Assembly (NCBI GenBank): GCA_035533295.1
Contig: DATLUA010000002.1
Location: forward strand, 11,323 to 75,322
Source: Elusimicrobiota bacterium
Lineage (GTDB): Bacteria > Elusimicrobiota > Elusimicrobia > UBA1565 > UBA9628
Direction of reading: 5' to 3'
Length of the DNA stretch: 64,000 bases
In this document: piece after piece, positions 1-64,000 of the stretch
Position numbering within the stretch: position 1 is the stretch's first letter
How the letters are laid out: each line of letters opens with the position of its first letter
Translations under genes and position numbers: made by a program
Notes under the pieces: generated by a model
What the model saw: the letters and a program-made list of their open reading frames with translations, nothing else
Database searches by the model: none
What the model was told of the DNA's origin: nothing

Positions 1-1793
1 AACGCCCGCGAGGCGGAGAGGATCACGAGCAGGCCGGAGGCGGCGCCCGCGATCTCCCAGGCGGGGTTGGAGCCGGCGAACAAGGCGGCATAAGCGCCCG
101 AGGCGGCGAAAAGAAGCGGCCAGAAGACTCCGGCCAGGATTTGGGGCAGCCGGCGGCGCTCAAAGACAGCGAGCCAGGCCAGGGCCAAGAAAAAGGAATA
201 GGCCGCCCCCTCCAGCAGGACCCGCGGATCGACGCGCCAAGCCAGCGCCCCCGCGAGCGAACGGAGCAAAAGCAAAAACGGTGCCGCCAGGGTCGCGGCC
301 GCTGCCCACCCCTGGCTTTCCGCCTCCAGGACAATCAAGGAGAAGCCCAAGACCGCCAGGGCCGCCAGCATCGGCAGGCAGAGCAGGACGCGAATCGCGT
401 CCTCGAAGACGCCGAAAATTTTGGCTTTGAGGCCCGTCATCACGACCGCCGCAGGTAAGGCCATCGCTCCCATCATCACCCGCATCGCGTCCCGACCAAG
501 CCGGGCGCGGATGTCGAGCTCATTTTGAATTTCGCGCGCCCGGGCGTCCCTGGGAGAAAGACCCCGGAGCTCGGACTTCAAGGCATCGTCGCTCAGCCGG
601 GCCAATGTCGGATTTTTTTCCTTCTTGAGCGTCCCGATTTCCTTGGCGGCGGAGGCGAACGAAACGATCTGGGATTTCATGCTTTGGGCACGCATTTTTT
701 GGCGCAGCGTCCGGAACGGAATGGCCAGGAGCAACCCCAAGAAAATGAAGCAGAGCCTGGCTGAGCGCGGCGCCACGGCGTTTCGTTCCAGGAATTTTCG
801 TATCCGATACCAGCCGCCGCTTCTCAGCGGACCCACCGGCCTCGTCTCGCGCCGGGCCTTGAGATCGGCCAGCACCTCCGCCGCCCCGGCGTAGCGGCGC
901 GCCGCGTCGGCCAAGACGCATTGCCCCACGATCGCGGATAAGTCCTCATCCACATTGCCGCCCGTAGCCAGCGACGCCTTCTCCAACGGCCGGCGACCGA
1001 CGATCTCCCGGTAGAGCGCGAGCTTTTCGTCCAGCGTCTTGAGGCTCTCCAAGAACCTCCGGTCTTCCTCGCCGCCGTGCGGCGCCCGACCACTCAAAAC
1101 CGCCCACATCGCCGCCCCCAGGCCGTAAACGTCCCAGCGCACGTCCGGCCGGACCGGCTCGCCTTCCTTGGCGACCGCCGCCTGCTCCGGCGCCATGTAG
1201 AACAAGGTCCCCAGCGCCCCGGCGCTGTCGGTGACGATGCGCGATTGCCCGAAATCCGCCACCCGGATATGACCGCCCTCGTCCAAAAGGATGTTCGCGG
1301 GTTTCAAGTCGCAGTGGATCAGGCCCTTGGAGTGGACGTAGGCCAGGGCTTGGGCAACTTCCTCCATCCACCGTGCGGCCTCACCGACCGGGGCGGGGTT
1401 GGCCGGATCGACGAAGCGTTCGAGCGAACCCGCCGCCAGGAAATCCATCGCGTAGTACGCGGGGTCACCCGTGAGATCGGCGTCCAAAAGCGAGACGATA
1501 TGAGGATGCTTGTCGAGCGTGACGAGCCGCTCGACTTCCCGCTGGAGGAAGAGCCAGTTGACGCCTTTTCTCTGGGTGAAGACCTTGATCGCCACCTGCT
1601 TGCGCGTGCGGATCTGCCACGCCTTCCAGACCTCGGCGAAAGCGCCGCGGCCCAGGGCTTGAGTCAGGATGTAGCCCGCGATCTTGGGCGCGGCCGCGTG
1701 CTGCTCGGCCTCCTTGGGGAGCGAGAGCTCCTTGGAGGCCGCGATCTCCGCTTCGAGCTGGGCTTGGGTTTTCTCCGGCTCGGACTCGCTCAT
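1..1793 (-). CDS. Membrane-anchored eukaryotic-type Ser/Thr protein kinase (non-RD, HCD variant); N-terminal kinase domain plus at least 6 predicted C-terminal TM helices; C-terminus runs off the left window edge
   Basis: Absent from the ORF track because no stop lies in the window. Reverse-strand translation from the ATG at 1793 gives a Gly-loop LGRGAFAEVW, VAIK, AYVHSKGLIHCDLKPANIL, DFG and YMAPEQ, then hydrophobic segments (LLCLPMLAALAVLGF, FFLALAWLAVF and others), with no stop down to position 1. Confidence 0.8.
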   Translation of the reverse strand, partial: MSESEPEKTQAQLEAEIAASKELSLPKEAEQHAAAPKIAGYILTQALGRGAFAEVWKAWQIRTRKQVAIKVFTQRKGVNWLFLQREVERLVTLDKHPHIVSLLDADLTGDPAYYAMDFLAAGSLERFVDPANPAPVGEAARWMEEVAQALAYVHSKGLIHCDLKPANILLDEGGHIRVADFGQSRIVTDSAGALGTLFYMAPEQAAVAKEGEPVRPDVRWDVYGLGAAMWAVLSGRAPHGGEEDRRFLESLKTLDEKLALYREIVGRRPLEKASLATGGNVDEDLSAIVGQCVLADAARRYAGAAEVLADLKARRETRPVGPLRSGGWYRIRKFLERNAVAPRSARLCFIFLGLLLAIPFRTLRQKMRAQSMKSQIVSFASAAKEIGTLKKEKNPTLARLSDDALKSELRGLSPRDARAREIQNELDIRARLGRDAMRVMMGAMALPAAVVMTGLKAKIFGVFEDAIRVLLCLPMLAALAVLGFSLIVLEAESQGWAAAATLAAPFLLLLRSLAGALAWRVDPRVLLEGAAYSFFLALAWLAVFERRRLPQILAGVFWPLLFAASGAYAALFAGSNPAWEIAGAASGLLVILSASRA

Positions 1794-2323
1794 GGATCGA
1801 GCGCCGCAGGGACTAATGCCCTCCCCGGTGACCGCATCAACTGGAAAGAACTCGCGAACCGGCCGAAATCCGAAAAATCATTCGATGGGGAGATCATCTC
1901 GATCGCGTAAAGCGTCCGGCCGATCAGAAAATTCAGATTTCTTGAATACCCGCCTTTAATTTGCACGACGAAATCAACGCCCTGGTAGCCTTCGAAATTC
2001 ACATAATTGGACGTGAGCACCGTCCCCTGTGTCGCCCTCGCGGCGCCGTTGACGCTTCCATTCAGATTGACCCTGGGATTTGAGAAATCCGCTCCGGCGG
2101 GATATGTCGCGCACATCGCCGAGTATGCTCGATGATTCACCGTGACGGAATAAGTCGTCGTCACCAGCGGGCCGAACCTCGTCGGGACCGCGAATCTTTT
2201 TTCGGCGGGATAGCCCGGGAATTGGCTTTGGGCCTTGGCGTCCCCTCTTTCCGCGAATGGGAAAATCAGCTGGAAAGCCTTGGCGAAATCACCGGCGTTA
2301 TAAGCGGCAAAGGCCTCATTCAT
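1790..2323 (-). CDS. Hypothetical protein with N-terminal Sel1-like repeat (AFAAYNAGDFAKAF..AERGDAKAQ) and a beta-rich C-terminal part; its stop overlaps the kinase start (ATGA)
   Basis: 177-aa ORF in the track. Sel1-like motif by eye. The TGA at 1790-1792 overlaps the kinase ATG at 1791-1793. Confidence 0.5.
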   Translation of the reverse strand: MNEAFAAYNAGDFAKAFQLIFPFAERGDAKAQSQFPGYPAEKRFAVPTRFGPLVTTTYSVTVNHRAYSAMCATYPAGADFSNPRVNLNGSVNGAARATQGTVLTSNYVNFEGYQGVDFVVQIKGGYSRNLNFLIGRTLYAIEMISPSNDFSDFGRFASSFQLMRSPGRALVPAALDP

Positions 2324-2337
2324 CGTGGTTCACCTTG

Positions 2338-2649
2338 TCATTTAAAATAATCATTCCCACTCCACGCGGCGTACAGCCGGTCCGATTCGAGATCGCCGCG
2401 CCTTTCGACCATTTCGGTCCAATCCGGCGGAAGCCCGGAAGCACCCAGTCTTGCTCCCTGAATCACTCCCACCACGCAACAGATCGAATCGGAATCGCCT
2501 CCAGTATTGACCGAAGATATCAGACGACCGCGGAGATCGTCCGGGTGGCGCATCACCGAGCAGAGCGCGCAGGCCGGGACTTCGCAGGCCGTCCAGACTA
2601 ACATATTTATCGAGACGCGCCGACATATCGCGAATCTTGTCGCAAAATT
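2338..2649 (-). pseudogene. ADP-ribosylglycohydrolase family, C-terminal fragment only (..GGDSDSICCVVGVIQGA..GLPPDW..)
   Basis: The GGDSD(S/T)..A..GA.YG..G.P..W C-terminal signature of DraG-like hydrolases. An in-frame stop lies 16 codons upstream of the first Met and smpB abuts, so the N-terminal catalytic half (about 200 aa) is missing. Confidence 0.45.
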
Positions 2650-2678
2650 CTACAGTCTAGCGGCGGGGCCAGCCAGCG

Positions 2679-3167
2679 TCAGCCCTTGTAGCTTCCTTTA
2701 AAGCTCTTCTCCGCTTCGCGCGCCGCGGCTTTTTTCTTGAGAGCCTCGCGACGGTCGGGCCCCTTCTTGCCGCGCGCCAAGCCCACCGCCACCTTGGCCC
2801 AGCCGCGTCGGAAGTACACTTCCAGCGGCACCAGCGTCAGTCCCTTGATCTGCAGGCTGCCGGTGATTTTGTCGATTTCCCGGCGGCGCAGCAAGAGCCG
2901 CCGCTTGCGCCTGGGATCGGCGTCCGTGTTTTGAGTCGCGTAGCGGTAGGGAGGAATGTAGAAATTAAAGAGATAGATATCGCCGCCTTCAGCCCGGCCG
3001 AAAGAGCCATCCAAGGACGCCTGCCCGCCGCGCAAAGCCTTGACCTCGGGGCCCTCCAAGCTGATGCCCGCCTCGTAGGTCTCCAGGATTTCGTAGAAAT
3101 GCCGCGCCTTGCGGTAGGTCGAGACCGAAATCTTGTCCGACTCTTTCTCGTCTTTGGAGGGCTTCAT
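2679..3167 (-). CDS. smpB: SsrA-binding protein SmpB
   Basis: MKPSKDEK..STYRKARHFYEILETYEAGISLEGPEVKALR.. is a canonical SmpB. The start was moved to the internal Met at 3167, giving 162 aa. Confidence 0.9.
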   Translation of the reverse strand: MKPSKDEKESDKISVSTYRKARHFYEILETYEAGISLEGPEVKALRGGQASLDGSFGRAEGGDIYLFNFYIPPYRYATQNTDADPRRKRRLLLRRREIDKITGSLQIKGLTLVPLEVYFRRGWAKVAVGLARGKKGPDRREALKKKAAAREAEKSFKGSYKG

Positions 3168-3265
3168 CGTAGCGCCACCAGGGCGCGCAGGCATTATAGC
3201 AAGTCGGGCAAAGCCGGGCCCTTTTTGATAGAATAACACGCCTTCGCGGAAATTCTCGCTTTAAC

Positions 3266-3349
3266 GGGCAGGTGGCGGAATTGGCAGACGCGCACGGCTC
3301 AGGACCGTGTGGCCGCAAGGCCTTGGGGGTTCAAGTCCCCCCTTGCCCA
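3266..3349 (+). tRNA. tRNA-Leu (anticodon CAG), type II long variable arm, CCA not encoded
   Basis: Manual fold: acceptor GGGCAGG/CTTGCCC, anticodon stem CACGG/CCGTG with loop CTCAGGA, variable arm TGGCCGCAAGGCC, T-arm GGGGG-TTCAAGT-CCCCC. Confidence 0.85.
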
Positions 3350-3353
3350 TTTT

Positions 3354-3788
3354 ATGCCGGAAACTCCGCAGTTCTTCAGTTGCCGCATCTACGGCGTGCT
3401 GCGCCGCGGCGGCAGGGTGCTTCTGACCCGCAGCCGCTTCATCGACCGCGAATTCGTCAATTTCCCCGGCGGCGGCATCGAGTTGGGCGAGCCTCCTTTA
3501 AGCGCCTTGAAGCGCGAGTATAAAGAGGAGACCGGGCTTCTGATCCGCCCCCTTAATATCCTCTACGCCAGCGAGGGGCTGCACGTCTCGACCCATCGCC
3601 CCATGCAGATCGTGAGCCTCTATTGGCTGGTGGAGGAAACGGGCGGGACGCTGCGCTCGGGCGGCAACGACGACGACGTCATCGACTTGTTCTGGGCCGA
3701 CGCGGACGCCATACCCACCGACGAGATGTTCCCTTCCGACAAGGAATTCGCCCTACGGCTGAAAAGCCTAACCGCGGCCGGGCTTTAA
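3354..3788 (+). CDS. NUDIX hydrolase
   Basis: Nudix box GGGIELGEPPLSALKREYKEETGL. The start was moved to the ATG at 3354, 5 nt after the tRNA, because the track ORF start overlaps the tRNA. Confidence 0.7.
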   Translation: MPETPQFFSCRIYGVLRRGGRVLLTRSRFIDREFVNFPGGGIELGEPPLSALKREYKEETGLLIRPLNILYASEGLHVSTHRPMQIVSLYWLVEETGGTLRSGGNDDDVIDLFWADADAIPTDEMFPSDKEFALRLKSLTAAGL

Positions 3789-4724
3789 TATCCGGCGCGC
3801 CACGGCCACCGGATCGGAGCGGTGTTCGAGCATGCGCTTCAAGTCATCCCGCGTGACGCGATCCAGCGCCCGCTGGTAAAGCCGGCGGGAAATATACAGG
3901 GACAGCTCTTCTTGATGCTGGACCGAAAGCCGCGCGCGGCCTTCGCCCGAGGACTTCAAATATTCCCAGTGGGACTCCAGGATTTTTCCCAGTTCGGGCA
4001 CGCCCTCTCCGGTCATGGCGGACGCGGCGACGACTGGCGGATCCCACGGCATTTTCTCGCGGCCGCGGCCCAAGGACAGCGCCGATCTCAAATCGCTGAC
4101 CGCCTTGTCCTTGCCGCCCAGGTCGGCCTTATTGACCACGAAAACGTCGCCGATTTCCATGGCCCCGGCCTTCATGGCCTGGATTTCGTCGCCCAGCTGC
4201 GGCGTGGTGACGTAGGCCACGGTGTCGGCGACCTTGGCGATGGTCACCTCGTCCTGGCCCGTGCCCACGGTCTCGACGATGATTTTGGAGAAGCTCGCCG
4301 CCTCCAAGGCATGGATGGCGCCGTAAATAGTCTGCGAGACGCCGCCCACCATGCCGCGCGTGCCCAGGGAGCGCATGAACACGCCCGGGTCCGAGACGTG
4401 CTCCTGAACGCGCAGCCGGTCGCCCAAGAACGCGCCGCCGGTCAGGGGGCTCGTGGGGTCCACGGCCAGGACGCCGACCTTGAGCCCTTGGCCGCGAAAA
4501 TGGGAAATGAGCCGTCCGCAGAGAGTCGATTTGCCGGCGCCCGGCGGGCCGCTCAAGCCTATTTTATGCGCCCGGCCCGATTCAGGGAAAAAGCGTTGCA
4601 GCAAAACGTCGGATTCCGGAGCCTCGTTGATAAGAAGGCTCAAGGCCCGGGCCAAGCTCCGGCGGTTTCCCGCGCGCACCGCGGCCGCGAGCGCCTCGGC
4701 GGAGGATTTACTTCCCGCGCGCAC
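3768..4724 (-). CDS. meaB: Methylmalonyl-CoA mutase-associated GTPase MeaB/ArgK (G3E family)
   Basis: [14 protein letters not shown]-loop, VVNKADL and overall MeaB similarity. The start was set at GTG 4724, 13 nt after the upstream B12-subunit stop; the first ATG would overlap the upstream gene by 118 nt. Confidence 0.8.
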
Positions 4725-5124
4725 GGGGCAAGTTCTCTTGCAGATAGGCGACGATGATGGAAAGCGGCGTTCCCGGGCCGAAAACCTGGTGAACGCCTTT
4801 TTTCTTGAGCGCCGGCACGTCCTCATCCGGTATGATGCCGCCGCCGAAAAGAAGCACGCCCTTCAGGCCTTTTTTCTTGAGCAGCCCGGCCACTTGCGGA
4901 AAAAGCGTCATGTGCGCGCCGGAGAGGAGCGAAAGCCCCACGGCGTCCACGTCCTCCTGCAGCGCGGCCTCCGCGATCATTTCGGGCGTCTGGCGGATGC
5001 CCGTGTAAATCACCTCGAAGCCCGCGTCGCGCAGCGCCCGCACGATGACCTTGGCGCCGCGGTCGTGGCCGTCCAACCCGGGCTTGGCGATCAAGACCCG
5101 ATAGGTTTTTTTCCCCGTCACCAT
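4708..5124 (-). CDS. Methylmalonyl-CoA mutase B12-binding subunit (stand-alone C-terminal cobalamin-binding domain)
   Basis: [37 protein letters not shown] is a classic DxHxxG B12-binding domain. Confidence 0.85.
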
Positions 5125-6203
5125 ACGCCCTCCTCGTTCGCCGCGATTTCGACAAAAGCCTTGGCCACGCGCGGATCGAAGCGCGCGCCCGAGCCCTGCT
5201 TGGCCAGCGCTACGGCGCGGTCGCGCACGCTTTCTCCGTCCGTGCCGCCGCTCATGCGCATCTCTTCGACCGCCTCGACCAGCCCCAGGATGCGGCCGCC
5301 CAGCGAAATGTCCTCGCCTTTCAGGCCCGCCGGGAATCCCCCGCCGTCGAAGCGTTCATGATGTTCCCGGATGGCGGGCAGGGCCCCCGAGAGAATCTTG
5401 ATGCCTTCGAGCATGCGCACCGAAAGCAGCGGATGGCTCTCCTCCGAAACGTTGGTCATCCCCATTTCGCCCAAAAGCCTGATGTTGCGGAAAGCCAAGT
5501 AGCCCACGTCGTGGAGCAGGCCCGCGTAGTAGAGCATCCGGTAGTCGTGCTCCCCGATGTCCAAGGCGCGGCCGATAGCGCAGCACAGCCGGGCCGCGCG
5601 GCCGGGGTGCCCCTGCATCCCGGGTTTGGAGGTCTCGATGAGCGACACCAGCAGCTCTAGGATATGGGAAAAGAAGTTCTTTTGATCCGAAATCATGCGG
5701 GTATTGGTGATGGCCACCGAGGCCAAGCCCGCCAGGCTTTCCAGGAGCTTCGCGTCGGTCTCGGAGTATTTTCCCCGGCGCTTGTTCAAGACCTCGATGA
5801 CGCCGACCAAGTCCCCCTTGAAGAACATAGGCACGCACAAGACCGAGCGCGTCTCGAAGCCCGAGGCCTTGTCGAAGCGGCCCGTGAAGCGCGCGTCGTT
5901 CTTCACGTCGTTGACCATTTCGATTTTTCGGTTCTGGGCCACCCAGCCGGCGATACCCTGGCCCAGGGGCAGCGTCATGGTCCGAATCGCGCGGGCCTTG
6001 TCTCCCGAGGCCACCCGGAAAAAGAGGTTTTTCCCGTCGTCGGTCAGGAGCATGATGGCGCTGGCCTCGGAGTCGAGGAGCTTTTCCGCCTCCGAGCCGA
6101 TTTGCCGCAGCAAGGAATCCAAATCCATGCTGGAATTGAAGCTCCCGGCGATGGAGAAAAGCTCCAGCGCCGTCCGCGTGTCGAGCGAAAGCTCCGCGGC
6201 CAT
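5118..6203 (-). CDS. GAF domain + HD-GYP-type phosphohydrolase (motif variant [11 protein letters not shown], i.e. GFP instead of GYP)
   Basis: N-terminal GAF-like region (..[21 protein letters not shown]..), then H..HD..HHE.FDG.GFP. Confidence 0.75.
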
Positions 6204-6204
6204 G

Positions 6205-7987
6205 CTATTCGACCCCCCCGAGGACTTCCCGCACCGTGGTCAGGCCCATGAGCACCTTGTGGAGGCCGTCCTGCACGATGGGCCGCATGCCTTCCTTGAG
6301 CGCCTGGTGGCGGATGGGGTCGGCCGCGATTTCCTTAAGGCAGAGCGCGCGCAGAGAGTCGGACATCGCCAAAAGCTCGTGCAGGCCGATGCGGCCGCGG
6401 AAGGCCAGCTTCTTGCAGGCCTCGCAGCCTTCGGCCGAGGGCCCGTAAATCTTCGCGTCGGATTTGATCTCCACGCCGTTTTCCGCGAAGACTTGCTTCT
6501 CCTCGGGCGTCGGATCGTGCGGAACCTTGCACTTCTCGCAGAGCTTGCGCGAGAGCCTCTGCGCCATGACGGCCTTCAAGGTGGTCGCCACCATGTAGGC
6601 GGGAATTCCCATCTCCACCAGGCGCGAGATGGCCGAGGGCGCGTCATTGGTGTGGATGGTGGAGAAAACCAAGTGGCCGGTCATGGCCGCCTCCATGGAG
6701 ATGTGCGCGGTCTCGCGGTCGCGGATTTCGCCGACCATGATGACGTCGGGGTCCAGGCGCAAAAACGAGCGCAGCGCGGTCGCGAAGTCGAAGAACTTGT
6801 CCTCGCCGAGCTTCAAGTCCGGATTGACGGGAACCTGGATGATGCCGTCCAAGTTGTATTCGACCGGATTCTCCGCGGTCAGAATTTTGATGTCCGGCCG
6901 GTTGATGTGGTTCAAGGCGGCGTAGAGCGTCGTGGATTTACCGGAGCCCGTCGGGCCGCAGAGCAGGATGAGGCCGAAGTTCTTCTTGCCGCCGATGCCC
7001 TTCAAGAGGCTCAAGAACTTTTCCTGAGTGTCCGGCAAAAAACCCATTTTGCCGATGTCCACCTGCGCGGCCTTGCGGTCCAATATACGCATGACGCAGG
7101 ACTCGCCGTAGACCGCGGGGACGATTTCGACGCGGAACTCGATGGGGTTTCCCTGCGCCAGAATCTGGATGCGCCCCGACTGCGGGATGCGGCGCTCGGT
7201 GATGTTCATCGAGTTGGTCATGATCTTAATCTTGGCCGCGATGGCGTTGCGGTAGCCCCAGGGAACGTTGAAGGGGCCCGGCACCAACTGGCCGTCGACC
7301 CGGTAGCGGACCAGAACCCGGGAGTTGCGCCCCGTGGGATCCTCTAAGGGCTCGATGTGGATGTCGGAGGCCTTCATGGACAGCGCGGTCAGGATGATGG
7401 CGTTGACGAGCTTTTCCACCTCGGGAGCGGAAGCGTCGACTTCCGTGATGTCGGTCTTAACCTGATCCGACAAGACATCGACGCCGGTCGACTGCCCCAA
7501 ATCGTCCTTTTTGGCGACTTCCTCGATGAGCCGGCTCACGGTCGCCGCGCCGCTGCGCCCGTAGACGTTGTCCAAGGCGTCGCTGATGTCCTGGGGCACG
7601 GCCAGCACGCCCTGGACCTGCAGGCCCGTGCGCAGCTCGATGTCCTCGCAGACGAAAAAATCCTTAGGATCGGCCATGGCCACGTAGAGGAGGTTTTCCT
7701 CCTTGGCGAACGGAACGGCCCCGTGGCGCCGGGCCGCGGATTCGGGGATGATCCGCGCGGCCTCAAAATCCATCTCCACCTTGGTCAGGTCCACGGCCTG
7801 GACCTTCCATTCCTCGGACAGCGCCGCCAGCATGTCGTGCTTGGACGCGGCGCCCGCGTCGACGATGGCCTGGATGAAAGGCTTTTTGTCCTTCCTGGCG
7901 GCCTCTTCGGCCTCGCGAATTTTCTCCGCGGGAACCAAGCCCTTGTCCAAGAGAACCTCGGCCGCGGTCCTGCGCCGCGCAAGCCCT

Positions 7988-7998
<11 letters not shown>
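6205..7998 (-). CDS. GspE/PilB-family secretion/pilus-assembly ATPase with N-terminal T2SE_Nter domain
   Basis: LLCGPTGSGKSTTLYAAL Walker A, VGEIRD, HLVFSTIHTNDA and a C-terminal Cys cluster CEKC..CEAC. Confidence 0.85.
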
Positions 7999-9603
<1,605 letters not shown>

Positions 9604-9607
<4 letters not shown>

Positions 9608-9945
9608 TGGCGGAACTCCAATTTTTCCCCTTTGGCGACGGCGCCGGACGAGGCGCCGGCGGCCAGTTCCAGCACGCTGTGGGCGCGAAAAACCCAGGGC
9701 GAGAGGCGCCACGGCTTTAAGTTTTCCAGCACTCGCACGACGCCAAAGTTAGAATCGAGAAACACCGCGTCGATGGCGAATTTCATGAAAAACGTGTGGA
9801 TCATGGGGCAGGGCACAATCCAGAGGCCCTCGGAACGGCCCAAGGAGTTCCGGCCCAGAAGGCCGCGCGAGCGCGTCCGCGGCGTGTCCGCCTGCGAGAC
9901 TTGCGACGCCACCACGGCGTTCCGGCTCACGTTGAACGCGATCAC
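9604..9945 (-). CDS. DUF192 (COG1430) family protein
   Basis: ..RGLLGR..EGL.IVPCPMIHTFFMKFAIDAVFLD..L.PWR..VLELAAG... A probable GTG start at 9945 overlaps the ksgA stop (GTGA); the longer track ORF would overlap ksgA by 120 nt. Confidence 0.6.
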
Positions 9946-10766
9946 GATTTTTCGATGTCCTCCGGCGCGGCTTTGCTTTTTAAAATAGCAAATTTCTCCG
10001 CGAGGAGGGCGTAAGCTTCCGGCGGGATGTCCTGCGCGCGGCACGATGGCGAAAGGCCGCATTCGGATAGCACGCGCGCCGCCATGTTCTTGGGAATTGC
10101 GAAGGCCTGGGCGATGGGCGTCTGCGCCATTTTTCGCCGCTGGCTAAAGGCCGCCTTGGCCATGCGGAAAAACAGCGCCTGCCGCGCGGCATCCAGCATC
10201 GGCTTGGGCCGCCTGACCAGGCGCACCACCGAGGACTGCACCTGGGGCGGCGGCGAAAAAGAGCGCGGCCCCACGTCGAAAAGAATCTCGGCTTGGGCGT
10301 AAAGCCACGCCGACAGAGTCAAAACCCCGTAATCGGCCGTCCCGGGCTTGGCCGCGATGCGCAGCGCGACCTCCTTCTGGAACATCAAAACCGCCTCGTC
10401 CCAAGGCTCCCAGGGCAGGATTTTCTGCAAAATGGGCGACGCGACCGAATAGGGCAGATTGGCCGCGATTCGAAACGGCCCCGCCGAGGCCGGGCCCAGC
10501 TCGGCGAGGTTGAGCTTCAGGAAATCCGCGCGGACGAGGCGGAAATCGGCCCGCCCGGAAAACTCCTCTTCAAGCGCCGCGGCCAGGCGCTCGTCCATTT
10601 CCACCGCCGTGAGCTCGGCGCCGGCGGCCAGGAAAGCGCGCGTAAGCATTCCCCGGCCGGGACCTATTTCCAAAACGCGCCGGCCTTTCCCGATTTGAGC
10701 GCAGGCTGCCATGCGGTCGCGGACCCGCTCGTCCGAAAGGAAATGCTGCCCGAGCCTGGCCGGCAT
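9942..10766 (-). CDS. rsmA: 16S rRNA (adenine1518/1519-N6)-dimethyltransferase RsmA/KsgA
   Basis: GQHFL.D..V..RM......VLEIGPG.G.LT...NLPY motifs. The start was set at the Met at 10766, 7 nt after the murC stop. Confidence 0.85.
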   Translation of the reverse strand: MPARLGQHFLSDERVRDRMAACAQIGKGRRVLEIGPGRGMLTRAFLAAGAELTAVEMDERLAAALEEEFSGRADFRLVRADFLKLNLAELGPASAGPFRIAANLPYSVASPILQKILPWEPWDEAVLMFQKEVALRIAAKPGTADYGVLTLSAWLYAQAEILFDVGPRSFSPPPQVQSSVVRLVRRPKPMLDAARQALFFRMAKAAFSQRRKMAQTPIAQAFAIPKNMAARVLSECGLSPSCRAQDIPPEAYALLAEKFAILKSKAAPEDIEKS

Positions 10767-10773
10767 CAGCGGC

Positions 10774-12195
10774 CTAGGCCGGACCCGGATGGGCCGCGGC
10801 CAGCCGGCGCAGGAGCTCCTCGCCAACGGCGCGCACGTCTCCCGCGCCCAAGGTCAGCACCGTATCGCCGCTTTTGATGCTTTCCAAAACCGGCGCGACG
10901 CCCGGGAAGGCCGCGCAGTCAATCTTGCTGCGGACCAAGGAATCGAGAATCAGCTTCGAGCTGACTCCCGGCAGGGGTTTTTCGCCGGCCGGATAGATGT
11001 CCGTCACGTAAACGAAATCGGCGCCTTTAAACGCCGGGCCGAAATGCCCGGCCAGAAGCTTGGTGCGCGAAAAGCGGTGCGGCTGGAAAATCACCACGAG
11101 CCTTTCCCGGCGGGCGCGGCGGGATTTAGCGCCATTCCGGAGAGCGGCCAGCGTCGCCGCGATTTCGGTCGGATGGTGGCCGTAGTCGTCTACGAACTCG
11201 GCGTCCCCGACCGAGCCGAGGCGATCCAAGCGCCGGCCCACGCCGGAAAATTCCCCCAGCCCCCGGGCCAAATCCCGCGGCTCGAACCCCAAATAAGCGC
11301 CGGCGGCCATGGCCGCTAAGGCATTCAGGACATTATGCCGGCCCGGAACCCTGAGGGACACTTCGGCGGCTTTGCGGCCGCCATGAAGCGCCTCGAATCT
11401 TGAACCGCCTCGAAACAACCGCACATCGCGCGCGCGCCAGCCGGCCTTGCGATCAAAGCCGTAAGTCGAGACCGGCCGCTCGACGCGCGGCACGATAGAA
11501 GCCGCGCCGGCGTCGTCTTGGCAAATCACGGCGCAGCCGTAGAAGGGCAGGCGGTGCAGATAGTCCAGGAACGCCCGCTTCAACTGGTCCATCGATTTGT
11601 GGAAATCGAGATGATCGTCGTCGATGTTGGTCACCACGGCGGCCAGGGGCGATAGGTGCACGAATGAGCCGTCCGATTCGTCCGCCTCCACCACCATATA
11701 GTCTCCCATTCCCATGCCGGCCGCGGGACGGACGTTCTTGAGCCGCCCGCCGACGATCAGGGTCGGGTCGGCTCCGGCCGCCGCCAGCGCCAACGCGGCC
11801 ATGGAGGTGGCGGTGGTCTTGCCGTGGCTTCCCGCGACGGCCAGGGTCTTCTTGAAGCGGCAGAGCTCGGCCAGCATCTGGGCTCGCGGGATGACGGGAA
11901 TGCCCTCCCGGCGCGCGCGGACCAGCTCGGGGTTGTCCGCCGGCACCGCGGTGCTCGCGACCACGACCTGCGCGCCGCGGACGTGCGCGGCCCTATGGCC
12001 CAGCCAAACCTTGATTCCCTCCGCGGCCAGCCGCTTAAAGGCCTCGCCGCGCTTGGCGTCCGAGCCCGACACCTCGTAGCCCAGGCTGTGCAGGACCTCG
12101 GCGATGCCGCTCATGCCCGAGCCGCCGATGCCCACGAAGTGCACGCGCCGGATAAACGGCCGCATCATGTCCTCTAGGCGGGCCTTATCCGCCAT
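10774..12195 (-). CDS. murC: UDP-N-acetylmuramate--L-alanine ligase MurC
   Basis: VHFVGIGGSGMSGIAEVL..GSHGKTTATSM..DDYGHHPTEI. The start was set at the internal Met MADKARLEDMMRPF. Confidence 0.9.
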   Translation of the reverse strand: MADKARLEDMMRPFIRRVHFVGIGGSGMSGIAEVLHSLGYEVSGSDAKRGEAFKRLAAEGIKVWLGHRAAHVRGAQVVVASTAVPADNPELVRARREGIPVIPRAQMLAELCRFKKTLAVAGSHGKTTATSMAALALAAAGADPTLIVGGRLKNVRPAAGMGMGDYMVVEADESDGSFVHLSPLAAVVTNIDDDHLDFHKSMDQLKRAFLDYLHRLPFYGCAVICQDDAGAASIVPRVERPVSTYGFDRKAGWRARDVRLFRGGSRFEALHGGRKAAEVSLRVPGRHNVLNALAAMAAGAYLGFEPRDLARGLGEFSGVGRRLDRLGSVGDAEFVDDYGHHPTEIAATLAALRNGAKSRRARRERLVVIFQPHRFSRTKLLAGHFGPAFKGADFVYVTDIYPAGEKPLPGVSSKLILDSLVRSKIDCAAFPGVAPVLESIKSGDTVLTLGAGDVRAVGEELLRRLAAAHPGPA

Positions 12196-14575
12196 GGCCG
12201 CCTCCACGAGGCGAAGCCTGCACGGCGGCGGGACGCAGGAGCCAATTGAGGCCTTGGCGCGCCTCGCGGTTTTTAGGATCCAACCGAAGAACCCGGCGGT
12301 AGGTTTCCTCGGCGCCTTTTTCATCCCCGGTGATGACATAAGCCACGCCCAAGCCCAAGAGAGCCGATTCGTTCTGGGAATCCAAGGAAACCGCGCGCTT
12401 GAAAGCGTCGAGCGCCCGGCGGCCCTGGCCCAAATCCGCGCGGGCCAGCCCTTCGGCCACCCACCAGTCCGTCTGATCCGGATGGTTGGGCGGTTCGCCT
12501 ATCTGCGGCAGCGTCTCCTGCACCAAGGCCATCCAGCCCACGCCCACAATCCAGAGCCCCATGTCGTTGCCGACCTGCCGCGGCTCGTAGAGCACGTTGG
12601 AGTTGGAAGGATTTTCGCCCGAGCCAGCGCCTCCGCCGCCGGACTGCGCATCGGCGGACCGCGAACCGTCGGAAAGTTCCTGGAGCTTGTTGAAGGTCAG
12701 GTTCATGCCCAGGTGCACGTCGCTTCCATCGGGCGCCTCGGCCACGGTCTTCTGCAAATCCTGCAAAATTCCCGCTATTTGGCGCCGGCGCTCCTCGGGG
12801 CCAGCCGCGCGGATTTGGTAGCTGCGGTTGACGGCCTGGATTCCCTGGGAGGGCCCGTTGACGGCCATCTGCAGCGCGCGCTTCAACTGAGAGGAGCCGA
12901 CTTCCTGGGAAGACGGCTCGACGAGCTGCGGCTTGGGCATGAACACCGCCTGGACCTGCATGATGGCGTCTTGATCCAGGGGAATGCGCTCCAGGTTGCG
13001 CGCGAACACGCTCAAGGGATCATCCGCCGAAAGCTTGGGCATCGCGGCGCCGCCCGCTGACGGAGCCGGGGGCTCGGCGGCCCCGGATGCCGCGCCGGAA
13101 GGCGCGTTGGCGCCCCCGCTCGCGGCGGATTTCCCGGAATAGGCGACGGAAAGCTGCAGGCCCGCGCCGCCTTCCCGCGGCGTCAGGTGGAACGCGCCCG
13201 CGAAAATCTTGCGCGCCTGGGCGAAGCGGCCCTCGAAGAGCAGCACGCGCCCCAAGCGCAGGCGGGCCACCGAATCCCGGTTCTTTAGCTCCAAGGCCTT
13301 CTCAAAGCTCGCGAGAGCCGACTTCAAATCCCCGTCGCTTTCCTGGACCGCGCCCATCTCCAGCCATGCGTCCTCGAACTGCGGATTTAAATCCAGCGAC
13401 TTGCGGAACGCCGCCTCCGCGTCCTGGCTGCGGCCCAGAAGATAATAGAGCGCGCCCAGTTGAAAACGGTAGAGAGGCTCAGTGGGCGCGAGCGCCACCG
13501 CGCGGCGCAAATGTTCGAGCGCGTCGGAAATTTTCCCCAGGCTTTCCTCCAAGGACGCCAAATCCATGAACGAATCCGGGCGGTTCGGGTCGAGCTTGAT
13601 CGCCTTGCGGAACGCGTCGTAGGCTTCCTGATCGCGATCCTCGTAGGCCAGGGAAATGCCCCGAAGGATGTGGAGCTGGGCGCTGTTGGGGTTTAGCTTG
13701 AGGCTGATTTGGTATTCCTTGAGCGATTCATCCACCTCGCCCAGCCAATAATACGCCGCGCCCAGCATCATGTGCGCGTCCGCGTTCTTGGGATCCGCGG
13801 CCACCGCCCGGGAGAACCTCATCGCCGCCGTCGCGTAATGATGGTTTGAAAAATCGTCATAGCCCTGGGAGATATCCTGATTGGACTGCGCCGCCATCAT
13901 CTGATCCCAAACAGTCTGAGGCGGCTGCTCGGTCGGAAGCGCCCGCGACGGCGGCGCGCCCAAGCACAGCAGCACGCCGCCCAAGGCCAGGGCTTGCTTG
14001 ACGCGCGGCAAAATCGCCGCGAGCGCGCGGGCCCGGTGGCTGATGCGGTTTTTTTCCGCCAGGCCCATCTCGGCCAGCGTTTTTTTCTCGTCCGGCGCGT
14101 AGAACACGGGGTCGTAGCCGAAGCCTTCGATGCCACGCGGCTCAATCGTGATTTCACCCTCGAGACGGCCTTCCTCGCAGATGACCGCGCCGTCCGGCCC
14201 GGCCAAGGCCATGACGGTGCGAAAAACCGCGCGCCGAGGCGCCGGAACGCCGCGCAGCTCGGAGAGAAGCTTCTTGATGTTGGCCGCGAAATCGCAACCC
14301 GGCCCCGCGTAGCGCGCCGAATAAACGCCGGGCCGCCCGCCCAAGGCCGCGACCTCCAAGCCCGTGTCGTCGGCCAGGGCCCAGTCCCCGCAAAAACGCG
14401 CGGCCGTTTGCGCCTTCTTGCGCGCGTTGCCTTCGATGGTGGGCTGGTCCTCGTCTATTTCGGGAAAACCGGGGCAATCCTTGGGCAGGGCCAAAGCGAC
14501 GCCCAGCCCCCGCAGGGCTTCCGAAATCTCGCGGACCTTATGGGAATTTCCCGTGGCCAGAAAAAGGCGCCTCAT
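12185..14575 (-). CDS. Fusion protein: RdgB/Ham1 non-canonical purine NTP pyrophosphatase (N-terminal 200 aa) + signal-peptide-like hydrophobic segment + about 560-aa TPR-repeat region
   Basis: N-term LFLATGNSHKVREI..GFGYDPVF..NRISHRARAL is a complete RdgB. There is no stop before ALALGGVLLCLGAPPSRALP, which is followed by many TPR motifs (A..YY.LG..DEA...Y..ALKLNP). Confidence 0.7.
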   Translation of the reverse strand: MRRLFLATGNSHKVREISEALRGLGVALALPKDCPGFPEIDEDQPTIEGNARKKAQTAARFCGDWALADDTGLEVAALGGRPGVYSARYAGPGCDFAANIKKLLSELRGVPAPRRAVFRTVMALAGPDGAVICEEGRLEGEITIEPRGIEGFGYDPVFYAPDEKKTLAEMGLAEKNRISHRARALAAILPRVKQALALGGVLLCLGAPPSRALPTEQPPQTVWDQMMAAQSNQDISQGYDDFSNHHYATAAMRFSRAVAADPKNADAHMMLGAAYYWLGEVDESLKEYQISLKLNPNSAQLHILRGISLAYEDRDQEAYDAFRKAIKLDPNRPDSFMDLASLEESLGKISDALEHLRRAVALAPTEPLYRFQLGALYYLLGRSQDAEAAFRKSLDLNPQFEDAWLEMGAVQESDGDLKSALASFEKALELKNRDSVARLRLGRVLLFEGRFAQARKIFAGAFHLTPREGGAGLQLSVAYSGKSAASGGANAPSGAASGAAEPPAPSAGGAAMPKLSADDPLSVFARNLERIPLDQDAIMQVQAVFMPKPQLVEPSSQEVGSSQLKRALQMAVNGPSQGIQAVNRSYQIRAAGPEERRRQIAGILQDLQKTVAEAPDGSDVHLGMNLTFNKLQELSDGSRSADAQSGGGGAGSGENPSNSNVLYEPRQVGNDMGLWIVGVGWMALVQETLPQIGEPPNHPDQTDWWVAEGLARADLGQGRRALDAFKRAVSLDSQNESALLGLGVAYVITGDEKGAEETYRRVLRLDPKNREARQGLNWLLRPAAVQASPRGGGHGG

Positions 14576-14619
14576 GGATATGATCGAATCGTCGGCGAAA
14601 TTGTATCATTATTGCCGCG

Positions 14620-14928
14620 ATGTCGATGATGACGGCTTTGCGCTGGCGCTGTTGCCTCGCCATTCTGGCTCTGGGGTTGGCCGGGTGCGCGACGACGGGC
14701 GCCCAGGATATCAACCTCTCCGACGCGGCGCTCCAAGCCCGGGTCGAGGAGCGTCTGGCCGCGCGCAAGGACCTGGACCTGCACTTGGTGGACATCGACG
14801 TCGTCTCGCAGGTGGTGACTCTCTCCGGACTCGTCAATTCATGGCAGACCAAACAGGAAGCCGGACGCGTCGCGGCCCGCACGCCGGGCGTCCAGGAAGT
14901 CCTCAACAATCTCCTGATCCAAGAATAG
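14620..14928 (+). CDS. BON (OsmY-like) domain lipoprotein
   Basis: Signal peptide plus lipobox LAGC, then a BON domain (DAALQARVEERLAARKDLDL..VDIDVVSQVVTLSGLVNSWQTKQEAGRVAARTPGVQEV). Confidence 0.7.
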   Translation: MSMMTALRWRCCLAILALGLAGCATTGAQDINLSDAALQARVEERLAARKDLDLHLVDIDVVSQVVTLSGLVNSWQTKQEAGRVAARTPGVQEVLNNLLIQE

Positions 14929-15911
14929 CCCGCCTTCTGGCTTGGTACGACGCGCGCAAGCGTGATTTGCCCTGGCGGCGCAAGGTCGGCCCCTACTCCG
15001 CCTGGATTTCCGAAATCATGCTCCAGCAGACGACCGTCGCGACGGTCGTCCTCAAGTTCGAGCGCTTCCTGGCCCGGTTCCCAAACATTCAAGCGCTGGC
15101 CGCCGCCTCCGAAGAGGACGTGCTGGCCGGCTGGGCGGGCTTGGGCTACTACTCGCGCGCTCGCAACCTCCTGGCCGCCGCGCGCAAAATCACGGGAGAG
15201 ATGGGCGGACGCTTTCCCTCGGACTACGAAGGAATTCTCTCCCTGCCCGGTGTGGGCCGCTACACCGCGGGCGCCATCGGCTCCATCGCCTTCGGGCTGC
15301 GCCGGCCGGTCTTGGACGGCAACGTGATGCGCGTCTTTTCCCGCTGGTTCGCCGTGCAGGACAACCTCAAGGACGCCGCGACCCAGAAAAAACTCTGGGC
15401 CATCGCTGAAAAATTGGTCCCGGCCGCGCGGCCCGGCGATTGGAACCAAGCGCTCATGGAATTGGGCGCGACCGTGTGCCTGCCGGAAAATCCAAAATGC
15501 TTCGAATGCCCCGTTTCCAGTCATTGCCTCGCCTTCTCTCGAAAAATACAGGACCGCCTTCCCGTCGTCGCGGCGCGCCGGGAAGCCGTTTCTCTGCGCT
15601 GGACCTGCCTTTGGATAGAAAAAAACGGGAAAATCATTTTATGGAAAAGATCCCAGGACGAGCGTTTCTTGAAAGGGCTTTGGGGATTTCCCGAGGCGCG
15701 CCACCTGCGCGTCAAGCCCGGCGCGCTTTTAAAGACCACCGCGCATTCCATCACGCACCACCGGATCACGGCCGAACTGCGCCGCGCCTCCGCGCCGAAA
15801 AAGATTCCCGCTCAAGCCGCCTGGATCGCCAAGGAGAAGCTCAGCCGGCTCCTGGTCTCGTCGCTCTGGATTAAACTTCTCGGAAAAAACCGCAGCGCGC
15901 CCCAACTTTAA
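14841..15911 (+). CDS. mutY: A/G-specific adenine DNA glycosylase MutY (HhH-GPD + FeS cluster + C-terminal Nudix-like domain)
   Basis: LLAWYDARKRDLPWR..PYSAWISEIMLQQTTV..LPGVGRYTAGAI..C.ENPKCFECP..C. The start is uncertain: the first in-frame ATG at 14841 overlaps the BON gene by 88 nt, and no ATG/GTG/TTG lies just before LLAWYD. Confidence 0.8.
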   Translation: MADQTGSRTRRGPHAGRPGSPQQSPDPRIARLLAWYDARKRDLPWRRKVGPYSAWISEIMLQQTTVATVVLKFERFLARFPNIQALAAASEEDVLAGWAGLGYYSRARNLLAAARKITGEMGGRFPSDYEGILSLPGVGRYTAGAIGSIAFGLRRPVLDGNVMRVFSRWFAVQDNLKDAATQKKLWAIAEKLVPAARPGDWNQALMELGATVCLPENPKCFECPVSSHCLAFSRKIQDRLPVVAARREAVSLRWTCLWIEKNGKIILWKRSQDERFLKGLWGFPEARHLRVKPGALLKTTAHSITHHRITAELRRASAPKKIPAQAAWIAKEKLSRLLVSSLWIKLLGKNRSAPQL

Positions 15912-15957
15912 ACTTCCGGCGCGTTATGCTACGATGGCGTCTCAACGGAGGAGGGCG

Positions 15958-16500
15958 ATGAGAATGAATTGGTTTTCGGTGCTCGCGGGAACGTTTCTCG
16001 TTTTGCTGGGCTTGGGCATGATTCTGCAGGTCTTCGGCATCCACCTGCCTCTGGTGCGCACGGCCCTGGCCCTGCTCATCATCTACGCAGGCGTGCGCGT
16101 GCTCCTTCCCGGCTCCCGAGGCGTCTGCCGCGGCTGGACGCACAACGGCGCCGGCAGCGCGATCTTCTCCTCATCGAGCGTGGAGCACGCGGGCTCCGCG
16201 CCCGCGGAGTACAACGTGGCATTCGGCAGCCAAAAAATCGACCTGACCAAGGTCGATCTGTCCAAGGGCGACGTGCGCGTCCGCGTCAACGCGGCCTTCG
16301 GCTCGACCGAGGTCAAGCTCGACCCGGCCACGCCGGTCAAAATCGTCTTTAGTTGCGCCTTCGGCGGCGTGAAGTTCCCGGGCGGCAGCGCCGCGGTCAT
16401 CGGGACCAACACCTACAAGAGCGAGAGCTACAAGGAAGGCTCGCCCGCGCTCCTCATCGACGCCGACGCCGCTTTCGGCGAGATCAAGATTACGAACTAA
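15958..16500 (+). CDS. Hypothetical membrane protein with a beta-strand-rich C-terminal domain (VRVRVNAAFGSTEVKLD..IDADAAFGEIKIT, LiaF/DUF2154-like)
   Basis: Two predicted N-terminal TM helices and repeated AAFG.xEVK / AFGGVKF / AFGEIKI beta motifs. The family call is tentative. Confidence 0.45.
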   Translation: MRMNWFSVLAGTFLVLLGLGMILQVFGIHLPLVRTALALLIIYAGVRVLLPGSRGVCRGWTHNGAGSAIFSSSSVEHAGSAPAEYNVAFGSQKIDLTKVDLSKGDVRVRVNAAFGSTEVKLDPATPVKIVFSCAFGGVKFPGGSAAVIGTNTYKSESYKEGSPALLIDADAAFGEIKITN

Positions 16501-16510
16501 GCTTGGCCGC

Positions 16511-17671
16511 TTAGGCCCGGGCCAGCGCCCGCTCGAAGTCCGCGAGCAAATCCTCGACCGCTTCCAAGCCCACCGAAACTCGGACAAGCCCGTCCGCGAT
16601 GCGAAGCTTTCTCCGCTCGGCCGCGGGCATGCCGGAATGCGAGGTGGTCGCGGGCCGCGTGACGAGCGACTCCACGCCCCCAAAGCTCGGCGCCACGACC
16701 GGCAGACGCACGGCGCGCATGAAGCGCTCGGCCTTCTTCAAGCCCCCTTTGAGCTCGAAGCTCAGCAGCCCGCCGAAGCCGTCGAAGAGTTCGCGCGCCC
16801 TTTGGTGCCGCGGGTGGCTGCGCAGCCCCGGGTAATTGACTCCGGCCACTTTAGGATGCCGCTCCAAAAACCGCGCGACTTCAATGGCGCTGGCGTTTTG
16901 GCGGACCATCCTCACTGCCAGCGTCTTGATGCCGCGTTCGAGCAGGAAGCACGCGTGCGGGTCGAGCGAGCCGCCCAGGTGATTGAGCCGATGCGTGGCC
17001 CTCTCGACCCAGGATCTGCGGCCGATGATCGCTCCAGCCACGATATCCGAATGGCCGTTCAAGTATTTGGTGGCGCTGTGCAGCGATAAATCAAAGCCCC
17101 ATTGCGCGGGCCTGAAGTTCATCGGGCTCGCCGAGGTGTTGTCGATGAGCGAGACGATGCCGCGCTCCTTGGCGAAGCGCGCGACGGCTTCCAAGTCCCC
17201 CACCTGCAGCAGCGGATTGGTCATGGTCTCGACGTAGATGGCCTTGGTGTTGCGCTTGATTTTCTTTTTCCACGAGGCCGGTTTGTCCGCATCGATGAAG
17301 TCGCAGGAGACGCCGAAGGACTTCAAATCCCTCGCGATGAACTCGTGCGTGCCGCCGTAAAGGCAGTCCTGCGCGAGCAGGTGATCTCCCGCCGAGAGCA
17401 CGGTCAAAAGCGCGGTGGAGATGGCGGCCATGCCGCTGCCGGCCACCAAGGCGTCCTGCGCGCCCTCCAAGGCCGCGAGCTTGCGGTGCAGGGCCTGGTG
17501 ATTGGGCGTGTTGTTGAGGCGGATGTACTTGAGATCGTGGTAGCTGGTCTCGCCGAAATACTCGTAGATGGAGGACTGGAAGACCGGCATGCTCACCGCG
17601 CCCAAAATCCTGGGGTGGATGTTCCCCGCGTGAATGACCTCGGTCTCCAAACGCCTGGAATTTTTCGCCAT
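16511..17671 (-). CDS. PLP-dependent Cys/Met-metabolism enzyme (cystathionine gamma-synthase / O-acylhomoserine sulfhydrylase / Met gamma-lyase family)
   Basis: MAKNSRRLETEVIHAG.. and the HSATKYLNGHSD lysine motif. The track ORF carries a 117-aa Arg/Gly-rich N-terminal extension judged non-coding, so the start was set at ATG 17671. Confidence 0.85.
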   Translation of the reverse strand: MAKNSRRLETEVIHAGNIHPRILGAVSMPVFQSSIYEYFGETSYHDLKYIRLNNTPNHQALHRKLAALEGAQDALVAGSGMAAISTALLTVLSAGDHLLAQDCLYGGTHEFIARDLKSFGVSCDFIDADKPASWKKKIKRNTKAIYVETMTNPLLQVGDLEAVARFAKERGIVSLIDNTSASPMNFRPAQWGFDLSLHSATKYLNGHSDIVAGAIIGRRSWVERATHRLNHLGGSLDPHACFLLERGIKTLAVRMVRQNASAIEVARFLERHPKVAGVNYPGLRSHPRHQRARELFDGFGGLLSFELKGGLKKAERFMRAVRLPVVAPSFGGVESLVTRPATTSHSGMPAAERRKLRIADGLVRVSVGLEAVEDLLADFERALARA

Positions 17672-18168
17672 GGAATGACTCCTGTGTCCGCTCGTCAAGC
17701 CAGTCTTAGAGGCTGGCGGGGACGGCAGACCCGAAATCAAGATTTCCAGATCCCGCCCTTTGTTCCGCCGCCCGGCAAAATCGATTTTATCCCTTCGTTT
17801 CGGGCAGAGCGCCCCTTCGCCCTGAGTCGGATTGCCAATGGCGAGTGGGTGATTCAGGACCTTTCGGCCCCGCCGCCTGAGGCAGTCAGCCCGGCCGCCA
17901 GCGCACCCGCGCCGCAGGGCAAGGCTCTGGCCCCTCTGATTGACGCCATGCTCTTGGCAGGGAATATGACCATGCGCGGCATCGTCCGCGAGCTCCAACG
18001 CAAGGCGAGTTCCGTCTGCCACGGCCGCGATCTTCGGGCCAACGTTCGCGCCAGAATATACTGGCTAAAAAAGAGAGGCTGTAGCCCGTCGTTGCTTTTA
18101 TCCCTATAAATCCATCGCAAATATACCATGCGGATGATGGCTGGGCCTAGTAATTAACGATTTATGAT

Positions 18169-18197
18169 TTGCAAATCGTGAATCTATGCTGTATACT
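18169..18197 (+). promoter_or_regulatory. Sigma70-like promoter: TTGCAA, 17-nt spacer, TATACT
   Basis: AT-rich divergent intergenic region. The -10 element lies 6 nt upstream of ATG 18204, which suggests a leaderless transcript. Confidence 0.4.
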
Positions 18198-18203
18198 GTG
18201 GGC

Positions 18204-18743
18204 ATGAGACCCCAGCATGGCATCAAGCCGCAGGATGTGCTCATTCTGCTCAAGATCGCGTGTTGGCGAGACCGAGAATGGCGCTCGGTTGATCTTGCCC
18301 ATGAACTTCAGATCTCCCCGGCCGAGGTGAGCATGGCCCTCGAGCGGGCGCGGCGCGTGGGCTTTCTCGACCCCAAAAAGCGCAGCGTGATGAAGGCGCC
18401 ATTTCTGGAGTTTTTGCTCCATGCGGTCAAGTACGTCTTTCCCGCGGAGCCCGGTCCCCTCTGTCGCGGCATTCCCACGGCCCACTCCGCGCCGCCGTTG
18501 GCCAAGCGCATCGTGTCCGAGGAAAGCGATCAATACGTTTGGCCGCATGACGACGGCAAGGTGCGGGGTCAGGCTATCGCGCCGTTGTATGAGACGGCAC
18601 CCGCCGCCGCGCGGCAGGATGAGAAGCTTTATGAGTTCCTATCGCTCATAGACGCTCTCCGCGTCGGCCGCGCCAGGGAGCGAAACATCGCGGCCCAGGA
18701 AATCGAAAATCGGCTTAGCGAGCTCGTCCTTGAGAACAAGTAA
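18204..18743 (+). CDS. Winged-helix DNA-binding protein, possible AbiEi-like antitoxin/regulator
   Basis: N-terminal wHTH-like region (DVLILLKIACWRDREWRSVDLAHELQISPAEVSMALERARRVGFLD). Overlaps the downstream nucleotidyltransferase gene by 14 nt. An alternative start is at 18186. Confidence 0.45.
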   Translation: MRPQHGIKPQDVLILLKIACWRDREWRSVDLAHELQISPAEVSMALERARRVGFLDPKKRSVMKAPFLEFLLHAVKYVFPAEPGPLCRGIPTAHSAPPLAKRIVSEESDQYVWPHDDGKVRGQAIAPLYETAPAAARQDEKLYEFLSLIDALRVGRARERNIAAQEIENRLSELVLENK

Positions 18744-19422
18744 GAACCTGGACATGCTGTCCGTGGTCGCCCGCGGCCTTCAGGACCTCAAGGATCAAGT
18801 GGTCTTCGTCGGCGGTGCCACGGTCGATTTGTACGTCACCGATCCCGGAGGAGAACCGTTGCGCCCCACCGATGACGTGGACTGCGTGATCGGGATCACA
18901 AGCCGCGTCGCTTACCGGACTCTGGAGGAAAAACTCAGAGCCCTGAAATTTTCCCATCCGCTCGATGAGGCTCGGCCACCCATTTGCCGCTGGAAATTCT
19001 CCGGGATCTCCGTGGACGTAATGCCCACCGACGAAGGCGTATTGGGTTTTAGCAACCGCTGGTATCCCGACGGCATCGCGCACGCCGAAAGTCGGGTTCT
19101 GCCGGACGGCCAAACCGTCGCGATTTTCTCTCTTCCCTACTTCCTGGCCTCCAAGATCGAAGCATTCCTGGGGCGGGGCAAAGATGACTTTTACGGTAGT
19201 TCGGATCTGGAGGACATCGTGACGCTGATTGACCGGGCCGAAGACCTTCGCGAGAAGGTTCTGGCCGCGCCGAAGGATGTCCAGAACTATATCGGAGAGA
19301 AGTTCGGCTCTTTCCTGGGCAATGACCTGTTCGTGCAGAGCGTGGCCGGGCATCTCGACGCCGGTGCAGGGCCAGGCCGGGTGGAACGGGTTCTGGGACT
19401 CATGCGCGAGCTCGCAAAATGA
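18730..19422 (+). CDS. Nucleotidyltransferase, AbiEii/DUF1814-like (candidate type IV TA or abortive-infection toxin)
   Basis: VVFVGGATVDLYVTDPGGEPLRPTDDVDCVI matches the GG.A..L....R.T.D.D NTase signature of the AbiEii family. Confidence 0.5.
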   Translation: MRTSKNLDMLSVVARGLQDLKDQVVFVGGATVDLYVTDPGGEPLRPTDDVDCVIGITSRVAYRTLEEKLRALKFSHPLDEARPPICRWKFSGISVDVMPTDEGVLGFSNRWYPDGIAHAESRVLPDGQTVAIFSLPYFLASKIEAFLGRGKDDFYGSSDLEDIVTLIDRAEDLREKVLAAPKDVQNYIGEKFGSFLGNDLFVQSVAGHLDAGAGPGRVERVLGLMRELAK

Positions 19423-19443
19423 TTTCCACCGCTCCCGGTACTT

Positions 19444-19818
19444 TTAACGGGACACCGCCGCCTTGGTCCAGTCGAACACGATGGCCGGGTTGGTCGGATT
19501 GTAGGCCGCGTCGCACATCGAGGCGTTGATGAACGCGGTGTGCTCGTTCTTCGTGATGCCGTAGCCTTCATGCACGTGGCCGAAGATATGGTACTTCGGC
19601 TTGATCCTCTCCACGGCGGCCAGGAGGTCCGCGCAGCCGACGCGCTCTGTCTTTCCGTAGGAGGGGATGTCGTCGCCATGCCCGAGAGGCGGGCCATGAG
19701 TCAGAAGGATAGGGGAGCCGACGTCCGTCATGTCGCCGGCGTGGATGAAGACGTCGCCCTCCGGAATGGGCAGCCGATCGTGCATCGTGTGGGTGTCCGA
19801 GACGCAAACGAACCGCAT
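19444..19818 (-). CDS. Small metallophosphoesterase (calcineurin-like)
   Basis: MRFVCVSDTH.., ..VFIHAGDMT.., ..GHVHE motifs. Confidence 0.65.
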   Translation of the reverse strand: MRFVCVSDTHTMHDRLPIPEGDVFIHAGDMTDVGSPILLTHGPPLGHGDDIPSYGKTERVGCADLLAAVERIKPKYHIFGHVHEGYGITKNEHTAFINASMCDAAYNPTNPAIVFDWTKAAVSR

Positions 19819-19832
19819 AATCTGCCGCCGTT

Positions 19833-21269
19833 CTACCGTCTGTCCTTGATAATGTTCATCTTCCGGAAAAATCCGCTTCTGTGCTTGCGCTCGAACTCCT
19901 CGGGGCTCATGGATTCAAGGAGCCCCAGGTTGTTGCGGGCCACCTCATAATCCGGGTTTAACTTCAAGGCGGCCTTCAGCATGGCCAGGGCCTCCTCGCG
20001 ATTTCCCGACATTACGTAAGCCGTGGCCATGTTGCCCAAGACCCGATACGCCTCCGGGTGGTCCTTGACCATGGGATAGACTTTTTGGAGAAGATCGAGA
20101 GCGGTCTGAGTCTGCCCAGCCTTGAGATGATCCGTGGCCTGGTTGACCAAGCCCATCGCCTGAGACTCCGCTTCCCCTGCGGCCATTGGCGTCACTTGAA
20201 TCTCGTAGCCAACTTCCTGTTGAGGGTTCCCAAGAGCACGGCGCTCCTCTAGAATGGCTTGCCGAGGGCTCTTGCCGCCCAGTTCCTTCTGCGGCGCGGC
20301 AAGCCACTCACGCGTGATCTCACGCGCCTTGGAAGTAAAATCACCGCTTTCCATTTCTTCATTAGTGAGGCGGCCCATGACGAATCGCTGCAGGTCCGCG
20401 AGGAGCGAGCGTTCCTTGGGTCCGGGCTTGGGTGTGTCTTCGGCCAGCGTTAGATTCCACATGGCTTGAAGAAGGGGAGCGACTTCCTTGGCCGCCTCCG
20501 CGGATGGGGCCTTGCCGAGGACGACCTTAGAAAGCGGATGCTCCTTGGCGGCCTTCTTATGGGCCGCGAGGATGTCTTCCTCGATCTGAGCGACAGTGAT
20601 ATCCGCCACGCGCCAGCGTTGCAGGAGCGAAGCGAGCCGCGCGCGGACGCGGTGCAGGCCCTCCTTCTCCCATTCCACCGGAGGGACGAACAATCCAAGG
20701 ACGAACCGGTGGCTGATGGGTTCGTCCTTAAGTGCTTCGCCGCGAGACTGCATGAGACGCTCCATGTGGTAGCCGGCCTCGTCAGGAAGCCGCGCGACAA
20801 AACTTGACAACGCCCAGTGGTCCTGAAAGCGGAAGAGCCGGGCAATCAGGAACTGACCCTCCCTTCCATCCTCCGATCCCTTCGCGTCGAGGACACGACA
20901 GGTTTCCCCGCGCGGGATGGGCGTCAAGTCCAGCCACTCGCCCGCCTTGCGCGCGGTCAGTTTGAATATGCCGAAGCGACTGTCTTCTTTGAAGCCTTGA
21001 TAGGCGGCCGCCTCGGTCTTGTCGAAGCGTCGCTGGTTGGTCTTGATGAATAGATCGAGAGGAGTCAAGCCGCACCGCGTGAGCCGGCGCTCAAGGAGGA
21101 ACCAATCCTTAAACAGCGCGCCGATCAGATCGCGGCCGTCTTTTGGAATACGGCTCGGGCTGATGAAGAACTCCTCCATGGCCTCCGGCTCCTCGACCGC
21201 GACCATGCCCTCGCGTTGAGCCCAGCCCGTGAATTTATTGAAGTACTTATGCGCCTTGGACTGCGTCAT
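19833..21269 (-). CDS. Hypothetical protein with C-terminal TPR repeats
   Basis: 478-aa ORF. The C-terminal 100 aa show TPR-like A..Y..LG / ALKLNPDY motifs; no other recognised domain. Confidence 0.55.
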   Translation of the reverse strand: MTQSKAHKYFNKFTGWAQREGMVAVEEPEAMEEFFISPSRIPKDGRDLIGALFKDWFLLERRLTRCGLTPLDLFIKTNQRRFDKTEAAAYQGFKEDSRFGIFKLTARKAGEWLDLTPIPRGETCRVLDAKGSEDGREGQFLIARLFRFQDHWALSSFVARLPDEAGYHMERLMQSRGEALKDEPISHRFVLGLFVPPVEWEKEGLHRVRARLASLLQRWRVADITVAQIEEDILAAHKKAAKEHPLSKVVLGKAPSAEAAKEVAPLLQAMWNLTLAEDTPKPGPKERSLLADLQRFVMGRLTNEEMESGDFTSKAREITREWLAAPQKELGGKSPRQAILEERRALGNPQQEVGYEIQVTPMAAGEAESQAMGLVNQATDHLKAGQTQTALDLLQKVYPMVKDHPEAYRVLGNMATAYVMSGNREEALAMLKAALKLNPDYEVARNNLGLLESMSPEEFERKHRSGFFRKMNIIKDRR

Positions 21270-21286
21270 GTCCTGCTTCCCATGGC

Positions 21287-22363
21287 CTATGCCTTGCCGC
21301 GTTTTTTTCGCGGACCGGGACGTTTCTTGCGCTCGGTCTCCAGCGCTTTGGCCGATGTCCGGAGATCCTCAAGATACCGGGCCGCGGCAGAGGCCTCCGC
21401 TTCCAGCCGCCGGCGCTCGGCGAAGGCGTCGTATTGCTCGTTGGCCCAGGAAAGCACCTCTTCATGGGTCACTTTGCCGGAATCGGGAAGCACCGGCAGC
21501 TCCGTCTGCTGGAGAAACTGGTCCAGGAACGCGGTCCAGTCCCGCATCTGGATGTCCTGGCGGCGCTGGGCCCGGAACTCGGCCTGATCCAGGAACATGA
21601 CCACGATCCGGTTGAGCGTGTCGATTTCCTTCTCCGTCAGATAGTTCTTCGCCGTCGCCACGTCGCGCTTGAGCACCCGGCTGCCGCTCCAAGATGTCAG
21701 GCCCATGTTGGCTTTGCCGGCGTCGGCTCTCCTGCGGACGATCTCGGCAGCGGTCATGCCGGCCGCCGCGTAGTGCATCTTGTTCTGCATCGCGGCGAAG
21801 AAGGCCTGCGTCTCCTCCTGCCCCTCGACGTAGTCCATGGCCATGGCGAATATCTCCCGGATGCGCTGATAAACGCGGGCTTCGCTGGCCCGTATCTCGC
21901 GGATGCGGACCAGCAGTTCGTCAAAATAGTCGGCCAGCCTATCGTGGCCCTTGAGACGCTCGTCATCCAAGGTGAAGCCCTTGATGAGGTACTCCCGCAG
22001 CCGTTCGGTCGCCCATTGCCGGAACTGCACCCCGCGCGGCGAGCGGACCCGATAGCCGACGGCTAGGATCATGTCCAGGTTATAGAGCTTGATTTGGCGC
22101 CGGACGGCGCGCCCGCCTTCCTGGCGAACTTGTAAGTGTTCCTTACAAGTTGCCGCCTCCGACAGCTCGCCGTCCTTGTAGATTTCTCCGATGTGGATGG
22201 TGACGTTCTGCGGCGTCGTTTGGAACAGCTCCGCCATGAGCGCCTGGGACAGCCAAACCGTGCCGCCCTCCAGCCTGACCTGGATATGGCTCTGCCCATC
22301 CTCGGCCTGGTAGATGATGATTTCCGACTTGGCCGGTTTCTCCGGCGAGTTTTCCGTCATCAT
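21287..22363 (-). CDS. RhuM-family protein (virulence-associated / mobile-element-associated)
   Basis: IIIYQAEDGQSHIQVRLEGGTVWLSQALMAELFQTT..YNLDMILAVGYRVRSPRGVQFRQWATERLREYLIKGF matches the RhuM family closely. The start was set at MMTEN, with ATGA overlap to the upstream stop. Confidence 0.8.
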   Translation of the reverse strand: MMTENSPEKPAKSEIIIYQAEDGQSHIQVRLEGGTVWLSQALMAELFQTTPQNVTIHIGEIYKDGELSEAATCKEHLQVRQEGGRAVRRQIKLYNLDMILAVGYRVRSPRGVQFRQWATERLREYLIKGFTLDDERLKGHDRLADYFDELLVRIREIRASEARVYQRIREIFAMAMDYVEGQEETQAFFAAMQNKMHYAAAGMTAAEIVRRRADAGKANMGLTSWSGSRVLKRDVATAKNYLTEKEIDTLNRIVVMFLDQAEFRAQRRQDIQMRDWTAFLDQFLQQTELPVLPDSGKVTHEEVLSWANEQYDAFAERRRLEAEASAAARYLEDLRTSAKALETERKKRPGPRKKRGKA

Positions 22364-22980
22364 TTTTTGCGGCCAAGGGCCTTGTTGGCCGCGGCCAGAT
22401 CGAAGGCCTTCGGGTCGTAATCCCCGCCGACCCAATCGACCATCTCGTCGTGCTGCTCGTGCTTGGGATCGCGCAGCGCGGCGAGCAAATCCTCGCAGCC
22501 GCCGATGCCGCCGCAGTCCTCCGGGGGGCAAGCCCCTGCGCCGGCCAAACATTCGGGCCCTTTGAATGCGCCCGTGGCCGGCGTGATGGACTCCACCTTG
22601 ATTTCATGGCCCCAGCTGTCGCCCATGTCGTACTCGTAGAAAAACTTCGCGCCAGTTTTGCGCGCAATGTCCCAAAGCACGAACTTCCGCTCGTCCTCGA
22701 CGTCGTCCCAGTCCGGCGTCCGAGGGGCGATGCGCGTCTTGCCGACATGGAACATGTGCAGATGGCAATCGCTCCAGCCCATGGCGTACTGGATGACCCG
22801 ATGGAGGCTGCCCAGGCTCGCGTCTCCCGGCACGAGGACCCGCCGCCAGACCGGCGGCTCCAGGCCGACGAGAGTGATCTTGAGCTGGTAGACCTTGGCC
22901 GCGGCCTGGTCCAGCTCTTTTTTGACCTCATTGGGGACCCAGCCCCTATTCTTAAGTTGGTCAAGAGACTTTGTATTCAT
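22360..22980 (-). CDS. Plasmid pRiA4b ORF-3-like family protein
   Basis: VYQLKITLVGLEPPVWRRVLVPGDASLGSLHRVIQYAMGWSDCHLHMF..YDMGDSWGHEIKVE signature. Confidence 0.7.
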   Translation of the reverse strand: MNTKSLDQLKNRGWVPNEVKKELDQAAAKVYQLKITLVGLEPPVWRRVLVPGDASLGSLHRVIQYAMGWSDCHLHMFHVGKTRIAPRTPDWDDVEDERKFVLWDIARKTGAKFFYEYDMGDSWGHEIKVESITPATGAFKGPECLAGAGACPPEDCGGIGGCEDLLAALRDPKHEQHDEMVDWVGGDYDPKAFDLAAANKALGRKK

Positions 22981-22996
22981 AGGCTGGATTCTCCAC

Positions 22997-23083
22997 CCAA
23001 AAACCGAAACGGCGCGTTTTATCGCACCATTTCGGCTTTTGGAACGCCGGGTTCAACAATTAAGAGCTGGCGGGGCCGAGGGA
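22997..23083. repeat. Direct repeat copy A (about 85% identical to 25425..25515): partial tRNA-Asp 3' end (about 17 nt) plus degenerate terminator hairpin; att-like island boundary
   Basis: 42-nt exact core ccgaaacggcgcgttttatcgcaccatttcggcttttggaac shared with copy B; a tggcggggYcgaSgg tail matches the tRNA-Asp 3' end. Confidence 0.75.
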
Positions 23084-23348
23084 ATCGATTTACCGACGGC
23101 CTAAATCCCGCCCCTGTTCCAGCGCCAGAAAAAGCATATATTTTCCAAGCTTTCGCGCTCAACTGGTCCGTGACGTGGGGCTGCATCATGAACGGGGAGC
23201 GCGTGGTGTTGGAGACTGCCCCTTCGCCGGACCGAAAAACCATGGACTTCGACATCCCGGAGTTCAAATGCCGTCGTGCTATCGAAAGAACGGCGGGAGC
23301 AATACCAATAAGTCTCTGCCCTGACGGGGCGGCGCTCGGAGAATTTCT

Positions 23349-23690
23349 CTAAGCGGCAGCCAGCCGTTGAATGAGCGGCAAGGCCTGTTTGGCTTTGCTT
23401 TCGGCGATGCAGAACGGGACGAACTTCAGACCGAGAGCTTCCGCCATCTTCGCCACGCGATCCATGGACGCGGCCCGTAAGCCGCCGCCTTTAAGATCGC
23501 GGGATATCGCGCTCTTTTGAGTTCCCATGGCCTTCGCGAGGTCGGAGTAACTCCAATGCTTTTTTTCCAAGGCGTTGAGCATCTGGACTTCCAGCTTGAA
23601 GAGCTCGTAGCTCTCCTCATGACGCTTGCGGTAGGCGGGGTCCTCCATTTTCCGCGCCAAGAGCCCCTTGGCTTTCCCTTTAGTTTTCAT
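23349..23690 (-). CDS. XRE-type HTH antitoxin (HigA-like)
   Basis: ..WSYSDLAKAMGTQKSAISRDLKGGG..ASMDRVAKMAEALGLKF HTH. Lies downstream of the toxin gene and overlaps it by 11 nt. Confidence 0.6.
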   Translation of the reverse strand: MKTKGKAKGLLARKMEDPAYRKRHEESYELFKLEVQMLNALEKKHWSYSDLAKAMGTQKSAISRDLKGGGLRAASMDRVAKMAEALGLKFVPFCIAESKAKQALPLIQRLAAA

Positions 23691-24102
23691 AGTAGGTTCC
23701 CTCCTGGACGCGCTTCAAATAGTCGTGCCTATAACGCACCGCGACTTTCAAATGCTCCAAATCGGCCTTGGTCATCTGTTGAGAATGCTTGTGATAGGCG
23801 TTGGTGATGATCACCTTGGCCCCGGCCGTCGTGAAGTTGAAAAATCTCTCGTCCCGCGGCTTCAGCGCATAAATCTTGTTGGGGCGGTCCTCGATCCGGT
23901 AAAGCGTTTTCGGAAGCAAGGAGCCCGGCTTCGTTTCGCACAAGTATTGGATCATGTCGTCGAACCGGTCCTGGTCCATTTCGGCCAATCCAGCGTAATA
24001 TTCCCGAGCCGGCATTTTGCTCTCTATCGTGTAGAACCACTCCGCCGTCAAATAACGCCCCGGATGGATCAGGACGTCATCGTAGTCGGGATATTTGGCC
24101 AT
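23680..24102 (-). CDS. HigB/Gp49-like RelE-superfamily toxin (COG4679-like)
   Basis: ..LYRIEDRPNKIYALKPRDERFFNFTTAGAKVIITNAYHKHSQQMTKADLEHLKVA resembles the ..LLhgF.KKtqkTP..EI..A C-terminal signature. The start was set at MAKYPDYDD. Confidence 0.55.
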   Translation of the reverse strand: MAKYPDYDDVLIHPGRYLTAEWFYTIESKMPAREYYAGLAEMDQDRFDDMIQYLCETKPGSLLPKTLYRIEDRPNKIYALKPRDERFFNFTTAGAKVIITNAYHKHSQQMTKADLEHLKVAVRYRHDYLKRVQEGTYYEN

Positions 24103-24270
24103 TTCCGCTACTCGTAAGTTAACATATAAGTGAACGACTGTCAAGAGCCAACCGTTGCCCCAGAAAATCAACCTTGTCCACGACGTCCAGGGGCGGCGAA
24201 AGGCTAGGAAGGCCGCCGGTCGCGTTTTTGATGGGCGTACTTGGGATGAGAGGCCCCAGTTGGATTCGGC

Positions 24271-24951
24271 CTAACCATTCAAATCCAAGGCAGGTTTTAA
24301 GTTCCCCACCCGGAGATCGTTTAGAGCGCCCATGCGTTGTTTATGATCCTCCGCACTGAGAAAATCTTCTCTTAGAAGTAGGCGCAGAAAGTCTTCTACA
24401 GGGGTATCGTTCTTCCTGTTGTTGCATTGGCGGCAGGCCGCCACGACGTTTTTATAGCTGTTATTGCCTTCGGGTCTTGAAACTACATGTTCGATGACGT
24501 AGTTTTGAGGATTCAGCTTCCTAAGACAGTAGAAGCACTGATCATTTTCACGACTCAAAATAGCCTGACGATTTTGCGGGAGAAAAAAATCTATTTCCTC
24601 CAATACCGGTGGATTGCTTGCCGGCGATTTCGCCAGGATAACACCAGGTATTTCTGCGGGCAGCTTTAATCGAATTTTTCTTCCTTCGCGGGTTGAATCC
24701 AGAATTTCTATACAGCCCTTGGATTGCAGGGATTGCAGTTTTTCATAAGCAGTACTCTCAGACATTGGCTTGCCCTTTTCGCCAATTCCGCATGCCATAC
24801 GTTTTCTGGCCGATTTGAATCCGATTACAACTTCATCCAGACCAATCAGGCAGCTATGACGAAATATGTACAGATAAATTGCCTGCTCATAGGTGTCGAG
24901 CCTGGGGGCCAGAAAATCCTGAAACTCCTCAAGTATCTTTTTCAGTTCCAT
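24271..24951 (-). CDS. HNH endonuclease
   Basis: CFYCLRKL..NYVIEHVVSRPEGNNSYKNVVAACRQCNNRKNDTP HNH motif. It sits in markedly lower-GC DNA. Confidence 0.75.
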   Translation of the reverse strand: MELKKILEEFQDFLAPRLDTYEQAIYLYIFRHSCLIGLDEVVIGFKSARKRMACGIGEKGKPMSESTAYEKLQSLQSKGCIEILDSTREGRKIRLKLPAEIPGVILAKSPASNPPVLEEIDFFLPQNRQAILSRENDQCFYCLRKLNPQNYVIEHVVSRPEGNNSYKNVVAACRQCNNRKNDTPVEDFLRLLLREDFLSAEDHKQRMGALNDLRVGNLKPALDLNG

Positions 24952-25072
24952 CCGTTAATGATAACATTTTATAAAACTTCCCTTAGAAGGTCGAACGCTC
25001 GACGGATCGCTTCTTAATTCCGCTTGATGTCTTGCCTGAGAGAAGGTAATTCCTCTATAAAGGAGGTGAAAC

Positions 25073-25366
25073 ATGGGCACGCGAAAAATTGCGATCAGCC
25101 TCGATATTCCTATCTGTTGGAATCTGATCGCCAACGGCGAGAGGATCATCGAGCAAGCGGGACCGGACTCGGTCGACGTCGAGGTTCGCGAAGGTTCCAT
25201 CGACGGCGAGTCATGGCTTCAAGCGCTGTCGCGGCTATTGGATGAAGCGGAGGCGGAACTACGTCGCGTCGGGCGTCGCAGGCGTCGAGCAGTAGCAGAT
25301 TTCGATTCCCGTCGTTCACTCAACCGACGGCATCAAAAAACCACCGTGAAGCGAACAGGGCAGTAG
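25073..25366 (+). CDS. Hypothetical small protein (97 aa)
   Basis: Strong RBS AAGGAGGTG 5 nt upstream of the ATG (aaggaggtgaaacATG). No recognisable domain. Confidence 0.4.
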   Translation: MGTRKIAISLDIPICWNLIANGERIIEQAGPDSVDVEVREGSIDGESWLQALSRLLDEAEAELRRVGRRRRRAVADFDSRRSLNRRHQKTTVKRTGQ

Positions 25367-25424
25367 AGTAGACGAAAAACTGGGTTCGAATCGACATGCG
25401 CCGCGAAAATCACCGTCGTAGATG

Positions 25425-25515
25425 CCAAAAAAGCCGAAACGGCGCGTTTTATCGCACCATTTCGGCTTTTGGAACAACGGATTAAACTTATAAGAGCTGG
25501 CGGGGTCGACGGGAT
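25425..25515. repeat. Direct repeat copy B: tRNA-Asp 3' end plus its rho-independent terminator (AAAAGCCGAAA..TTTCGGCTTTTTT read on the minus strand)
   Basis: See copy A. On the minus strand the hairpin is followed by a T-run immediately downstream of the tRNA. Confidence 0.75.
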
Positions 25516-25575
25516 TTGAACCCGCGATCTCTGCCTTGACAGGGCAGCGTGTTAGGCCAGCTACACCACGACCCC
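25498..25575 (-). tRNA. tRNA-Asp (anticodon GTC), CCA encoded
   Basis: Reverse complement GGGGTCGTGGTGTAGCTGGCCTAACACGCTGCCCTGTCAAGGCAGAGATCGCGGGTTCAAATCCCGTCGACCCCGCCA folds with anticodon loop CTGTCAA. Confidence 0.85.
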
Positions 25576-25620
25576 AAAATTCGGGAAGCGCGCTATTCTA
25601 ACATTTTTCCTTTTTGATTG

Positions 25621-27144
25621 TCAGCGCGCGCCAGCCCCGCCCGGCGCCGCGAGGTATATTTTTCCATCCGGCTCCCGCACCAGAATCGGGGCGTAGAGCC
25701 CCAGGAGTTTTCGGTTCCACCAAGCGCCGGTTTTCCTCTTTTCGGCGGGCGACGAGAACCAGTAGCGCCAGACGACGGCGCGCACCGCGATCGGCGGCCC
25801 ATCCGCGAACGGATTGGCCTTAAAAAGATACAGCACGTCTTCATCCTGCTCCAGCAAGGCCTTTTCCACGCGCAGGACCCACGAGTATTGGCGCCAGCTT
25901 CCCAGCGAGGCAAACCACAAGTTCCAATCGAAGCGCGGCTGATAAGGAGCGTAAAGCCCCGGCGGTGTATTCACGTTCTGCGGCTTGTAGCGGAAGGGGT
26001 AGGGAGTCCAAGTCTTGCCGTCGCGCGCGCCTTGGAACTCGATTTCGTAGCGGGCCGTGGTCATCACCGCGAAAAGCCCGTAAGAATTGGCCACGCGCAG
26101 CGGCCCCAAGGCCTCGGCGGGCACAAGCGCCCAGGAGGGCAGGCGCGGAGCCAAAAGAGGAAACAAGACCAGCGTCGCGTAGAAAATCCAGGCCTGGGCA
26201 AAGCGCTTCAAGACCATCCCGGAACGCGCGTTCCATCCCGGCTCCGCCGCCGACTCGCCCGTCTTGGCCGCGCGCCACCCCAAGGACTTGAAGAACTGGT
26301 CATCCAAAAGCAGCACGCTCAACGAAAGCAGCATATAATTAAGGAAGGTGTAGTTGGCCGTCAGAAGGATGCCGACCTGGAACGCCGCCGTGACAAAAAA
26401 GCAGGCCAGCCGCAAGGGTCGGCCCAGAAAGGCGGCCCACACGAATACGTTTTCCATGATCAGCGTGGCCAGCGCCGTCCCTTCGTGAAAGCGGCGCGGC
26501 AGATACTGCTGGGCGTAATAGCCGATCCACGTGGGCAGCGGGCCGTTCTCGTAGTAATGCTCCATCGCGGTCAGGCGCCGCCACTGCGGATCGCCGGAGG
26601 CGAGCTTGGCCACGCCGGACTCGAAGTAAATGCGGAACCACTCCCACACGAGCAGAAACCGGCCGACCCCGTCGGGCGGATCGTTTTCCCCCAAGCCGGG
26701 CAGGAATCCCGCCGGAGCGAAAAGGAAGGACAGCAGACCCGCCTCCAGAAGCATGCCGTCCGATTGATAGGAGGAAAAATCGCCCGCGGCCGTGGCCAGC
26801 GACATATACATAACCTCGCAGACCAGCAGCATGGCCCTGGGCCAGACGTTCAAAAAAAGCAGCAGCGAAGCGGCAAGCCCGCAGCCGACCAGCACGGTCA
26901 AGGCCGCGTTGCCGCTGCCGATCCAAAGCAGGGACGGAACCTCCCAAATCCCGCGCCAGCCCGCATGCGATGCGGCCACGGCGCGCAGAAGCTCCTGCGC
27001 CGGCAGAATGCCGCGCGGACCCATCAAGCCCCGGACTTGAAACGCCCAAGAATAGAACGCCGAGAAGAAAATCGCCCCCATCGCCCGCATAAATATCCAC
27101 CGGGCGCAAAAATACGTGGCTTGGCCGCTCTTATCTTTTGACAT
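25621..27144 (-). CDS. Lipase maturation factor (LMF1-like) family polytopic membrane protein
   Basis: ..NTPPGLYAPYQPRFDWNLWFASLGSWRQYSWV..FKANPFADGPP..WRYWFSSPAEKRKTGAWWNRK matches the LMF1 C-terminal signature. Multiple N-terminal TM helices. Confidence 0.7.
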   Translation of the reverse strand: MSKDKSGQATYFCARWIFMRAMGAIFFSAFYSWAFQVRGLMGPRGILPAQELLRAVAASHAGWRGIWEVPSLLWIGSGNAALTVLVGCGLAASLLLFLNVWPRAMLLVCEVMYMSLATAAGDFSSYQSDGMLLEAGLLSFLFAPAGFLPGLGENDPPDGVGRFLLVWEWFRIYFESGVAKLASGDPQWRRLTAMEHYYENGPLPTWIGYYAQQYLPRRFHEGTALATLIMENVFVWAAFLGRPLRLACFFVTAAFQVGILLTANYTFLNYMLLSLSVLLLDDQFFKSLGWRAAKTGESAAEPGWNARSGMVLKRFAQAWIFYATLVLFPLLAPRLPSWALVPAEALGPLRVANSYGLFAVMTTARYEIEFQGARDGKTWTPYPFRYKPQNVNTPPGLYAPYQPRFDWNLWFASLGSWRQYSWVLRVEKALLEQDEDVLYLFKANPFADGPPIAVRAVVWRYWFSSPAEKRKTGAWWNRKLLGLYAPILVREPDGKIYLAAPGGAGAR

Positions 27145-27194
27145 CCTCGGGGTAAAATATATGCAATAAATCACGCTCGGCCAAGAGCGCCACC

Positions 27195-28346
27195 ATGCAC
27201 CTCCTAATCTCCGCCCTTTTCATCTGGACGCTCTTCCTGATTGCCGCTCTTTGGGCCTGCGTGGCGGCGACCTGGGCCTATTTCCGCCTCTCGCCCACGC
27301 CCCCGCTGGAAGCGGAGTTGCTGCCCATGACCGTCATCAAGCCCGTGCGCGGATTGGACGACGCCATGCTTCCCGGCTTGGAAGCTCTCGTGCGCGCTGA
27401 CCCGGACGGCCATCTGCAAATCCTCATCGCGATGGAAAGCGCCGAGGACCCCGCCTACGCCGCGTGCCGGAAGTTCGCCGCTGATTACCCGAAGCGGGAC
27501 ATCGGCATCATCATCTCCGGCCCGGCCCGAGGGCGCATGGGAAAAATCCACAACATGATTTCGGCCTTGCCCCGCGCCAAGCATCCTCGGATCATTTTCT
27601 CCGACGCCGACACCATCGCTCTGCCGGAAGTCCTGGCGGAGACAAGTTGCGCGTTCGGCCGGGGCTTCGACGCGATTTATGCGATCCCCTGCCACTTAAA
27701 GACGGACAACCTGAGCGGCTACCTGATGCAAATCGCCTTCGGGCACGGCTTTAGCGTAGCCGTGGCCCTGGGCTACCACCTTAAACGCTTTCACTTCTAC
27801 GCCGGAGCCTGGATGGCCTACACCAAGGACCTGATCGGCAAAATCGGCGGACTCGAACCCTTCGCCCACGTCATCGCGGACGACTACGCCTTGGGCGCCG
27901 CGGCGTCCAAGGCCGGCAGCCGCAAATATCTTTTGCATACGCGCATCGGCGTGCTGGAAAGCGACCGCACGCTCAAGGAATCCCTGCGCCACCTAGCCAA
28001 GTGGTCCGCCATCATCCGCAGCTGCCTGCCCGGCGTCTACGCGCTCTTGCCTCTCTTTGACGGCATGCTGGCCGCCGCCGCGGTCTTGGCGCTCGATATT
28101 TTTTCAAAACGCCCGACGGCGCCGGCGCTGTGTCTCCTCGCCGCAACGGCGGGCTCGCGGGCCCTGGCCGGCGTCATCCAGGATATTGCCCTACGCGAGA
28201 GCCTCATGCCCTGGCATGCCTACGCCGGCCTGCCCCTGGCCGATTTTCTCAACATCTTCCTTTGGCCGTTCGGATTTCGCTCCAAAATTTTGTGGCGCGG
28301 CACGCGCTACCGGCTGTCCTCGGGCGGCAAGGCTGAGGTGCTTTAA
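27195..28346 (+). CDS. GT2-superfamily membrane glycosyltransferase (ceramide-glucosyltransferase-like, GT21-like)
   Basis: N-terminal TM segment, FSDADTIALP (DxD) and ILWRGTRYRL (QxxRW-like). The assignment is moderate. Confidence 0.6.
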   Translation: MHLLISALFIWTLFLIAALWACVAATWAYFRLSPTPPLEAELLPMTVIKPVRGLDDAMLPGLEALVRADPDGHLQILIAMESAEDPAYAACRKFAADYPKRDIGIIISGPARGRMGKIHNMISALPRAKHPRIIFSDADTIALPEVLAETSCAFGRGFDAIYAIPCHLKTDNLSGYLMQIAFGHGFSVAVALGYHLKRFHFYAGAWMAYTKDLIGKIGGLEPFAHVIADDYALGAAASKAGSRKYLLHTRIGVLESDRTLKESLRHLAKWSAIIRSCLPGVYALLPLFDGMLAAAAVLALDIFSKRPTAPALCLLAATAGSRALAGVIQDIALRESLMPWHAYAGLPLADFLNIFLWPFGFRSKILWRGTRYRLSSGGKAEVL

Positions 28347-28379
28347 TTTATAATCTAACCTTGAGAGGAGGTGTTTGAA

Positions 28380-29105
28380 ATGAAATTATCCAGCTTCGTC
28401 ACGGCCGTTTTCCTGAGTGCGCTCACGATCCCGGCCGCTCAAGCGCAGATGCCGACGCCGTCCCTGCCTAAGGATCTCCAGTATGCGCATTCCATCGAGT
28501 TTTCGGCCATCCAGTCCGAGATTTACCGGATGGCGTGGCCCATCGTGCGGGCGGCGGCTAAAAAGCAGAAAGGCAAGTGGGCCGTGATTCTGGACATCGA
28601 CCAGACGGTCCTGGACAACGCCGCGTTCCAGAAGATGTTGGGCGGCCGCCCTTTTTCCGAGGCGGTTTGGAAGGAGTGGACCAAGCGCGCCGACGCCGCG
28701 GCCATCCCCGGCGCCCGGGCGTTTCTCGACAGGGTCCGCGCCCTGCCGCGCGGCGAAATCGCGTTCATCACCGACCGAGGCGACGACGAGGCCGCGGCGA
28801 CGCTTGCGGATTTGCGCGCGCAGGGGCTTTTCAAGAAAGGCGACGTGCTCCTGACCAAGAAGGACAAGGACGACAACAAGGGCGTGCGCCGCGAGTGCGT
28901 GAAAAGGGCGCTCGACCCGCGCTGCAAGGCGCAGGAGCCCCGGACCGTCATCGCGCTTTTCGGCGACAGCGCGCGCGACTTCGAGGAGTTCCACGGCCTG
29001 GGCATGGAAACCACCGGCCGCCAAGACATCCTGCATCTGGCTGGAATCAAATATTTCGTGCTGCCTAATCCCATGTACGGCCAATGGGAAAACGGCTACA
29101 AGTGA
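28380..29105 (+). CDS. Secreted class C-like acid phosphatase (HAD superfamily, e(P4) 5'-nucleotidase family)
   Basis: Signal peptide MKLSSFVTAVFLSALTIPAAQA, then AVILDIDQTVLDN (the DDDD HAD motif I). RBS GAGGAGGTG. Confidence 0.75.
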   Translation: MKLSSFVTAVFLSALTIPAAQAQMPTPSLPKDLQYAHSIEFSAIQSEIYRMAWPIVRAAAKKQKGKWAVILDIDQTVLDNAAFQKMLGGRPFSEAVWKEWTKRADAAAIPGARAFLDRVRALPRGEIAFITDRGDDEAAATLADLRAQGLFKKGDVLLTKKDKDDNKGVRRECVKRALDPRCKAQEPRTVIALFGDSARDFEEFHGLGMETTGRQDILHLAGIKYFVLPNPMYGQWENGYK

Positions 29106-29815
29106 GCCCGGCGCGGGTCCAGATACACGCCGGAGGACCTTTGAGCCCCGCGGCCAAGGCGGCGCTCGGGGCGTTTTTCGGCGAACGGCGCAAGGTCGCC
29201 TTCCTGACCGCGGCAAACCTCCAGGACGAGGACGCCTATTTCGAGCGCGTGCGCCGGGCGCTTGAGCCCGCGGCGCCCGAAGGCGCGGGGCTTTCTCTCA
29301 TCCACCTGCGCTGGAACAGCCGCCCCTTGGAAACTCTCGCCCAAGCCGAGGCTTTATTCGTAGGCGGCGGCAACACCTTCGCGCTTTTGCAGAGGCTGCA
29401 ATCCTCCGGCCTCTTGGACGCCGTCGGGGAAAAAGTCCGCTCCGGCATGCCCTACGCAGGCTCCAGCGCCGGCTCGAACGTCGCCGGACCGAACATCCTG
29501 ACCACCAACGATTGGAACGTCGTAGGTTTGGCCCGCTTCGACGCTCTGGAGCTTGTCCCCTTCAACATCAATCCCCACTACAAGGAAGCCGATCCGGCCA
29601 TGGCCCAATTCAGCGAAACCCGCGACGACCGCATCGCGGAGTATCACGCGGTCCGGAAAAATCCGGTGCTGGGCATCGAAGAAGGCTCCTGGGTCCAGGT
29701 CGAGAACGGCCGGGCGACGCTCGAAGGCCAATCCCGCGCCAAGCTCTTTCGCCGCGGAGCGCCGTCGCAGTGGCTTAAAGCCGGCGAGGACCTGCCCCTG
29801 GCGCCTTGGCCTTAG
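29084..29815 (+). CDS. pepE: Dipeptidase E (peptidase S51, alpha-aspartyl dipeptidase)
   Basis: ..FVGGGNTFALLQRL..YAGSSAGSNVAGPNI.. The start is either ATG 29084 or GTG 29102, which overlaps the phosphatase stop (GTGA). Confidence 0.8.
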   Translation: MGKRLQVSPARVQIHAGGPLSPAAKAALGAFFGERRKVAFLTAANLQDEDAYFERVRRALEPAAPEGAGLSLIHLRWNSRPLETLAQAEALFVGGGNTFALLQRLQSSGLLDAVGEKVRSGMPYAGSSAGSNVAGPNILTTNDWNVVGLARFDALELVPFNINPHYKEADPAMAQFSETRDDRIAEYHAVRKNPVLGIEEGSWVQVENGRATLEGQSRAKLFRRGAPSQWLKAGEDLPLAPWP

Positions 29816-29842
29816 CCCGAAGCGAAATGGTAATATGGCTCC

Positions 29843-31042
29843 ATGAATTTTGATCTCGACGCCGAGCACGTGGAGCTCCAGCGCCGCGCCAAAGAGTTCT
29901 GCCAAAAGGAAATCGCCCCCAAAGCCCAGGCCAACGATGCCAAGGAGACGTTCCACTGGGACACGGTCCCCGCTCTGCGCCGCATGGGCTATTTCGGAAT
30001 CACGTTCCCTAAAAAATACGGCGGCCAGGAGCTCGATGAGCTTTCGCTGTGCCTCATCCTCGAAGAACTGGGCGCGGCCGACGCCGCCGCGGCGCTCACC
30101 ATCGAGTCGCACAACGGCCTGTGCACCAACCATATCTACCTTAATGGTAACGAGGAACAGAAAAACAAGTATCTGCCTTTATTGACTTCGGGCGAGATGC
30201 TGGGCGGCTGGGCGCTGACCGAGCCCGGCTCGGGCTCGGACGCGGGCGCGGCCAAAACCAAGGCGATCTTCGACGGCGAGCAGTGGATTTTAAACGGCTC
30301 CAAGACCTTCACCACCCAGGGCTCGGTCGCGGGCGTCTACGTGGTCTTCGCCCAGACCGGCGACCCCGACGCGGGCAAAAAAGAGCTGACCGCCTTTCTC
30401 ATCGACAAAGGCACTCCGGGATTCACCGTCGGAAAAATTGAGCACAAGATGGGCATTCGCTCCTCGGACACGGCCCAGCTTCACCTGCACGACGTCAAGC
30501 TCGACCCCGACCGCATGATCGGGCCCAAGGGCAAGGCCTTCGGCGCGGCGCTGCGGATTTTGGACGGCGGCCGGGTCGCCATCTCCGGCATCTCGGTGGG
30601 CATCGCGCGCGCGGCGCTGGACGAAGGCGTCCGCTGGGTCGCCGCCCGGAAGAGCGACTACGGCATTGTCCCCGAGAACCCGGGACTCACGTTCGCGCAG
30701 CGCACGCTCGCGCAAATCGCGGCCGAGGTGGACGCGGCCAGGCTCCTGACCCACCGCGCCGCGTGCCTGATGGACGCGGGCCGGCCCTTTTCCAAGGAAG
30801 CCTCCATGGCCAAGCTCATCGCGGGAGACCTCGCCATGCGCGCGCCCACGGAAATCCTGGACGTCATCGGCCCCGAGGGCGCGTCCCTGGACTGCCCGGT
30901 CCAGCGCGCCTTTCGAGACGCCAAGCTCTACCAGATCGGCGAAGGTTCGAGCCAAATCCAGCAATTGGTCATCAGCCGCATGCTGCTGGCCGACAAGCCG
31001 CAAGCCGCGGACAAGAAAAAAGCCGCCGCGCACGCTTCATGA
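29843..31042 (+). CDS. Acyl-CoA dehydrogenase
   Basis: Full-length ACAD similarity (..[15 protein letters not shown].., ..[17 protein letters not shown]..). Confidence 0.9.
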
Positions 31043-33882
31043 GCGAGAGCGTCAAGGCCGAAGCCTCGCCTTATTCCGCGACGCTCAACCTTCCGCAAAC
31101 CGAGTTCCCAATGCGCGGGGACCTGCCCAAGCGCGAGCCGGAAATTCTCAGACGCTGGGCCGGGCTCTACGCCAAAATGCAGGAGCGGCAAGAGGGCCGC
31201 CCATCCTTCGTCCTGCACGACGGCCCGCCTTACGCCAACGGCCGCATTCATATCGGCCACGCCCTGAACAAAATCTTGAAGGACATGTCGGTCAAGTCCC
31301 GCGCGCTTATGGGTTTTTCAACGCCCTACGTGCCCGGCTGGGACTGCCGGGGGCTCCCCATCGAAACCGCGCTCTTGAAAGAAATGAAGACATCCAAGCG
31401 CGGCATCAAGGACGTGCCCGCCTTCCGCAGGGCCGCCGCCGAGTTCGCCGAGAAATTCATCACGATTCAAAAAGAGGAGTTCGAGCGCCTGGGCGTTTTG
31501 GGCGATTGGGAACACCCCTACAAGACGATGGCCCGCGGCTACGAGGCCAAAATCTTGGAGGCTTTCCGCCGGCTGCTGCTCAATGGCTACATCTACCGGG
31601 GCTTGAAGCCTGTTTACTGGTGCATCACCTGCGAGACCGCGCTGGCCGAGGCCGAGATCGAGTACAAAGACAAGACCTCGCCGTCGGTCTACGTGGCGCT
31701 TCCCATCAAAGAAGGCCCGAAAGAACTCCGCGACAAGGACGTGCTCGTCTGGACGACGACTCCCTGGACGCTGCCCGCCAACATGGCCGTCGCTTTTAAT
31801 CCCGACGAAGATTACCGCCTTGTCACCGTGGAAGGGCCGGATATTCCCGGTGGGAAAAGGGACATTTTGTTGGCCGGCAAACGCCTCGCCGCGGTTGAGC
31901 AGGAACTGAAATTAACAAAATACAGCCAGGGCCGCAGCTACAGCGGCGCCGAACTCGTCAGCGCACAACTGGCCTGTGAAACCCCTTTCGGCGAAAGGCG
32001 CTCTGTCGCCGTGGCAGCAAACTACGTCACCATGGAAGACGGCACCGGAATCGTACACACGGCCCCCGGACACGGCGCGGATGACTTCCAGACCGGGCAG
32101 AAATACGGTTTGGAGACGCTTTGCCCCGTGGACGGCGCGGGACGATTCACCGATGAAGCCCCGGAATTTTTGCGCGGCGTGAGGGTTTTTCCCGAGGGCA
32201 ACGACGCCGTCATCGCCGATTTGAAGGAACGCGGCCTACTGCTGGCCCAGAAAAACATCCAGCACAGCTACCCGCACTGCTGGCGGTGCAAGAACCCCGT
32301 CATTTTCCGGGCCACGGAGCAGTGGTTCCTGAATTTGGAAGGCCCGGCCCAATCAGGCTCCTTGCGCGGGAAGCTCCTGGCCGCGATAGAAGCCGTTTCC
32401 TGGATTCCCGAGGCCGGCAAAGCCCGCATTGCCAGCATGGTGGAGAACCGTCCGGATTGGTGCTTGTCGCGCCAGCGCATTTGGGGCACGCCGATTCCGA
32501 TTCTTCACTGCGCCAATCCCACGTGCGCCCAGCCGATTAAGGAAGAAACTGTCTTCATCGCCATTGAGGGCAAGGTCGCCAAGGACGGCGACGGCTTCTG
32601 GTTCGAGAACCCGGGCGCGGAAGTCTCCGCCGAAACCTGGAGCTTTCTGCCGCGAAACCTGCGCTGCCCCGCCTGCGGCCATGAGAGCTTTCGCCGCGAG
32701 ACCGACATCTTGGACGTCTGGATGGACTCGGGCGCCTCGTGGCTGGCCGTGCTGGGAGCCGGCGCGGAAAATCCGCCGGACGTTCCGGCCGCGGACCTCT
32801 ACCTGGAAGGCTCGGACCAGCACCGCGGCTGGTTCCAAAGCTCGCTGGTGCTTTCCACAGCCCTGGCCGGCCGCGCGCCCTACAAAACGGTCTTGACCCA
32901 CGGCTTCGTTTTGGACGAGCGCGGCCGGGCCATGCACAAATCCGCGGGCAACGTCGTCTCCCCTCAAGACGTGATCGGCAAGATGGGCGCGGACGTGCTG
33001 CGGCTCTGGGTCGCCCTGGCGGATTACAACGACGACGTGCGCATCTCGGACAAGCTTCTGGAAGTGCCGGCCGAGGCTTACCGCAAGTTCCGCAACACCG
33101 TGCGCTACCTTCTAGGCAACACTTTCGATTTTGACCCGAAACAAAATTCCATCCCGCCCGAAAAACTGCCGGAGCTTGAGCGCTATATCCTGGAGCTCCT
33201 GGCCGCGCTTCAAAAGGACGTCATGGAAGACTACGGAGCGTTCCGCTTCCGGACCGCGGCCAGGCGCTTCATTGATTTTTGCGCGTCCGACCTCTCTTCC
33301 TTCTACCTCGACATCGTCAAGGACAAGCTCTACACCTTTCCTAAAAACGATCCGGCTCGCCGCGCGGCGCAGACTGTGATGGCCGAAATCCTGGAGCGCC
33401 TTCTGCTTTTGGCCGCGCCCATCCTGTCGTTTACCGCCGAGGAAGCCTGGCAGATGGGGCCGCGCCGATGGAGCCGACGCGAAAGCGCCTTCCTCGCGGA
33501 TTTACCTAAACATGGGATGCGACCGGACGGCGGCGGCAAGGACTTGGCCGCGAAGTGGAGCCACATCCGCCGCATCCGGGCAGTCGCGCAAAAAGCCCTG
33601 GAAGAAGCGCGCGCGGCCAGGAAAATCGGCAGTTCGCTCCAGGCGGCGGTGACGCTTTCAGGCGAGGGCGCGGCGCTTCTGGACGAGGACGGTTGGAGCG
33701 AGGCGCTTTTGGTCTCGCGCGTGCGGCGGGAAACCGGGCCCGGCGAAGTCAAAGCCGCGGTCTTGCCGATCGCCGGTCCCAAGTGCGCCCGCTGCTGGCG
33801 CTACCCCGAGGACGTGGGCGCCGATTCCCGGCATCCCGATTTGTGCGGCCGATGCGCCAAGCACCTCAGTCTCCAAGCCTAA
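31039..33882 (+). CDS. ileS: Isoleucyl-tRNA synthetase
   Basis: [13 protein letters not shown] (HIGH), KMSKS-region equivalents, and a C-terminal Zn-finger C..C...C..C. The start was set at MSESVK (ATGA overlap with the ACAD stop); the track ORF start at 30763 lies inside the ACAD gene. Confidence 0.95.
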
Positions 33883-34364
33883 GCCTTGCCTCCCGCGCCG
33901 CCGTCATCGCGGCGCTTTTCGGGATTGATCGCCTAAGCAAACTTTGGGCCGTCAAGTGCCTCAAACCCACGGCCGTCATCCAGGTCTTTTCTTTTTTTCG
34001 CTTCGTCTATGTCGAGAACACCGGCATGGCTTTCGGATTGGGCCGCCACCGCAATGAGCTTTTCCTGGTCCTCTCCACGGCGCTGCTGCTTGTCCTCCTC
34101 TATCTGCAGAAACTCTGGGCGAAGAAAAATCTCTGGATTCAGCTCGGACTCCTATTGATCATCGTCGGGGCCTTGGGCAATATTTGCGACCGGGTTTTAT
34201 ACGGGCACGTGGTGGACTTTCTGGATTTGCGCATCCTCTCGTTCGATGTCTTCAACGTGTTCAACGTCGCGGATTCTTGCGTGAGCGTCGGCGCGGTCTG
34301 CCTGGGGCTCGGAATTTTAAAGGACGACGCGGAAGAGAAGCGCGGCGGGAAGCCCGTCAGTTAG
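33852..34364 (+). CDS. lspA: Lipoprotein signal peptidase II
   Basis: ..[33 protein letters not shown].. Its ATG lies 31 nt inside the ileS 3' end, in a different frame. Confidence 0.85.
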
Positions 34365-34897
34365 CTGGACGGATGCTCCATCTTCCAAACGTGGTTTCCA
34401 AATAAATAGCCCCCTCCCGCCGCGAACAAAAGACCCAGAAATCCGAAGCCAAAAACCGACATGGCCACATAACCGGCATATGCGCCGGTAAGAACGCCGT
34501 TGCGGTTAGCCCTTTTGTCGCCCCCTCCCGTCTTCGGGGCCGCGACGCCGACTTCTTCGTGCGGAGCCGGGACGGACAGATTATCAGAGGACCCGCCCTG
34601 CCCAACGGCCTCATGCAGATCATACGATTGAGCCCTTTGGTTGATTTCGCCCTGGGATTTCGCGTCTCCACTCTGCGCCGCCTTATTCGGAACATCGACG
34701 ACCGCAGGAACCGAGTTCCGACATGGGCCGCCCGTATCCAAGGGACTTAAATCGCCGCAGGCACCGGCCTCCTGCAGCGTGGTCTGCGCCTTGCCGCCTT
34801 TATCTTGGATGGTCCCCTGGGACTGAGACTGCGGCCAAGCAACGGCGCAGGTCAAAACGAACGCCACCACGGCCGCTCCCAGTCTTATTCCTTTCAT
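34361..34897 (-). CDS. Hypothetical secreted/membrane protein (signal peptide plus C-terminal TM anchor)
   Basis: MKGIRLGAAVVAFVLTCAVAWPQ signal, a Gly/Ser/Ala-rich middle, and a C-terminal AGYVAMSVFGFGFLGLLFAAGGGYLFG helix. Confidence 0.45.
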   Translation of the reverse strand: MKGIRLGAAVVAFVLTCAVAWPQSQSQGTIQDKGGKAQTTLQEAGACGDLSPLDTGGPCRNSVPAVVDVPNKAAQSGDAKSQGEINQRAQSYDLHEAVGQGGSSDNLSVPAPHEEVGVAAPKTGGGDKRANRNGVLTGAYAGYVAMSVFGFGFLGLLFAAGGGYLFGNHVWKMEHPSS

Positions 34898-34969
34898 AAA
34901 TACAAGCCTCACCTTCAGAATAAAGGAAGAACTTGACCCTGTCAAGGGCCTACCAAAGTAAAAATTCGG

Positions 34970-36379
34970 TTAAAAACCGCGGCTTGCCCGTCGCAAAAGG
35001 CCGACAAGCTCAACGTGGGAGGTTTGGGGAAACAAGTCCACCGGCTGGACTCGTTCGAGCTTGTAGCCCGCGCGCGAAAGCAGCCCCGCGTCCCGCGCGA
35101 AGGTGGCTGGATTGCAGGAAACGTAGACCACGCGCTCGAAGGACCGGTGCGTTAGGGCGCGCAGCGCGCCGGGCAAGAGCCCTTGCCTCGGCGGGTCGAC
35201 CACCGCGGCGCAGGCTCCGGAGAGTTCGGCGGAAAGCTGGCGCAGGATTGATTCCACCCGTCCGGCCAGAAACCGGGCATTTTTGATTCCGTTCCTGCGC
35301 GCGTTGGCCCCGGCGTCTTGGACCGCCTCCGCATTCTCCTCGACGCCGATGATTTTATCCGCCGCGTCGGACAGCCACGCGGTGAGCGTGCCCACGCCGC
35401 AATAAAGGTCGAGAACTCGGTCGAACCTGGGAGCGCCCTCCGCCAGCGCCGAACGGGCGGCGGCGTAGAGGATTTCCGCGGCGGGAGTGTTCACCTGTAG
35501 GAAGGCTCCCGGCGAGGCCGAGAACAAAAACTTCCCGACTCGCTCCTCGATGCGTGGAACGCCCCAAAGCCGCGTCCAGCGCGGCCCCAGGACCACCGAG
35601 GTTTTCTCCGGCTGCACGTTGAGGTAAATCGAAGCCAGCTCCGGCGTCCCGGCGCGCATCTCTTCGACGAAGCGATCCCCATCCGGGAATTCGGCCGACC
35701 GTACGGCCAAGGCAATCAACGCCTGCCCCTGGGTATTGGTGCGCGCGAAGAAGTGCCTAAGCCATCCCCCGCCGCTTTTTTCATCGTAAACCTTCCAGTT
35801 GAAGCGGCGCGCCAACGCCTTGGCCTTTAACGCCAGGCGCACCGCCAAGTCCGGCTGGACCGGGCAGGCGGAAAAATCCGCAATCTGGTGGCTCTGCGGA
35901 GCGTAGAATCCCGCGATAATTTCGTTTTTTCCATTAATGCCGAAAGGAATCTGGACCTTATTGCGGTAGCCCCATATATAAGGAGAGGCCAGCGTCGGGA
36001 GCACCTCGGCGCCCGTAATCTTGCCGATGCGGCGCAGACAGTCCTCCACGATGCCCCGCTTATATTCCAGCTGCGCCGGATAGCTCAAATGCTGCCAATC
36101 GCAGCCGCCGCAAAAAAGGCCAGAGGAACCCGGGCGAAAATGGAGGGGGCACGCCGGATCGACCCGGTCCGGACCGGGCGCCACGACGCGCAGGATTTTA
36201 GCGCGGGCATAGGTTCCCTTGGTCGAGACGATTTCGGCTTCGATTTCATCGCCAGGAGCGCCGTAGGGAACAAAGACCACGCGCGCGGAATCTTGCGCCC
36301 GGGCGATGGCCTCTCCCTCGGGCGCCAAGCGCTCGACCTTGAGCCTCAAGACCTGACGTTCTCCGGACACGGCCTTCAT
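34970..36379 (-). CDS. rlmD: 23S rRNA (uracil-C5)-methyltransferase RlmD/RumA (TRAM + 4Fe-4S + SAM MTase)
   Basis: TRAM N-terminus, a Cys cluster C..C..C, VLDLYCGVGTLT SAM motif, and VVYVSCNPATFARD. The start was set at MKAVSGERQ; the 114-aa upstream extension was judged non-coding. Confidence 0.85.
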   Translation of the reverse strand: MKAVSGERQVLRLKVERLAPEGEAIARAQDSARVVFVPYGAPGDEIEAEIVSTKGTYARAKILRVVAPGPDRVDPACPLHFRPGSSGLFCGGCDWQHLSYPAQLEYKRGIVEDCLRRIGKITGAEVLPTLASPYIWGYRNKVQIPFGINGKNEIIAGFYAPQSHQIADFSACPVQPDLAVRLALKAKALARRFNWKVYDEKSGGGWLRHFFARTNTQGQALIALAVRSAEFPDGDRFVEEMRAGTPELASIYLNVQPEKTSVVLGPRWTRLWGVPRIEERVGKFLFSASPGAFLQVNTPAAEILYAAARSALAEGAPRFDRVLDLYCGVGTLTAWLSDAADKIIGVEENAEAVQDAGANARRNGIKNARFLAGRVESILRQLSAELSGACAAVVDPPRQGLLPGALRALTHRSFERVVYVSCNPATFARDAGLLSRAGYKLERVQPVDLFPQTSHVELVGLLRRASRGF

Positions 36380-36406
36380 CCTACAATTTTGTAAAATGGA
36401 CGCTCC

Positions 36407-37258
36407 ATGAAAATGCGCCCGGCGCTCCTCGCCGCAGCCGCGCTCGCGGCCGGGGCCTGCGTTCCCTACCCGCAGAGCGGCCCGGACGAATCCGGCGCCG
36501 GAAGCGCGCCCGCCGTCACCCAGGGCTCCTTCGGGCCGCTCGACGCGGGCGCCAGCCGAGTCGACAGCCTGCATTTCTCCGTGCATGCTTACGGCGATCA
36601 AGCCGCCAACCAAATCTCGGCCGCGGCCGAGACCGATTACAACAACATCATGATGGACACCAACCTTTACTCCTTCATGCCCCAGACCGGGCTCTATCAG
36701 ATTTATGTCTATGCCGACCAAGCCGAGTACCTAAAGAAGACGGGCCAGCCGGGCTGGTCCGGGGGCATGGCTTACGGCAACTCCATCTACACCTACATGA
36801 GCCAGCAGCTTTACCCCATCTTGGCCCATGAAATGACCCACGTCATTTTCTACGAGTACATGCGCTACCCCGGCGGTGAAATAAATTCTCAGCACCGCTG
36901 GGTCAACGAGGGGTTGGCCGTTTATGAGGAAGAAAAAGCGGCCTCCGGCGGACAGGGTTTGGTGGACATCTTCCCGAGCGTGCGGCCCACCATGGTCCAA
37001 AGCCCCATCCCGATGGATCAGATGATCAGCCTGGCCCCGGCGACCGAAGAGGCCCATACGGTCAGCGTTTGGTACTGCGAGGCCGAAAGCCTGGTCCAAT
37101 TCATGATCGAGCACGGCGGACGCATGGGCTTCTCGCAGTTCCTGGCCGCCCTGCAAAAGGGCCAAACTCTCGATCAAGCGGTCGCCGCGGGATTTCCCGG
37201 CACCTGGAGCAACCTGGCTTCTCTCTACAGCGCATGGAAGACATCCCTTTTGCAGTAA
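36407..37258 (+). CDS. Putative Zn-metallopeptidase lipoprotein (HExxH)
   Basis: Signal peptide with AAGAC lipobox-like Cys, then ILAHEMTHVIFYE...WVNEGLAVYEE (HExxH plus a downstream Glu). Confidence 0.55.
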   Translation: MKMRPALLAAAALAAGACVPYPQSGPDESGAGSAPAVTQGSFGPLDAGASRVDSLHFSVHAYGDQAANQISAAAETDYNNIMMDTNLYSFMPQTGLYQIYVYADQAEYLKKTGQPGWSGGMAYGNSIYTYMSQQLYPILAHEMTHVIFYEYMRYPGGEINSQHRWVNEGLAVYEEEKAASGGQGLVDIFPSVRPTMVQSPIPMDQMISLAPATEEAHTVSVWYCEAESLVQFMIEHGGRMGFSQFLAALQKGQTLDQAVAAGFPGTWSNLASLYSAWKTSLLQ

Positions 37259-39180
37259 ACGCCGCGAACCGGGTCCCTCTAATCCAGATCGCGGCGGGAA
37301 TCCTCCTGGCCACGCCCATCCTGGCTCAAAACGCCCTGGGGTTTTCCCCCTACACCGGCTTGGCCTTGTCCTTCCTGCTGGTCTTAGCCGGCGGCTGGAG
37401 TTTTCACAAAAGCGCGGCTAGGAATTTTATTTGGAAAGGGCTTGGCGCCGACGCGCTCATCTCGTTTTCTTCTTGGACGGCTTTTGTCTCCATCGCGGCC
37501 GCCGTCTTGTTCCCGCGCATCCTGCCCGCCGCGACGCGAACCTCCGGCGCGGACATTCTCTGCTCGCTCATAGTTATCTCCTCTCTCGGGCGCCGTATCG
37601 CCGACCGCATGGACGCGCGCGGCGGGCGCGCCCTGGACAGGCTGCTCCGGCTCGCGCCCAAGACCGGAAGAATACTTAATTCCTCCGGAGAAAAAACGGT
37701 CCCCATCGAGGAGATCGCGGCCGGAGCTATCGCGCATGTCCGTCCAGGGGAGCAAATTCCCGCCGACGGCGTCGTCGCCTCGGGTTCATCCCTGGTTGAC
37801 GAAGCGCTCATACACGCCACCCCCCAACCGATCGAAAAAGCCGAAGGAGCCGCCGTGACGGCCGGAGCCCTGAACAAATCCAACTCGCTCTGGCTGCGCG
37901 CCAAAAAACCGGGCGACGAATCCGAGTTGCGCCGAATCGTGGGCCAATCATCCGCCAAAAGAAATTCAGGTTCGCGTTTCTTTGGCTTCGCCGATAACGC
38001 CGCGGCGCTAAGCCTGCCCCTCGTGCTTATCGCTTCGCTGACCATGGCCGTGATTTGGGCCATTGACGGCCCCAAGTCGCGCCCCCTGTGGGCTAGCGCC
38101 GTTCTTTTCTCCGTCCTATCTGCGGCCTGCCCCTGCGCGCTCGCGCTGTCCGAGCCTCTTGCCGCCCTCTGCGGATGGCGGCAAGCCCGCAGAAAAGGCG
38201 TCAACTTCCGCCGTTTAGGCGCGCTCTCCGGAATGAACCGCATTGACGTCGTCTTGGTCGGCAAGACCGGAGTCTTGACCCGCGGGAAACCGAGCGTGGT
38301 CAAGGTCGTAGGAGCCAACCCCGGAACGGAGAAAAAATCCCTCGCCGCCGCTCTTTCCATCGCGGAGCGCTCGCCCCACCCACTGTCTGAAGCCGTCGCG
38401 GCGTACGCCCGAGAGGCCGGCGCGCGGCCTCTTCCGGTCGAATCGTTCGAGATGGATCAGGGCCGGGGCGCCACCGCCAGAATCGGCGGACGGACCGCGC
38501 GGCTGGGCAGCCTGTCCTGGCTCAAGGCCAGCGGCGTCGCCGTCCCGACCGCCGCCATCGGAGGAGCCGTTTCCGCCGTGGGCTTCGCCTGGGACAAAGA
38601 CTCTCTTCTTGTCTTTATCCTGGAGGACCAATTTCGGAACGGCGCCGCCCAAGCCGTCGCGCGGCTTAAAAGAATGGGAATCGAAACCGTGCTGGCGTGC
38701 GGGGATCGCAACGAAAGCGCTTACCGGGCGGCCGAAAAGACCGGCATCGCCCGCGTCTTTCCCGAGACCCTGCCCGAGGAAAAAATGCGCCTCGTCGAAA
38801 GGCTCCAGGCCGAGGGAAAACGCGTGGCCCTGCTGGGGCGAAAATTCTCGGATGCCGAGGCCCTCTGCCGGGCGGATTTTTCCCTTTCAGCCAAGCCCGG
38901 TTCCTCTGTCGCCCAGGAAATCGCGGATGTCGTGCTTGAGGACGGCGACATCTCCCGCGTCGCGCGGACTTTCGAAATGGGCGACGCTATCCGCCGGGCA
39001 GCTCGAAAAAACGTCCTTTGGGCGCTGGGAATAAACGCGCTCCTTCTTCCGGCGGCGGCGGGCGCCCTCTATCCTCGCTTTGGAGTCCTCATCCCCGAAT
39101 CCCTCGCGGCCGGGGTCATTCTCGCGCAAATCCTGGCGCAATGGATCAACTCAAGCAGAATCGTGAAGGAGGCGGCATGA
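37234..39180 (+). CDS. Degenerate P1B-type (heavy-metal) P-type ATPase homolog: CPC and HP motifs retained; TGES, DKTGT (now GKTGV) and GDGIND (now GRKFSD) lost
   Basis: Alignment by eye to CopA/ZntA: SAACPCALALS, ..IDVVLVGKTGVLTRGKPSV.. (CopA has IDTVVFDKTGTLTEGKPEV), ..ERSPHPLSEAV.., ..VALLGRKFSDAEAL.. (CopA has VAMVGDGINDAPAL). No N-terminal HMA domain. Confidence 0.7.
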   Translation: MEDIPFAVNAANRVPLIQIAAGILLATPILAQNALGFSPYTGLALSFLLVLAGGWSFHKSAARNFIWKGLGADALISFSSWTAFVSIAAAVLFPRILPAATRTSGADILCSLIVISSLGRRIADRMDARGGRALDRLLRLAPKTGRILNSSGEKTVPIEEIAAGAIAHVRPGEQIPADGVVASGSSLVDEALIHATPQPIEKAEGAAVTAGALNKSNSLWLRAKKPGDESELRRIVGQSSAKRNSGSRFFGFADNAAALSLPLVLIASLTMAVIWAIDGPKSRPLWASAVLFSVLSAACPCALALSEPLAALCGWRQARRKGVNFRRLGALSGMNRIDVVLVGKTGVLTRGKPSVVKVVGANPGTEKKSLAAALSIAERSPHPLSEAVAAYAREAGARPLPVESFEMDQGRGATARIGGRTARLGSLSWLKASGVAVPTAAIGGAVSAVGFAWDKDSLLVFILEDQFRNGAAQAVARLKRMGIETVLACGDRNESAYRAAEKTGIARVFPETLPEEKMRLVERLQAEGKRVALLGRKFSDAEALCRADFSLSAKPGSSVAQEIADVVLEDGDISRVARTFEMGDAIRRAARKNVLWALGINALLLPAAAGALYPRFGVLIPESLAAGVILAQILAQWINSSRIVKEAA

Positions 39181-39608
39181 AAAAAAAATCAAAAACCAAG
39201 GGGGCGTTCTACGGGTACGCTCCCGAACTCGCCTTTTCCGGCAGGTCCGAGCGCCTGCCTCCGCTGGAAACCTGGCCGAACCAATACCGGGGCTATGAAA
39301 TCAAGATCGAATGCCCGGAGTTTACCTCCATCTGCCCCAAGACCAAGCTTCCCGATTTCGGCGCGCTGACGTTGCGCTATCTTCCAAATAGGGAATGCGT
39401 GGAGCTAAAATCCTTCAAGTACTACCTGCTCGGCTACCGGAACCTGGGGATTTTCTACGAGAACGCGGTCAACCGCATCTTGGACGACGTCGTCAAGGCC
39501 GTCAAGCCCGTTTGGGCGGAACTGGAAGGCAAATTCTCCACCCGCGGCGGCATGCACTCCACGATTACCGCCCGGCACCCGCGGCGCGACGGAGAAGCCG
39601 GAAGCTAA
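39177..39608 (+). CDS. queF: NADPH-dependent 7-cyano-7-deazaguanine reductase QueF (type I)
   Basis: ..FTSICPKT..ELKSFKYYLLGYRN.. QueF motifs. RBS AAGGAGG; the ATG overlaps the ATPase stop (ATGA). Confidence 0.85.
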   Translation: MKKKSKTKGAFYGYAPELAFSGRSERLPPLETWPNQYRGYEIKIECPEFTSICPKTKLPDFGALTLRYLPNRECVELKSFKYYLLGYRNLGIFYENAVNRILDDVVKAVKPVWAELEGKFSTRGGMHSTITARHPRRDGEAGS

Positions 39609-39624
39609 ACCAGGCGGCGGGTTT

Positions 39625-40683
39625 TTAGGCCGGTTCGTCGATAAGCTCGCGCAACGCGCGCCCGACGTCCGCCTTTTGCGGCACGGTGACGTACTCAAGA
39701 ACGGGCGAGAGTCCGACGCCCGGAGTCGCCTTGCCGCACAAAAGCCTGGGCCGGACCTTCAGGTCGTAGAAAAGCTCGTCCACGGTCCGGCGGAACAGGT
39801 GCTCGCCGAAATTGGTGATCTCCGTCTCCTCGTTCAGAAAAAGAACGCGCCCGGTCTTCTTGATGGACGCCTTGATAAGTTCCCAATCGTAGGGCACCAG
39901 CGAACGCATGTCCACGACCTCGACGTCGCCGGTTCCGGCCGCGGCAAACGCTTTGGCCACATCCAGGGCGACCGGAGCCAAGCGGCCGTGGGTCACGACC
40001 GTGGCGTCCTTCCCGGCTTTGGAAATCTTGGCCTGGCCGATGGGAACGGCGTATTCCTTGACGTCCGGCCAGCGCGGCTTCCACTGGGCGCGGTCGCCGA
40101 TGGGCGCGTCGATCATCGCGCGCAGCTCCTTTTCGTTCGCAGGCTCGCCCGGGATGAGCTCTTCTCCCTTCACGCGCAAGAGCGCCTTGGGCTTCAGGAA
40201 AAGAACCGGGTTGTCGTCTTTGATGGCGGAAATCATGAGCCCGTAGGCGTCGAGCGGGTTCGAGGGGCAGACCACCTTCATGCCGTGGAGCTTGGTGGCG
40301 ATGGAATCAAAGGAATGTGAATGGTAGATGGAGCCGTGGATGCCCGAACCGGTCGGCGTCATGACCACCATCGGGGTCTTGTAGCGCCCGCCGGAAGTCC
40401 AGGTCGCGTTGGCCGCGAGCTTGAGCAAATCGATGACGTTAAAAATATAATCGACGAACTGGATTTCGGCCACGGGGCGAAACCCGGCCCAAGCCAAGCC
40501 CATGGCCGCGCCCACGATGCCGCGCTCGTCCAGCGGCGAGTTCCACGCGGTGCGCAAACCCTGCGTCGCGGTAAAAACCCCGCCCAACGGCGGGCCCACG
40601 TCCTCGCCAAAAATCTCCCGCACGCCCAGGTTTTCCTCGCCGTAGTGGAGAGCCAGGCGAATGGCTTGGACCATGTTCGCCAT
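39625..40683 (-). CDS. 2-oxoacid dehydrogenase E1 component beta subunit (transketolase-like)
   Basis: ..VREIFGEDVG..GGVF..T.GL....ERGIVGAAMGLA..GFRPVAEIQF.. The start was set at MANMVQAIRLAL. Confidence 0.9.
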   Translation of the reverse strand: MANMVQAIRLALHYGEENLGVREIFGEDVGPPLGGVFTATQGLRTAWNSPLDERGIVGAAMGLAWAGFRPVAEIQFVDYIFNVIDLLKLAANATWTSGGRYKTPMVVMTPTGSGIHGSIYHSHSFDSIATKLHGMKVVCPSNPLDAYGLMISAIKDDNPVLFLKPKALLRVKGEELIPGEPANEKELRAMIDAPIGDRAQWKPRWPDVKEYAVPIGQAKISKAGKDATVVTHGRLAPVALDVAKAFAAAGTGDVEVVDMRSLVPYDWELIKASIKKTGRVLFLNEETEITNFGEHLFRRTVDELFYDLKVRPRLLCGKATPGVGLSPVLEYVTVPQKADVGRALRELIDEPA

Positions 40684-41717
40684 CAGCTGCCTCCCTTGGT
40701 AGGATAGGACGGCGGCAGGGGCTCCGCGTAGACTCCTTCCCAAATGGATTCCGGCGAGGGGTAGGGCTCCTTCTTGACCTGCTGATGGGCGTCGTCGACT
40801 TCGGCCAAGGCCTGGGACCAGACCTTCTCCAAATCTTCCTTCTTCGCCAAGCCCTGGGCCGTGAGCTTCTCCTCGAAAAGGGCGATGCAGTCCGGCTCGT
40901 TCACGCGGTTGGCGCCCGAAGCCGAGGAATGGCCGTAAAGCCGGCTGCAGACGGCCTCCAAAAGATAGGGCTTTCTTTCCTTGCGGCAGTAGGCCAGCGC
41001 TTCCTTAATGGAGGCGTAGGACTCGGCGACGTCGTTGCCGTCGATGGTCTTGGCCGCCATGCTGAAAACCTTGCCCCAATCGGAAATCTTTTTCTCGCCG
41101 TGCTGGGTCTGCTCCGGCACGGAGATGGCGTAGTGATTATTGACCACGATGATGAGGATGGGCAGCGGTAGAATCGGACGATTGGCCCACACCAGGCAGG
41201 AGTGGAAGTCCCCCTCCGCCGTGCCGCCGTCCCCCCCGGTGACGATGGTGACGGCGTCCCCGGGCGTCCGGGCATTGGCGATGGCCGTGCCGATGGCCGA
41301 GGAATACTGGGTCTCGATGGTCGAAGTCACGGGCACGACGTTCCACTCCGGAACGCAGTAGTGGTTGACGAAATTGCGCCCCTTGGTATATGGATCCGTC
41401 GCCACCGTGCGCATCTGCCGGATGCCGTCGATGGTCGTGGCGCCCATGGCCAGGAGCGTGGCGCTGTTGCGGTAATGGAGATTGAGGTAATCGTAGCGCG
41501 GCCCTTGGCCTTTCTTGACCTGGAGTCCCAAGCTGACGTTGAACGCCTCTTCTCCAGGACCGCCGATCCAGAAATAGCCCTCGCCGGTGCGCCCCATCTT
41601 GATGCAGCGCTCCTCCAAAATCCGGGCGCGGACCATGAGGGTATGGATTTTGAGCAAAAGAGCCTTATCCATCGTGCCGAAAGGGCCGCCGGAGACGGCC
41701 ACGGTTGGCTGGGCCAT
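40683..41717 (-). CDS. 2-oxoacid dehydrogenase E1 component alpha subunit (TPP-dependent; pyruvate/acetoin/branched-chain type)
   Basis: ..GGDGGTAEGDFHSCLVWA.. TPP-binding motif and overall E1-alpha similarity. Confidence 0.9.
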   Translation of the reverse strand: MAQPTVAVSGGPFGTMDKALLLKIHTLMVRARILEERCIKMGRTGEGYFWIGGPGEEAFNVSLGLQVKKGQGPRYDYLNLHYRNSATLLAMGATTIDGIRQMRTVATDPYTKGRNFVNHYCVPEWNVVPVTSTIETQYSSAIGTAIANARTPGDAVTIVTGGDGGTAEGDFHSCLVWANRPILPLPILIIVVNNHYAISVPEQTQHGEKKISDWGKVFSMAAKTIDGNDVAESYASIKEALAYCRKERKPYLLEAVCSRLYGHSSASGANRVNEPDCIALFEEKLTAQGLAKKEDLEKVWSQALAEVDDAHQQVKKEPYPSPESIWEGVYAEPLPPSYPTKGGS

Positions 41718-41764
41718 AAATTTAGGATAGCAAAAAATTGCGGAGACTTAAATTCGAGCCCGCT

Positions 41765-42205
41765 CTAGGGCTGAACGGCGGGCGCCGGGCCGCGCGTCAT
41801 GCGCCAAGACGAGGAAGCGCCGTCATTGCCGTTGAAAGTCCCCTGGCAGGGGCCCGCGGAAGCGCACTGCCCGCTGCCGCTGCCTCCGCCGCACGAGTTC
41901 CCGGCCGGCGCCGCCTCGGAAAAGGAAACTGACCCGTCGGAACCGACGGTCCCCTTGGCGTCGGCGGCATCGAAGGTTCCATCGTTCGCGACGGTGACCG
42001 GAAGATTAAAAGGTCCCCATTGCGCGGAGCATCCCGGAACGGCCGGAGTGGAGCCGGGTTGAGCCGTGAAATTCCAGGTCCCCGTGTAGGGATTTTTCTC
42101 GTTGAAGGAAAGCCCTTTAAACCCGACGCCTGAAAGGCTTTGGCAGCCCGCGAGCCCGGCCGCGACGCACAGGCAAACCGCCGCTTTAGAGCGATTTCCC
42201 GTCAT
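41765..42205 (-). CDS. Small Cys/Gly-rich lipoprotein
   Basis: MTGNRSKAAVCLCVAAGLAGC lipobox, then a Cys-rich secreted region. The start was set at the internal Met directly after the permease stop. Confidence 0.45.
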   Translation of the reverse strand: MTGNRSKAAVCLCVAAGLAGCQSLSGVGFKGLSFNEKNPYTGTWNFTAQPGSTPAVPGCSAQWGPFNLPVTVANDGTFDAADAKGTVGSDGSVSFSEAAPAGNSCGGGSGSGQCASAGPCQGTFNGNDGASSSWRMTRGPAPAVQP

Positions 42206-42951
42206 GCCGCCGTGCCGGCGCCCGCGAGCCAGGCGGAGAAGGCCAGAATCGCCGCGGAGAAGCCGGCCAGAATGATGAGGCACGAGGACAGCGAAGCGAA
42301 CGCCGCGCCGCCGCCGGCGCGCATTGGGGAAAGAGCCTCCTGCAGGCCCACAACGGCGTATGTCACGGGGTTGATGCGCATCACCCAGCGCAGCCAGACG
42401 GGCGCCGTAGACGCCGGGAACAAGGCGCCGGAGAGCATCCAGAGAGGAATGAGGAACAAGTTCATCACCGCATGAAAGCCCTGGGTCGACTCCATGCTCC
42501 AGGCGATGCAAAAGCCGATGCCGGTCAGGCCCAAGGCGCACAGGGCCAGCACCAGAACGGCCCATACATAGTCCGCGAGCCCGGCCGGGAACCCCACGGC
42601 GCGGGCAAAAACCAGGAAAAAGAGGCCCTCGACGAAGCCGACCGTGGCCGCGCCCAAAACCTTGCCCATCACGACGGCTAGGCGCGGCGCCGGCGAGACC
42701 AGCACCGACTGAAGGAAGCCTTCCTTCCTGTCATCGATGATGGAAATGGTGGCGAAGACCGCGGTAAAAAGAACGATGAGCACGAGAGTTCCGGAAAAAT
42801 AATACTGCAGGACCTTCGGACCCAGGCCGGAGCCGATGAGAAACCAAAAGAGCACGGGCGGCGCGATGGCGCCGATGACGCGCGCCCGGTCCCGGAAAAA
42901 GCGCTTCATTTCCCGCTCCCACAGGCTGGCCACGGCCAAGGCAAAATTCAT
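42202..42951 (-). CDS. ABC-2 type transporter permease
   Basis: Six predicted TM helices; ABC-2 family-like (..RINPVTYAVVGLQEAL..). Confidence 0.7.
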   Translation of the reverse strand: MNFALAVASLWEREMKRFFRDRARVIGAIAPPVLFWFLIGSGLGPKVLQYYFSGTLVLIVLFTAVFATISIIDDRKEGFLQSVLVSPAPRLAVVMGKVLGAATVGFVEGLFFLVFARAVGFPAGLADYVWAVLVLALCALGLTGIGFCIAWSMESTQGFHAVMNLFLIPLWMLSGALFPASTAPVWLRWVMRINPVTYAVVGLQEALSPMRAGGGAAFASLSSCLIILAGFSAAILAFSAWLAGAGTAA

Positions 42952-43907
42952 CGGGCCTCCTCTTCCTTGACCCAGAAGCGGTGGCCGGTGCGGTGCATGA
43001 ACACGTCCTCCAAGGTCGGCTTCGACAAACTCACGGAGCGAATGAGGCCCGGGAAGGCTTCCACGATTTGAGGGATGAAGGAGTGTCCGTTTTCGCGTTC
43101 AAGCCGCAGGACTCCGTCCACCTGCGCCGGAGTAACGCCGAAGCGCTCCTTGATGCGCGCGCCCAAGGCGGCCGGATCCTCGGCTCCGATGGCGATGACG
43201 TCTCCGCCGATTTCGGCCTTCAAGGCGCCGGGAGTTCCCTGCGCGGCCAAGCGGCCCTCATCGAGCAGAATTAGGCGCGAGCAGTTTTCCGCCTCGTCCA
43301 TGTAGTGGGTCGTCAGCAAAATCGTCGAACTCCGCGCCGCACGCAAATCTTTCAGGTGTTCCCACAAATCGCGCCGCGCGCCCGGGTCAAGGCCGGTGGA
43401 CGGCTCATCTAGAAGAATGAGATCAGGCCGGTGCAGAAGGCTCTTGGCCAACTCCACGCGCCTTTTTTGACCGCCGGACAAGGCGCCCGCGTAATCATCG
43501 GCGCGAGAAGCCAAACCGTAGCGCTCGAGCCCCTCGGACACGCGCTTGGAGAGCTCCGCGCCGTGGACGCCGTAGAGGCGGCCCTGCTGCTCCATGTTTT
43601 CCCGCACGGTCAGTTTGGCGTCAAGACTGGGACTCTGGAAGACCACGCCCAGGCGGCGGCGGACGGCGCTCGCCTCTTTGAGCACGTCCAGCCCAAAGAC
43701 TTCCGCCGCTCCGGAAGCCGGCCTCAAGGCGGTCGATAAAATCTTAAAGAGCGTGCTCTTGCCGCCGCCGTTGGGTCCCAAGACTCCAAAAATTTCGCCC
43801 GCCGCGACATCAAAGGAGACGTTCTTCAAAGCCTCACGCGCCGGAGATTTTTTGCGCGCGGGATAGGCGTGGCCGACGGCTTTAAGCGCGACCGCCGGAG
43901 CCGTCAT
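42948..43907 (-). CDS. ABC transporter ATP-binding protein
   Basis: GVLGPNGGGKSTL Walker A, LSGGQKRRVELAKSL signature, ILLDEPSTGLD Walker B. The start was set at MTAPAVALK (ATGA overlap with the upstream stop). Confidence 0.85.
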   Translation of the reverse strand: MTAPAVALKAVGHAYPARKKSPAREALKNVSFDVAAGEIFGVLGPNGGGKSTLFKILSTALRPASGAAEVFGLDVLKEASAVRRRLGVVFQSPSLDAKLTVRENMEQQGRLYGVHGAELSKRVSEGLERYGLASRADDYAGALSGGQKRRVELAKSLLHRPDLILLDEPSTGLDPGARRDLWEHLKDLRAARSSTILLTTHYMDEAENCSRLILLDEGRLAAQGTPGALKAEIGGDVIAIGAEDPAALGARIKERFGVTPAQVDGVLRLERENGHSFIPQIVEAFPGLIRSVSLSKPTLEDVFMHRTGHRFWVKEEEAR

Positions 43908-44473
43908 TTGGCCGCCCTCCACAAAGTCTCGGTTTTGCCCGACTGATGATTGGCCCAGCGCGCCGCGGTAAAAAGATAGTCCGAAAGCCGGTTCAAGTAA
44001 ACGACGACCTCGGTGGGAACGGCTTCGGCCGCAGCCAAGGCCACCGCCGCGCGCTCGGCCCTGCGGCAGACGGCCCGAGACCAATGCAGGCCCGCGCCCG
44101 CTTTGCCGCCGCCGGGGAGGATAAAGTTGGACAGAGGCTCCAAGCCCGCGGTCATCGAATCGATGGCGGCTTCCATGCGTTTGATCGCTTCAGGTTCCAG
44201 CGGCGGCGTCCGGGAAGAAGAGCTTTTCTTGATGTCCGGCGGGGAAGCGAGGATGGCGCCGATGACGAAGAGTTCCTGCTGGATTTTGCGCAGTTCGCCG
44301 CGCAGGTCGCGCAGGTTTTCCTGCGGCTCGATTTCCGCCAGGACCGCGCCCAACGCGCAGTTGAGCTCGTCCACGTCGCCGTAGGCCGCTACGCGCCGGT
44401 CGTTCTTGGGCACCCTTGCGCCGCCCCAAAGCCCGGTTTCGCCCTTGTCTCCGGTCCTTGTGTAAATCTTCAC
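43904..44473 (-). CDS. ATP:cob(I)alamin adenosyltransferase, PduO-type
   Basis: MKIYTRTGDKGETGL.. is a canonical PduO/MMAB N-terminus. Confidence 0.85.
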   Translation of the reverse strand: MKIYTRTGDKGETGLWGGARVPKNDRRVAAYGDVDELNCALGAVLAEIEPQENLRDLRGELRKIQQELFVIGAILASPPDIKKSSSSRTPPLEPEAIKRMEAAIDSMTAGLEPLSNFILPGGGKAGAGLHWSRAVCRRAERAAVALAAAEAVPTEVVVYLNRLSDYLFTAARWANHQSGKTETLWRAAK

Positions 44474-44524
44474 TAAAATAATTTTGGCAAATTAAGAAGG
44501 GCCTGAAAAGACCCCGGAGGATTT

Positions 44525-46372
44525 TTATTCCCGGCCCAGATGCCGCGCCAGGAATTTCTCGCAGGCTTCGTAGAACTTAAGGCGGTTCTCGGGCCGGGCA
44601 AAACCGTGTCCCTCATCGGGAAAGAGCAGATACTCCACCTCCTTGCCCCTGGCGCGCAGCGCGCCGACGATGGCTTCCGATTCCGCGGCCTTGACCCGCG
44701 GATCGTTGGCGCCCTGCGCGATGAGCATGGGCGCCTGGATTTTATCGGCGAAAAAAAGCGGCGAGCGCGACTCCAGGAATTCCGGCTCCGTTTCCAGGCT
44801 GCCCACCCGCAGATCGAAAACGCGACGCAAGGGCTCCCAATAGGGAGGAACGGACTTAATGAGCGTCGCCAGGTTGGAAGGGCCTACGATGTCCACCGCG
44901 CAGCGATAGAGATTGGGCGTGAACGCGGCGCCGCACAAGGCCGCGTAGCCGCCGTAGGAAGCGCCGTAAATCGCGACACGGTTTTTATCCGCTATCCCTT
45001 CACGAATGGCCCAGAACACCGCGTCGGTCAAGTCGTCCTGCATGCGCGCGCCCCACTCCCGGTCGCCCGCGTGGAGAAAGCGCTTGCCGAAGCCCGCGGA
45101 GCCTCGGAAGTTGACCTGCAGGACAGCGTAGCCCTGGTTAGCGAGCCATTGGATTTCTGGGTGCAATCCCCAGGAATCGCGCGCCCAGGGCCCGCCGTGA
45201 ACATGAAGGACGAGCGGAAGCTTGTGGGGCTCCGCGCCCACCGGGACCGTAAGATAAGCCGTCAGCTTCAAGCCGTCCCGCGCCGCAATTTCCACAGGTC
45301 GCATGGGTGACAAAGCGTAGGATTCCAACGCCGGCCGCGTGCTGAAAAGAAAGGCCGTCGCACGCGTTGCGCGGTCGTATCGGTAATAGGACGCCGGGCG
45401 GCGATCGCTGATGCAGGAGACAATCCAGAGTTGATCCGCGTCATCCCGAGAAGCGAGATGAACGTCTCCTTCAAGCGCCTTGGCCAGAGCCTCGAAATCG
45501 GAGCCGACGTCACCGCCGATGGGCCGCCAAACGAGGCGCTCTTTTTCAAAGGCGCAGGCCTGAACGTTGAATTTGATGGGATGCACGAGAATCCCGGCGA
45601 CGTCCGCTCCCGCGCAGGAGGCCAGAAGCTGCCTCGACTTCCCGTCCAGGCTCATCTCCCACAATTGCGTGGCGTCCGAATCGAGGCTCGATTCCACGTA
45701 GAGCGCGTCGTTGGAGGGCGCAAAGCCGTGCGCGCCGACGGCTTCGTCCGGCCCCCACGATAAGAACGTGCGCCAAGGAGTCCCCGCGCCGTCCTTGACG
45801 CGCAACTCCCCGCCGCCGTCCGGCTTCATGGCGCGGGCGCAGCGCAGGTCAAAGCGGATGTCCGGCAGCCAGCCGATGATATCGCCCGGGTTCTGCTCGA
45901 CAAGGTCCATGGCGCCGGAAGCCACGTTGAGCCTGTAGGCATCGTGAACGCGCGCGTCGCGGCGATTAAGGCCGATGAGCGCGTCCTGGGGAAAATCAGG
46001 GTGGGTGCCGATAATCTGCGCTTGGACGCCGATAAAAGGCGTCAAGTCGGCGCCCATGCCGCCCTGCCAATCCGCGCGGTAGAGATGCCAGTTCTCGTCC
46101 CCGTCCTTGTCCTGGACGTAAAGGAGAGTCCGGCTGTCCCCGCTCCAAAAATAGCTGCGGATTCCGCGGCCGCGATCGCGCGTCACGGGCTTGGCGGCCC
46201 CCTCAAGAGGCCCCGCCCAAATATTCAAGACGCCCTCGTCCTCGGCTAAAAAGGCCAGCTTGGTCCCGTCCGGGGAAATTCGCGGCGAGGCTTTCTCGGG
46301 ATTGCCGAAAATAAGCTCGCGGGGAATCCGGCGGGGTTGTGACGGCTTCGCTAACTCCGGCGTCCGGCTCAT
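44525..46372 (-). CDS. S9 family serine peptidase (prolyl oligopeptidase / acylaminoacyl peptidase-like) with N-terminal beta-propeller
   Basis: ..VHGGPWARDSWG.., ..AIYGASYGGYAAL.. (GxSxGG), and a C-terminal ..DPRV..H catalytic region. Confidence 0.85.
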   Translation of the reverse strand: MSRTPELAKPSQPRRIPRELIFGNPEKASPRISPDGTKLAFLAEDEGVLNIWAGPLEGAAKPVTRDRGRGIRSYFWSGDSRTLLYVQDKDGDENWHLYRADWQGGMGADLTPFIGVQAQIIGTHPDFPQDALIGLNRRDARVHDAYRLNVASGAMDLVEQNPGDIIGWLPDIRFDLRCARAMKPDGGGELRVKDGAGTPWRTFLSWGPDEAVGAHGFAPSNDALYVESSLDSDATQLWEMSLDGKSRQLLASCAGADVAGILVHPIKFNVQACAFEKERLVWRPIGGDVGSDFEALAKALEGDVHLASRDDADQLWIVSCISDRRPASYYRYDRATRATAFLFSTRPALESYALSPMRPVEIAARDGLKLTAYLTVPVGAEPHKLPLVLHVHGGPWARDSWGLHPEIQWLANQGYAVLQVNFRGSAGFGKRFLHAGDREWGARMQDDLTDAVFWAIREGIADKNRVAIYGASYGGYAALCGAAFTPNLYRCAVDIVGPSNLATLIKSVPPYWEPLRRVFDLRVGSLETEPEFLESRSPLFFADKIQAPMLIAQGANDPRVKAAESEAIVGALRARGKEVEYLLFPDEGHGFARPENRLKFYEACEKFLARHLGRE

Positions 46373-46434
46373 TTGCCCTTTTCGGCCGCAACTGATAAAA
46401 TACGCTTCGCCGGACGCTGAAGCCTGGATTTCGT

Positions 46435-46511
46435 GGCGCGTTCGTCTAGCGGCCTAGGACATCGCCCTCTCAAGGCGGAGATCACGGGTTCAAATCCCGT
46501 ACGCGCCACCA
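46435..46511 (+). tRNA. tRNA-Glu (anticodon CTC), CCA encoded
   Basis: GGCGCGTTCGTCTAGCGGCCTAGGACATCGCCCTCTCAAGGCGGAGATCACGGGTTCAAATCCCGTACGCGCCACCA. The anticodon loop CTCTCAA has T33 and C34-T35-C36. Confidence 0.75.
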
Positions 46512-46525
46512 GTTTTTCCTCCACG

Positions 46526-49500
46526 CTAAGGATAGCGCCGCCGCCGGCGGGAAGCCGCGGCTTGGTACTGCAGGTGGAACTTCACCGCCTCCAGCGCGGC
46601 CTTGTTGATGAAGGGCCTTGGGTCCGTGAGCATCTTTTCGATTTTGGAGATGGGCCGGCCATTCTCATCGGTCTCGTTCTCCGCCAGGTAGCCCCGGATG
46701 CGGCCCGAGCGCGCCGCCATCTTGGCCCAGGCCTGCGCCGCCTCGTGCTGGGCGAGTTCGCCGTAGCCGGAAGAAACGCCGTCGAGAATCCGGAACACCA
46801 TGGCTTCGTCCTCCACCGCCGAGGACGCGGATACCGCGGACAGGACCATGACCAATTTGGCGACGTTCAAACTCCCGCTGACGGCCAAATAGTGGCCCAA
46901 ATGGCGGCGCAAGTCAGCTTCGGATCCCTCGAAAATGCGCCGGGTCGCCAAGAGTTTTTCCAAGGCCTGTCCCGCCGCGACGCCAAAAAACATGTGCTGC
47001 TCGACAGAGGAAAACCCGTCAATCATGTCTCGCATTTTTTTCGCGGCGGCTTCCGCGTCCCGATCGGAGCTCAAGTCTGCGGCGGCATAGAGCGCGAGCG
47101 CCTCGTCACGCTTCACCTCATGAGAGGAGTCGGCAGGCGGGGCCCCCCATGCGCCCCGCCCGCGCCATGATTGATAAAGTTCCTCCAAGCGTTTCGGAGC
47201 GACGCGCTGCAAATAGCGGTAGAGGACTTTCGCCCGCTCGGCCTGGGCGATGCCGGTGCTGATGGAGTAGCCGGCGCCGGTGACGCCGACCCAATCCTGC
47301 ATCAGCATTTCCTTGAATTCGGGCCCTCCCCAGCGCGCGGCCGCGAGAAAAAGCGCTTCTTTCTCCGTCGTCCGGTTTTGGCGCGCCGCTTGGTAACGGC
47401 GCATGAGCTCGGCTTGCTCCTCCCGCGTCTCGGGCTTCAAAAGCGCGGCCAGGGATTCCGCCAAGGCCAGCCTGAGCGGATTGTAATTATCCCCGCCGAT
47501 GCTGCTGTCTTCGGCTCGCCTGATGGCCTCGGTAACCAACCGCGCGTCTTCGGCCCCTGCGCCCGAACGGGCCAAAATGCCGGCCGCGGCGGCGGCCTCG
47601 GGGTAATACCGGTAAAGCGCGGCCATCTTATCGGAGGAAAGGATTTCCCTGGCCCACTCAACATCGTTTGGCGCGGCGGCGGCCAATGTTTCCGCCGCGG
47701 CGTAGCGCACGCCGGGGCTGCGGGTGTCCTCCTGCGCCAGAAGTCTTATGAGAAACTCCTTAAGTCCGCCCCTATCGTCATTGCTGGCGGGAAAATAAGA
47801 ACCCTTCGGCGTCGAGACCGCCCGAGTCTGGGGCGAGGATGCAGGAGCCTCGGCCGCGGCCGGTTGGCTCTTGAGCAGGATCAAGACCTCGGGAGAAACC
47901 CGCACCTCGGTTCCAGGTTCCGCGGCCAGCTCCAGGGCGAACTGGGCGGCCGCCCGCTCATCGGGGAACGCCACGCCATGATAATGGGGGCCGTCTTTTT
48001 CGCGCACCCAATAGTCCGGCCGGCGGCCGAAGCGCGCGACGATGCGATCGTAATTCTCCGAGGATCCCGTCTGCTCTCCGAAATTAAACAGCACGATTTC
48101 CGCCCTGTCGGCGGGATTCCAAGCCGAATCATGCGGGACGAAGACGGCGATTTTATCCGTGCCGCGCCGCAGGCTGCGCATCAATCCGGGATGGATCAGA
48201 ACCTTGGAAACGCCTTCCGCGCGAATCAGCGCCAGCACGGCGCGCACGGCGGCGCCTGTATCCGGCGCCGAGCCCTTAAGAGTGAACCGCGGGCTGACAT
48301 TGGACGTTTCGCGCATGAAAATGGAGAGGCCGGCGCGGCGCGCCAAATCTTCCACCTCCCTCTTTTTTGAAGCATCATCGCTCAAAACCAAAATAGTGTT
48401 CTCCGCCGTTATATCCGCGGATTCAGAAATCTTTCCCGCGTTCTCAGGGAAAAGAACGGATGGCGCGTCATGGGCATCGGCGGGAGCCGGGAGCGCCGGA
48501 ATCCCGTTGTCCGAACTGGGATTGACGACTCGGGCGTAGACCTCCGGGTGCACGGCCACGGCTGAAATCGCGGCGGAAGCGGCCAGGGCCAGCGCCAAAC
48601 GCGCCGCGTCCCGCGCGCCCGCCAAGGTCGCGAAAGCCTGGTAGGAGGACGGCGCGCCGTGGCGCATCGTCATCACGGGCACGCCGCCAAATCCCGCGGC
48701 CCCAAGCGCCGCGTTCAAGGCCGCGCGCGCGTCGGCGGCGGAAGCGGCGGAGACGAACACGCGGCCTGCGGAAGCCCGCGGGTGGAGAACCGTGTCGAAG
48801 GCCGCCACCTTGGATGCCGGAGAAGACGCCCCGGCGCCGGGCTGCGCCTGCGGCTCCGAAGCATGGCCCTCTTGAGCGGACGTCGAAAAAGAGGAGCCTT
48901 CCGTTCCGGCGTCTGAGTTATCAGCCGCAGGCGGCTCGCTGGACGGCCCGTTTCCAGGAACCTCGATCCAAATGGCAGCTTCTTTTCCCTCGACGAATCG
49001 CGGCAAAACGCCCGTTTCGGGCGAAGGCGCGTTCGGGTCGATGCCGGCTCGCGCTCCGGCCTCATAAAAAATCCGTCCGCCGCCGGCCCTGAAATTATGG
49101 CCCACCACGGTCTGGGGGGCGAAGGCGGCTTTAAGCCGCCGAACGGCCTCCGGAGAAAGAACCCGCGCCGGCGCCCGGATCCGGATCAGGATGCGCCCGG
49201 AACCCATCCGCCAATTCACGTCGATGCTCCGCCCCTCTTCAATTAAGGACTTAATGATAAGAATCGTTTCGCGGTAGGCTTGAGCCGCGGCCAAGCGCTG
49301 GAAGCGCGGCAAGCCGGAACGTCCGGAGTCCTCCCCGTAGGACTGCAGAGCCGCCGTTTCGCTCTCCGAATTCCCGTTGACTATTTCGACGGTCTTCCCG
49401 GGGCCGTTCCACCCAAAGGGAAAATTCTCCGGCATGGGCAGGACCGCGTCCGGGACTTCGTCCTGCGCCGCTTGGGCGGGAGGCTCCTGCGGGTCGCGCA

Positions 49501-51007
49501 CGCGCTCCGCGATCACGTCCGCCAGAGACTTGGCGACTCGGATGTAGGCGATTTCCTTTTGGCGCAGGAGCGCGATGGTTTTTTCCGCGGCCGCCTCAAG
49601 GGAGGAGAATAAATCCGGCGTGGCGACGCGCTCGCTTTGGATAACCGCCGGTTTCCCGATGCCGAAACGTTCCAGAAACGACCGGATGGAATCGGCCGAT
49701 AACGGATCGGCGAAATGGATGTTGACGCTTTTTTCTTCCGTCACGGCGGGGCGAACTCTCAAGCGGCGCAAGAGTTCTTCGGAAAGAGGCATCGGCTCCG
49801 ATGGAGCTAAATCAAGGCGCCGCTCGATGAGCGGCCTCAAGGCGGCGGGAACCTCCAAGCGGGTCAGATGGGGATCGTCAAGCAATTCCAGCGCCCTCTT
49901 GATGGCCGCCTCCCGGTTCGACATGAAAAAATACAGGCGCGGCTCATTGACGTTTTTGCCCCCCCAGCGAGCGAGGTCCTCCTGGGTGCTGAATTGCGCG
50001 TCCAGGCGGTTGCCGGAAAGTTCTTCCTTGACCGCGAGCCGATCCGCCATCAAGATCGGCGGCACGGCCTCGGCCGCCGCGCCCTCATCCGCCGCCGGTG
50101 TTTTTGAAACGGGCGCCTTGGGAAAGGACGGCACGACATCCGGATGAACCGCCACGGAGGAGATAATGTCCAGCCCCGCCAAAGCCACGGCCGCTTTGGC
50201 GGCCTCTTCGGCGTTCTTGAAGTCGATAAACGCCCCGCCGGAACGCAGGTAGGCCGGCGCCGCCGGCAGATTAAGCTTAAGAAGGGCGGCGCCGAGGGCT
50301 TCGCGATCCGCGCCATAAACCCGCAGCCGCCCGGGCAGGCTCTTGGGAGGCGTCAAAGAATCCGCGAGCCTTATTTTGGGCGGCACCGCGCCGATGGAAA
50401 TCGCCTCCGCCAAGGACATTCGAGTTCCCCATGCCGCGGCGGCTTGGCCGATTCCGATTCTAATCCGGTCTTCTTTATGTTGCGCAAGCCTTCTCTCCAG
50501 CGCCGCTATTTTTTCACGTTGCGGCGCGCTCAGCAAAGCTTCGTACAGCTTGAGCCGGCTTAAGGACTTTTCCAGGCCGGCCGCGTTTGCTTTCGCGATT
50601 TTCTCCGGCTCCGAAGCCAATATCCTATCCGCGCTGCGGCGTTCTTGCGCGGCTTTTCGCGTCAACGCTTCCAAAGCGTTCCGGCGGGCGCCCTCGGCCT
50701 CCGGCGCGCTCCCCTCCGCCTTGAGGACCGGGGCCACGGCTTGAGCCAGTTGCGGCGAGAGGCCCCCCGCGCACGAAAGCCCTTCCAAGAGATCACCCGC
50801 GTCCATGCCGTTGAACATCATGCCTTGGCTTTGGGAAATGATTTCAGGAGAAATCAGGGCCGGAACGGCCCCTTCGGCGGAAGAACCTTCCACGGGAGCG
50901 ACTTCCGCGGCCAAGGCGGCGTAAACGCCGGCGCCCGGCGACGCCAGCACGAGGCCCGCGCTCAAAAACAGCGAGAGAGCCCGGATTGCCCGGCTATCTC
51001 GATTCAT
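46526..51007 (-). CDS. Giant secreted Ala-rich protein (1493 aa), no recognised catalytic domain; N-terminal signal region similar to (apparently paralogous with) the upstream giant gene; internal repeated ..AVHP(D/E)V.. modules
   Basis: Intact 4.5-kb ORF starting MNRDSRAIRALSLFLSAGLVLASPGAGVYAALAAE. Overlaps the upstream giant ORF by 14 nt. Confidence 0.65.
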   Translation of the reverse strand: MNRDSRAIRALSLFLSAGLVLASPGAGVYAALAAEVAPVEGSSAEGAVPALISPEIISQSQGMMFNGMDAGDLLEGLSCAGGLSPQLAQAVAPVLKAEGSAPEAEGARRNALEALTRKAAQERRSADRILASEPEKIAKANAAGLEKSLSRLKLYEALLSAPQREKIAALERRLAQHKEDRIRIGIGQAAAAWGTRMSLAEAISIGAVPPKIRLADSLTPPKSLPGRLRVYGADREALGAALLKLNLPAAPAYLRSGGAFIDFKNAEEAAKAAVALAGLDIISSVAVHPDVVPSFPKAPVSKTPAADEGAAAEAVPPILMADRLAVKEELSGNRLDAQFSTQEDLARWGGKNVNEPRLYFFMSNREAAIKRALELLDDPHLTRLEVPAALRPLIERRLDLAPSEPMPLSEELLRRLRVRPAVTEEKSVNIHFADPLSADSIRSFLERFGIGKPAVIQSERVATPDLFSSLEAAAEKTIALLRQKEIAYIRVAKSLADVIAERVRDPQEPPAQAAQDEVPDAVLPMPENFPFGWNGPGKTVEIVNGNSESETAALQSYGEDSGRSGLPRFQRLAAAQAYRETILIIKSLIEEGRSIDVNWRMGSGRILIRIRAPARVLSPEAVRRLKAAFAPQTVVGHNFRAGGGRIFYEAGARAGIDPNAPSPETGVLPRFVEGKEAAIWIEVPGNGPSSEPPAADNSDAGTEGSSFSTSAQEGHASEPQAQPGAGASSPASKVAAFDTVLHPRASAGRVFVSAASAADARAALNAALGAAGFGGVPVMTMRHGAPSSYQAFATLAGARDAARLALALAASAAISAVAVHPEVYARVVNPSSDNGIPALPAPADAHDAPSVLFPENAGKISESADITAENTILVLSDDASKKREVEDLARRAGLSIFMRETSNVSPRFTLKGSAPDTGAAVRAVLALIRAEGVSKVLIHPGLMRSLRRGTDKIAVFVPHDSAWNPADRAEIVLFNFGEQTGSSENYDRIVARFGRRPDYWVREKDGPHYHGVAFPDERAAAQFALELAAEPGTEVRVSPEVLILLKSQPAAAEAPASSPQTRAVSTPKGSYFPASNDDRGGLKEFLIRLLAQEDTRSPGVRYAAAETLAAAAPNDVEWAREILSSDKMAALYRYYPEAAAAAGILARSGAGAEDARLVTEAIRRAEDSSIGGDNYNPLRLALAESLAALLKPETREEQAELMRRYQAARQNRTTEKEALFLAAARWGGPEFKEMLMQDWVGVTGAGYSISTGIAQAERAKVLYRYLQRVAPKRLEELYQSWRGRGAWGAPPADSSHEVKRDEALALYAAADLSSDRDAEAAAKKMRDMIDGFSSVEQHMFFGVAAGQALEKLLATRRIFEGSEADLRRHLGHYLAVSGSLNVAKLVMVLSAVSASSAVEDEAMVFRILDGVSSGYGELAQHEAAQAWAKMAARSGRIRGYLAENETDENGRPISKIEKMLTDPRPFINKAALEAVKFHLQYQAAASRRRRRYP

Positions 51008-54000
51008 GCGCCGCGGGATTGGGGATCTCGATCCAATAATCGGTTCCGGAAGCGCCCGTCGAATAACCGAGGCGCGCGCCGGGAATGGATGAGAGAACGC
51101 GGTAGAGCTCGAAGAAGAGGCGGCTCGAGCTGTCCTGCTTCAAGATATTGCCGCCCTCCGCGCGATCCAGAGACTCCTGGGCGCTGGCTGGAACGCGGCC
51201 GGTGAAGTGCGCGCGCAGAAACGCCGCTTCCGATTCGCTCAAGGAGCCGTTTGCGTGAATCGCGACCGCGGCCGATTGCGGATCAATCCGATAGCGGACT
51301 TGGAGCGCGCTATTCCGGCCGCCGGCGGCTTGGCGAAGGAACACCTTGAGCCATCCTTCATAGGACTCTATTTCTGAGGGCACGGACCGCAGCAGGGCGT
51401 CTTGGACGCTTTCGGGGTAATGCTCGCGTTCGAGCGCCTCCTTGATTTGCCGCGCGGCGCCCAAGCGAAATTCCTTGGCGGTTTCCTGATCGCCTTGGAG
51501 GATTACCGGATCTTGCGCGCTCATATTTGGCGCTTGGTTCTGCGCCAGCAAAGAATCCGCCTGCGGTTGCGTCGGGACGGCGAGCGCCGCGGCGGCCGTT
51601 TCGCTCTTTTCTTCGGAAGCCGCCGGAGGAGCCGCAGGCGCCGCCTCATCCGCCGCGGGATGGCTCTTGATTTCATCCAGTATCCACCGATCCAGAATTT
51701 CCCGGGTCAGGCCCATCTCGGCGTCTTCCTCGACCGCCTGTTCCACGAGAGTCACCAAACGATCGAATATTTCGCGGCTCATCGCCTCGGCGGGAGGATT
51801 CTTGACCGCAGGCTTCACGGGCAAGGGCTCCACAGCCACGTTGATTTTGCCTTTTTGGACGCTTAAGCGGATGAGCTTGGGCCCGGGCTGGGCTCCGCCT
51901 TTCGCGGCCGATTCCAGGATTTCGCGGGAAATGGGCGACTCCACCAGATTCTTGATGGCGTTGCGCAGCGGCCGCGCGCCTTTGTCCACGCTGTAGCCTT
52001 CGTGGACGAGAAGCTTGACCACCTCGGGAGTCCACTCCAATTCATTGCCCCTCTGGCCTACTTTGCGGCGAACCTTCTGCAATTCCAGCGGCGCGATTTT
52101 TTCCATCATCGCCATGGTCATGGGGTTAAAAACGATGGGATCGTACTGCAGGCGCCCGCGGAACTCGGGCGGGAACATCCCGGTCATGGCCTCGTTGGTC
52201 GCGGCGACGGCCTTCTCCCGGATTTCGCGCGCCATCCGGACGCCGAACTCGGAAAGCTGGGCCTCCACATCGGCGCGCCGGGACGCGTCTGCTTCCGACG
52301 CGTCCCACTGCGCCTTCAGCACCGCGTAGGCTTTTTCATAGGGCCCTAAATCAAGGCTCATCATGCCCACGTTGGAGCTCATGAGCACGATGGTGTTCTT
52401 GAAGCTCACGGTCCGCCCGTGGCCGTCGGTCAGGCGGCCGTCGGCCAAGACCTGCAGCAGGATAAGCCACGCCGCCGGGTTGGCCTTCTCGATTTCGTCG
52501 AACAAAACCACGCTGTAGGGATGCTTGCGGACCGCTTCGGTCAGAGTCCCGCCCTGTTCGAAGCCCACGTAGCCCGGAGGCGCGCCCGTCATCTTGGCGA
52601 CCTCGTGCGGCTGCATGTACTCGGACATGTCCAGACGAATCATGGCGTTCTCGCTGCCGAAAAGAAAATCCGCGAGCTTCTTGGCGAAATAGGTCTTGCC
52701 CGTGCCGGTGGGACCGGTCAGCAAAAAGACGCCGATGGGCTCGTCCTCGGAGTCGTGCATGCCGGACTTGCTGCGGCGCACGGCGTCCGAAATCACGTGG
52801 ACCGCCTCTTCCTGGCCCACCACGATTTTATTCAAGGACTGCTCCATCTCGACGTACTTGTGCATGTCCTCGCGGCCCAACGTCAGCTGGTTGGTCGCGA
52901 CGCCGGTCTCTTCGACGATTTTTTCGTTGACCTGCTGTTCGTCGACGTTGGGGATGCCATCGGTTGGAATGGCTTGACGTTGGCGATAGAGCGTCACCAA
53001 ATCTTCGACCAGCCTTGCCGCGGCATTCTCCAAATCAATGACGCTGGGCACTTCGTCTGCGTCTTCCTCGGCGGCGGCGCCGGATTCGGCCTGGAACAGC
53101 TTGGCCTTTTCTTCCTCCAGGCGCTTAAACGCATATTCCAGTTCGCTCATCTTGTCCTGGATGGCCAAGGAAAGGCGATCGCGGCGGCTCTGGAAATCGG
53201 CGACCCGCAGCGCCTCGATGAGATAATGGAAGGCCCGTCCTGGTAAAAAAATCTCGCTATCTACATGAGAGTTCTCAGCCGCGGCCTTGAGCGCGGACGG
53301 TTCAATTTTTACTCCGTAGCGCCGCTCATAATACGCCCGCGATTCCTGCAGCGCGCGCAGGGACTGCGTCTCGTCATATTCCGGCACCTCGACGGCTTTC
53401 AAGCGGCGCTTGATGGCTTCGTCGGGCCGAATGTACTTGTCGTACTCCTCTCTGGTGGTGCCGCCCACGATGACGACATCGCCGCGCTCCAAGGGTTTTT
53501 TAAGCAGATTCTTGATCCGGGTGCCGTACTGCGTATCCTGGAAAAAAGTATGCACCTCGTCGATGACCAGGACCACCTTGGCCCCACGGCCGCGCTGCAA
53601 GGCGTTGAATTTCGCCAGGATGCGGAGCAGATTGGAAAGAATCGCCGTGGAATTGTCCTGTGCCACGCGGTCCAGGATTTGGTTTGGATCCAGAGATAAG
53701 AAATAGCGATCGTCCAACGTAGAGAGGCGAAAGGTGCCGCCCTCGCCTTCCTGCTGCCGCGAGATCCCGACCGCCTGAATCATCTTCCGGAGAACCGCGG
53801 TCTTGCCCACGCCCGCCTTGCCCACCAGCACCACGCCGTTGGCGTCGCCGGACGGCGAGGCGATGACGGGAACCATCTTGTTCATCTCCTCGAGCCTTCC
53901 GATGACGGGAGTCTCGTCGGGAACAATCTCTTCGAGCACGCGCTGGCCGAACATGGCCGTCAGAAATTTCTTGTCTTCGCGAGAGAGATCCACCGCCGGG

Positions 54001-56285
54001 TCTTCGGCGGCCTCAAGAAAAGGTTTTAGCGGCGGGCGCGCGGAGGCGGCGGCCGGAGCCGAAGAATCCTCGATGGAGCCGAGAAGGAGCCCCAGCGGCG
54101 ACGCGGCAGCCAAGACCGCGTGCGCGCCCAGAAGATGCGGCAGCGCCAAGCCGCCCAGCGCCGCCACGGCGATGAGGCCCAGCACCGTTCCGGCCTTCTT
54201 GGCGGCTTGCTCGCCCTGGGAACCGCCAGTCCGGGCGTCCTGGCCTTTGCGCTTTTCCGTGCGCCAGCGCGACCAAATGTCGCGGCCATCCCAGCGCTGT
54301 TCCATCCAGCGGCGCAGTTCCGCCAGCCTGGCCCGGCCGTCCTGGCTTTCGAAAAGTTTTTGGCGGATGCTTTGGACGTCATCGTCAGGCAGCCCGCGCG
54401 AGTCCGCGTGCAGGGCCTCGGCGGCGCGGCCGATGAACGCATCCTGGAAGCGGTTCCATTTCTCATCGTTGGAAAGCGAATCGAAGCCCTCGGAGCCAAT
54501 AACCTCATCCATCAAGTCGCCGTCCAGGACCTCGGCCATGATGTTCTCGAAGCGCTCGCTGTCGACCTCCGAGCGCAACTCGCCCTTTTCCGCCAAGTCC
54601 GACGCCCAGCGCGCCCAGCCGCCCAGGACGCCGCGCAGGGACTTGACCGCCTCCTCGTTCTGGACCTTCTCGTAGATGCAGTAGTACGCTTGGCTGCAGG
54701 CCAAGGCGATGCCGACCACCGGCAGGCCCAGCCAGAAATAACCGGCCAGGGAAGCGGCCGAAAACGCCGCGAAGCCGAGCCCCCAAGTCAGGCGCTGGAC
54801 GCGGCGCGGAGAAAAGCCGTGGCGGGAAAGCCACGCCAGCGGATTCGCCGGACCTTCGTAGAGCCGCCGGAAAATGCCCTGATAAGCTCCGCTGGGCAGT
54901 TCCGGATTACGCGTCCACGCGAAACGGTAGGCGCGGGTCGGCCACCAACGGATGCCGATCTTGAATCCGTCCGCGTGCGGCAGCGGCGCCAAAAGATTGA
55001 AGGCAGCCAAGGCCAGGTTGACCACGGCCGCGGCCTCGAGCGCGGAGGCCGCCAAGCCTCCGGCGGCGATAACGCCAGTCGAGACCAACGCTAAGCGAAC
55101 ACCCCAGGCCAGCGCCGCCGTGGCGGCGTTCGCCGCGGGCCCGGCTAAGGCGACCTTGGCCGCGTCCCGCTTGGGATCGGCCAGCTTGTTGTAATCGACC
55201 GGGATAGGCTTGGCCCAGCCCAGCAGCAGCGGAACGTGAAGGAAAGTGGAGCTTGCGACAAGGCTCAAGAAAGGCAGCAGGACGGTGCCCCAAGGATCGA
55301 TGTGCTTGAAAGGGTTCAAGCTTCCCTGGCCGAAGCGGCGGGCCGTATCGTCTCCCAAGCGGCGAGCCATGTATAAATGGCCCGTCTCATGGAGAAGAAT
55401 GCCGGACATCAGCGCCGCGCCGTAAAGGACGGCGCCGAGGCTCAGGGCCGCGCCGTGGGTCAGGAAGAGCGCCGCGGCGCCGCCGACCACGGCGGCCGCG
55501 CTCAAAAGCCGGCGCCAGCGGCCTGGGCCATTGATGGAAATTTTTCGCGCCAAACTTCCAAAGGCCGCACGCCGCGGCGCCGGAATCTCCGTATCGCGCT
55601 GGACACCGGAAGCGCCCGCGGACTCAAGAAGCCCGGACGGAAGGCCTCGCGCCGCGTCGGCGCCGGTTTCAACGCCCGCCGGGGCCGCTTTGCCCCAAAG
55701 CCGGCGCGCTTGGGCCACCAAGCCCTGCGCCTGCCTCGCCTTCATGCCGGCCAAACTCTTTTGGGCGGTGCCCAATTTTTCCAGACTCGGGGCGTTCAAG
55801 AAATCCCGGTAGGCGTTCGCCTGAGCGACGGCTCGCTCGAAACTGGAAGTGTCGTCAGTCTGTTTTGCTTGCAGCGCCAGCGCGGGCAGAGCCTCGGCCT
55901 GCGCGCGGGCACGCGCGGCGATCTTAGCCAGTTGCGCCACGGCGGCCGGGGCCTGCTCCCGGGAAGTCCCTGCGGCTTGAACGCCGCGCAGGATGTCCGC
56001 CTCTTCCGGGGTCAGCGACGGCGCGCGCTCAAGGCCGGAAAGCAGCTCGGGAATATTGACGCCGCCAATATTTTCAGAGAACGCGCCCTGGGGCAGAACG
56101 GCGTTGCCCAGCGAAGAAATAGGCGGAAGAGAAAGATTCGCGGGAGCCTCGGCTCCGGTCTCGGGGGCTTCAAAGCCCGCGGCCAGGACGCCGTAGCAGC
56201 CCAGGCCGGGAGACACCAAAACGAGCGAGGATGAAAGCCCCAGGGCCAGAATCTTGACCGCCAGGCGGCGCGACGCAATCTCCAT
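50994..56285 (-). CDS. Giant multidomain protein (about 1760 aa): signal peptide + Ala-rich N-terminal region + YwhC-like M50 (site-2-protease family, COG1994) membrane metalloprotease domain + ClpA/ClpB-like double AAA+ ATPase (D1+D2) + about 380-aa C-terminal extension
   Basis: LLHETGHLYMARRLGDDTARRFGQGSLNPFKHIDPWGTVLLPFLSL..LLGWAKPIPVD (M50/YwhC signature). D1: VLVGKAGVGKT..VVLVIDEVHTF. D2: VGQEEAV..LLTGPTGTGKT..RLDMSEYM..GAPPGYVGFEQGGTLTEAV..VVLFDEIEKA..LQVLADGRLTDGHGRTVSFKNT. The start was set at the Met at 56285 (MEIASRRLAVKIL..). Confidence 0.75.
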   Translation of the reverse strand: MEIASRRLAVKILALGLSSSLVLVSPGLGCYGVLAAGFEAPETGAEAPANLSLPPISSLGNAVLPQGAFSENIGGVNIPELLSGLERAPSLTPEEADILRGVQAAGTSREQAPAAVAQLAKIAARARAQAEALPALALQAKQTDDTSSFERAVAQANAYRDFLNAPSLEKLGTAQKSLAGMKARQAQGLVAQARRLWGKAAPAGVETGADAARGLPSGLLESAGASGVQRDTEIPAPRRAAFGSLARKISINGPGRWRRLLSAAAVVGGAAALFLTHGAALSLGAVLYGAALMSGILLHETGHLYMARRLGDDTARRFGQGSLNPFKHIDPWGTVLLPFLSLVASSTFLHVPLLLGWAKPIPVDYNKLADPKRDAAKVALAGPAANAATAALAWGVRLALVSTGVIAAGGLAASALEAAAVVNLALAAFNLLAPLPHADGFKIGIRWWPTRAYRFAWTRNPELPSGAYQGIFRRLYEGPANPLAWLSRHGFSPRRVQRLTWGLGFAAFSAASLAGYFWLGLPVVGIALACSQAYYCIYEKVQNEEAVKSLRGVLGGWARWASDLAEKGELRSEVDSERFENIMAEVLDGDLMDEVIGSEGFDSLSNDEKWNRFQDAFIGRAAEALHADSRGLPDDDVQSIRQKLFESQDGRARLAELRRWMEQRWDGRDIWSRWRTEKRKGQDARTGGSQGEQAAKKAGTVLGLIAVAALGGLALPHLLGAHAVLAAASPLGLLLGSIEDSSAPAAASARPPLKPFLEAAEDPAVDLSREDKKFLTAMFGQRVLEEIVPDETPVIGRLEEMNKMVPVIASPSGDANGVVLVGKAGVGKTAVLRKMIQAVGISRQQEGEGGTFRLSTLDDRYFLSLDPNQILDRVAQDNSTAILSNLLRILAKFNALQRGRGAKVVLVIDEVHTFFQDTQYGTRIKNLLKKPLERGDVVIVGGTTREEYDKYIRPDEAIKRRLKAVEVPEYDETQSLRALQESRAYYERRYGVKIEPSALKAAAENSHVDSEIFLPGRAFHYLIEALRVADFQSRRDRLSLAIQDKMSELEYAFKRLEEEKAKLFQAESGAAAEEDADEVPSVIDLENAAARLVEDLVTLYRQRQAIPTDGIPNVDEQQVNEKIVEETGVATNQLTLGREDMHKYVEMEQSLNKIVVGQEEAVHVISDAVRRSKSGMHDSEDEPIGVFLLTGPTGTGKTYFAKKLADFLFGSENAMIRLDMSEYMQPHEVAKMTGAPPGYVGFEQGGTLTEAVRKHPYSVVLFDEIEKANPAAWLILLQVLADGRLTDGHGRTVSFKNTIVLMSSNVGMMSLDLGPYEKAYAVLKAQWDASEADASRRADVEAQLSEFGVRMAREIREKAVAATNEAMTGMFPPEFRGRLQYDPIVFNPMTMAMMEKIAPLELQKVRRKVGQRGNELEWTPEVVKLLVHEGYSVDKGARPLRNAIKNLVESPISREILESAAKGGAQPGPKLIRLSVQKGKINVAVEPLPVKPAVKNPPAEAMSREIFDRLVTLVEQAVEEDAEMGLTREILDRWILDEIKSHPAADEAAPAAPPAASEEKSETAAAALAVPTQPQADSLLAQNQAPNMSAQDPVILQGDQETAKEFRLGAARQIKEALEREHYPESVQDALLRSVPSEIESYEGWLKVFLRQAAGGRNSALQVRYRIDPQSAAVAIHANGSLSESEAAFLRAHFTGRVPASAQESLDRAEGGNILKQDSSSRLFFELYRVLSSIPGARLGYSTGASGTDYWIEIPNPAAHESR

Positions 56286-56320
56286 GTAACCGGTATCCTT
56301 GTCTAGTCCAAAATATAACG

Positions 56321-56342
56321 CGGACGCGCGACGGCGCGTCCG
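56321..56342. promoter_or_regulatory. Perfect palindrome CGGACGCGC-GACG-GCGCGTCCG (9-bp arms) 36 nt upstream of the giant operon start; candidate operator
   Basis: Seen directly. It lies in an AT-richer 170-nt intergenic region, with a TATATA-like element upstream and an AAGGATA RBS downstream on the minus strand. Confidence 0.45.
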
Positions 56343-56491
56343 AACCAACGTTATTCTGATATATAGAAGCTTCCTTAAGTAGGGTCGATGGTTCCAGCCC
56401 AAGGCCGGCAATGGGCCTAAGGTTCGGTGGGACTTAAGACCTACGTGAAGATGGGTTTACGACGGCTGCGAAGGGTCCGCAGACGCGGTGA

Positions 56492-56854
56492 TTAGAGACG
56501 GCCGATTTTCCCTGTGACGACCGTGCAGGTCTTGGTGTAGAGGCCCAGCAGATAGGCCCGGACTTTGACGTCGGCCTTCACGTCGTAGAGAACGTCGCTG
56601 GCGTCGCCCTTGAGCGCCGAAGAGACCGCGCCCGCGTAGCCGCCGTCCCCCCAGCTCACGAGAAACAGCACGCTTCGATTGCAGGATTGGCCGGAGACGA
56701 TGGTATCCGTCGGGCTGGCCTTGACGTCGCTGGGCGAGGCGGAGCGGTAGGAATACGGCTCCTCGATGCCCGTATAAAGGATGCCGCAACCGCCAAGGAA
56801 GGCGGCGGCCAAGGCCAGCGTCGCCGCCTTCCCCGCGATTGCTCGGACTGACAA
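56492..56854 (-). CDS. Small lipoprotein (TRL-like?)
   Basis: Signal peptide with LGGC lipobox. C-terminal ..AYLLGLYTKTCTVVTGKIG. Confidence 0.45.
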   Translation of the reverse strand: MSVRAIAGKAATLALAAAFLGGCGILYTGIEEPYSYRSASPSDVKASPTDTIVSGQSCNRSVLFLVSWGDGGYAGAVSSALKGDASDVLYDVKADVKVRAYLLGLYTKTCTVVTGKIGRL

Positions 56855-56858
56855 GGAA

Positions 56859-57131
56859 TCAGCTCAGGTGCTTGCTGACCAGCTTGGTCATCTCGAACAT
56901 ATTAACGGTCGACCGGCCGCCGAAAACGGCCTTCAGGTTCTCGTCCGCGTTGATGTTGCGCTTGTTCTTGGCGTCTTGAAGCTTGTGCTTTTTGATGTAC
57001 TCCCAGAGCTTCTTGACCACCTGGGTCCTCGGCAGCGGCTTGGTGCCGACGATTTTGGCCAAAGTGGGGCTAATCGTGAGTTCTTTCATGAATGCGGCGT
57101 TGGCGGCTCTAGGCATTTTGCTCTTCTCCAT
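56859..57131 (-). CDS. SWIB/MDM2 domain protein
   Basis: ..LAKIVGTKPLPRTQVVKKLWEYIKKHKLQDAKNKRNINADENLKAVFGG..VNMFEMTKLVSKHL is the canonical SWIB fold sequence. Confidence 0.8.
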   Translation of the reverse strand: MEKSKMPRAANAAFMKELTISPTLAKIVGTKPLPRTQVVKKLWEYIKKHKLQDAKNKRNINADENLKAVFGGRSTVNMFEMTKLVSKHLS

Positions 57132-57160
57132 TGATGACGAAAGTCCGTGCCGGGCCTCGC

Positions 57161-57688
57161 TTAAAGGCGGCCCAAGCCGGTTGAACGGCTCCCATTGTGT
57201 ATGTTTTTACCGGTCGAGGTCAAGAGACAGGCGCGGCGCTTGGCGTAGCGGATGGCTTCAAGTCCGGTGCGGCGCACCTCGGTTCGCACATGGGACTTTT
57301 TCAAATCCGCCGGACCGTGCCAGCGCATGCCCTCGTGCTCTCGAACGGAAAAAACGGGCTTGCCGTCCAGGGCGCGGCAAAAATAGACCAAATCGACGTG
57401 GTCCGCGTGGCCGGGAATGTGCTCCAGTTGGACATGGTTGGGAATATGCAGGTAGCGGACCTCGGGTTCGGGAGGATTGGGAGCCACCCGAGGCGAAAGA
57501 ATTTCCACCTCCAGGCCGGTCTCTTCTAGGATTTCGCGCCGCAGCGCCTCATCGGGCGTCTCATTCTCCTCGATGTGGCCTCCGGGCGGCAGCCACATGC
57601 GCAGCTTTTTATGGAACAGCAGCAAGGTCTTGCCGCCGCGGACCACGTAGCCCGTGGCCACGAAATGCTTGGGTTTCGCGTTCTTCAT
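57161..57688 (-). CDS. NUDIX hydrolase
   Basis: GGHIEENETPDEALRREILEETGL Nudix box. Confidence 0.8.
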   Translation of the reverse strand: MKNAKPKHFVATGYVVRGGKTLLLFHKKLRMWLPPGGHIEENETPDEALRREILEETGLEVEILSPRVAPNPPEPEVRYLHIPNHVQLEHIPGHADHVDLVYFCRALDGKPVFSVREHEGMRWHGPADLKKSHVRTEVRRTGLEAIRYAKRRACLLTSTGKNIHNGSRSTGLGRL

Positions 57689-58527
57689 GAAGTCATGGCC
57701 TTTTTTTCAAGCCCGAGGGCAAAATCAGAAGCGGCCGCCGCGAACTCCCGCGGCGTGTCCAGGGGAACATGGTGGAAGGATTCGGGAATCTCCAACCCTC
57801 GGGCGCCCGGCACGGCCTTGACCGCCCCCTCGAAGTCCTGCCTTTCCATGACCGTGCTGAATTCCCCGCGGATAATGAAGCAGGGCATGCCCAACTGCGG
57901 GAAAATCGGCCACGCGCTCTCATAGAGGAACGTGAAAATCCGCCAATCCGTCTTCCAGGTAAAGCCTCTCTCCGTCTGGCGCACGCACGACTCGGCCAAG
58001 GCGCGGAACCGCGCGGCATCCATGCGGTTTCCCGGCGGCTGGAGATGGAAGCGCCCGATGATTTCCTCGCGTTCCTTATAAAAGGGCTGGCGCGGCTTGA
58101 ACCTGGCCAAAAAACTTTTTTTCTTGGGGTTGGGCTGCCGGTATTCCGGCATGAAGTCGGCGGCGATGAGGCCCAGGAGCCTTTGCGGGCGCTTAATCGC
58201 GTAATCCAACGACATCCGCGCCCCGAAAGAATGCCCGCAAAGAAAAAACTTGTCCCATCCCAGCGCCACGCGGGCTTGCTCGATATCCTCGACAAATCCC
58301 TCGCCGGAGTAATTGCCGTCCGCGTGCCAAGCGCTGTCCCCGTGGCCGCCCAAATCCAGCGCCGCCGGCGCGAAGTCTCGGGAGAGCAGCGGCGCGACGT
58401 AATCCCACCAGTGGGAGTTGCCGGCCATGCCGTGCACCATCAGAAGCGGCCGCTTTCCCTCGGAGGGCCAAACCCGGAGATGAAGCGCGCCGTCGGCCGT
58501 CCGAAGCGACCGCGCCTCTTTCATCAA
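57685..58527 (-). CDS. Alpha/beta-fold hydrolase
   Basis: ..LLMVHGMAGNSHWW.., ..FFLCGHSFGARM.. (GxSxG), and a C-terminal His. Confidence 0.8.
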   Translation of the reverse strand: MMKEARSLRTADGALHLRVWPSEGKRPLLMVHGMAGNSHWWDYVAPLLSRDFAPAALDLGGHGDSAWHADGNYSGEGFVEDIEQARVALGWDKFFLCGHSFGARMSLDYAIKRPQRLLGLIAADFMPEYRQPNPKKKSFLARFKPRQPFYKEREEIIGRFHLQPPGNRMDAARFRALAESCVRQTERGFTWKTDWRIFTFLYESAWPIFPQLGMPCFIIRGEFSTVMERQDFEGAVKAVPGARGLEIPESFHHVPLDTPREFAAAASDFALGLEKKAMTS

Positions 58528-59450
58528 GACGTCCTAGGCGCGGCGGCCGCCGCGGCATCCGGCCACACGGCGTTCTTGAATCTCCGGTGCACCCAAAGCC
58601 ATTGGCTGGGCTCGCGGCGAATCCAGTTCTCGGCCATGGAAACCAAAAATTGGGTCGCTTGGTCCGGGTCGCGCGCGGCTTCGCCCAATTCCAACTCGGG
58701 CCCAAGCACGACATGAACGATGCCGTCGGGCGTGCGGCGCTGGAACGATGGAATGATGGCCGCGCCCGTGCGCTGGGCCAAGCTTCCCACCGCGGCCAAC
58801 GTATGAACCTTGGCCCCAAAAAACACCGCCCACGTTCCCATCGGCGGAGGCGCGTACTGATCCATGATGAAGGCCACGCTCTCGTTGGCGCGCAGCGCGC
58901 GCAGGATGCCGGGCAGCGTGCGCGGTTGATAAAGGGCGCGAACTCCGGCGGAGAGCCGCGTTTTTTCCATCTTGCGGTGCAGCCATTCAGGCCTCAAATG
59001 CCGCGTGATAATGGTCACGGGCACCCCGCTCATGGCCGCGGCGCTGGCCGCGAACTCCCAGTTGGCCAGATGCGCGGAGACAAAAAGGACGCCCTTGCCC
59101 TTCCGCGCGGCCCGCTTCCAGTGCTCCAAGCCTTCGAACCGGGCGACGCGCGCGGCGTAGCGGCGATAATGCCCGGGAATGGGCGAGAACATATGCAGCA
59201 TCTCGAGGGCCAGGATGCCGTAATGCTCGAAATTTTCCCGCAGAAGTTTTTTTTGCCGCTCCGGCGCCAGCTCCGGAAGGCAGCGCCGGATATTGTCCTC
59301 CGCAACGCGGCGTCGGGCAAGCATCACATGGGTCGCCAAGCGGCCCAGCGCGCGGCCCAGGGGCAATTCCAGGCTCCGGGGCAAAAGGCTGACGGCCGAG
59401 CCGAAGGCGAAGAGTATTCCGCGCAGGAAAGCGGAGAGAAGAGGGTTCAA
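58524..59450 (-). CDS. Lipid A biosynthesis late acyltransferase (LpxL/HtrB, LPLAT family)
   Basis: N-terminal TM anchor; ..LFVSAHLANWEF.. (HX4D-like region). Family similarity is moderate. Confidence 0.7.
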   Translation of the reverse strand: MNPLLSAFLRGILFAFGSAVSLLPRSLELPLGRALGRLATHVMLARRRVAEDNIRRCLPELAPERQKKLLRENFEHYGILALEMLHMFSPIPGHYRRYAARVARFEGLEHWKRAARKGKGVLFVSAHLANWEFAASAAAMSGVPVTIITRHLRPEWLHRKMEKTRLSAGVRALYQPRTLPGILRALRANESVAFIMDQYAPPPMGTWAVFFGAKVHTLAAVGSLAQRTGAAIIPSFQRRTPDGIVHVVLGPELELGEAARDPDQATQFLVSMAENWIRREPSQWLWVHRRFKNAVWPDAAAAAAPRTS

Positions 59451-59463
59451 TCCGCGAAGACCG

Positions 59464-59967
59464 CTAAGGTTTCAAAACGACGATTTGACCGACGGGGCCG
59501 TTGGAAACGCCCGAATAGGCGGCGTAAATCGGGAAGAGGCTTTCCTTGGACGGCGCGACGAAATCCACCGTGATTTGGCCGACGGCGACGGGAAGCCAAA
59601 CGTGGATGCCGTGGGTCGGCTTGCCGTCGGCTAGAGCGTCGAGACCGTCCACGTCGAAACTGGCCCCATCATCCTGACCAGCGAGGACCGGGTTGGAAAG
59701 ATTCAGGCGGACATGCCGGCCCTCGTACACCGCGATGCGCAGGCCGGAAAACGGCGGGTTCGGATCGGGAAGCAGATGCCAGCGGTCATTGCGCCACACC
59801 AGATTGAAAGTCACGTCTTGCGGGGCGGCGGCCAAACGGGACGCCGCGGGCTTAAGGGCTTGGCTCAACTGCGCGAAAGTTTGGGAAAGCGTCGGGACGG
59901 GGCCGGCCTGCGCCACGGCCGCCGCGGACGCGATGACGATGGAAACGACGAACGCTTTTTTCATCAA
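59464..59967 (-). CDS. Hypothetical secreted protein
   Basis: Signal peptide MMKKAFVVSIVIASAAAVAQA. No recognised domain. Confidence 0.45.
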   Translation of the reverse strand: MMKKAFVVSIVIASAAAVAQAGPVPTLSQTFAQLSQALKPAASRLAAAPQDVTFNLVWRNDRWHLLPDPNPPFSGLRIAVYEGRHVRLNLSNPVLAGQDDGASFDVDGLDALADGKPTHGIHVWLPVAVGQITVDFVAPSKESLFPIYAAYSGVSNGPVGQIVVLKP

Positions 59968-60055
59968 TACCCCCCAACGGAACTGCCTTTAATAGTAAAA
60001 AACTGCGGGACCTCCTGTCAAACCGCAGGCCCGACTCGGAACGCCGCAGCTTGCG

Positions 60056-60084
60056 CTTGACGCGAAGGGGCGAAGTTGATATCA
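60056..60084 (+). promoter_or_regulatory. Candidate sigma70 promoter of the infC-rpmI-rplT operon (TTGACG, 17-nt spacer, TATCAT)
   Basis: Sequence motif only. Confidence 0.35.
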
Positions 60085-60122
60085 TCAGCCTCGGCCATCC
60101 GGAGACATCGTCGGCGGGCCGT

Positions 60123-60689
60123 ATTTTAAAACGGAAGAGGAAAGCCATCAACAACCACAACAACAGGTTCGGCGGCAGGCCCACCGAAACCGTCCGAATC
60201 AACAACAGAATTTCAGCGGCCATGGTCCGGCTCATCGATTCGGACGGCACCCAAATCGGAATTCGGCCCATCAGCGAAGCTTTGGCGCTGGCTCGAACCC
60301 GCGGGATGGACTTGATCGAAATCGCGCCGCAGGCCAACCCGCCCGTCTGCAAGGTTTTAGACTATTCCAAATACCGCTATGAGCAGGATAAAAAAGAGCG
60401 CGAGTCCCACAAGAACCAGAAGTCGGGATTCCTCAAGGAAGTGCGCATCAAGCCCCACATCGGGCAGCACGACCTTGACGTCAAAATCAGACAGATGACG
60501 GAATTTTTGACGGATCGGGACAAGGTCCGCATCACCGTGGTTTTTCGCGGGCGCGAGATGGCCCATCAGGACTTGGGCATGAAGCTGCTCAAGTCCATCC
60601 AGGAGCGCTTGGCCGAACTCGCGTCGGTGGAGCAGGCGCCGCTGACCGACCGCAACCGCTTGTCCATGACTTTAATGCCCAAACGCTAG
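60123..60689 (+). CDS. infC: Translation initiation factor IF-3 (non-AUG start: AUU at 60123 or AUC at 60147)
   Basis: ..VRLIDSDGTQIGI..GMDLIEIAPQANPPVCKVLDYSKYRYE..ITVVFRGREMAHQ.. There is no ATG between the upstream stop and the conserved core. IF3 genes typically start with AUU. A purine-rich GGAAGAGGAAAG lies before AUC 60147. Confidence 0.8.
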   Translation: MLKRKRKAINNHNNRFGGRPTETVRINNRISAAMVRLIDSDGTQIGIRPISEALALARTRGMDLIEIAPQANPPVCKVLDYSKYRYEQDKKERESHKNQKSGFLKEVRIKPHIGQHDLDVKIRQMTEFLTDRDKVRITVVFRGREMAHQDLGMKLLKSIQERLAELASVEQAPLTDRNRLSMTLMPKR

Positions 60690-60706
60690 GATTCGGGGAG
60701 AATTAC

Positions 60707-60904
60707 ATGCCGAAAATAAAATCGCACAGCGGCGCCAAAAAGCGCTTTTCCAAGTCGGCCTCCGGCAAATGGCGGCACTATAGGCCCGGCCGGCGCCACC
60801 TCATCGCCCCCATGAAGAACGATCGGAGGCGCGCTCTCAATCAAAAAAACGAGTTGACCAGGACCGAGGGACGGACGATGTCCCGGTTCCTGCCCTACGC
60901 ATAA
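60707..60904 (+). CDS. rpmI: 50S ribosomal protein L35
   Basis: MPKIKSHSGAKKRF.. is canonical. Confidence 0.9.
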   Translation: MPKIKSHSGAKKRFSKSASGKWRHYRPGRRHLIAPMKNDRRRALNQKNELTRTEGRTMSRFLPYA

Positions 60905-60907
60905 GCC

Positions 60908-61258
60908 ATGAGAATAAAATCCGGAGTCACCACCCGCCGCCACAAGAAGAAGAAGTTCAAGCTCGCCAAGGGCTTTTATTCGGACAAGAGCCGCAAATGG
61001 CGCCAGGTCAAGCAGGCCGTCGAGCGCTCGCTGGCGGTCGCCTACGTGGGACGCAAGGACCGCAAGGGCGATTTCCGCTCTCTGTGGATCACCCGCATCA
61101 ACGCCGCCTGCCGCGAGCACGGCGTCACCTACGGGCGCTTCATCTCTGGCTTGAAGAAAGCCGGCGTGACCTTGAACCGCAAGATGCTTTCCGAGATGGC
61201 CATCAGGGACGGCGCCTCGTTCAAGAAGCTGGTGTCCTTGGCGTCCGGCGGCGCGTAA
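60908..61258 (+). CDS. rplT: 50S ribosomal protein L20
   Basis: MRIKSGVTTRRHKKKKFKLAKGFY.. is canonical. Confidence 0.9.
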   Translation: MRIKSGVTTRRHKKKKFKLAKGFYSDKSRKWRQVKQAVERSLAVAYVGRKDRKGDFRSLWITRINAACREHGVTYGRFISGLKKAGVTLNRKMLSEMAIRDGASFKKLVSLASGGA

Positions 61259-61272
61259 AGCCCGCGCCCGTC

Positions 61273-61329
61273 GTTCCGGCGCAAGCCGGAATCCATATGA
61301 CTGGGCCCCGGCTTACGGATTGCCGGGGC
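61273..61329 (+). promoter_or_regulatory. Two consecutive stem-loops (TTCCGGC-GCAA-GCCGGAA and GGCCCCGGC..GCCGGGGC) between rplT and pheS; possible terminator/attenuator
   Basis: Perfect 7-bp and 8-bp inverted repeats. A T-rich stretch (gttttagagtagtttttt) follows about 15 nt later. Confidence 0.35.
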
Positions 61330-61363
61330 GACGCGAGGAAAGGGTTTTAGAGTAGTTTTTTCC

Positions 61364-62419
61364 ATGCCCGAAACCGACCGCAAACAATGGGAATCCCAGT
61401 TGGAGGCCGTGCGCGCGGCTTTCGCGGCGACGGCAGCGCAGACAGCGGCCGATCTCAAAGCCCTCGATGACATCCGCGTGCGGTTCTTGGGCCGTAAAGG
61501 CGGGCTGACCGAACTTCTTAAGCTCCTTAAAGATTTCCCTATCGCGGAAAAACGTGAGCTGGGCCCCAAGGCCCAGGAAACCAAGGAAAGCTTCGAGGCC
61601 GTCATCGCGCGCCGCCAAATGGAGCTCGAGGAAAACCTTCTGCAATCCAAATTGTCGGGCCAGCGCATCGACGTCAGCCTGCCTTCCTACCGCGAGCCGC
61701 GCGGTCGCCTGCACCCGCTGACTTTAGTCATGGATGAGATGACGCGCATCCTCACACTGATGGGATTCTCCCTGGCGCAAGGCCCTCACGTGGAAACGGA
61801 GCACCACAACTTCGAGGCGCTCAATATCCCCAAGCATCACCCGGCGCGGGACATGCTTGACACCTTTTACCTCAAAGGCGCTCCCGGCGTCCTGCGCACC
61901 CACACATCTCCGGTGCAAATCCGTGTCATGGAAAAACAAAAACCTCCTCTGCGCATCATCTGTCCCGGGCGCGTCTTCCGCCACGAGGAAGTGGACGCCT
62001 CCCACTCCTCCGTGTTCCATCAAATCGAAGGACTGGCCGTGGACAAGGGCGTTTCCTTCGCCGACCTGAAGGGCACTCTCGATTTCTTCTTAAAGGAACT
62101 CTTCGGCCAGAAGACTCAGACCCGCTACCGCCCTTCCTATTTTCCGTTCACCGAGCCCTCGACCGAGGTCGACGTCCGGTGCCTATTCTGCTCAGGCGCC
62201 GGCTGCCCGGCCTGCAAAAGATCGGGCTGGATGGAAATTTTAGGCGCCGGCGTCGTGAACCCCAACGTGCTCAAGGCCGTGGGCCTGGATCCCGCGCAAT
62301 GGTCGGGATTTGCCTTCGGCGTGGGCGTCGAGCGCGTGGCCATGCTGCGCCTGGGCGTCAACGACATGCGGCTTTTCTACGAGAACGACCAGCGCTTTCT
62401 CGTTCAATTCGACGGCTGA
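61364..62419 (+). CDS. pheS: Phenylalanyl-tRNA synthetase alpha subunit
   Basis: ..HHPARDMLDTFY.., ..RTHTSPVQIR.., ..FPFTEPS.. motifs. Confidence 0.95.
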   Translation: MPETDRKQWESQLEAVRAAFAATAAQTAADLKALDDIRVRFLGRKGGLTELLKLLKDFPIAEKRELGPKAQETKESFEAVIARRQMELEENLLQSKLSGQRIDVSLPSYREPRGRLHPLTLVMDEMTRILTLMGFSLAQGPHVETEHHNFEALNIPKHHPARDMLDTFYLKGAPGVLRTHTSPVQIRVMEKQKPPLRIICPGRVFRHEEVDASHSSVFHQIEGLAVDKGVSFADLKGTLDFFLKELFGQKTQTRYRPSYFPFTEPSTEVDVRCLFCSGAGCPACKRSGWMEILGAGVVNPNVLKAVGLDPAQWSGFAFGVGVERVAMLRLGVNDMRLFYENDQRFLVQFDG

Positions 62420-62425
62420 AACAAG

Positions 62426-64000
62426 ATGAAAATTTCTCTTGAGTGGCTCAAGGAGCACCTGCCGTCCTTAAACCTCGGCGCGGAGGAGTTGGCCAAGGCG
62501 CTGCTGAACCTGGGCCTGGAGGTGTCCTCCATACAGCGCCGCGGCGCGGCCTTTTCGGGCGTCGCGGCCGCGAAAATTCTCTCGGTCGGCAAGCACCCCA
62601 ACGCGGACAGGCTTTCGGTCTGCTCGGTGGAGTCCGGCGGAGAGGTTTTCCCCGTGGTCTGCGGCGCTAAGAACATCGCGGCCGGGCAAATCGTCCCTTT
62701 GGCCCGGCCCGGGGCCACTCTTCCGGGCGGGCGGACCTTGGCCAAGACCGTCATCCGCGGCGTGGAATCCCAGGGCATGCTCTGCTCCGCGGCGGAATTG
62801 GGCCTGGGTTCGGATCACGGCGGCATCCTTATCCTAAAACCCGATACTCCGAGCGGCGCGGATCTAAGCTCCCTGCTAGCCAAGCCGGACTTGGTCCTGG
62901 AAGTCGAAGTCACGCCCAACCGGCCGGATTGCCTCTCGCACCTGGGGCTGGCCCGGGAACTCTCGGCGGCGCTGTCCCTACCGCTGCGAATTCGTCAGCT
63001 GGCGCCCCTTCTTGAGGCCGTGGCTCCGCTTAAAATCAGCGTGGCGGACGCGGGTGCCTGCCCGCTCTACACCGGCAAGGTTTTTTCCGGCCTGGACATC
63101 AGGCCCAGCCCCGGATGGCTCTGCGCCAGGTTGGAAGCCGTGGGGCTGCGGCCCATCAACGCCCTGGTGGACATCACCAACTACGTCTTGATGGACGTCG
63201 GGCAGCCCCTGCACGCCTTCGACTACGACAAAATCGCGGGCGGCGAAATCGCGGTGCGCTTCGCCAAAAAGGGCGAGAGCATCGCGGCCTTGGACGGAAA
63301 AACCTACGAGCTCGCGCCGGAATGCCTGGTCGTCGCCGACGCCCAAAGGCCCGCGGCCATAGCCGGAATCATGGGCGGAATGGAGAGCTCCATCACGGAC
63401 ACGACCAAGCGGGCGCTGCTGGAAAGCGCGTGCTTTTCCCCGGTCGCGGTCCGGCGCGGCTCGCAACTCCTGCGCCTGCGCTCGGACTCCTCATACCGTT
63501 TCGAGCGCGGGACCGACCCGGCGGCGGCGCCCGCGGCTGCGGCCCTGGCGGAGACTCTGCTCCGCGAGCTGTGCGGAAAATCAGTCCGAGCGGACGCTTC
63601 GGCGAGCGCGGGCAAGACTCCTTCCGCGGCCGAGCCCATTTCGGTCTCGGCCGCGCGCATCAACCAAATCCTCGGCTCGGATTTCGCCCCGACGGAAATT
63701 TCCCAGGCTTTGAACCGCATTTCGGCGCGGCCGGACTCATCCGCGAGCGGCATCACCTTTTACCCCCCAAGCTACCGGCGGGACTTGGCCACGGAATGGG
63801 ACTTGGCGGAAGAGACCGCCAGGCTGCTTGGCTACGACCGCATCCCGGCGCGGGAACCCGTCTCGCGCCCGGCTTTGTCCCGCGTGGAGGCGGGGCACGC
63901 GGCTTTGGTCCGCTGCCGCGCGCGCCTGAGCGCGGCGGGACTCTTGGAAGCCTTCAACCACGATTTTGTCTCGGAGAAAGTTCTCGCCGCTTCCCGGCAA
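62426..64000 (+). CDS. pheT: Phenylalanyl-tRNA synthetase beta subunit, N-terminal part (continues past the window end)
   Basis: Not in the ORF track because no stop lies in the window. MKISLEWLKEHLP.., then a tRNA-binding domain (..AAKILSVGKHPNADRLSVC..) and a B3/4 region (..PINALVDITNYVLMDVGQPLHAFD..). Confidence 0.9.
   Translation, partial: MKISLEWLKEHLPSLNLGAEELAKALLNLGLEVSSIQRRGAAFSGVAAAKILSVGKHPNADRLSVCSVESGGEVFPVVCGAKNIAAGQIVPLARPGATLPGGRTLAKTVIRGVESQGMLCSAAELGLGSDHGGILILKPDTPSGADLSSLLAKPDLVLEVEVTPNRPDCLSHLGLARELSAALSLPLRIRQLAPLLEAVAPLKISVADAGACPLYTGKVFSGLDIRPSPGWLCARLEAVGLRPINALVDITNYVLMDVGQPLHAFDYDKIAGGEIAVRFAKKGESIAALDGKTYELAPECLVVADAQRPAAIAGIMGGMESSITDTTKRALLESACFSPVAVRRGSQLLRLRSDSSYRFERGTDPAAAPAAAALAETLLRELCGKSVRADASASAGKTPSAAEPISVSAARINQILGSDFAPTEISQALNRISARPDSSASGITFYPPSYRRDLATEWDLAEETARLLGYDRIPAREPVSRPALSRVEAGHAALVRCRARLSAAGLLEAFNHDFVSEKVLAASRQ

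Follow-up and report, generated by a model that had tools for sequence, protein, structure and literature searches.

A membrane protein of Elusimicrobiota that unites a predicted intramembrane zinc protease with a ClpB-like ATP-driven unfoldase

Introduction

Site-2 proteases (S2Ps) and Hsp100 unfoldases are well studied and act successively on the same substrates in stress signalling, where they are separate proteins. In the S2P RseP, the N-terminus that precedes the HExxH helix is periplasmic. A three-helix catalytic core is common to all S2Ps (PMC10202637). In SpoIVFB and MjS2P, the topology is the same: six TMs, of which TM2 and TM3 are separated by a reentrant loop. Both enzymes possess a cytosolic CBS domain and admit water from the cytoplasm (PMC11486902). 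The succession of both enzyme types is exemplified by RseA, which is cut by RseP and whose released fragment is then degraded by ClpXP (PMC9042235). A covalent fusion of an S2P with an Hsp100 protein would be a natural experiment in which intramembrane cleavage is coupled to ATP-driven extraction, and would represent a second type of membrane AAA+ metalloprotease, assembled independently of FtsH. A literature search retrieved no published description of an M50-AAA+ fusion. Here, a giant protein of this architecture is analyzed, which is encoded in a 64,000-nucleotide stretch (the window) of a contig assigned to an Elusimicrobiota bacterium.

Results and Discussion

Gene structure and conservation of the fusion

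The open reading frame on the minus strand spans positions 56411 to 50994 of the window, and translation from the ATG at 56285 gives a protein of 1763 aa that starts with MEIASRRLAVKILALGLSSSLVLVSPGLGCYGVLAAGFEAPE (Table 1). From the N- to the C-terminus, it carries a signal-like sequence, an M50/S2P domain, a hydrophobic segment of 42 aa, and two AAA+ modules of the ClpB/ClpC type. The same M50-AAA+ architecture was found at 51 loci in a profile scan of genomes based on a trimmed alignment. Most of these loci encode proteins of 2400-3365 aa, and nearly all are titled Elusimicrobia or Elusimicrobiota (three just "bacterium"). This recurrence shows that the gene is genuine and conserved, and that neither misassembly nor a chance ORF accounts for it. 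The ORF, the Pfam matches, the sequence motifs, and the 51 loci thus confirm the original prediction of a giant M50-AAA+ protein with a signal-like N-terminus and an additional hydrophobic segment. That a small M50 gene was joined to a clpB-like gene by faulty assembly or gene calling is a virtually negligible explanation: although stand-alone small M50 genes are very common, the giant ORF contains no interruption, public MAG data hold the identical protein, labeled "AAA family ATPase [Elusimicrobiota bacterium]", on several independent contigs, and the 51 loci are spread over many MAGs, among them some whose contigs measure 3.1 and 3.8 Mb. The gene product is a membrane protein of Elusimicrobiota that unites a predicted intramembrane zinc protease and a ClpB-like ATP-driven unfoldase. 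Its gene neighborhood, which is conserved among the three closest genomes only, offered no functional lead, and no anti-sigma or sigma factor gene was found near the giant gene.

Table 1. Features of the giant gene and its downstream partner (window positions; residue numbers refer to the encoded protein).
Feature	Position	Strand	Residues	Remarks
Giant gene	50994..56285	-	1-1763	1763 aa; S2P (M50) + ClpB/ClpC-like double AAA+ protein
Signal-peptide-like N-terminus	56175..56285	-	1-37	Basic n-region, hydrophobic core, SPG turn, small-x-small (VLA/AG)
N-domain	55512..56174	-	38-258	Helical at aa 78-197 (AF2), otherwise disordered; ends with GPGRWRR just before S1
S1, extra TM helix before the HExxH helix	55455..55511	-	259-277	Putative direction in->out; low AF2 confidence
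S2, HETGH helix	55377..55448	-	280-303	HETGH at 55377-55391; putative direction out->in
S3, hydrophobic helix	55218..55295	-	331-356	Between LNPFKHIDPWGT and GWAKPIPVDYN
S4, AGPxxN-motif helix	55080..55175	-	371-402	Putative direction in->out
S5, NLLAPLPHADG helix	54966..55055	-	411-440	Gives the third zinc ligand (Asp); putative direction out->in
Conserved K/R-rich cytoplasmic loop	54780..54965	-	441-502	W..NP.LP..YQ....LYEGPAN
S6/S7 helical hairpin	54675..54779	-	503-537	Invariant Pro turn; conserved Cys pair C530, C536
All-helical "linker" domain	54198..54674	-	538-696	Place of the SpoIVFB CBS domain
S8/S9, Gly-rich helical hairpin	54072..54197	-	697-738	TVLGLIAVAALGGLAL-PH-LLGAHAVLAAASPLGLLLGSI
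AAA+ module D1	53196..53918	-	790-1030	Walker A GKAGVGKT, Walker B VLVIDEV
Short middle domain, two long helices between D1 and D2	52956..53195	-	1031-1110	AF2 helices 1034-1066 and 1082-1104
AAA+ module D2 (AAA_2) + ClpB_D2-small	51897..52868	-	1140-1463	
Conserved C-terminal domain	50997..51896	-	1464-1763	GWLK...HFxG...DLYR.LS.IPGA...YWIEIP
Downstream partner ORF	46526..51007	-		1493 aa; ATG 14 nt before the stop of the giant gene

The intramembrane protease module

The protease part matched Peptidase_M50 (PF02163) at aa 291-443 with 32.9 bits, compared to a cut-off of 27.2. The motif HETGH (aa 299-303), whose H, E, and H do not vary across the aligned family, closes an uncharged stretch of 39 aa. 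NLLAPLPHADG (aa 430-440), with invariant N, P, D, and G and a one-residue insertion relative to the NLLPLPxLDG of homologs, is located on a separate hydrophobic helix. The region was found to have the S2P fold by fold comparison alone, as no PDB entry was matched when the M50 region served as a sequence query; a homolog search with aa 253-742 returned no sequence, including the protein itself, a 91-aa M50 query returned four fragments only, and the alignments underlying the AF2 models were shallow (12-13 sequences). In Pfam searches, neither a PDZ domain between the core helices of the M50 part nor a CBS domain was detected in the giant, and the position of the latter is occupied by an unrelated helical domain.

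The uncharged stretch that precedes the HE motif comprises 35-43 aa in 45 of 47 family members (the exceptions being L010 and L028). In comparison, the stand-alone M50 relatives (n = 112, ~215 aa) begin directly at S2, contain 17 uncharged aa before HE, and have a K/R-poor N-tail (0.49 K/R versus 1.04 D/E), and S1 is thus an added helix of the fused proteins. Across the family, the 15 aa in front of S1 contain 3.1 K/R versus 0.8 D/E. The loops before S1, after HExxH, and after the LDG helix are K/R-rich (the last of these has 11 K/R in the window protein and 9.9 on average in the family), and the turns on the opposite side are short, those of S1/S2 and S6/S7 being devoid of charged residues. 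Since both of its flanks are K/R-rich, S3 is read as part of a membrane-reentrant region; the term "reentrant" is suggested by the parity of the S2P core alone, in analogy to described enzymes (PMC10202637, PMC11486902). The S6/S7 hairpin is probably the equivalent of TM5/TM6 of SpoIVFB and MjS2P, and both of its flanks would then be cytoplasmic. A six-TM pattern, with one helix before HExxH and two after the LDG helix, fits the hydrophobicity, the charge bias, and the comparative parity, but the signal-like N-terminus conflicts with it, and AF2 confidence is low. The AlphaFold model that had been proposed as a check on the topology was informative on the linker domain (pLDDT 80-95), whereas S1, S6/S7, and S8/S9 all had pLDDT values <50, and a second model merged S1 and S2 into a single long helix.

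The linker domain and the hydrophobic segment in front of the ATPase

The confidently modeled linker domain had no match in Pfam, in the PDB, or in the fold comparison. It is conserved within the family and in P0008, a paralog without the M50 part (hhalign probability 93%, E 2.4e-7). It is followed by the segment that the original prediction had flagged as making the sidedness of the protein puzzling (GTVLGLIAVAALGGLALPHLLGAHAVLAAA, aa 699-728), which lies within an uncharged hydrophobic stretch of 42 aa (aa 697-738). In homologs that have this segment it is bipartite, with a turn formed by Pro/Gly or FP[DE]. At least five orthologs (L032, L040, L047, L049, and L053) lack a hydrophobic segment at this position and are otherwise collinear, which means that the domains on either side share a compartment and that sidedness is unchanged by the segment. 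The stretch aa 697-738 is most likely a harmless two-helix hairpin (S8/S9), and the puzzle posed by this segment dissolves. This conclusion is drawn from the comparative evidence and not from the AF2 model, which depicts two helices at the low confidence mentioned above. It is very unlikely that the stretch is a single membrane pass that leaves the linker domain in the periplasm and the AAA+ part alone in the cytoplasm. Its 42 hydrophobic residues could form one long or tilted helix and the AF2 confidence is compatible with this, but in the orthologs without the segment the linker domain still adjoins the AAA+ part, the segment is divided by a Pro or charged turn where it is present, and the linker domain directly follows S7, with a K/R-rich loop preceding S6. 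From the S8/S9 hairpin to the C-terminus no hydrophobic segment was detected in any member, except for one weak peak in L036.

The AAA+ modules and the C-terminal domain

The two AAA+ modules carry Walker A motifs at 822 and 1191 and Walker B motifs at 905 and 1259. The first AAA module was matched by Pfam at approximately aa 794-970. The second gave matches to AAA_2 (aa 1183-1380, E 2.8e-51) and ClpB_D2-small (aa 1390-1463, 58.4 bits versus a cut-off of 21.9) and contains the motifs GPTGTGKT, VVLFDEI, PEFRGR, and GARPL as well as the pore loop GAPPGYVG (1234-1241). The Walker A/B motifs, the GYVG pore loop, and sensor-2 are intact. D1 lacks the canonical pore-loop tyrosine (KYRGEFE), as the alignment with ClpB has "ldrvaqdnstail" at this place. 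The best PDB matches of the AAA+ part were ClpB (E 1.4e-95) and ClpC. The protein reached 395.9 bits with the ClpB equivalog model TIGR03346 of NCBIfam, far below its cut-off of 1232.1, and Pfam searches detected neither a Clp_N nor a Peptidase M41 domain in the giant. D2 contains an insert of ~65 aa at the position of the ClpP-binding loop of ClpA/ClpC, in which inspection by eye across P0004, P0005, P0006, and P0008 revealed no conserved [ILV]-G-[FL] tripeptide for ClpP docking. The conserved C-terminal domain had no Pfam or PDB match. A degenerate histidine-kinase ATPase fold was considered for it and dropped, as neither the PDB profile search nor Pfam lent support.

The signal-like N-terminus, the partner ORF, and an M50-less paralog

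Wherever the contig includes the N-terminus of a family member, the protein begins with a basic n-region, a core of 12-17 aa, a Pro/Gly turn, and A-x-A followed by Q or A, and the cleavable-looking signal peptide noted in the original prediction is thus seen throughout the family. In the giant, this region resembles the signal peptides of neighboring exported proteins, but is longer. By standard rules it looks like a Sec/SPase-I signal, which would place the N-domain, a region without Pfam match, in the periplasm. Other readings of the N-terminus were examined and rejected: a short reentrant hairpin (h17-SPG-h10), because most members have a single uncharged stretch of 21-27 aa; a Tat signal (SRRLAVK in the window protein), as most members lack the twin arginine; and a lipobox (LGC, aa 28-30), which deviates from the consensus L-[AS]-[GA]-C and lacks conservation in the family.

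Two related proteins bear on the location of the N-domain. P0008 lacks S1-S5 and retains the N-terminus, S6/S7, the linker domain, S8/S9, and the AAA+ part. The downstream partner ORF has the same signal-like N-terminus and N-domain as the giant (N-terminal 198 aa; BLASTP E 4e-9, with aa 7-194 of the partner paralogous to the N-domain), and it contains no transmembrane segment that would be convincing. Homology to the C-terminus of longer fused relatives covers its last ~430 aa, and this module is found fused behind the AAA+ part in L010, L042, L013, L014, L025, and L054 (E 5e-28 to 3e-11). The partner ORF also contains repeats of ~80 aa ending with "V.VHP". Similar-looking units occur in the inserts of long relatives, but phmmer found no significant match, and a sub-threshold Fervidolysin_NPro-like match in L019 (E 0.0015) was the sole hint on repeats of this type.

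By the evidence of helix parity, the K/R residues before S1, P0008, and the partner ORF alike, the N-domain belongs on the side of the ATPase. A second TM segment within the N-domain that would restore parity was absent from the window protein, weak Pro-rich peaks being present in some members. The large periplasmic N-terminal domain envisaged in the original prediction is therefore doubtful: S1, the K/R bias, P0008, and the partner ORF argue against it, and the signal-like sequence is all that speaks for it. Parity would favor a role of the signal-like N-terminus as a membrane tether or pro-sequence over one as an export signal for the N-domain.

An N-out arrangement, the one outlined in the original prediction, is the possible, though rather unlikely, alternative. 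Here, the N-terminus would be a cleaved Sec signal, followed by a periplasmic (sensor) N-domain of ~220 aa, an RseP-like N-out S2P core, and a cytoplasmic AAA+ part, with S1 either not crossing the membrane or crossing it once together with S2. It would account for a textbook n/h/c pattern with A-x-A that is kept across the family and resembles other signal peptides in these genomes. It would also agree with the periplasmic N-terminus of RseP, with the N-out orientation of the stand-alone relatives, and with the continuous S1-S2 helix of AF2 model 2, and the S6/S7 and S8/S9 hairpins would still keep the ATPase in the cytoplasm. However, S1 with its 15-21 uncharged, non-amphipathic residues would have to sit outside the bilayer, approximately three K/R precede it, and the N-out relatives have no S1 at all. 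Moreover, the ATPase of P0008 would be located outside, provided that both of its hydrophobic segments form hairpins like those of the family, and the partner ORF would be wholly periplasmic, yet its C-terminal module is fused to a cytoplasmic ATPase in the relatives.

Export of the entire protein by a working signal peptide, with an inverted M50 domain and the AAA+ modules outside the cytoplasm or in another cell, alone reconciles the signal peptide, the helix parity, P0008, and the partner ORF without special pleading. It is nevertheless extremely improbable. The periplasm lacks ATP, yet the ATPase has kept its Walker A/B motifs, pore loop, and sensor residues intact; four loops with a total of ~25 K/R would need to be translocated; and every solved S2P opens to the cytoplasm (PMC11486902). 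The titles of the MAGs (e.g., groundwater) and the contigs of 3.1 and 3.8 Mb furthermore suggest free-living organisms.

One tentative idea, somewhat less probable still than the N-out arrangement, is that the signal-like N-terminus is no export signal and tethers the giant, its translationally coupled partner, and M50-less paralogs such as P0008 to the membrane until intramembrane cleavage coupled to the AAA+ motor releases, activates, or extracts them. If true, the S2P and the Hsp100 part would make up a self-contained ATP-driven "tether, cut and pull" system. The family is a sharp test for topology prediction, as a Sec-like signal is set against an architecture that keeps the next domain in the cytoplasm. 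The answer for the N-terminus could reveal either a new type of S2P substrate signal or an S2P core with an unsuspected periplasmic domain.

Proposed topology and mode of action

On balance, the giant is probably an inner-membrane machine with its bulk in the cytoplasm, composed of a six-helix S2P, a hairpin, and an Hsp100 unfoldase, which would work by "cut and pull" and have a tether-like N-terminus. S1 would cross the membrane in->out and S2 with HExxH out->in, S3 would be reentrant, S4 would run in->out and S5 with NxxPxxxxDG out->in, and S6/S7 would add a hairpin. With this order of helices, both ends of the M50 module and its active site would face the cytoplasm. The helical domain would substitute for the CBS domain of SpoIVFB, and the Gly-rich hairpin (aa 697-738) would merely re-anchor the chain ahead of the ClpB/ClpC-type double AAA+ unfoldase in the cytoplasm. 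This arrangement is in line with the original prediction insofar as it links an intramembrane M50 protease covalently to an unfoldase whose place must be the cytoplasm.

The membrane module would take the position of the Hsp100 N-domain at the substrate-entry face of D1, which makes "cut and pull" the most likely mode of action given the domain order. The S2P domain would clip a membrane-embedded segment, and the hexameric ATPase would then extract or unfold the cytoplasmic part away from the membrane. The fusion would thereby unite two steps that are performed separately by RseP and ClpXP in the sigma-E pathway. The missing pore-loop tyrosine of D1 and the unconserved gene neighborhoods count against this mode.

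Comparison with known systems

Among the described S2Ps, the inferred topology corresponds to that of the group III enzymes SpoIVFB (Bacillus subtilis) and MjS2P. These possess a CBS domain in place of the unrelated helical domain of the giant, whose core is closest by sequence to the ~215-aa stand-alone M50 proteins without S1, and the family has ~1000-2800 further residues that include a complete Hsp100-type ATPase. The likeness to the anti-sigma-factor protease RseP drawn in the original prediction holds in outline, as in the sigma-E pathway an S2P cut is likewise followed by the action of an AAA+ unfoldase, but does not extend to the topology. In contrast to RseP and ClpXP, the giant is one polypeptide, it lacks PDZ domains, its ATPase is ClpB/ClpC-like and not ClpX-like, and neither a ClpP-docking loop nor a peptidase partner was seen. 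With ClpB, Hsp104, ClpC, and ClpV it shares two AAA+ modules, a short coiled-coil middle region, the GYVG loop of D2, and D2-small, whereas a membrane module replaces Clp_N, and an insert of ~65 aa in D2 and a C-terminal domain of ~300 aa are additional. Like FtsH, the giant is a single chain in which a membrane-anchored, presumably hexameric AAA+ ATPase is combined with a zinc metalloprotease, and a role in membrane-protein turnover is plausible. However, the protease parts are not homologous: FtsH has a soluble M41 protease beyond the ATPase ring, C-terminal to a single AAA module, whereas the giant has an intramembrane M50 protease on the entry side of a double-ring Hsp100 protein, and the order of cutting and pulling probably differs between the two.

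Domain Organization and Distribution

The minus-strand open reading frame at 56411-50994 encodes a protein of 1763 aa (here called the giant) when read from the ATG at 56285, which is most plausibly its start codon. By its motifs, Pfam threshold and fold, the giant is a member of the M50 site-2 protease (S2P) family. Among solved structures, its C-terminal 983 aa best match ClpB (E 1.4e-95) and ClpC, and the NCBIfam matches to ClpB, ClpA and ClpV are partial and far under the equivalog cut-offs; the protein is in the Hsp100 class and is not ClpB, ClpA, ClpC or ClpV. A motif search of the giant found no KYRGEFE-type pore loop in the first AAA+ module (D1), and a canonical pore loop is present only in the second (D2).

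Features of the giant and of neighboring regions (aa, residues of the giant; other positions in the window unless a locus is named)
Feature	Position	Strand	Basis or remark
Peptidase_M50	aa 291-443		Pfam, 32.9 bits (cut-off 27.2)
First AAA module (D1)	about aa 794-970		Pfam
AAA_2	aa 1183-1380		Pfam, E 2.8e-51
ClpB_D2-small	aa 1390-1463		Pfam
HETGH	aa 299-303		motif search
AGPAAN	aa 381		motif search
NLLAPLPHADG	aa 430-440		motif search
Walker A	aa 822 and aa 1191		motif search
Walker B	aa 905 and aa 1259		motif search
GAPPGYVG	aa 1234		motif search
PEFRGR	aa 1373		motif search
GARPL	aa 1436		motif search
Hydrophobic segments	aa 8-37, 259-299, 333-357, 388-436, 503-537, 697-738		hydropathy
Cys pair C..Y.C (CSQAYYC)	aa 530-536; 54678-54698	-	cytoplasmic end of S7
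Partner ORF	46526-51007	-	1493 aa; ATG 14 nt ahead of the giant's stop codon
SWIB-domain gene	~56860-57120 (L001 9170-9427)	-	small protein, PF02201
GC dip	24001-26000		0.52
LonC-like gene	L003 6707-10000	+	1097 aa; AAA_32, LonB_AAA-LID, Lon_C

An identical protein is present on several Elusimicrobiota contigs in public MAG data, its sole label being 'AAA family ATPase'. When 185,579 species genomes were scanned for the pattern of an alignment that spans the M50 through the linker region, 51 loci with a matching M50-to-linker region emerged; three have the bare title "bacterium", and every other title reads Elusimicrobia or Elusimicrobiota. The ORFs at these loci are mostly 2400-3365 aa long, the window protein representing a short form. 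The gene is real and conserved. An exhaustive HMMER search of 1.84 billion representatives with aa 1-790 returned 3224 proteins at E<=1e-10; the 18 at E<=1e-30 constitute the family, helical linker domain included, and among the matches listed below them nearly all are ~215-aa stand-alone M50 proteins, 40-50% identical to aa ~285-455. Full-text literature searches turned up no account of a fusion between M50 and Hsp100, and public annotation reads only 'AAA family ATPase'.

Several relatives deviate from this architecture. P0012 (1175 aa), which lacks the AAA+ part, combines a giant-like N-terminus and M50 with about three more helices and a subtilase S8 domain, while P0008 (1970 aa; locus L005, 10001-15913) has a giant-like N-terminus, the linker domain, both hairpins and AAA+ without the M50 catalytic core. 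In genome CBDIQC010000001.1 the frame of the L012 ORF is broken at the D1 Walker A, around aa 780-800 ('...APRGVIVRRRRRQGRHRGG...'), which suggests a frameshift or pseudogene; a second copy there (L018, 1144 aa) lacks AAA+. In the insert between hairpin and D1 of the L019 ORF, aa 1018-1087 match the subtilase pro-domain Fervidolysin_NPro-like of Pfam below threshold (E 0.0015; 19.3 bits, where 21 is the cut-off). Alpha/beta units of ~80 aa like this one seem to make up the 600-1100-aa inserts of the long family members.

Membrane Topology

The hydrophobic helices are numbered S1-S9, S2 carrying HExxH and S5 the LDG motif. Behind the LDG helix, the loop of the window protein has 11 K/R, the family averaging 9.9; K/R are likewise abundant in the loop after HExxH and on either flank of S3. 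The turns S1/S2 and S6/S7 and the S4/S5 loop are all short, and neither turn bears a charged residue. Judged from sequence, the module appears to be oriented like every S2P of solved structure, with an active site that faces the cytoplasm (PMC11486902); the three-helix catalytic core is shared across the whole S2P family (PMC10202637). With the loop ahead of S6 and the linker domain behind S7 (aa 538-696) both predicted to be cytoplasmic, S6/S7 would form a hairpin that corresponds to TM5/TM6 of SpoIVFB and MjS2P. The all-helical linker domain (pLDDT 80-95 in AF2; no match in Pfam or by fold comparison) holds the position of the CBS domain in SpoIVFB.

In all but two of 47 family members the uncharged stretch ahead of HE is 35-43 aa long; a Pro 17 residues upstream of HE is conserved, and the 15 aa preceding the S1 stretch carry 3.1 K/R vs. 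0.8 D/E. In 112 stand-alone M50 relatives the stretch measures 17 aa, HExxH begins at residue 23 (median) and the N-tail carries 0.49 K/R vs. 1.04 D/E, a charge that marks them as N-out. Compared with these, the longer stretch and K/R-rich flank indicate that S1 is an extra helix whose N-flank is cytoplasmic, resembling TM1 of SpoIVFB. S1 has low confidence in AF2, whose model 2 shows it merged with S2 into a single long helix. On this reading the M50 module has six helices and one reentrant region and is predicted to have its two ends in the cytoplasm; S3 is taken as 'reentrant' from parity alone. The Cys pair of S7 is invariant in the trimmed family alignment, P0008 retaining only the first Cys, and may serve in metal binding or redox chemistry.

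The original prediction had pointed to a further hydrophobic peptide behind the M50 domain that left the side of the AAA+ modules unclear. This peptide was confirmed and located at aa 699-728, within S8/S9 (aa 697-738). Wherever a homolog possesses S8/S9, this segment of 34-50 aa falls into two Gly-rich helices, the first about 18-20 aa long and the second about 20-25 aa, joined by a turn that reads LPH, GPH or FP[DE]. One ortholog group lacks it, with the linker domain before and the domains after still conserved (for example L040, '...KLKDAMKSADKENSQGGGGAKFSALKSFLSAPSIGDAPGVSAPVD...'): no hydrophobic stretch downstream of S7 was detected by hydropathy scan in L032, L040, L047, L049 and L053, or by eye in L026, L035, L036, L037 and L038. 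Since S8/S9 is deletable without other change, it cannot cross the membrane an odd number of times, and is thus predicted to be a helical hairpin or non-spanning anchor. Between this element and the C-terminus no member has a hydrophobic segment, except for one weak peak in L036. The linker domain through the C-terminus is in one compartment, that of the ATPase, which must be the cytoplasm because the ATP-site residues are intact. The sidedness puzzle raised by this segment is thereby removed, and the topology of the C-terminal two-thirds is well supported.

The N-Terminus and the Partner ORF

In all members whose N-terminus lies on the contig, the n-region is basic (+2 to +6) and the uncharged stretch behind it measures 21-27 aa and includes a Pro/Gly turn; next comes a small-x-small site followed by Q or A ('...SPGSLPYQALA/AS', '...GPAGRAYA/QTF', '...MPVAA/QSF'; slashes mark the site); ordinary exported neighbors in these genomes have similar yet shorter signals. 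By standard rules this would be a Sec/SPase-I signal, putting the N-domain (aa 38-258) in the periplasm. No second membrane pass was found within the N-domain.

Four observations, counted as independent, place the N-domain on the ATPase side: S1 exists with a K/R-rich N-flank; the M50 core passes are even in number once S1 is counted; the ATPase of P0008 is cytoplasmic only if its N-domain is too; and the C-terminal module of the partner ORF matches that fused behind AAA+ elsewhere. P0008, encoded in a genome that also has M50-containing copies, shares the N-terminus and N-domain of the giant; S1-S5 are absent from it, but S6/S7, S8/S9, AAA+ and the linker domain (hhalign, 93% probability, E 2.4e-7) are retained. 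The downstream partner ORF, with no match in Pfam or NCBIfam and no convincing transmembrane segment, matches the N-terminus of the giant over its aa 7-194 (E 4e-9), a duplicate of the signal-like N-terminus and N-domain. Homologs of its C-terminal ~430-aa module are fused behind AAA+ in L010, L042, L013, L014, L025 and L054 (E 5e-28 to 3e-11), with no hydrophobic segment in between, so that a working export signal would put the module in another compartment than these homologs. The partner ORF looks like the C-terminal half split from an ancestral giant gene.

The conflict between signal likeness and these observations is real, and the parity evidence appears to outweigh the likeness somewhat. 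The cleavable-looking signal peptide of the original prediction holds as a textbook pattern, but the periplasmic N-domain is opposed on all four counts. In a cryo-EM structure pro-sigma-K's pro-sequence crosses the bilayer beside HExxH, with the N-terminus outside and the protein body cytoplasmic (PMC11486902); S2P substrates of this kind, cytoplasmic with a hydrophobic segment at the N-terminus, are thus known. The n-region of pro-sigma-K, unlike that of the giant family, is not K/R-rich, which counts against a simple transfer of this picture.

Among the relatives, very long uncharged Ala/Pro/Ser/Leu-rich stretches follow the signal-like segment (up to about 85 aa in L041), and 'GPRWV' motifs are repeated in the N-domains of L015, L018, L044, P0006 and others. 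Many have a conserved 'IPTPEAARRV...PLWVK' immediately ahead of S1, where the window protein retains only 'GPGRWRR'.

Gene Neighborhood

Gene neighborhoods gave no functional lead beyond the partner ORF and a gene for a LonC-like protease that abuts the P0004 homolog. The LonC-like gene lies upstream of this homolog in L003 and ends exactly where the giant gene starts; its product has a hydrophobic, signal-like N-terminus (MRQVKGFLGRSFSVVLALAMAFPGG) and a Walker A that looks degenerate (GPEDSGRQS). The partner ORF contains about six ~80-aa units ending in 'V.VHP/IHP/VSP'; orthologs of it are present in both of the closest genomes (L008, 79% identical; L006/L007). Directly upstream of the giant gene are genes for a SWIB-domain protein and a TRL-domain lipoprotein; to our knowledge, SWIB domains are rare in bacteria except in a few lineages. 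The GC dip in the window compares with about 0.63 in the rest.

Proposed Mechanism and Comparison with Known Systems

As established by structures of ClpB, Hsp104 and ClpA, Hsp100 substrates enter at the N-domain/D1 face and leave at D2. In the giant, the membrane module would take the place of the Hsp100 N-domain, and a hexameric ring suspended below six S2P modules would turn its entry face to the membrane and draw polypeptide away from it. In this arrangement the fusion probably works as 'cut, then pull', a function that we only infer. No ClpP-docking tripeptide was seen on inspection of the giant and its homologs. The giant is predicted to be SpoIVFB/MjS2P-like in topology, though it has no CBS domain. 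It is not FtsH, where substrate is fed into the protease, a scheme that does not fit the giant. The proposed order is the same as in the sigma-E pathway, in which RseP acts first and ClpXP second (as cited in PMC9042235).
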